A stretch of DNA of 20,675 nucleotides from Alphaproteobacteria bacterium (GCA_965261975.1 CBDHEC010000014.1:1-20675); one strand, 5' to 3'. Positions 1 through 20,675 are shown, counted from the first letter of the stretch. The notes: generated by a model not told the origin, from the sequence alone. Program-made: numbers and translations.

Positions 1-2565
1 CCCCGCCTCGAACAGCCGCATGATGGGAATGCAAAGGCCTTCCTCGAACACCTGGCCGCTGTCGGGATTGAAGCCGATGCCGCCTATGTCGACGACGTGG
101 ACGGTCGAGGCGAACAGGCCGATGAGCGATTCCTCCGCAAAGGCCGGTGTCACGACGGTGAAATCGAACAGGTGGCCGGTTCCGTGCCATGGGTCGTTGG
201 TCACGAAAACATCGCCGGGCCGCATGGTCTCGACCGGATATCGGCTGAGAAACTGTCCGACCGAGGCGGCCATGGCATTGACGTGCCCGGGCGTCCCCGT
301 GACGGCTTGCGCCAGCATCCGGCCTGCGGGATCGAAAATACCGGCGGAAAGATCGCCCGCCTCACGCACAGTCGTCGAGAAGGCGCTGCGGATGATAGCC
401 TGCGCCTGCTCTTCGACGATGGAAATCAGCCGGTCCCACAGAACCTGCCTGCGGATCCGGTCGGTCAGGCCTGTCCGCGCGCGGATCGCGTCCGTCTCCG
501 GATTTCGTATCACCAGCAGATCGCCGGACGGATTCCTCGAAACGCTCCAGTTTTTTGGCACGATTGTGGTCGTCTGGGCCTCCTGGACAATGACGGGACC
601 TGCCGTCTCCTGCCCGAGCGACGCGCGCTCCACCACAGCTGCATTGCTGCCCGACTGATCTCCCGGTTCATGCAGCAGCCGGGATGAGCCGATCGCTGCC
701 GCTTCGGCCGCGTCTCGGCTCGCTGCCGGCAACCGATCGTGCTGCTCGCGATTGCCGGTCACGGTCGCCGACCAGGTGAGGACTTCGATCTCCATGTCGG
801 GAACCAGCAGGCCGAAACGTGCCTGATAAGCTGCCTCGAAGGCCGTGCGGACCTGGTCGGCCAGCGTCGGGTCGAGCGGACCGTCGGGGAGCGCGATCTT
901 GATCTCGTGTCCCTGCCCGACATAACGCGCGTAACCGTGGCGTTCGACGGAAAGGTCCCCGTCCGGGACACCCAGGCGGACGACCGCCTCCGCCTCCTGC
1001 TGCATCAAGGTGAACAATTCGTCGAGAGCCTTCCAGTCCAGCGTGTCCAGCCGGGTGTAGAGACTGCGGACAACTTCATAGGCGACCGGCGCCAGCAGGA
1101 AGCCGATGGCCGAACCGACGCCGGCATCGGCCGGTATGATGATCTTGTCGATGCCGATCTTGTCGGCCAGCCGGACCGCGTGCAGCGGCGCGCCGCCGCC
1201 GAAGGCGATCATCGTCCTGCCCTCCAGATCGCTGCCGCGCTCGGCCGCATGGACGCGCGCCGCGCCGGCCATGTTCTCGTCGACGATCTCGATCAGCCCT
1301 TTGGCGGCCGTGACCGGATCCATGTTCAGGCGCTCGCCAATGTCGGCATCCAGGGCCTCTTGCGATGCGCCGGTGTCCAGGTCGAAACCGCCGCCGGCAA
1401 AAGTATCCGGATCGAGCCGTCCGAGCATCAGATTCGCGTCGGTCACCGTTGCCCGGTCGCCGCCACGGCCATAACAGGCGGGGCCCGGCTCCGAACCCGC
1501 ACTTTCCGGTCCGACCTGGATTCGATCCAGTTCGTCGACATGTGCAATCGATCCGCCACCGGCGCCGATCTCGACCATCTCGATCACCGGAATTTTCACC
1601 GGCGTGCCGCTGCCTTTCATGAAGCGGTGCGCCCGGTCGATCTCGAACTCGCGGCTCAGCGAGGGTTCGGCGTCGTCGATCAGGCAGATCTTTGCGGTCG
1701 TGCCCCCCATGTCGAAGGAAAGGACCCGGTCCTCGCCGAGCGTCCGCGCCATGTGCGCCGCCAGGATCGCGCCGCCGGCGGGGCCGGATTCGACAAGCCG
1801 GACCGGAAAGCGCGCTGCGGTTTCGATGGTCACGAGGCTGCCCGCGGACGTCATCAGCAGGCAGGGGCATCGGAAACCGGTTTCGCCGAGGCGTTTTTCC
1901 AGATCGCCGAGATAGCCGGCCATTTTCGGCTGGACATAGGCATTGGCGACGGTTGTCGATTGCCGCTCGTATTCCCTGATTTCAGGGCAGACATCGGACG
2001 AAACGGAGATCGAGAGGCGCGGCAGCGCCTGCCCCAGGATCGCGGCGACCCGTTGCTCGTGATCCGGGTTGGCATAGGCGTGTAGCAGTCCGACCGCGAC
2101 ACTCTCGACCCCTTCCGCTTCCAGAACGGGGATGGTCCTGCGCACCGAATCCTCATCCAGCGGCGTCAGGACATCGCCGCGGAAGTTCATGCGCTCGGCG
2201 ACCGGCAGCCGCAGCGCGCGCGCCACCAGCGGCGGCAGGCGATCGGCCTGGATATCGTACTGGTCGAAGCGGTTCTCGAAGGCCATCTCGAGCGAGTCGC
2301 GGTGGCCTTCGGTCGTGATCAGTGCCGTCTTCGCACCCTTTCGTTCGATCAGCGCGTTGGTCGCCAGTGTCGTGCCGTGCAGCATCAGGTCGACCGAACC
2401 CGCCTCGATACCGGCCTCGGCCAGGGCGGCCTCGACTCCGCGCATGAAGCCGACCGCCGGCTGTGATTGCGTGGTCAGGACCTTGGCGGTCGTGCGGACG
2501 CCATCGCGGTCGAGAACGATGTCGGTAAAGGTCCCGCCAATGTCAATTGCAAGTCTCGTCACCAC
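1..2565 (-). CDS. ATP-dependent hydantoinase/5-oxoprolinase family protein, fused A (HyuA) + B (HyuB) subunits; 3' end outside the window
   Basis: Segments translated by hand in one minus frame from GTG 2565 (AGGGG SD at 2576-2580): VVTRLAIDIGGTFTD, FMKGSGTPVKIPVIEMVEIGAGGGS, GPVIVQEAQTTTIVP (A-subunit motifs). The frame continues without a stop into QVLWDRLISIVEEQAQAIIRSAFSTTVREAGDLSAG...TGTPGHVNAM...HVVDIGG...EEGLCIP (B-subunit motifs). It is absent from the ORF track, consistent with no in-frame stop inside the window. Confidence 0.92.
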   Translation of the reverse strand, partial: MVTRLAIDIGGTFTDIVLDRDGVRTTAKVLTTQSQPAVGFMRGVEAALAEAGIEAGSVDLMLHGTTLATNALIERKGAKTALITTEGHRDSLEMAFENRFDQYDIQADRLPPLVARALRLPVAERMNFRGDVLTPLDEDSVRRTIPVLEAEGVESVAVGLLHAYANPDHEQRVAAILGQALPRLSISVSSDVCPEIREYERQSTTVANAYVQPKMAGYLGDLEKRLGETGFRCPCLLMTSAGSLVTIETAARFPVRLVESGPAGGAILAAHMARTLGEDRVLSFDMGGTTAKICLIDDAEPSLSREFEIDRAHRFMKGSGTPVKIPVIEMVEIGAGGGSIAHVDELDRIQVGPESAGSEPGPACYGRGGDRATVTDANLMLGRLDPDTFAGGGFDLDTGASQEALDADIGERLNMDPVTAAKGLIEIVDENMAGAARVHAAERGSDLEGRTMIAFGGGAPLHAVRLADKIGIDKIIIPADAGVGSAIGFLLAPVAYEVVRSLYTRLDTLDWKALDELFTLMQQEAEAVVRLGVPDGDLSVERHGYARYVGQGHEIKIALPDGPLDPTLADQVRTAFEAAYQARFGLLVPDMEIEVLTWSATVTGNREQHDRLPAASRDAAEAAAIGSSRLLHEPGDQSGSNAAVVERASLGQETAGPVIVQEAQTTTIVPKNWSVSRNPSGDLLVIRNPETDAIRARTGLTDRIRRQVLWDRLISIVEEQAQAIIRSAFSTTVREAGDLSAGIFDPAGRMLAQAVTGTPGHVNAMAASVGQFLSRYPVETMRPGDVFVTNDPWHGTGHLFDFTVVTPAFAEESLIGLFASTVHVVDIGGIGFNPDSGQVFEEGLCIPIMRLFEAG

Positions 2566-2679
2566 TGCTGGCCAGCCCCTGTCATGTCGTTCGGGTTGTT
2601 GAACCTGCACCCGTTTGCCGTTCAGATCAAAGCCGAAGGCTCCCCTGAAGCCTGCCTTTCACATGCAATCCGCCGATAT

Positions 2680-4062
2680 TCAGCGAAGCTCGTCCCAGAC
2701 CGCGTCCAGAGCCCTTTTGAAGATGGCCATCGCCTCGTCGATCTCGTCCTCCTCGATGATCAGCGGCGGCATGAAACTGATGCGGTCCGGCGGGATCGAT
2801 CGCAGATAAAGTCCGCGTTCGTGCGCAGCATCCTGGACCCGGGCGCCCACCTTCAGATCAGGTTCGAACGGCACGCGCGCGGCCTTGTCGGCCATCAGCT
2901 GGAACCCGCAGAACAGGCCGATACCGCGGACATCGCCGACCAGCGGATGGTCGGCAAGCATATCGCAGTGCTCCAGGAAGCGTTTCGAGATCCGCCGGAC
3001 ATGGCCGATCAGGTCGATGTCCCGATAGATCTGCAGCGCTTCCAGCGCCACCGCCGCACCGACCGGATGGCCGGAATAGGTGAACCCGTGGCCGAACGTG
3101 CCGGTGTCGTCGCTGTTGCGCATCATGTCCCGGAAGAAATCTTCCCGGATCATCAGCGCCGACATCGGAAAGAACGCCGCCGTCAGCGCTTTGGCGCAGG
3201 ATGTGGAATCCGGCTGGAGGCCGAATGCCTGCGCGCCCCACATGTGCCCGGTGCGCCCGAAACCGCAGACGACCTCGTCGACATGGAAGTGGATATCGTA
3301 TTTGCGGATGACCGCCTGCATCGCCTCCCAGTAGCCCTTCGGCGGGCGGATCGCGCCGCCGCCGGATTGCATCGGTTCGGCAAAAAACGCCGCGATGGTG
3401 TCGGGGCCCTCGGTCAGGACAAGATCCTCGAACTCTTCGGCCATGCGCGCCGAGAACTCTTCCTCCGATTCGCCGTCGCGATGCGCCAGGTAGTAGTTCG
3501 GTGTCGAAAGCTTGGGGAACTCGTCGAGTGCAAGCCCGAAATTGGCATGCATGTGCGGTTGGCCCGACGCGCTCACCGCCGCGATGGTGCTGCCGTAATA
3601 ACCGCGCCAGCGTGAAACGATCTTTCGCCGCGCCGGCTGGCCGCGCGCGATGTTCCGGTACCACAGCAGCTTGATGATGGTGTCGTTGGCCTCCGAGCCG
3701 GAACACTGGAAAATCGCACGGTCCATCGGCGCCGCCGCCATCGCGGTCAGCCGCTTTGACAGTTCGGCGATCTTCGGATGCGAGCGTCCATAAAAACTCG
3801 GCGCGAAGGGCAGCGTCTCCATCTGCCGCCTGGCGGCCTCGGCCAGCCTGTCATTGTGATACCCGAGCGAGACGCAGCCCAGCCCGGAAAATCCGTCGAT
3901 CAGCTCGCGCCCGTCATCGGTCGTGAAACGGACGCCCTGCCCGCGGGTGACCATGACCGCAGGGCCCGTCTCGCTTTGCAGCCGCAGATCGGTCTGGCCG
4001 TGAATGTGATGATCGCGGTCACTGGCGTGGAGCGCACGATGTGCGGAGACACTCGCTTCCAT
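2680..4062 (-). CDS. Class-III PLP-dependent aminotransferase (omega-amino acid/amine:pyruvate transaminase type)
   Basis: Motifs IDGFSGLGCVSLGY, SGSEAND, AFFAEPMQ, DEVVCGFGRTG, CAKALT (PLP lysine), HGFTYSGHP, VRGIGL, PPLII. ATG 4062 with a GGGGGA SD is preferred over 4221, which overlaps the divergent LysR. Confidence 0.93.
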   Translation of the reverse strand: MEASVSAHRALHASDRDHHIHGQTDLRLQSETGPAVMVTRGQGVRFTTDDGRELIDGFSGLGCVSLGYHNDRLAEAARRQMETLPFAPSFYGRSHPKIAELSKRLTAMAAAPMDRAIFQCSGSEANDTIIKLLWYRNIARGQPARRKIVSRWRGYYGSTIAAVSASGQPHMHANFGLALDEFPKLSTPNYYLAHRDGESEEEFSARMAEEFEDLVLTEGPDTIAAFFAEPMQSGGGAIRPPKGYWEAMQAVIRKYDIHFHVDEVVCGFGRTGHMWGAQAFGLQPDSTSCAKALTAAFFPMSALMIREDFFRDMMRNSDDTGTFGHGFTYSGHPVGAAVALEALQIYRDIDLIGHVRRISKRFLEHCDMLADHPLVGDVRGIGLFCGFQLMADKAARVPFEPDLKVGARVQDAAHERGLYLRSIPPDRISFMPPLIIEEDEIDEAMAIFKRALDAVWDELR

Positions 4063-4152
4063 AACCGTTTCCCCCGAATTTCCGACCCCATTCGAGGCTT
4101 GACTCTTTCGAACCCCTTGATGAATCTCAATGTCGAAATCAGCTAATTTTGG

Positions 4153-4165
4153 TGAATTCTCTTCA
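4153..4165. promoter_or_regulatory. LysR-type operator TGAA-N5-TTCA (MetR-like T-N11-A site)
   Basis: TGAATTCTCTTCA lies in the divergent intergenic region, immediately before the LysR start. It matches the dyad described for MetR sites. Confidence 0.6.
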
Positions 4166-4169
4166 GTCA

Positions 4170-5099
4170 ATGAGCATGAATTTCCCGCTGCTGGATCTGC
4201 GGCACTACCAGATGATTGCAATGCTTGCGAAGACGCCCCGCGTGACCGATGCGGCGGATCGGCTCGGCATCACGCCATCGGCCCTGTCGCACCGGATCCG
4301 CGAGGCCGAGCGCAGGCTCGGCGTGCCGCTGTTCAGCCGGTCGCACAAGCGGCTGCGAATGACGGCGGCGGCCGAGCATCTGGCCCAGGTCGCCGAGCGG
4401 CTGATCGCCGATCTGGTGCGTGCCGAGCACGATGCCGAGCGCATGGGGCACGGCGTCAGGCATGTCGTCCGGCTGGCGGTCGAGGCCTACAGTTCCTATC
4501 ACTGGCTTCCGGGATTCCTGCAGCATCTCAGGCGCGCGCTGCCCGATGTCGGCATTCAGGTCGTCGCGGCGGCGGCCAGGTCGCCGCTGGGGAGCCTTGC
4601 GGACCATACGGTCGACCTGATCATCCTGTCCGGCGAAAACACGGCATCGCGGCTGGAGACCGTACATCTGTTCGACGACGAACTGCTTTTCATCATGCCG
4701 CCCGATCACCGGCTGGCCGGCAAACCCTGCATCGAGGCCGGCGACATCGTCGGCGAGGATTTCATCACCTATACCCGCATACCGGAACCGGACCGCGAAT
4801 ACGCCAAACTGTTCCGCCCCAACGATGCCTATCCCAACTGGACCGAAACCGTGGAACTGCCCGAAGCCATCGTCGAGATGGTCGCGGCCGGACTCGGCAC
4901 ATCGGTCCTGGCCGGCTGGGCTGTCGGCGGCGCGATCCGTTCCGGCAGGATCGTCGGCAGCCGGGTCGGACCGGATGGCGTCTCGGTTCCGTGGTTCGCG
5001 GTCATCCGCCCGGACACCGCGTCTGAAGATCAGATCACCCGGCAGGTCGCCGGCATTCTCGCCGAATGGTGCGCCGAGACCGATGGATTCAGAACCTGA
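4170..5099 (+). CDS. LysR family transcriptional regulator, MetR-like substrate-binding domain
   Basis: HTH: AADRLGITPSALSHRIREAERRLGVPLFSR. LAVEAYSSYHWLP and ELPEAIVEMVAAGLGTSVLAGWAV resemble the MetR subfamily. Start is ATG 4170 or 4176. Confidence 0.92.
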   Translation: MSMNFPLLDLRHYQMIAMLAKTPRVTDAADRLGITPSALSHRIREAERRLGVPLFSRSHKRLRMTAAAEHLAQVAERLIADLVRAEHDAERMGHGVRHVVRLAVEAYSSYHWLPGFLQHLRRALPDVGIQVVAAAARSPLGSLADHTVDLIILSGENTASRLETVHLFDDELLFIMPPDHRLAGKPCIEAGDIVGEDFITYTRIPEPDREYAKLFRPNDAYPNWTETVELPEAIVEMVAAGLGTSVLAGWAVGGAIRSGRIVGSRVGPDGVSVPWFAVIRPDTASEDQITRQVAGILAEWCAETDGFRT

Positions 5100-5113
5100 C
5101 GGAGAGGGCAGGC

Positions 5114-5983
5114 ATGAAGGTGTGTTTTGTTGGCCTCGGCACGATGGGATTGCCGATGGCCCTGCGGCTGAGCGAACAGGGATTCGATGTCGCCGGCTGG
5201 GATGCGTCTGCCGATGCCGGTCTTGGAGTTGCGAACCGCTGCGATACTTTGGCGGGCGCTGCCGACGGCGCCGATACGATCATCACGATGTTGCCTGAAA
5301 GCAGCCACGTCGCGGAGGTCCAGGGCACCATCCGCAGCTTGAATCATCCGGCCCGACGCATTTTCATCGACAGTTCCACCATCGACGTGACGGCGACGCG
5401 GGAGCTGGCCGCGCAGGCCAGACAGGACGGACACGGTTTTGTCGACGCACCGGTTTCGGGCGGTGCCGAGGGTGCCCGCGCGGGCTCGCTCAGCTTCATG
5501 CTCGGCGGCGATGCGGCCGACATCGAGACGATAATGCCGGTACTGCGGGCAATGGGCAGCAAGATCGCGCATTTCGGCGAAACCGGCGCCGGCCAGGCCG
5601 CCAAGGCCTGCCACAACATGATTTGCGGCATCACGGCGCTCGGCGTGTGCGAGGCGTTCGCGCTCGCAGACGCGCTTGGGTTGGATCAGCAGAAATTCTT
5701 CGATCTCTGCGCCGGCGCGGCGGCCCAAAGCTGGATCCTGGAAAACCGATGCCCGGTGCCGGGACCCGCGCTCGGCGCACCGGCCTCGAACGATTATGCG
5801 CCGGGATTCGCGGCGCGGCTGATGGCCAAGGACCTGCGTCTCGCCCAGGCCGCCGCCGATGCATCGGGCCAGCCGACCCCGTTCGGCGCTAAAGCCGCGC
5901 GGCGCTTCACCGAATTTGCCAAAGACTCCGATGCCGGCGATCTGGATTTTTCCGCCATCTACCGGACGATCCGCATTCCCTGA
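5114..5983 (+). CDS. mmsB: 3-hydroxyisobutyrate dehydrogenase-like (beta-hydroxyacid dehydrogenase)
   Basis: GLGTMGLPMA Rossmann motif, IDSSTID, DAPVSGG, GAGQAAKACHNM (catalytic Lys), and the MmsB-type CPVPGP...PASNDYAPGF...LMAKDL segment. GGAGAGG SD precedes ATG 5114. Confidence 0.85.
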   Translation: MKVCFVGLGTMGLPMALRLSEQGFDVAGWDASADAGLGVANRCDTLAGAADGADTIITMLPESSHVAEVQGTIRSLNHPARRIFIDSSTIDVTATRELAAQARQDGHGFVDAPVSGGAEGARAGSLSFMLGGDAADIETIMPVLRAMGSKIAHFGETGAGQAAKACHNMICGITALGVCEAFALADALGLDQQKFFDLCAGAAAQSWILENRCPVPGPALGAPASNDYAPGFAARLMAKDLRLAQAAADASGQPTPFGAKAARRFTEFAKDSDAGDLDFSAIYRTIRIP

Positions 5984-6010
5984 TACTGAAACGGTCGCTC
6001 GGTCCTCTCA

Positions 6011-6916
6011 TCATTCGTGCAGTTCGCCCTGGATTTCGGGTTTCAGGACCAGCAGCTCCTCCGTCAGCAGGTCGACAAAACGCCTGACCCGGACGGCGCG
6101 GCGCAGGTCCGAGTGCAGCAGGATGAAGAAGCTGCGGTCGAACTCCAGCCGGTTTCCCTCGATCGGTACCCACTCGAGACTGCCCCTGGCCAGCAACGGC
6201 ATGGTCCTGACAATGCCAAATCCGCGCCGCGCGAGGCTGAGCTGCATGACGTGGTCCATGGTGGCATGGCGGACTTCGGCCAGCGGCAGCGGGCTTTGTG
6301 TTGCCCAGGCCGGATGCCGGTTGATCTCGTCCCAGCCAAGCAGATGCAGCCCTTCTCCCCTCGGTCCTGCCTTTGGCATGTAGCGGTCCAGGTAATCGCG
6401 GCTTGCGTAGTATCCGAGTGCCAGCGGATAGAGCTTGCGCGCAACGACATCGTCGGTCACCTCGTGCGTGACTCTCAGCGAGACATCCGTCTCCAGGCGG
6501 TTGATGTCCTCCATCCGGTCGCTGACGTGGATATCGATATCGATGCCGGGATATCTGTCGAAGAATTTCAGCAGGATCGGCGCCACGACCTCGTAGGCCA
6601 TGGTGCCGGTCAGCGAAAACCGTAAGGATCCGGTCTCCTGACGGTCCAGCCCGGTCAATCTCTGCTGCGCGCCCAGGAACAGTTCCTCGGCCTGCTGGGC
6701 GACCGGCAGCAGCAGTTCCCCGGCTTCGGTCAGCTCGATGCCGCCGCGGGTGCGTCGCAGCAGCTGCATGCCATAGGACGTTTCCAGCGCCAGCAGGTGC
6801 CGGTTGATCTTGGCATGGGTCGTCCCCAGCGCCTCCGCCGCCGCCCGCAAGCTGCCGCTGCGGGCCACGGCAAGGAAATACGGCATCTGTTCCCAGTTCG
6901 TGACAACGACATTCAT
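6011..6916 (-). CDS. LysR family transcriptional regulator
   Basis: NWEQMPYFLAVARSGSLRAAAEALGTTHAKINRHLLALE...LTEAGE HTH; C-terminal HSDLRRAVRVRRFVD; divergent from the dehalogenase gene. Confidence 0.93.
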   Translation of the reverse strand: MNVVVTNWEQMPYFLAVARSGSLRAAAEALGTTHAKINRHLLALETSYGMQLLRRTRGGIELTEAGELLLPVAQQAEELFLGAQQRLTGLDRQETGSLRFSLTGTMAYEVVAPILLKFFDRYPGIDIDIHVSDRMEDINRLETDVSLRVTHEVTDDVVARKLYPLALGYYASRDYLDRYMPKAGPRGEGLHLLGWDEINRHPAWATQSPLPLAEVRHATMDHVMQLSLARRGFGIVRTMPLLARGSLEWVPIEGNRLEFDRSFFILLHSDLRRAVRVRRFVDLLTEELLVLKPEIQGELHE

Positions 6917-6935
6917 CGGACATCCTCATCGCTGA

Positions 6936-6955
6936 GTGGTTCGAATTCGACCCAC
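6936..6955. promoter_or_regulatory. Near-perfect 20-bp palindrome, candidate operator
   Basis: GTGGTTCGAATTCGACCCAC (one mismatched pair) in the LysR/dehalogenase divergent intergenic region. Confidence 0.45.
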
Positions 6956-7030
6956 CATGGCGCGAATGATCATCTATCTGGGTCGAAAATGGAAGCCTAT
7001 TGAACAGGGACCAGCCAACAGGAGGTCCCG

Positions 7031-7984
7031 ATGAAACGCAGATCCTTTCTCAAACTGGGCGGCGCGGCCATGGCATTCGCCAGCCTGAACCCCACAATCC
7101 TCAGGGCGAACAGCCAGGCGGCGCTGCCTAAGAAGAGAATGACCGTCCTCGGCCAGCGGATCGCCTATTCCGATCAGGGCCAGGGGCGTCCTGTCGTGTT
7201 TCTTCACGGCAATCCGGCGTCCTCCTATCTCTGGCGCAACATCATCCCGCATGTCAGCGGAAACCACCGTGCGATTGCGCCGGATCTGATCGGCATGGGC
7301 GACAGCGACAAGCCGCCGATGAAAGAGACCTATCAGGATTCGCGTGCCTATCTTTTTGCCTTCCTCGATGCGCTGGACCTCGAGGATGCCGTCCTCGTCA
7401 TCCATGACTGGGGTTCGTGCCTTGGCTGGGAATATGCCCGCAGCCGGCCGGAACGGATCTCCGCGATCTGTTTCATGGAGGCGATGTCCCCGCCCTTCAT
7501 GCCGATCACCAGCTACGCGGCACTGGGCCCGTTCGAGGAGTTCATCCGCAACATCAACACGCCCGGCGTCGGCGAAGAGATGATCCTGAACCAGAACATC
7601 TTCCTCGATCAGTTCATGCGCCACGGCAGCCCGCAGGGCCCGCTGCCGGATACGGTCATGGCCGAGTACAACCGTTACTATCCGACGCCGGAAAGCCGGC
7701 AGATCCTGTTGGACTGGCCGCGCGAGATTCCGATTGCCGGCAATCCCGCCGACGTTCACGCCGTGGTTCAGGCCAACAGCGACTGGCTGCTGACGACAGG
7801 TTTCCCGAAGCTGATGTTCCACGTTGACCCCGGCGCGATCATCAACATGGAGACCGCCGCCTATCTCACCCGGAACCTGCAGAATCTCGAGACCGTCTTC
7901 CTCGGTGCCGGCAGCCATTTCCTGCAGGAGGAATACCCCGAGCAGATCGGCCGGGGCCTGGCCGAATGGCTGACCCGCATCTGA
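7031..7984 (+). CDS. Haloalkane dehalogenase (HLD-II, DhaA/LinB-like) with N-terminal twin-arginine signal peptide
   Basis: FLHGNPASSYLWRNIIP, APDLIGMGDSDKP, IHDWG (nucleophile Asp + halide Trp), FMEA (acid Glu), WPREIPIAG, SHFLQE (base His). N-terminus MKRRSFLKLGGAAMAFA...SQAA fits a Tat signal. GGAGG SD present. Confidence 0.92.
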   Translation: MKRRSFLKLGGAAMAFASLNPTILRANSQAALPKKRMTVLGQRIAYSDQGQGRPVVFLHGNPASSYLWRNIIPHVSGNHRAIAPDLIGMGDSDKPPMKETYQDSRAYLFAFLDALDLEDAVLVIHDWGSCLGWEYARSRPERISAICFMEAMSPPFMPITSYAALGPFEEFIRNINTPGVGEEMILNQNIFLDQFMRHGSPQGPLPDTVMAEYNRYYPTPESRQILLDWPREIPIAGNPADVHAVVQANSDWLLTTGFPKLMFHVDPGAIINMETAAYLTRNLQNLETVFLGAGSHFLQEEYPEQIGRGLAEWLTRI

Positions 7985-8027
7985 CGCGCAGCCATTTCAA
8001 CCGTCCGAAAACAGAAAGGATCCAACG

Positions 8028-8432
8028 ATGTTACGTGCCGCACAAGTCGCCGCCGGGCTGATTGCCCTGGTCTTTGCCGGCTTCTCGATTCTCTACATTT
8101 TCAGTCCGCTGGGCGCGAGCGCCGCGAACAGCCTCGATCCGATCGGCGAGAGCGGCATGACGAACATGCGCGCGCTGGCCGCGCCGCTTCTGGCGATGGG
8201 ATTGATGGCGGCGATCGGGGCCGTCAAGAAGAACGCGATCTTCCTTGCACCCGCCGCGCTCTATTTCCTCTTCTCCATCGTCATCCGCGTTTCCGGCCTG
8301 ATTGTCGACGGTGCCGGCGGGAGCACGGTTCGCGGCATCGTCGTCCCCATCGTTCTGTTCGCGATCGCCGAGTTCGCGATGTTCGTGTTCCGGCGCGCCT
8401 CCAACGGCGAAGCGGCTTTGCAGCCCGCCTGA
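8028..8432 (+). CDS. Small four-TM membrane protein, DUF4345-like
   Basis: Four hydrophobic segments; NMRA and RVSGLIVDG motifs recall DUF4345; AAGGA SD; 43 bp after the dehalogenase. Confidence 0.7.
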   Translation: MLRAAQVAAGLIALVFAGFSILYIFSPLGASAANSLDPIGESGMTNMRALAAPLLAMGLMAAIGAVKKNAIFLAPAALYFLFSIVIRVSGLIVDGAGGSTVRGIVVPIVLFAIAEFAMFVFRRASNGEAALQPA

Positions 8433-8488
8433 GAAAACGTGGCGCGTTTTCGCGCCATTCACTCCAACCGCAGACCCCGGAGCGCGTC

Positions 8489-9136
8489 GTGAAATCCACC
8501 AGAGAAAGCCGATCCTGCCTGTTGCGGTCGTCTCTTTTCCTGGCTGGCCTGATGGTCCTCGTCGCCGTCGGCAGCCAGATCGCGATGTGGATCGGTCTGA
8601 ACGACGACCTGCTTCCGATGCAACTGGCTCTGCCGCTTATCCTGCTGATCTTCGTTCTCGCCGCCGCGGTCCCGTTCGTGCCCGGCGCCGAGATCGGTCT
8701 GGCCCTGTTGCTCTTGTTCGGCGCCGATGTGGCATTCGAGGTATACCTGTCGATGGTCGCCGCGCTTTCCCTGGCCTATTGCCTGGGCCGGTTCGTTCCA
8801 CCGGCGCTGTTAATCCGGCAAAGGACCTATTTCCGTTGGAATTTCCGGCGCTCCGGCGATCGGCGGCCTGCTTCCGGATCCATTGGTTGGCTCGCGTTTG
8901 GCGGATTGCGGATGATCGGCAGGCATCGGCTTGCCGCCCTCGGGATCGCGTTGAACATGCCCGGCAACGCGCTGCTCGGCGGTGGCGGCGGCCTTGCCAT
9001 GATGGCCGGAGCCAGCAGGCTCTATTCGCCGGCCGAGTTCGTATTGACGGTCGCAATCGCCGTCTCGCCGGTCCCGCTCGGTTTCGCGGCAATGGGCTGG
9101 TTCGGTCTCAGCCTGCCGGAATTCTGGCCCGGCTGA
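8489..9136 (+). CDS. Membrane protein, remotely DedA/VTT-like
   Basis: Several TM segments; AVPFVPGAEIG and ALNMPGNALLGGGGG helix-breaking motifs; GGAG SD before the GTG start. Confidence 0.7.
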   Translation: MKSTRESRSCLLRSSLFLAGLMVLVAVGSQIAMWIGLNDDLLPMQLALPLILLIFVLAAAVPFVPGAEIGLALLLLFGADVAFEVYLSMVAALSLAYCLGRFVPPALLIRQRTYFRWNFRRSGDRRPASGSIGWLAFGGLRMIGRHRLAALGIALNMPGNALLGGGGGLAMMAGASRLYSPAEFVLTVAIAVSPVPLGFAAMGWFGLSLPEFWPG

Positions 9137-9529
9137 CCGCTTTCGCCGCAGCGCGCAGGGCACGAGTTCCTTTGACCACACGTGTCCCGGACCGCCCGGT
9201 GACGCCAAGGCCTGCAATCTGGATCTACCGGACGATCCCGTCGGGTCGGACCAGAACCAGCCCTGGCCACCCTCGAAGCCTTCAGAACGGGCAATCCTTT
9301 CGCTGCATCGCCCGAGTGAGGACGATGAACGAACTCCAGGCATGAAGAACTCGACGAGGTACCAGCTTGCAACGCAATAGGCCGGATTGCTCGTCCGATC
9401 GAGGTGGATCAATCGTCCTATAGATTCGATGGGGAGAAGCCAGAAGGAGTTTCTACCAGCAGCGGCAAGATCAATATTTTTGTCGAGCAAATTCTTGGCA
9501 AGGCCTTTAATTTGTTTAATGGTCGTCAT
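8810..9529 (-). CDS. Putative immunity protein; authentic part probably only 9529 to ~9241, remainder likely read-through after a junction
   Basis: ATG 9529 overlaps the TGA of the upstream gene (ATGA). The first ~96 aa (MTTIKQ...GWFWSDPT) are globular, aromatic-rich and relatively AT-rich. After that the frame runs antisense into the 8489-9136 gene with an R/P/G/A-rich shadow-ORF composition. Confidence 0.6.
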   Translation of the reverse strand: MTTIKQIKGLAKNLLDKNIDLAAAGRNSFWLLPIESIGRLIHLDRTSNPAYCVASWYLVEFFMPGVRSSSSLGRCSERIARSEGFEGGQGWFWSDPTGSSGRSRLQALASPGGPGHVWSKELVPCALRRKRSAGPEFRQAETEPAHCRETERDRRDGDCDRQYELGRRIEPAGSGHHGKAAATAEQRVAGHVQRDPEGGKPMPADHPQSAKREPTNGSGSRPPIAGAPEIPTEIGPLPD

Positions 9530-10617
9530 TTTATCGGCCTCACTTGAATGATAATTATACCATTTGATTGCGGCCAAAATTTCTTGGCGGATCTGGCTAG
9601 AAACAACGCTCTTTTTGAGCTTAGCCCCGCCGATCCAGTTTTATAATCATAGACGCAGACTGTTTGATTTGGTGAGAGTTCGAAAAGATCGAGGCGTGCT
9701 GAACCCTTTTCTCCATAAACTGCTTCATCGCCGGTACTGCTTATCGAAAATTCGACGCGCACATCGGGATAAGCCCTTGCAATGAATGTGTGTGCGATAT
9801 CGACATGGATCATGGTGCCGAGTTGCTGTCTCGCCAGAAGGGGATTCAAGGCTGTCAGCCGTTTCGTCGCCTCGTCCGTTACGGCTTGCACTTCGGCGTT
9901 GCGTGGACAAGCTCGGTCGAGTGTCGTCTGATCGACCGGACCAACCCAAATGAGGGTAAGTTTTTTGTCCGGATCTGGGTCGAAGTCGTAGCGCAGTGCC
10001 GTTCTGCCCGGTGCCTTGCCGAATCCCGGCCTCCGAGCTTCCAGATAGGTGAAGAGAAGCGCCGCCGCTTCAAGAGTGACCTTGACGGCCGGAGCGACGA
10101 CGAAAGCCGGCAGAAAGACCTGTTGTATTGTGGGCTGGGATTGCGATTCGGATAACGCGAACGCGCCACGCGAGAGAACCTCTCCCGATGCCCCGTCGCG
10201 GATGGTCTGAACGTCGCCCGAATTCTCGAAAATCCTGCTTTCGCCATCCGGTGTGACGACGGCGTGCTGGTCGTCCCACTCTCCGCGTCCCGAGCGAATA
10301 CGCAGCGATAGAATCCGAGCCCCGTTATTGGTGACGGTTTCCTCTCGCGTGGACCTGCCTGACGTGCTTCCGTTATCGATGGAGGATCGGAGTGTCTGAC
10401 CGGTTGATGGACGATCGGTCAGGCGACTGCCTCCGACGCCTCCGTCGGAGACCCACCGCCCACCATCGCTTTGGCCGGCGGGCGCACGGGGCTGGGCTGG
10501 ATCGTACTTCCGGTCCAGGCTCTGTTGGAGTCGGATCAGTTTTGTCTCCGTCGCCAGTATGGCGAGTTGGCGACGGAGGGTTTCGGCTTCATGCCCGCGT
10601 TTGGAAGTGCCCCACAT
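9526..10617 (-). CDS. Putative polymorphic toxin: N-terminal QPRxPAG/GGRW motif, C-terminal PD-(D/E)xK nuclease-like domain
   Basis: 363 aa from ATG 10617 (GGTGA SD). KYDPAQPRAPAGQSDGGRW at 10453-10509; GTMIH (9805-9819) ... RLDLFE (Asp 9688-9690) ... VYDYKTG (DYK 9640-9648). The CDS is well supported; the toxin role is inferred. Confidence 0.72.
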   Translation of the reverse strand: MWGTSKRGHEAETLRRQLAILATETKLIRLQQSLDRKYDPAQPRAPAGQSDGGRWVSDGGVGGSRLTDRPSTGQTLRSSIDNGSTSGRSTREETVTNNGARILSLRIRSGRGEWDDQHAVVTPDGESRIFENSGDVQTIRDGASGEVLSRGAFALSESQSQPTIQQVFLPAFVVAPAVKVTLEAAALLFTYLEARRPGFGKAPGRTALRYDFDPDPDKKLTLIWVGPVDQTTLDRACPRNAEVQAVTDEATKRLTALNPLLARQQLGTMIHVDIAHTFIARAYPDVRVEFSISSTGDEAVYGEKGSARLDLFELSPNQTVCVYDYKTGSAGLSSKRALFLARSAKKFWPQSNGIIIIQVRPIK

Positions 10618-10630
10618 CGCGATCACCAAT

Positions 10631-10645
10631 GTTCGTGTTTTGTTC
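10631..10645 (-). promoter_or_regulatory. Alphaproteobacterial LexA (SOS) box GAAC-N7-GAAC
   Basis: Plus strand GTTC-GTGTTTT-GTTC = minus strand GAAC-AAAACAC-GAAC. Exact consensus with A-rich spacer, 13 nt upstream of ATG 10617. Confidence 0.85.
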
Positions 10646-10656
10646 TAATCCTGGCC

Positions 10657-10685
10657 ATCCTAAAATAGGAACATTTTCAATTGAA
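10657..10685 (-). promoter_or_regulatory. Candidate sigma70 promoter for the toxin gene
   Basis: Minus strand TTCAAT-N17-TAGGAT. This would place the LexA box just downstream of the transcription start. Confidence 0.4.
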
Positions 10686-10722
10686 ATGCATCTCCTCCTA
10701 CTTCGTTAGGGGGATTGGCCAT

Positions 10723-10755
10723 AAAAAAACGCCGCCCCATGAACGGGACGGCGTC
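10723..10755 (-). terminator. Rho-independent terminator of asd
   Basis: Minus strand ACGCCGTCCC-GTTCAT-GGGGCGGCGT followed by a T run; insulates the downstream toxin gene. Confidence 0.85.
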
Positions 10756-10807
10756 AATGACAATGGCCGGTCGATGGGTTTCGACCCAAGGACTGGAAGT
10801 GGAGTGA

Positions 10808-11839
10808 TCAGGCCGCTGCCCGCTCCTTCAGGAGCTTCCGGTTGATCAGCATCTCGGCGATCTGCACCGTGTTCAGGGCCGCGCCCTTGCGCAGGTTGTC
10901 GGCGACGCACCAGAACGAGAGGCCGTTATCGACCGTCGAATCCGCGCGGATGCGCGAGACATAGGTCGCATCCTCACCGGCCGCCTCGTGCGGGGTCATG
11001 TAGCCGCCGGGCTCACGCTTATCGACGACCAGGATGCCCGGTGCCGAACGCAGGAGGGCAGTCGCCTCCTCGGGCGAGATCGGATGCTCGAATTCGACGT
11101 TCACCGCCTCGGCATGGCCGATGAACACCGGCACTCGCACGCAGGTCGCCGTCAGCTTGATCTTGGGATCGAGCATCTTCTTGGTCTCGGCGACCATCTT
11201 CCACTCTTCCTTGGTGGATCCGTCGTCGAGGAACACGTCGATTTGCGGGATGACGTTGAAGGCGATGCGCTTGGGGAACTTCTCCATGGTCATCTGGCCA
11301 GCGGTGAAGACCGAACGGGTCTGTTGGAACAGCTCGTCCATGGCTTCCTTGCCGGCGCCGGAGACCGACTGATAGGTCGCCACCACCACGCGGGTGATCT
11401 TGGCCACGTCGTGCAGGGGCTTCAAGGCGACGACGAGCTGCGCCGTGGAGCAGTTCGGGTTGGCGATGATGTTCATCTTCGAGAAGCCGGTGATGGCTTC
11501 CGGATTCACTTCCGGCACGATCAGCGGCACGTCGGGATGGTAGCGAAAGGCCGACGAATTATCGATGACGACGCAGCCGGTCTGGCCGATGCGCGGCGAC
11601 CATTCCTTCGACGTCTCGCCGCCGGCGGACATCAGGCAAATATCGGTGTCGGAGAAATCGTAGGTGTCGAGCGCCTTCACCTTCAGGATCTTGTCACCGA
11701 AGGAGACTTCCTGCCCGGCGCTGCGGCGCGAGGCGATAGCCACGACCTCATCGGCGGGGAACGCCCGCTCCGACAGGATGTCGAGCATCTCACGGCCAAC
11801 ATTGCCCGTGGCACCGACGACGGCGACCTTGTAACCCAT
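10808..11839 (-). CDS. asd: Aspartate-semialdehyde dehydrogenase
   Basis: VAVVGATGNVG, IDNSSAFR, IIANPNCST (catalytic Cys), TYQSVSGAG, TCVRVPVFIGH, DNLRKGAALN. Confidence 0.98.
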   Translation of the reverse strand: MGYKVAVVGATGNVGREMLDILSERAFPADEVVAIASRRSAGQEVSFGDKILKVKALDTYDFSDTDICLMSAGGETSKEWSPRIGQTGCVVIDNSSAFRYHPDVPLIVPEVNPEAITGFSKMNIIANPNCSTAQLVVALKPLHDVAKITRVVVATYQSVSGAGKEAMDELFQQTRSVFTAGQMTMEKFPKRIAFNVIPQIDVFLDDGSTKEEWKMVAETKKMLDPKIKLTATCVRVPVFIGHAEAVNVEFEHPISPEEATALLRSAPGILVVDKREPGGYMTPHEAAGEDATYVSRIRADSTVDNGLSFWCVADNLRKGAALNTVQIAEMLINRKLLKERAAA

Positions 11840-12311
11840 CTCTCCAACTCCGCTTCGTGATGCCCTGGTTCCCCGCCAGGGCCGGGCTCATCGCCTCGGC
11901 ACCGCCGGCAGGGTCGTTGGCAAGTCTCCGTGTACCGGTCCCATGAGAATCCGCAGGGTTTCCCGGTCACGACCTGATTGACCGGCCGGCTGCGAAAACG
12001 CGTCGTCCCGCGGGCTTGCCGGCACGCCCCGTCCCGTTCGACCCTTCGATAGGACCACTTTGACTTCAAGCGGCGGAGCAAGACGCCTCGTCTCCGCGAC
12101 TGTCAAGAGTTGCGCTGCACGCGAGACTTTCGTCGCGGCACAAACAGGACCTGCCGATAGACGCAAGGTGTATCGGGCAACGATTGATTCACCGCAAAAT
12201 CGAAAACCCTCGTCCGGTCACCCGGTGTGAAACCCGGCCTACGGAGCCTCGAGAGCATGGTCGCTCGCACGCGGCGAAAGCCTCCAGAAGAGTCACCGGT
12301 TTCAGGGTTTC

Positions 12312-13205
12312 ATGCATCGCATCGCCGTACAGGACGAAACCATCCATCGGCTCCCCAAGCGCAAGGCTCGCTCGTCATTGCGGCTTGCCGTGCCTTGCGT
12401 CGCGGCACTCGCTTGTGTCGGCGCAGCCGGGCAGTTCGTCGGTGGTGAGCCGAAACACGGCGAGACGAAGTCGGGGGCGATTGCCTCGACCGACACGAAT
12501 GCCCAGCCGTTCGTCCCCACCGCCGCCATGAATGTTCGCCAGGCTCTGCCCATTGCCGAAACGGCCCCGCGTTATCGGCTCGACGATCCTGACGCCCTCG
12601 ATCAGGCGAAGATCGAGCCAGCACGGATCAACCCGGCCACGGGCCAGAGGGAGGACCGTCTCTCACAGGGTAAATTCGACGCGGCGGATGCACCCTATCT
12701 CAGCCTCACCGTCACAGAGGGCTCCACACCTCCCGTGAGCCTGTTCGTCACCATCGCCCGACGGGCCGCGGACGGGCAGGGACTCGCCGTCGTACGATCC
12801 GGCGAACGAGGGTTGATCGCTACCAAGTTCGGTCCGCTCGAGACCTTGGAAGCCACGTTGAGCGGTCCGGGGACGCGGATCTGTACCGGTTTCTCCAATG
12901 CGGGGCAGAGCGGGCTGATTCCACTGACCCCGCGCATCGATGGCTGGCTCTGTGCTCCGTTGAGCCAGCCGCCGGAGCCGCGGGCCATCGTCTGCGCCCT
13001 GGACAAGCTCGTTCTGAATGGCCAAGCTTCCGCAGGCCTCGAAGCGGCGTATCGCGTGTTCGAGGAACGGCGGGTGGAGGGCTGCACGCCGCGTGTCGCG
13101 GCCGTCCCCAACCGAGAGGCCGCCGGAGAAACCGGATCGATCTCGAAACGCCGCATCCGACATAATGAGGCGAAACTGCGGCGAGGCGACCAAGCGCGGC
13201 CTTAG
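12312..13205 (+). CDS. Hypothetical protein with N-terminal hydrophobic anchor/signal and Cys-containing exported domain
   Basis: 297-aa ORF with host-like codon usage; basic stretch then LAVPCVAALACVGAAG; ATKFGPLE, ICTGF, GWLC, IVCALDKL; four Cys in the C-terminal half. Confidence 0.75.
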   Translation: MHRIAVQDETIHRLPKRKARSSLRLAVPCVAALACVGAAGQFVGGEPKHGETKSGAIASTDTNAQPFVPTAAMNVRQALPIAETAPRYRLDDPDALDQAKIEPARINPATGQREDRLSQGKFDAADAPYLSLTVTEGSTPPVSLFVTIARRAADGQGLAVVRSGERGLIATKFGPLETLEATLSGPGTRICTGFSNAGQSGLIPLTPRIDGWLCAPLSQPPEPRAIVCALDKLVLNGQASAGLEAAYRVFEERRVEGCTPRVAAVPNREAAGETGSISKRRIRHNEAKLRRGDQARP

Positions 13206-13209
13206 GCCG

Positions 13210-13234
13210 GGAACAACAGCGCCGCTGGCACGTC
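13210..13234 (+). promoter_or_regulatory. Candidate ECF sigma (EcfG/SigT-like) promoter
   Basis: GGAAC-N16-CGTC; the general-stress consensus is GGAAC-N16/17-CGTT (one mismatch). Confidence 0.4.
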
Positions 13235-13306
13235 TACTCACCATGAATGGCCGAGTTTCTTAAGGAAATCGGGCCTAATCTCACACAGGTTCAACGAAGG
13301 TCCGTC

Positions 13307-13711
13307 ATGCGCACTGCCACGATTGCCCTGATGGGCGCACTCACCCTCACCGCTGTCGGCGCGAACACCGCTGTCGAGGCGCAGGGTCGTTACGCCCCCG
13401 GTATCCGCGTCAGCCAGCCGCTGCCGATCCGCATCCGTCCGCGCAGCTGGCTCGATGCCGGCAACGTCGTCGAGGCGAATAACGGTTCGATCAGCAACCC
13501 GGCGACCAACCCGCACTTCATCACGGCCAGCTACCTGAATTCGCCGCCCTACGGCCGAAACGATCGCTTCGGCGGTGCGATCTTGCCCGATCCGATCACC
13601 AACGGCCCGTTCGTGGGCGCCCGTTCCAGCGCGATCCACAACATCGACTTCTCCGGTGTCGATGCGATCGACCCCACCTCCTACGTCTCTCGCAACGGCA
13701 ACCCCTACTAA
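13307..13711 (+). CDS. Small secreted hypothetical protein (Pro/Asn/Gly-rich)
   Basis: Sec-type signal MRTATIALMGALTLTAVGANTAVEA|Q; AAGG SD; strong C/G third-position bias; followed by a terminator. Confidence 0.8.
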   Translation: MRTATIALMGALTLTAVGANTAVEAQGRYAPGIRVSQPLPIRIRPRSWLDAGNVVEANNGSISNPATNPHFITASYLNSPPYGRNDRFGGAILPDPITNGPFVGARSSAIHNIDFSGVDAIDPTSYVSRNGNPY

Positions 13712-13735
13712 GGGTAGTCGTCGGACGATGGACGG

Positions 13736-13771
13736 AAAAAGGCGCCGACCCAACCGGGTCGGCGCCTTTTT
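13736..13771. terminator. Bidirectional rho-independent terminator
   Basis: AAAAA-GGCGCCGACCC-AACC-GGGTCGGCGCC-TTTTT between convergent genes. Confidence 0.92.
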
Positions 13772-13800
13772 CATGTCCGGACGAGACCGCGGTTCTCGCT

Positions 13801-14910
13801 TCAGCGCACCCGCGACTTGAGAGCCGCCACGACGGCCTCGCCCATCCCGGCGGTCCCCAGCGGCGTCACGCCCGCTCCAGCAATATCCTTCGTGCGGGCA
13901 CCCGCCGCGAGTGCATCGGTGATGGCGCCGTCGAGTAGGTCCGCCGCCTCGCCGAGGCCGAACGAGTAGCGCAATGCCATGGCGAGCGAGCCGATCATGG
14001 CGATGGGGTTGGCGAGATCCTGGCCCGCGATATCGGGCGCCGAGCCATGGACCGGCTCGTACAGCGCCTTGCGGCTTCCCTTCGAATCCACTGCTCCGAG
14101 CGAAGCGGAGGGCAGCATGCCGAGGGAGCCCGTGAGCATCGCCGCTACATCCGACAGCACGTCGCCGAAGAGGTTGTCGGTTACGAGGACGTCGAACTGC
14201 TTCGGGCGGCGCACCAGCTGCATGGCGCAATTGTCGGCGAGCACATGCTCGAGCTCGACATCGCTGTAATGCTCGGAATGGACCTTGGTGACGACCTCCT
14301 TCCACAGGACACCGGATTTCATCACGTTGTGCTTCTCGGCCGAGGCCACGCGGCCCGAGCGCTTGCGCGCCAGATCGAAGGCCACATGGGCGATCCGCTC
14401 GATCTCGCCCGTGGTGTAGACCTGGGTATCCACGGCGCGCTTGGTGCCGTCGGGGAGGGTGGTGATTTCCTTCGGCTCACCGAAATAGACGCCGCCGGTG
14501 AGTTCGCGCACGATCATGATGTCGAGACCCTCGACGAGCTCGCGCTTCAGCGCGGACGCATCCGCCAGCGCCGGGTAGCAGATCGCCGGCCGCAGATTCG
14601 CGAACAGGCCGAGATCCTTGCGGAGCCGCAGAAGCCCGGCCTCGGGGCGGATGTCGTAGGCGACGCCGGACCATTTCGGGCCGCCCACCGCGCCGAGCAG
14701 GATCGCATCCGCCGCGTCCGCCCGCGCGAGGGCCTCGTCGGTGAGGGGCACGCCGTGAGCGTCGATGGATGAGCCGCCGACGAGGTCGGTCTCGGTCTCG
14801 AACGTGGCGAGACCGGTCTCGGCGAGCGCACCGATCACGGTCTTCACCTGGGCCATCACCTCCGGGCCGATGCCGTCACCGGGGAGGAGGAGGAGCTTGT
14901 AGGCGGTCAT
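13801..14910 (-). CDS. leuB: 3-isopropylmalate dehydrogenase
   Basis: [68 protein letters not shown] 14910 preferred as start. Confidence 0.98.
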
Positions 14911-14947
14911 GGGAGCACTCGCGGGCAGGGGGTGATGCGTCGCGCGG

Positions 14948-14976
14948 CTGTAGCGACGGGCTCGGGCGCTTGGCAA
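14948..14976 (-). promoter_or_regulatory. Candidate sigma70 promoter of leuB
   Basis: Minus strand TTGCCA-N17-CTACAG, typical of alphaproteobacterial housekeeping promoters. Confidence 0.4.
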
Positions 14977-15007
14977 GTCTCCCGCTCGATCCCGCTCGTC
15001 CCGTCGA

Positions 15008-16492
15008 TCAGTGACCCGGCCCCGCGAGGGCCGCACCGGGCTTCTGATGAGTGCCGACCCGGTCGACGAGGGTGGTCGTCGCCGTATTCATTCCGACGAT
15101 CTCGACAGGTATGCCGTGGTGCCGGAATTTCAGCACCACCCTGTCGAGGGCACTGATGCTGGTGATGTCCCAGAAATGCGAGGCGGAGAGATCGATCACC
15201 ACCCCGGTCAGGTCGTCCTCGCGGAAATCGAAGGCGGAATGGAACGCCTCCGCGGTGGCGAAGAAGATCTGGCCCGTCACCCGGTAGGTGCGGATGCGGC
15301 TGGCCTCGTCGCGTACCGACGACATACCGAAGAACCGCGTCACCTTGTGGGCGAAGAACAACCCCGAGAGAACGACCCCGAACAGCACGCCCTTGGCGAG
15401 GTCATGCGTCGTCACGACGACGGCCACCGTTCCGAGCATCACTGCGCTCGAACTCTTCGGGTGGGTCAGCAGGGTCCGCACGGAGTTCCACTGGAAGGTG
15501 TTGATCGAGACCATGATCATTACCGCGACGAGGGCCGCCATCGGGATTCGCGCCACATAGGGGCCGAGAACCACGATGAGGAACAGCAGGAACGCGCCCG
15601 CCCACAGCGTCGAGAGACGGCCCCGCCCGCCGGACGAGACGTTGATGACCGATTGCCCGATCATGGCGCAGCCGGCCATGCCGCCGAAGAGGCCGGAGGT
15701 GACGTTGGCGAGGCCCTGGCCGGCGCATTCGCGGTTCTTGTTGGAGGTCGTGTCGGTCATCTCATCGAGGATGGCCGCCGTCATCATGCTCTCGAGCAGG
15801 CCGACCATCGCCAGGGTGAGGGCATAGGGCAGGATGATCTGCAGCGTCTCCAGAGTGAACGGCACCTGGGGGAGGGCGAAGACCGGTAATTCGCTCGGCA
15901 GGGCACCCATGTCCCCCACGGTCCTGATGTCGAACCCGAACCAGACCGAGATTCCGGTGAGAACGAGGATCGTGATCAACGGTGAGGGGACGGCCTTCGT
16001 CAGGTAGGGGAGGCCGTAGATCATCGCGAGGCCGATGGCGGTCATGGCGTAGACGACCGGCCCGCGGCCGATCAACTCCGGCATCTGCGCGAGGAAGATG
16101 AGGATCGCCAGGGCGTTGACGAAGCCTGTGACCACCGAGCGCGAGACGAAGCGCATGAGGTTGCCGAGGCGTACGGCACTGGCGACGATCTGGAGCAACC
16201 CGATGAGAATGGTGGCCGCGAACAGGTAGCCGAGCCCATGCTCCTTCACGAGCGTGACCATGACGAGGGACATGGCGCCGGTGGCAGCCGAAATCATGGC
16301 AGGACGGCCACCGGCGAAAGCGGAAATGACGGCGATACAGAACGAAGCGTAGAGCCCGACTTTCGGGTCGACGCCCGCGATGATCGAGAAGGCGATGGCC
16401 TCCGGGATCAGCGCCAGGGCGACCACCGTGCCGGCCAGGATTTCACGCGTGACGTCGGGAGCCCACTCGCTCCGGAAGGACTGACGGTTCAT
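15008..16492 (-). CDS. SulP/SLC26 family anion permease with C-terminal STAS domain
   Basis: [45 protein letters not shown]; STAS-like [10 protein letters not shown]...[10 protein letters not shown]. Confidence 0.95.
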
Positions 16493-16608
16493 GGGGAATG
16501 GCTTTCATCGTCCCCGCGCGCGAAGCGTCAGCAGGGACAGGCATCTTGATGACCGGGCGCTCAAGCGCTCTCCGGTCACGGACGGAACACGATTCGGTAG
16601 GCTTAAGC

Positions 16609-16656
16609 CTACGGCGGCGTCAGGCCGAGAAAATCGATGAACCGCTTGAGATGCAT
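16609..16656 (-). other. Candidate leader-peptide uORF MHLKRFIDFLGLTPP* upstream of sulP
   Basis: 16 codons ATG...TAG. The ATG sits where a TTGCAT-N16-TATCAG promoter would start transcription, and the stop lies within a 16-bp palindrome. Confidence 0.4.
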
Positions 16657-16721
16657 GAAGGCCTGATATCACGGACCTGCCGCAATGCAACATCGCGGCA
16701 GAGTTCAGTGGGGCGATCGCA

Positions 16722-17681
16722 TCACACTTTGCGGGCGACCGTGAAGCGTGCCGCTTCGCGCAGTGTCTGGGCTTTGTCGCCCCAGGAAGAAACGGCCTCT
16801 TCGCACATGCCGACGAGGCGGTCGCATTCCGCCCGGGCGCCGTCGATGCCGAGACGATCGACGAGTGTCGCTTTTCCGGCATCCTTATCCTTGCCGGTGG
16901 CTTTGCCCATCGCTTCGGGAGAGGCTTCGCGGTCGAGGATATCGTCGGCGATCTGGAAAGCTTGGCCCAAGGCGAGGCCGTAGCGCCATAGGGAGGCACG
17001 CTGATCCGGCGTCGCACCGCCCACAAGGGCACCCGCATCCACCGAGAAGGCCAGGATGGCGCCGGTCTTCATCGCCTGAAGCTGCAGCGTGTCCTCGACA
17101 TCGAGGGATACGGCGCCGAAGCGACCTTCCGCCCCGAGATCGAGGATCTGGCCGCCGACCATGCCGCCGAGGCCGGACGCCTTTGCAAGGCCGAGAACGA
17201 GGTCGGCACGGATCGACGGATCCGGCTGCCAGGTCGCATCTGCCAGAATCTCGAAGGCCAGCGTCTGCAGCGCGTCGCCGACGAGGATGGCGGTCGCCTC
17301 GTCATAGGCCTTGTGGACCGTAGGCTTGCCCCGGCGCATGTCGTCGTCGTCCATGGCCGGCATGTCGTCGTGGACGAGGGAGTAGCAATGGACGAGCTCA
17401 ATGGCCGAACCGGCGGCCAGCGCCCCGGCCTCGGAGCCGCCCAGCATCCGCGCCGTCTCCACCGCCAGGAACGGGCGCAGACGCTTGCCGCCGCCGAGCA
17501 CGGCATGGCGCATGGCCTCCATCAGCCGCGTGGGACGCGTGATCTCGCCCGTCTGCGTCTCGGGACCGAGGCGTTCGGCCAGAAACGCCTCGACGGCGTC
17601 GGCCACGCTCGAAAGCTTGTGGGAAAACGCTTGAGATGCGTCCGCCTTGACCGAAGCGTGGGATGCTTTTGGTGAGGTCAT
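16722..17681 (-). CDS. ispA: Farnesyl-diphosphate synthase / geranyltranstransferase
   Basis: GGKRLRP, SLVHDDMPAMDDDDMRRGKPT (FARM), GQILD, MKTGA, FQIADDILD (SARM), GKATGKD. Start is ATG 17681 or TTG 17702. Confidence 0.95.
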   Translation of the reverse strand: MTSPKASHASVKADASQAFSHKLSSVADAVEAFLAERLGPETQTGEITRPTRLMEAMRHAVLGGGKRLRPFLAVETARMLGGSEAGALAAGSAIELVHCYSLVHDDMPAMDDDDMRRGKPTVHKAYDEATAILVGDALQTLAFEILADATWQPDPSIRADLVLGLAKASGLGGMVGGQILDLGAEGRFGAVSLDVEDTLQLQAMKTGAILAFSVDAGALVGGATPDQRASLWRYGLALGQAFQIADDILDREASPEAMGKATGKDKDAGKATLVDRLGIDGARAECDRLVGMCEEAVSSWGDKAQTLREAARFTVARKV

Positions 17682-17718
17682 CGTAAGAAGGGCCTTGGTC
17701 AAGAATGGGCGCGTCGTT

Positions 17719-18492
17719 GTGCGGGAGGTACGGATTCAGGAACGGCGCGACGGTGCGGCAGATGACAGCGATTCGCGATCACGCCATGCGCGCGATCTCG
17801 GCTCCATCCGCCAAGGACGAAGGAAGCATTGGGTGAGGCGGCTGGTCGGCCTCTTCATGCTGCTCCCCGTCATGTTGCTGGCCCTGATTCTTGTTCTGGG
17901 GCTCGTCTATAGTGCGCTGACGCCGCCCTCAACCCTGATGCTGGCGCGATGGTTGACCGGCAAACCCGTCAGCCGCGAAGCGGTCACCCTGGACGCGATC
18001 TCCCCGCTCCTGGTCCAGGCCGTCATCGCTTCGGAGGATCAGCGCTTCTGCCTGCATAACGGCGTCGATTGGGGCGCCCTGCGCGACGTGGTGGATGACG
18101 ACGAGGGGCCGAGCCGCGGCGCCTCGACGATCTCCATGCAGACGGTGAAGAACGTGTTCCTCTGGCCCGGGCGTTCGGTCATCCGTAAAGGAATGGAGAT
18201 TCCTCTTGCCGTTATCGCCGATACCCTATGGGGCAAGCGGCGCATGATGGAGATCTATCTGAATATCGCCGAATGGGGGGACGGTGTGTACGGCGCCGAG
18301 GCGGCGGCGCAGCGCTGGTTCGGAAAGAGCGCGCGGAACCTCAACCGCAGCGAGGCGAGCCTGCTCGCCGCCGTTCTGCCGAACCCGATCCAACGCAATG
18401 CGGCCCTGCCGTCTCGCGGCGTGCGTGCGGTCGCCACACGCATCCAGGGGCGGATGAATGGGGTCGGTGGATTGATGGGCTGCCTTCGCTGA
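17719..18492 (+). CDS. mtgA: Monofunctional biosynthetic peptidoglycan transglycosylase
   Basis: GT51 motifs ASEDQRFCLHNGVD, RGASTISMQTVKN, RKGME, KRRMMEIYLN, LLAAVLPNP; single N-terminal TM. Start uncertain: GTG 17719 was chosen to avoid overlap with ispA. Confidence 0.93.
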   Translation: MREVRIQERRDGAADDSDSRSRHARDLGSIRQGRRKHWVRRLVGLFMLLPVMLLALILVLGLVYSALTPPSTLMLARWLTGKPVSREAVTLDAISPLLVQAVIASEDQRFCLHNGVDWGALRDVVDDDEGPSRGASTISMQTVKNVFLWPGRSVIRKGMEIPLAVIADTLWGKRRMMEIYLNIAEWGDGVYGAEAAAQRWFGKSARNLNRSEASLLAAVLPNPIQRNAALPSRGVRAVATRIQGRMNGVGGLMGCLR

Positions 18493-18621
18493 ATCCAGAC
18501 ACGTGGAGGCTTGCCGCAACACGTGTCATAGAGCCGTCCATTCTCCGGCAGGCGGCCGGGGCCGGCCCGTGATGGGGCGGATGCGAGACACGACGCACAC
18601 AACACCGATAGCGGACGCGAC

Positions 18622-19191
18622 ATGGCCGACAGCACAACCTTCGACCTCACCCTCGAGCGGATCGCCCTGATCCGCCGGATGGTGGTGGCCTGGAACCCGG
18701 CTGGGCAAGGCGCGCCCATCGTGCATCCCGACGCACCCTATGGCAGCACCGACCGTGACGGCGACATCTTCAACGTCACCGGCGACGATGATGGGGCGGA
18801 CGAGGAACACCGGGCGCTCGGCGACGCGCTCGCGGTCTTCATCCACAATGCCGTGTTGAAGCCGGGCCGCTACGCGTATCACAACACCCTGGCCAAGCTT
18901 TCGTCGGAGGATGTCGGCGACGTGTTTCGTGACGAAGGGACGGGAGAGACGCCCGAGCACGTCACCTTCGATGTGACGGACGAGCATCTGGCGCTGGTGA
19001 GGAAGCTGAACATCGTCTGGGACGACGGCCGCGACGTGCCTGCCTTCGACACGGCCGAGCCTTATGGAGCGGGGACCGAAATACCGGCGGTGCATCACGA
19101 GATGCAGCCGGCCCTGCAGATCTTCCTGCGCTACGGCGATCTCGGCCCCGGCCCCTTCGGTAAGGCGGGCAACCGCTGGTCCGCCGTCTAA
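18622..19191 (+). CDS. Hypothetical protein with two internal repeats
   Basis: 189 aa with host-like codon usage; two copies of TFDxT..(R/H)(I/L)AL(I/V)R.....W....P......PYG. Confidence 0.85.
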   Translation: MADSTTFDLTLERIALIRRMVVAWNPAGQGAPIVHPDAPYGSTDRDGDIFNVTGDDDGADEEHRALGDALAVFIHNAVLKPGRYAYHNTLAKLSSEDVGDVFRDEGTGETPEHVTFDVTDEHLALVRKLNIVWDDGRDVPAFDTAEPYGAGTEIPAVHHEMQPALQIFLRYGDLGPGPFGKAGNRWSAV

Positions 19192-19202
19192 GCGCTGCGT
19201 AA

Positions 19203-19228
19203 ACCCCTCCCCGCGACGGGGGAGGGGT
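19203..19228. terminator. GC-rich hairpin (terminator or REP-like) between convergent genes
   Basis: ACCCCTCCCC-GCGACG-GGGGAGGGGT; short T run (TTT) on the minus strand after argG. Confidence 0.6.
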
Positions 19229-19240
19229 GGATCCCGAGGC

Positions 19241-20485
<1,245 letters not shown>

Positions 20486-20675
20486 CGGGCTCGCTTCGGT
20501 TCTCGTGGAGTCGGGGCGACTTATCAGCCGACAGCCGCGTCGTGCAACCGGCATGCCGCAGGAGACGTTGCAGAGGTGTTCGCTCCCGCTTTCCACCACC
20601 GCGTCAGCGGAGCCCGTTGCTGCCCTGGCCCCAACGGCCGAAACTGCGTAATTCAACCCCGCTTGTCACCCCACG

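Follow-up and report, generated by a model that had tools for sequence, protein, structure and literature searches.

The trafficking domains of polymorphic toxins include Rhs, filamentous haemagglutinin, PAAR, LXG, MuF, and PrsW. Nuclease colicins and S-pyocins are multi-part proteins that end in a nuclease, carry no signal peptide, are expressed from an SOS-box promoter, and have their immunity gene downstream. Toxins carried inside phage capsids have been proposed as well (Jamet et al. 2017, PMC5576092; Zhang et al. 2012, PMC3482391; both cited from part of the text). The 20,675-nucleotide stretch analyzed here (the window), assigned to an alphaproteobacterium (GCA_965261975.1, CBDHEC010000014.1:1-20675), belongs to a Methylobacterium chromosome and contains a two-gene unit whose predicted features resemble those of the nuclease colicins and S-pyocins on each of these counts, no signal peptide having been noted. 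The original prediction, made from the sequence alone, described it as an SOS-inducible nuclease toxin-immunity module. In our analysis the nuclease fold, the variable C termini in a wider group of proteins that share the N-terminal module (N-module), and the partner gene were upheld. The toxin tip is not exchanged within the family, however, the hydrophobic segment is no evidence for a membrane span, the LexA box does not extend to the whole family, and the module is not mobile here. We favor, with a probability of roughly 0.55, a LexA-repressed conflict module of the toxin/immunity type in which gene A encodes a putative nuclease toxin and gene B its cognate protective protein.

The features of the locus are collected in Table 1. 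The intrinsic terminator of asd, to which the insulation of the two-gene unit had been ascribed, has a stem and a T run, and it is predicted to insulate the gene A module from upstream transcription. The candidate promoter, which was not reported by a consensus promoter scan, includes TCCTAT (10670-10665), an element found repeatedly ahead of genes of this family. The sources examined are the window and 78 loci, and 50 of these 79 have ATAGGW/WCCTAT at -140 to -1, where the background is 0.03 per 140 nt. We infer this stretch to be the gene A promoter. A search of Rfam gave no match within 8000-12500.

Table 1. Features of the locus, numbered from the first nucleotide of the window
Feature	Position	Strand	Description
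asd	10808-11839	(-)	Pfam Semialdhyde_dh E 6.9e-35 and Semialdhyde_dhC E 1.9e-54
asd intrinsic terminator	10728..10755	(-)	12-bp stem with 8 G-C pairs, then T run
Candidate promoter	10657..10685	(-)	TTCAAT, 17-nt spacer, TAGGAT; read by eye
LexA-type operator GAAC-N7-GAAC	10631..10645	(-)	11 nt past candidate -10, 13 nt ahead of gene A ATG (10617)
Gene A	9526-10617	(-)	363 aa; candidate SOS-controlled nuclease toxin; intact in window
N-module, residues 1-57	10447..10617	(-)	Helix 6-37 (AF2) and KYDPAQPRAPAGQSDGGRW motif
Beta domain, residues 75-152	10162..10395	(-)	Seven predicted strands (AF2)
PD-(D/E)xK-type domain, residues 205-363	9529..10005	(-)	G267xxxH271, E289, D310, D324xK326
Gene B remnant, codons 1-97 of about 232	9239..9529	(-)	Start overlaps gene A stop (ATGA)
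Rearrangement breakpoint	9238..9239	.	blastn alignments with L001, L002, L003, and L079 all end at 9239 (4/4)

Gene A is 99% identical to P0003 and 93% identical to the M. bullatum copy, and it keeps all of the invariant residues of a family that comprises 3269 representative clusters without annotation. The protein is modular as described, and all of the motifs quoted for it are present. The motif of the N-module reads QPRxPAGQxxGGxW across the family, with residues Gln-42, Arg-44, Gly-48, Gly-52, Gly-53, and Trp-55 conserved at ≥90%, and is followed by a Gly/Ser linker. The beta domain is the best-conserved part of the protein within Methylobacterium (mean pairwise identity of 0.551 for region 75-165) and is absent from the short family members (254-260 residues). 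The hydrophobic segment noted previously is present in the protein, but does not serve as evidence for a membrane span, which we rejected; in the AF2 model (pLDDT 82.4, pTM 0.73) it forms a helix (residues 174-194, with a mean pLDDT of 92 over residues 181-190), and because a lysine and a glutamate lie within it we read it as a packed helix. The fall in GC content from 46/60 at 10441-10500 to 24/60 at both 9481-9540 and 9541-9600 was reproduced exactly, and GC3, which is 0.869 in asd, declines along gene A from 0.69 to 0.39. The N-terminal 165 residues had no match in Pfam, NCBIfam, or PADLOC, and these databases together with PHROGs gave nothing above cut-off and no known secretion or toxin/immunity family. 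Nor did titles and the starts of abstracts in the literature contain a description of the gene A family or the N-module motif.

The C-terminal ~160 residues combine a PD-(D/E)xK signature with the corresponding fold in the model, in agreement with the nuclease originally proposed. Among 87 diverse homologues, Gly-267, His-271, Asp-310 (codon 9690-9688), Asp-324, and Lys-326 are invariant, and Glu-289, Arg-308, and Glu-313 are conserved at ≥90%; the signature itself (Glu-289, Asp-310, and Asp-324-x-Lys-326, the last encoded as D-Y-K at 9648-9640) is invariant or conserved at ≥98%. We read the predicted order of elements in the AF2 model (helix 263-281, strands 286-288, 311-314, and 319-325, helix 334-347, and strand 353-359) as the alpha-beta-beta-beta-alpha-beta core of this fold. 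The top Foldseek match was the Cas4-family nuclease ACE1 (PDB 9iac, probability 0.98, E 9e-3), and viral PD-(D/E)XK nucleases were matched with probabilities of 0.75-0.96. Because no Foldseek match reached E ≤0.001 (best E 2.8e-3), the fold is called from concordant weak matches together with the motifs. At the profile level the family matched 9iac weakly (E 1), whereas PDDEXK_1 and Cas4 were matched in 8 and 2 of the 87 members, respectively, all below cut-off (best E 0.0023), and the window protein itself had no match to a curated PD-(D/E)xK family in Pfam. A single-sequence search of the PDB with gene A yielded nothing, and the only nominally significant matches in the PDB sequence searches were to Tako8 (E 1e-10), which we discarded as an artefact of the word VWDIKTG repeated in this designed repeat protein. 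Within the family, thousands of clusters have one and the same conserved domain at the C terminus, contrary to the exchangeable tip that had been envisaged; exchange of the C terminus appears only at the level of the wider group of proteins that share the N-module.

Gene A is coupled by an ATGA overlap to the gene that follows, as predicted (GATAAAATGACGACC). Of the 79 sources, 69 keep a conserved downstream partner, joined in most cases by the same overlap. The downstream gene, previously of no known kind, is a conserved, putatively cognate partner of ~230 residues that is cut in the window. Truncation had been implied from the start, and homology to relatives does stop at 9239: residues 1-97 are covered at 78% identity to the L001 partner (tblastn), the partner HMM matches the window at positions 1-97 only, and window positions 1-9238 are unrelated to the DNA past the partner gene in relatives. 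The window keeps no more than codons 1-97 of gene B, which a rearrangement breaks at 9239. In the partner model the remnant makes up the alpha+beta half, and the part that is lost is the helical half. Beyond the breakpoint, a convergent gene in the window encodes a membrane protein with no family match; in L002, what comes after the partner gene is a hexapeptide transferase gene, on the opposite strand, and then the RimP, NusA, and YlxR genes. The module of the window's strain appears to be half-broken, with the toxin gene intact and the immunity gene cut. The partner has no family in Pfam, and PF14137 (DUF4304) was not matched by 39 partners at E up to 1; the sole lead comes from an Atlas cluster (0.92), with DUF4304 in 33% of its members. 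Comparison of the partner model with the PDB gave only matches with E >0.3 and probability <0.1, and the partner profile gave nothing against PDB sequences.

The perfect LexA box claimed to lie ahead of the gene A start codon is there: GAACAAAACACGAAC at 10645..10631 (-) is the sole match to GAAC-N7-GAAC in the window. Shuffles of the window gave a mean of 0.59 matches, with at least one match in 49 of 100, so a single box in the window is not significant by itself; it gains its weight because relatives keep the box at an equal position. Perfect boxes lie upstream in 28 of 79 sources and, these 28 included, number 44 in 828 kb. When up to one mismatch is allowed, 42 of the 79 sources have the box, and the background is 0.126 per 180 nt. 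All 15 members of the window's clade have it, at a conserved position, as do 18 of 19 members of a second clade (33 of 34 loci for the two box-bearing clades together), and it is missing from two other clades (0/9 and 0/17, together 0/26). On the tree, where 35 of 69 rows carry the box with ≤1 mismatch, its distribution needs 5 changes compared with a mean of 23.4 for shuffled labels, and none of 500 shuffles was as low. The box is, to judge by this distribution, inherited within two clades. The box, with any SOS control that it would confer, is a trait of about half of the Methylobacterium members but not of the whole family. The LexA consensus for alphaproteobacteria in the part of PMC12700426 cited here is GTTCN7GTTC, and the box of L016, GTTCTTGTTATGTTC, is identical in letters to the one that the same part reports for two Caulobacter SOS genes.

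Proteins that share the N-terminal ~60 residues of gene A with other C termini were found, as anticipated. The C termini attached to the N-module are the PD-(D/E)xK domain, RNAse_A_bac (PF18431; L071, L073, and P0239), and regions with no assigned family (L075-L078 and P0238). The RNAse_A_bac toxins with the N-module have small downstream genes of their own and upstream GAAC-N7-GAAC boxes: L071 (218 residues; E 7.5e-15), L073 (E 2.8e-5, a partial match below cut-off), and L074 (E 3.5e-14, with the N-module and the RNAse_A_bac domain split over two adjacent reading frames) are all preceded by a perfect LexA box (-64 to -66). In P0239 and P0238, the N-module motif stands between a Phage_portal domain and the toxin domains, and in L077 a gene with the N-module and a DUF2019 gene sit between the prohead protease and capsid genes of a prophage. 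We take the N-module to be a carrier module that a wider group of alphaproteobacterial toxins has in common. A search for the N-module among longer proteins, which weighs little as evidence, found none. Two other explanations of the motif were rejected. It is not a general portal feature, as a deposited phage portal matches up to the motif region and lacks the motif, and it is not a recombination handle, as the toxin genes of one genome share only 18-42 nt at 74-83% identity.

For export of the toxin, loading into phage or GTA heads is the best lead. The N-module might, though we think the odds are well against it, be a capsid-loading/processing signal, with SOS-timed toxins encoded in trans, elsewhere in the chromosome, being packed into the heads near the portal, released at the motif, and delivered along with the DNA into neighboring cells. 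The same DNA damage signal would then induce the resident prophage or GTA, and only cells with a matching ~230-residue partner would survive. In the window itself, gene A has housekeeping neighbors, lies far from phage genes, and is associated with neither a MuF domain nor a head module. Searches with gene A gave no match among 50,697 phage records and nothing meaningful in PHROGs.

The module adjoins asd, a conserved housekeeping site, in 29 of 79 sources, and in L002 lies between asd and rimP-nusA. The module is not mobile here; it has been vertically kept beside asd in these sources. Mobile toxin cassettes do not usually show such a fixed housekeeping site together with absence from the phage genomes searched. 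It is common for a genome to have two paralogs (L002 and L054 in sp. W2; L001 and L053 in M. marchantiae). At the asd site, identity between species is 84-100% for Asd, compared with 38-93% for gene A. Mean pairwise identity is 0.52-0.55 for the N-terminal half of gene A, 0.37-0.41 for the C-terminal half, and 0.35 for the partner, and the distances of the partner track the C-terminal half best (Spearman 0.59-0.62 versus 0.44 for the N-module; raw values that include shared ancestry). Among close relatives the C-terminal half has a dN/dS of 0.08-0.11, which indicates strong purifying selection, and dN/dS gave no sign of positive selection on this half among them. The values for the window are 0.20 for gene A and 0.17 for the partner remnant, against 0.15 and 0.19 in the L003-L002 control. 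As dN/dS reveals no relaxed constraint, either the truncation happened recently, or the remnant is still functional, or A does not poison its own cell.

Of the 69 full-type loci, 21 have a disrupted gene A, with nonsense mutations in 11 and frameshifts or other lesions in 10. These breakages need at least 17 independent changes on the ML tree, a count no lower than for shuffled labels (mean 18.1). A further M. bullatum isolate has an internal deletion of ~118 bp in gene A next to an intact partner. The reverse state, an intact gene A with a missing or cut partner, occurs in only 3 of the 69 loci, namely the window, L061, and L067 (L072 and L068 were taken as intact, and L069 is cut by a contig end). 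At least two full partner copies stand in tandem in 7 loci, and in L013 and L014 fragments of gene A precede an extra partner copy. These patterns of decay, together with the orphan partner arrays in relatives, are consistent with the toxin/immunity interpretation that had been put forward.

Under the toxin/immunity reading, LexA would occupy the GAAC-N7-GAAC box at the transcript start in undamaged cells, and DNA damage would remove it, such that genes A and B would both be expressed, with gene B probably coupled translationally to gene A by the ATGA overlap and its product composed of an alpha+beta half and a helical half. From the motifs, the fold, and the patterns of decay, the nuclease is expected to cut the nucleic acid of cells without a matching B. 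The B protein would neutralize A, probably through its fast-evolving C-terminal half, as the correlated divergence suggests. Some observations run against this reading. The window has an intact gene A and a cut partner, and if A is active in its producer then SOS induction should harm the strain. In addition, two clades have no LexA box, and the nuclease half is under purifying selection.

The same data bear on a second explanation, which we consider unlikely, in which the unit is an intracellular suicide or arrest module triggered by damage, similar to BapE or to toxin-antitoxin systems, with B as an inhibitor that sets the threshold and nothing exported; the nuclease would degrade the DNA of its own cell, or of an induced prophage, after heavy damage. 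The frequent loss of A would suit a costly gene, the LexA box lies right at the promoter, neither a secretion signal nor a delivery gene was found in the window, and the module has a chromosomal site and is inherited vertically. There is also a precedent in BapE of Caulobacter, described in the cited parts of PMC12700426 and PMC12907096 as an SOS-induced endonuclease that promotes damage-induced death. However, an inhibitor of this kind should decay once A is lost, yet the partner is intact in 14 of the 21 loci with a broken gene A, and the tandem extra copies in 7 loci fit protection against a toxin that comes from outside. The fusion of the N-module to a phage portal and its placement in a prophage head module also count against this explanation, and the partner is encoded downstream and matches no DNA-binding family, unlike typical type II antitoxins.

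LexA regulons typically contain repair genes, and gene A could also be an SOS-regulated repair or recombination nuclease with an accessory subunit, acting in end processing like Cas4 or RecB and involving no toxin. The nearest folds, those of Cas4-family nucleases, would agree with this, as would the vertical inheritance at a housekeeping site and the purifying selection on the nuclease half (dN/dS 0.08-0.11). Breakage of 21 of 69 copies in at least 17 independent events is unexpected for a useful repair gene, however, and so are the very fast divergence relative to the neighboring asd, the low GC3 (0.39-0.69 versus 0.869 for asd), the tandem partner arrays with remnants of toxin fragments, the sharing of the N-module with RNAse_A_bac toxin domains, and the commonness of two paralogous copies per genome; we regard this explanation as very unlikely. 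A soluble, colicin-like bacteriocin that is released by damage-induced lysis, binds a surface receptor through the beta domain, and recruits an import machine of the target such as Tol or Ton through the disordered N-terminal motif and the Gly-rich linker is just as hard to credit, for although the order of parts resembles that of colicins and S-pyocins (a flexible N terminus with a Trp motif, a middle region, a nuclease, an immunity gene, and an SOS box) and the GGxW of the N-module presumably resembles a TolB-box-like epitope, there are no matches to colicin or pyocin domains, no candidate lysis gene was noticed on reading the open reading frames of the window, L071 (218 residues) and the short members (254-260 residues) are too small for a receptor-binding domain, and the motif is also found behind a phage portal domain, a place where an import epitope would have no obvious use.

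The N-module, the PD-(D/E)xK branch, and the ~230-residue partner are three modules of no described family that go unannotated across thousands of clusters, and together they bear the genomic marks that are classic for toxin/immunity conflict between bacteria. Should the toxin/immunity reading be correct, Methylobacterium and related bacteria, common on leaves and in soil, would own a weapon timed by DNA damage, a class of SOS-controlled polymorphic toxins would be added beyond the enterobacterial colicins, and there would be a concrete way to study how toxins exit the cell when they have no secretion signal. If toxins of this group do travel as capsid cargo, they would form a trans-encoded, SOS-timed cargo system and would place phage or GTA particles in kin discrimination; the portal fusion in relatives, and the insertion there of the N-module between the genes for prohead protease and capsid, make the capsid route directly testable. 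The window, with its toxin gene intact and its partner cut, is in effect a natural half-knockout and convenient for genetics.

Cas4-family nucleases and ACE1 provide the best structural matches to gene A (9iac and 9iab, probability 0.85-0.98), but with E values of only about 1e-2 and identities of 10-12%, and there are no Argonaute or CRISPR genes around gene A. For BapE of Caulobacter crescentus, we know of no partner gene, N-module, or orphan arrays. BapE resembles the proposed gene A product in being a LexA-controlled endonuclease of an alphaproteobacterium, and it is linked to damage-induced death in the cited parts of PMC12700426 and PMC12907096. The Tox-REase families differ from gene A in architectures and taxa. 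Tox-REase-9 (PF15650) has a restriction-endonuclease fold in common with it, and the motifs listed for Tox-REase-9 in the cited part of PMC3482391 (GxxxH, E, D, and ELKP) parallel the GxxxH, E, D, and DxK of gene A. A search with a protein language model returned Tox-REase-5 and -9 clusters at 0.78, which we treat as a lead only, and none of the 87 members had a match to PF15650 or PF15648 (E up to 1; 25 of the 32 families listed).

The nuclease colicins and S-pyocins differ from this locus in having HNH or rRNase/tRNase domains, in contrast to the PD-(D/E)xK domain of gene A, and partners of about 85-90 rather than about 230 residues. Gene A has no homologous translocation or receptor domains, it is chromosomal and vertically inherited, and no lysis gene was noticed beside it; among the matches listed, there were none to colicin, pyocin, or immunity families of Pfam at E up to 1. 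With MuF and other phage-head toxins, the wider group shares the N-module that joins a portal to a toxin (P0239 and P0238) and the gene within a head module (L077), but it has no MuF domain, and gene A of the window is far from phage genes. The polymorphic toxin systems, as set out in the cited part of PMC3482391, share with this locus a conserved N-terminal module joined to varied C-terminal toxin domains, a putatively protective gene directly downstream, orphan immunity copies and toxin fragments in tandem, and fast divergence of both toxin and immunity protein. None of the six trafficking domains named at the outset was found for gene A, and here the N-module, the partner, and the nuclease family are without a Pfam model. 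Unlike those systems, the gene A module has a LexA-type operator of its own and a fixed housekeeping site across the genus.

The layout of the locus follows the original prediction. A perfect LexA-type box, the sole GAAC-N7-GAAC in the window, is present at the claimed distance from the start codon of gene A (the candidate toxin gene), the ATGA coupling is seen as an overlap of the gene A stop with the ATG of a second frame (the partner, B), and the GC counts claimed along the module are exact. GC3 drops from 0.69 to 0.39 along the length of gene A (asd GC3, 0.869).

Features of the module and its surroundings in the window
Feature	Position	Strand	Remark
asd	10808-11839	minus	upstream of gene A
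asd terminator	10755..10728	minus	strong
ATAGGW/WCCTAT element	10665-10670		also in upstream regions of loci L001-L072
LexA-type box GAACAAAACACGAAC	10645..10631	minus	about 100 nt beyond asd terminator
Gene A	10617-9526	minus	363-aa frame, ATG 13 nt past box
Hydrophobic protein, 215 aa	8489-9136		no family; convergent with partner remnant
DUF4345-like membrane protein (weak)	8028-8432
Alpha/beta hydrolase	7031-7984		N-terminus with weak, below-cut-off TAT-signal match (E 0.013)

A single box in 20.7 kb is by itself not significant (shuffled versions of the window held a mean of 0.59 boxes, and 49 of 100 held at least one), and its weight derives from the relatives. With at most one mismatch allowed, the box occurs in 35 of 69 rows of the family tree: in 15/15 members of the window's clade (GAAC orientation, at -28 or -43), in 18/19 of a second clade (opposite orientation, around -49 to -61), in 0/9 of the Methylorubrum asd-site clade and in 0/17 of a paralogous clade. 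This distribution requires 5 changes on the tree, against a mean of 23.4 for shuffled labels, and none of 500 shuffles was as low. The clade distribution and the small number of changes argue that predicted SOS control is conserved in the lineage of the window but not throughout the family. PMC12700426 gives the Caulobacter LexA consensus as GTTCN7GTTC, and the box of one relative (L016) matches, letter for letter, a box given there for two SOS genes. A second upstream element, ATAGGW/WCCTAT, lies at -140 to -1 in 50 of the 79 sources (78 relatives' loci and the window), with a frequency elsewhere of 0.03 per 140 nt, and may serve as a promoter element or as an operator for a different regulator. 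It is also present in clades that have no LexA box, and in some sources it forms inverted or direct repeats flanking a TTGACA- or TTGTAA-like hexamer. Read by eye, TTCAAT, a 17-nt spacer and TAGGAT make a candidate promoter in the window, with the box 11 nt downstream; a promoter scan of the window did not call it.

No Pfam, NCBIfam or PADLOC model matched gene A, and PHROGs gave nothing meaningful for its family. A word-indexed search returned 89 relatives, all the listed names being Methylobacterium or Methylorubrum 'hypothetical protein', and an exhaustive profile search returned 3269 representative clusters at E <= 1e-3, 847 of them at E <= 1e-10 and 296 at E <= 1e-30. The hosts of the loci are Methylobacterium, Methylorubrum, Bosea and uncultured Rhizobiales or Alphaproteobacteria; identity of the window protein is 93% with its M. 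bullatum LMG 24788 counterpart and 92% with the one from sp. W2. Among 87 diverse members seven columns are invariant (Arg-44, Cys-237, Gly-267, His-271, Asp-310, Asp-324 and Lys-326) and eight more are at least 90% conserved (Glu-289, Ser-291, Arg-308, Glu-313, Cys-321, Tyr-323, Thr-327 and Gly-328), all of which the window protein retains. The AlphaFold model (pLDDT 82.4, pTM 0.73) comprises a long helix (residues 6-37) followed by the conserved motif and a Gly/Ser linker modelled at low confidence, a beta domain of seven strands (75-152), a helix (174-194), a hairpin (206-229) and an alpha-beta-beta-beta-alpha-beta core (263-359) with its conserved residues in PD-(D/E)xK order. The hydrophobic segment of the original prediction corresponds to the modelled helix 174-194 (mean pLDDT 92 for residues 181-190), in our reading not a membrane-spanning one. 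Foldseek gave no match to the model at E <= 1e-3; the best PDB matches were Cas4-family ACE1 entries (probability 0.85-0.98, E ~1e-2), several PD-(D/E)XK nucleases were matched in a viral library (probability 0.75-0.96), and sub-threshold family hits were to PDDEXK_1 in 8 of 87 members and to Cas4 in 2 of 87. Judged by E-value, the evidence for the fold is weak, and we accept a predicted PD-(D/E)xK nuclease fold for the C terminus, as originally proposed, because the weak Foldseek matches, sub-threshold hits and conserved residues concur. Short family members (254-260 aa) have no beta domain, and long members (P0103, P0113 and P0147; 441-466 aa) carry an extra conserved region before the helix and motif that reads ...FMPPGSP.Y.G.DV..YFWP....

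A cognate downstream gene was indeed found across the family: a conserved partner of about 227-235 aa follows gene A in 69 of 79 sources, mostly with the same 4-nt overlap. None of 39 members had a Pfam match, and no PDB relative was found by sequence or by fold, despite a very confident model (pLDDT 94.3, pTM 0.90) whose first half (1-95) is alpha+beta and whose second (98-232) is helical. A language-model search gave one lead, a cluster scoring 0.92 in which 33% of members carry DUF4304. The homology of the window partner is limited to residues 1-97. DNA similarity to L001, L002, L003 and L079 (a second M. bullatum isolate) ends exactly at 9239, and the genes beyond are unrelated to those in the relatives; in sp. 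W2 (L002) the module has asd on one side and, on the other, a hexapeptide-transferase gene with rimP, nusA and ylxR after it. The break and the unrelated genes show that a rearrangement deleted the helical half of the window partner. Since its frame stays open into the foreign sequence for 143 further codons (8810-9238, on the opposite strand of a convergent gene), a chimeric 240-aa product is possible. The three genes left of the breakpoint (7031-9136) show no synteny with the loci of the relatives.

Of the 69 loci with a full-type copy, 21 carry a disrupted gene A, through 11 nonsense codons (7 TAG, 2 TAA, 2 TGA) and 10 frameshift or other lesions. Placed on a careful ML tree, these losses amount to 17 changes or more (shuffled labels, mean 18.1), a scatter like that of shuffled labels, and disrupted copies have close intact sisters, as in the pairs L023/L021 and L035/L060. 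The partner is intact at 14 of the disrupted loci, fragmentary at six and absent from one; gene A and partner are both intact at 44 loci (L072, being a single ORF, and L068, whose partner spans HMM positions 7-228, are scored as intact), the partner of an intact gene A is missing or cut at three (the window, L061 and L067), and L069 is cut by its contig end. In addition to these loci, isolate mbul2 has an internal gene A deletion of ~118 bp and an intact partner. In L035 (5646), L037 (5619) and L046 (5658), three separate lineages with intact sisters L060 for L035 and L057 for L037, the nonsense codon (TAG, TAA and TAG, respectively) falls at the same conserved glutamine, Gln-227 of the window protein, at the boundary ahead of the nuclease domain; the coincidence may reflect a recurrent hit or have a further meaning.

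Two or three full tandem partner copies occur in seven loci and partial second copies in three more. The extra partner is preceded by a degenerate gene A start (MPRKYSPDQPRAPAGQSDGGR...) in L013 and by a gene A tail (HMM positions 326-368) in L014. The L013 orphan cassette, with its second full partner, spans 6801-7856, and in L011 three full partner paralogues follow one another (5993-8520). The asd-adjacent site is occupied in 29 of 79 sources; there Asd is 84-100% identical across species and gene A, beyond the window's nearest relatives, 38-57%. In L003 (M. bullatum LMG 24788) an insert of ~2.4 kb separates asd from gene A (2109-4528); at its end is a duplicate of the 3' part of asd (residues 241-343, 90% identical). 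Over 41 intact gene A/partner pairs, mean pairwise identity is 0.52 for the N-module (gene A residues 1-57), 0.55 for the beta domain, 0.37 for helix plus hairpin, 0.41 for the nuclease and 0.35 for the partner, whose distances track the C-terminal half of gene A best (Spearman 0.59-0.62 versus 0.44 for the N-module, uncorrected for shared ancestry). Taken together, the losses, the retained and stockpiled partners and the divergence look like those of toxin/immunity pairs aimed at other cells, the candidate toxin apparently often lost and the candidate protection kept and multiplied.

Proteins sharing the N terminus do carry other C termini, and some the box. In the Methylobacterium loci L071, L073 and L074 the N-module (54-59% identical over ~45 residues) accompanies a bacterial CdiA-CT RNase A domain (PF18431; E 7.5e-15, 2.8e-5, which is below the cut-off, and 3.5e-14, respectively), and each has a perfect GAAC-N7-GAAC at -64 to -66; in L074 module and domain occupy two adjacent reading frames, and L071 has a small ORF downstream. 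L075, L076 and L078 join the N-module to other, unassigned C termini. In L076 (M. thuringiense) the C terminus is Cys-rich and a DUF6968 gene (5337-5672, E 3.1e-33) comes next, a position that points to DUF6968 as a possible immunity family. The N-module is conserved as protein sequence, and a role as a recombination handle was ruled out: toxin genes within one genome share just 18-42 nt at 74-83% identity.

The metagenomic proteins P0239 and P0238 carry a Phage_portal domain (PF04860; E 2.8e-64 and 4e-11), followed by ...RYRPDQPRAPAGQSDGGRW... and then RNAse_A_bac or a different C terminus. In L077, from a Pseudorhodoplanes MAG, terminase, portal and prohead protease (Peptidase_S78) genes come first, then an N-module gene and a DUF2019 gene (E 3.9e-33), and after these the major capsid gene. 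Because of these portal fusions and the head-module insertion we raise, as a rather unlikely route, that the N-module serves to load toxins into phage or GTA heads. According to PMC5721377, Methylobacterium nodulans has RcGTA-like head-tail clusters; the paper also cites control of RcGTA by LexA. The gene A family matched no PHROG family, tblastn of gene A against 50,697 phage records gave no match, the motif is absent from the C terminus of a deposited phage portal, and gene A of the window has no phage gene in its vicinity. Neither a secretion signal nor a secretion machine is encoded nearby.

In the working that we propose, LexA would repress the module promoter and DNA damage would derepress A and B. 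A, to judge from motifs and footprints, would be a PD-(D/E)xK nuclease harming cells without a matching B, and B would neutralize it, presumably via the fast-evolving C-terminal half. One point against this working is the state of the window, with gene A intact and the partner cut, which would be costly for the strain if A were self-toxic on induction. dN/dS between the window and L003 (gene A 0.20, partner remnant 0.17; L003-L002 control 0.15 and 0.19) gives no sign of decay in either, and no positive selection was shown. Possible reasons for the lack of decay are a recent break, an alpha+beta half that is enough by itself, or an A that acts only once delivered. The vertical inheritance of the module at a housekeeping site also counts against the toxin reading.

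In the literature, judged largely by titles and the opening lines of abstracts, we found neither the gene A family nor its motif described. The module failed every family-model test for colicins and pyocins, MuF and, among the families listed, Tox-REase-5 and Tox-REase-9, as did the partner for DUF4304. By architecture it has what marks polymorphic toxin systems, namely an N terminus shared between alternative tips, partners downstream and arrays of orphans, and by this analogy the module would act as a polymorphic toxin/immunity system whose SOS timing resembles that of colicins.
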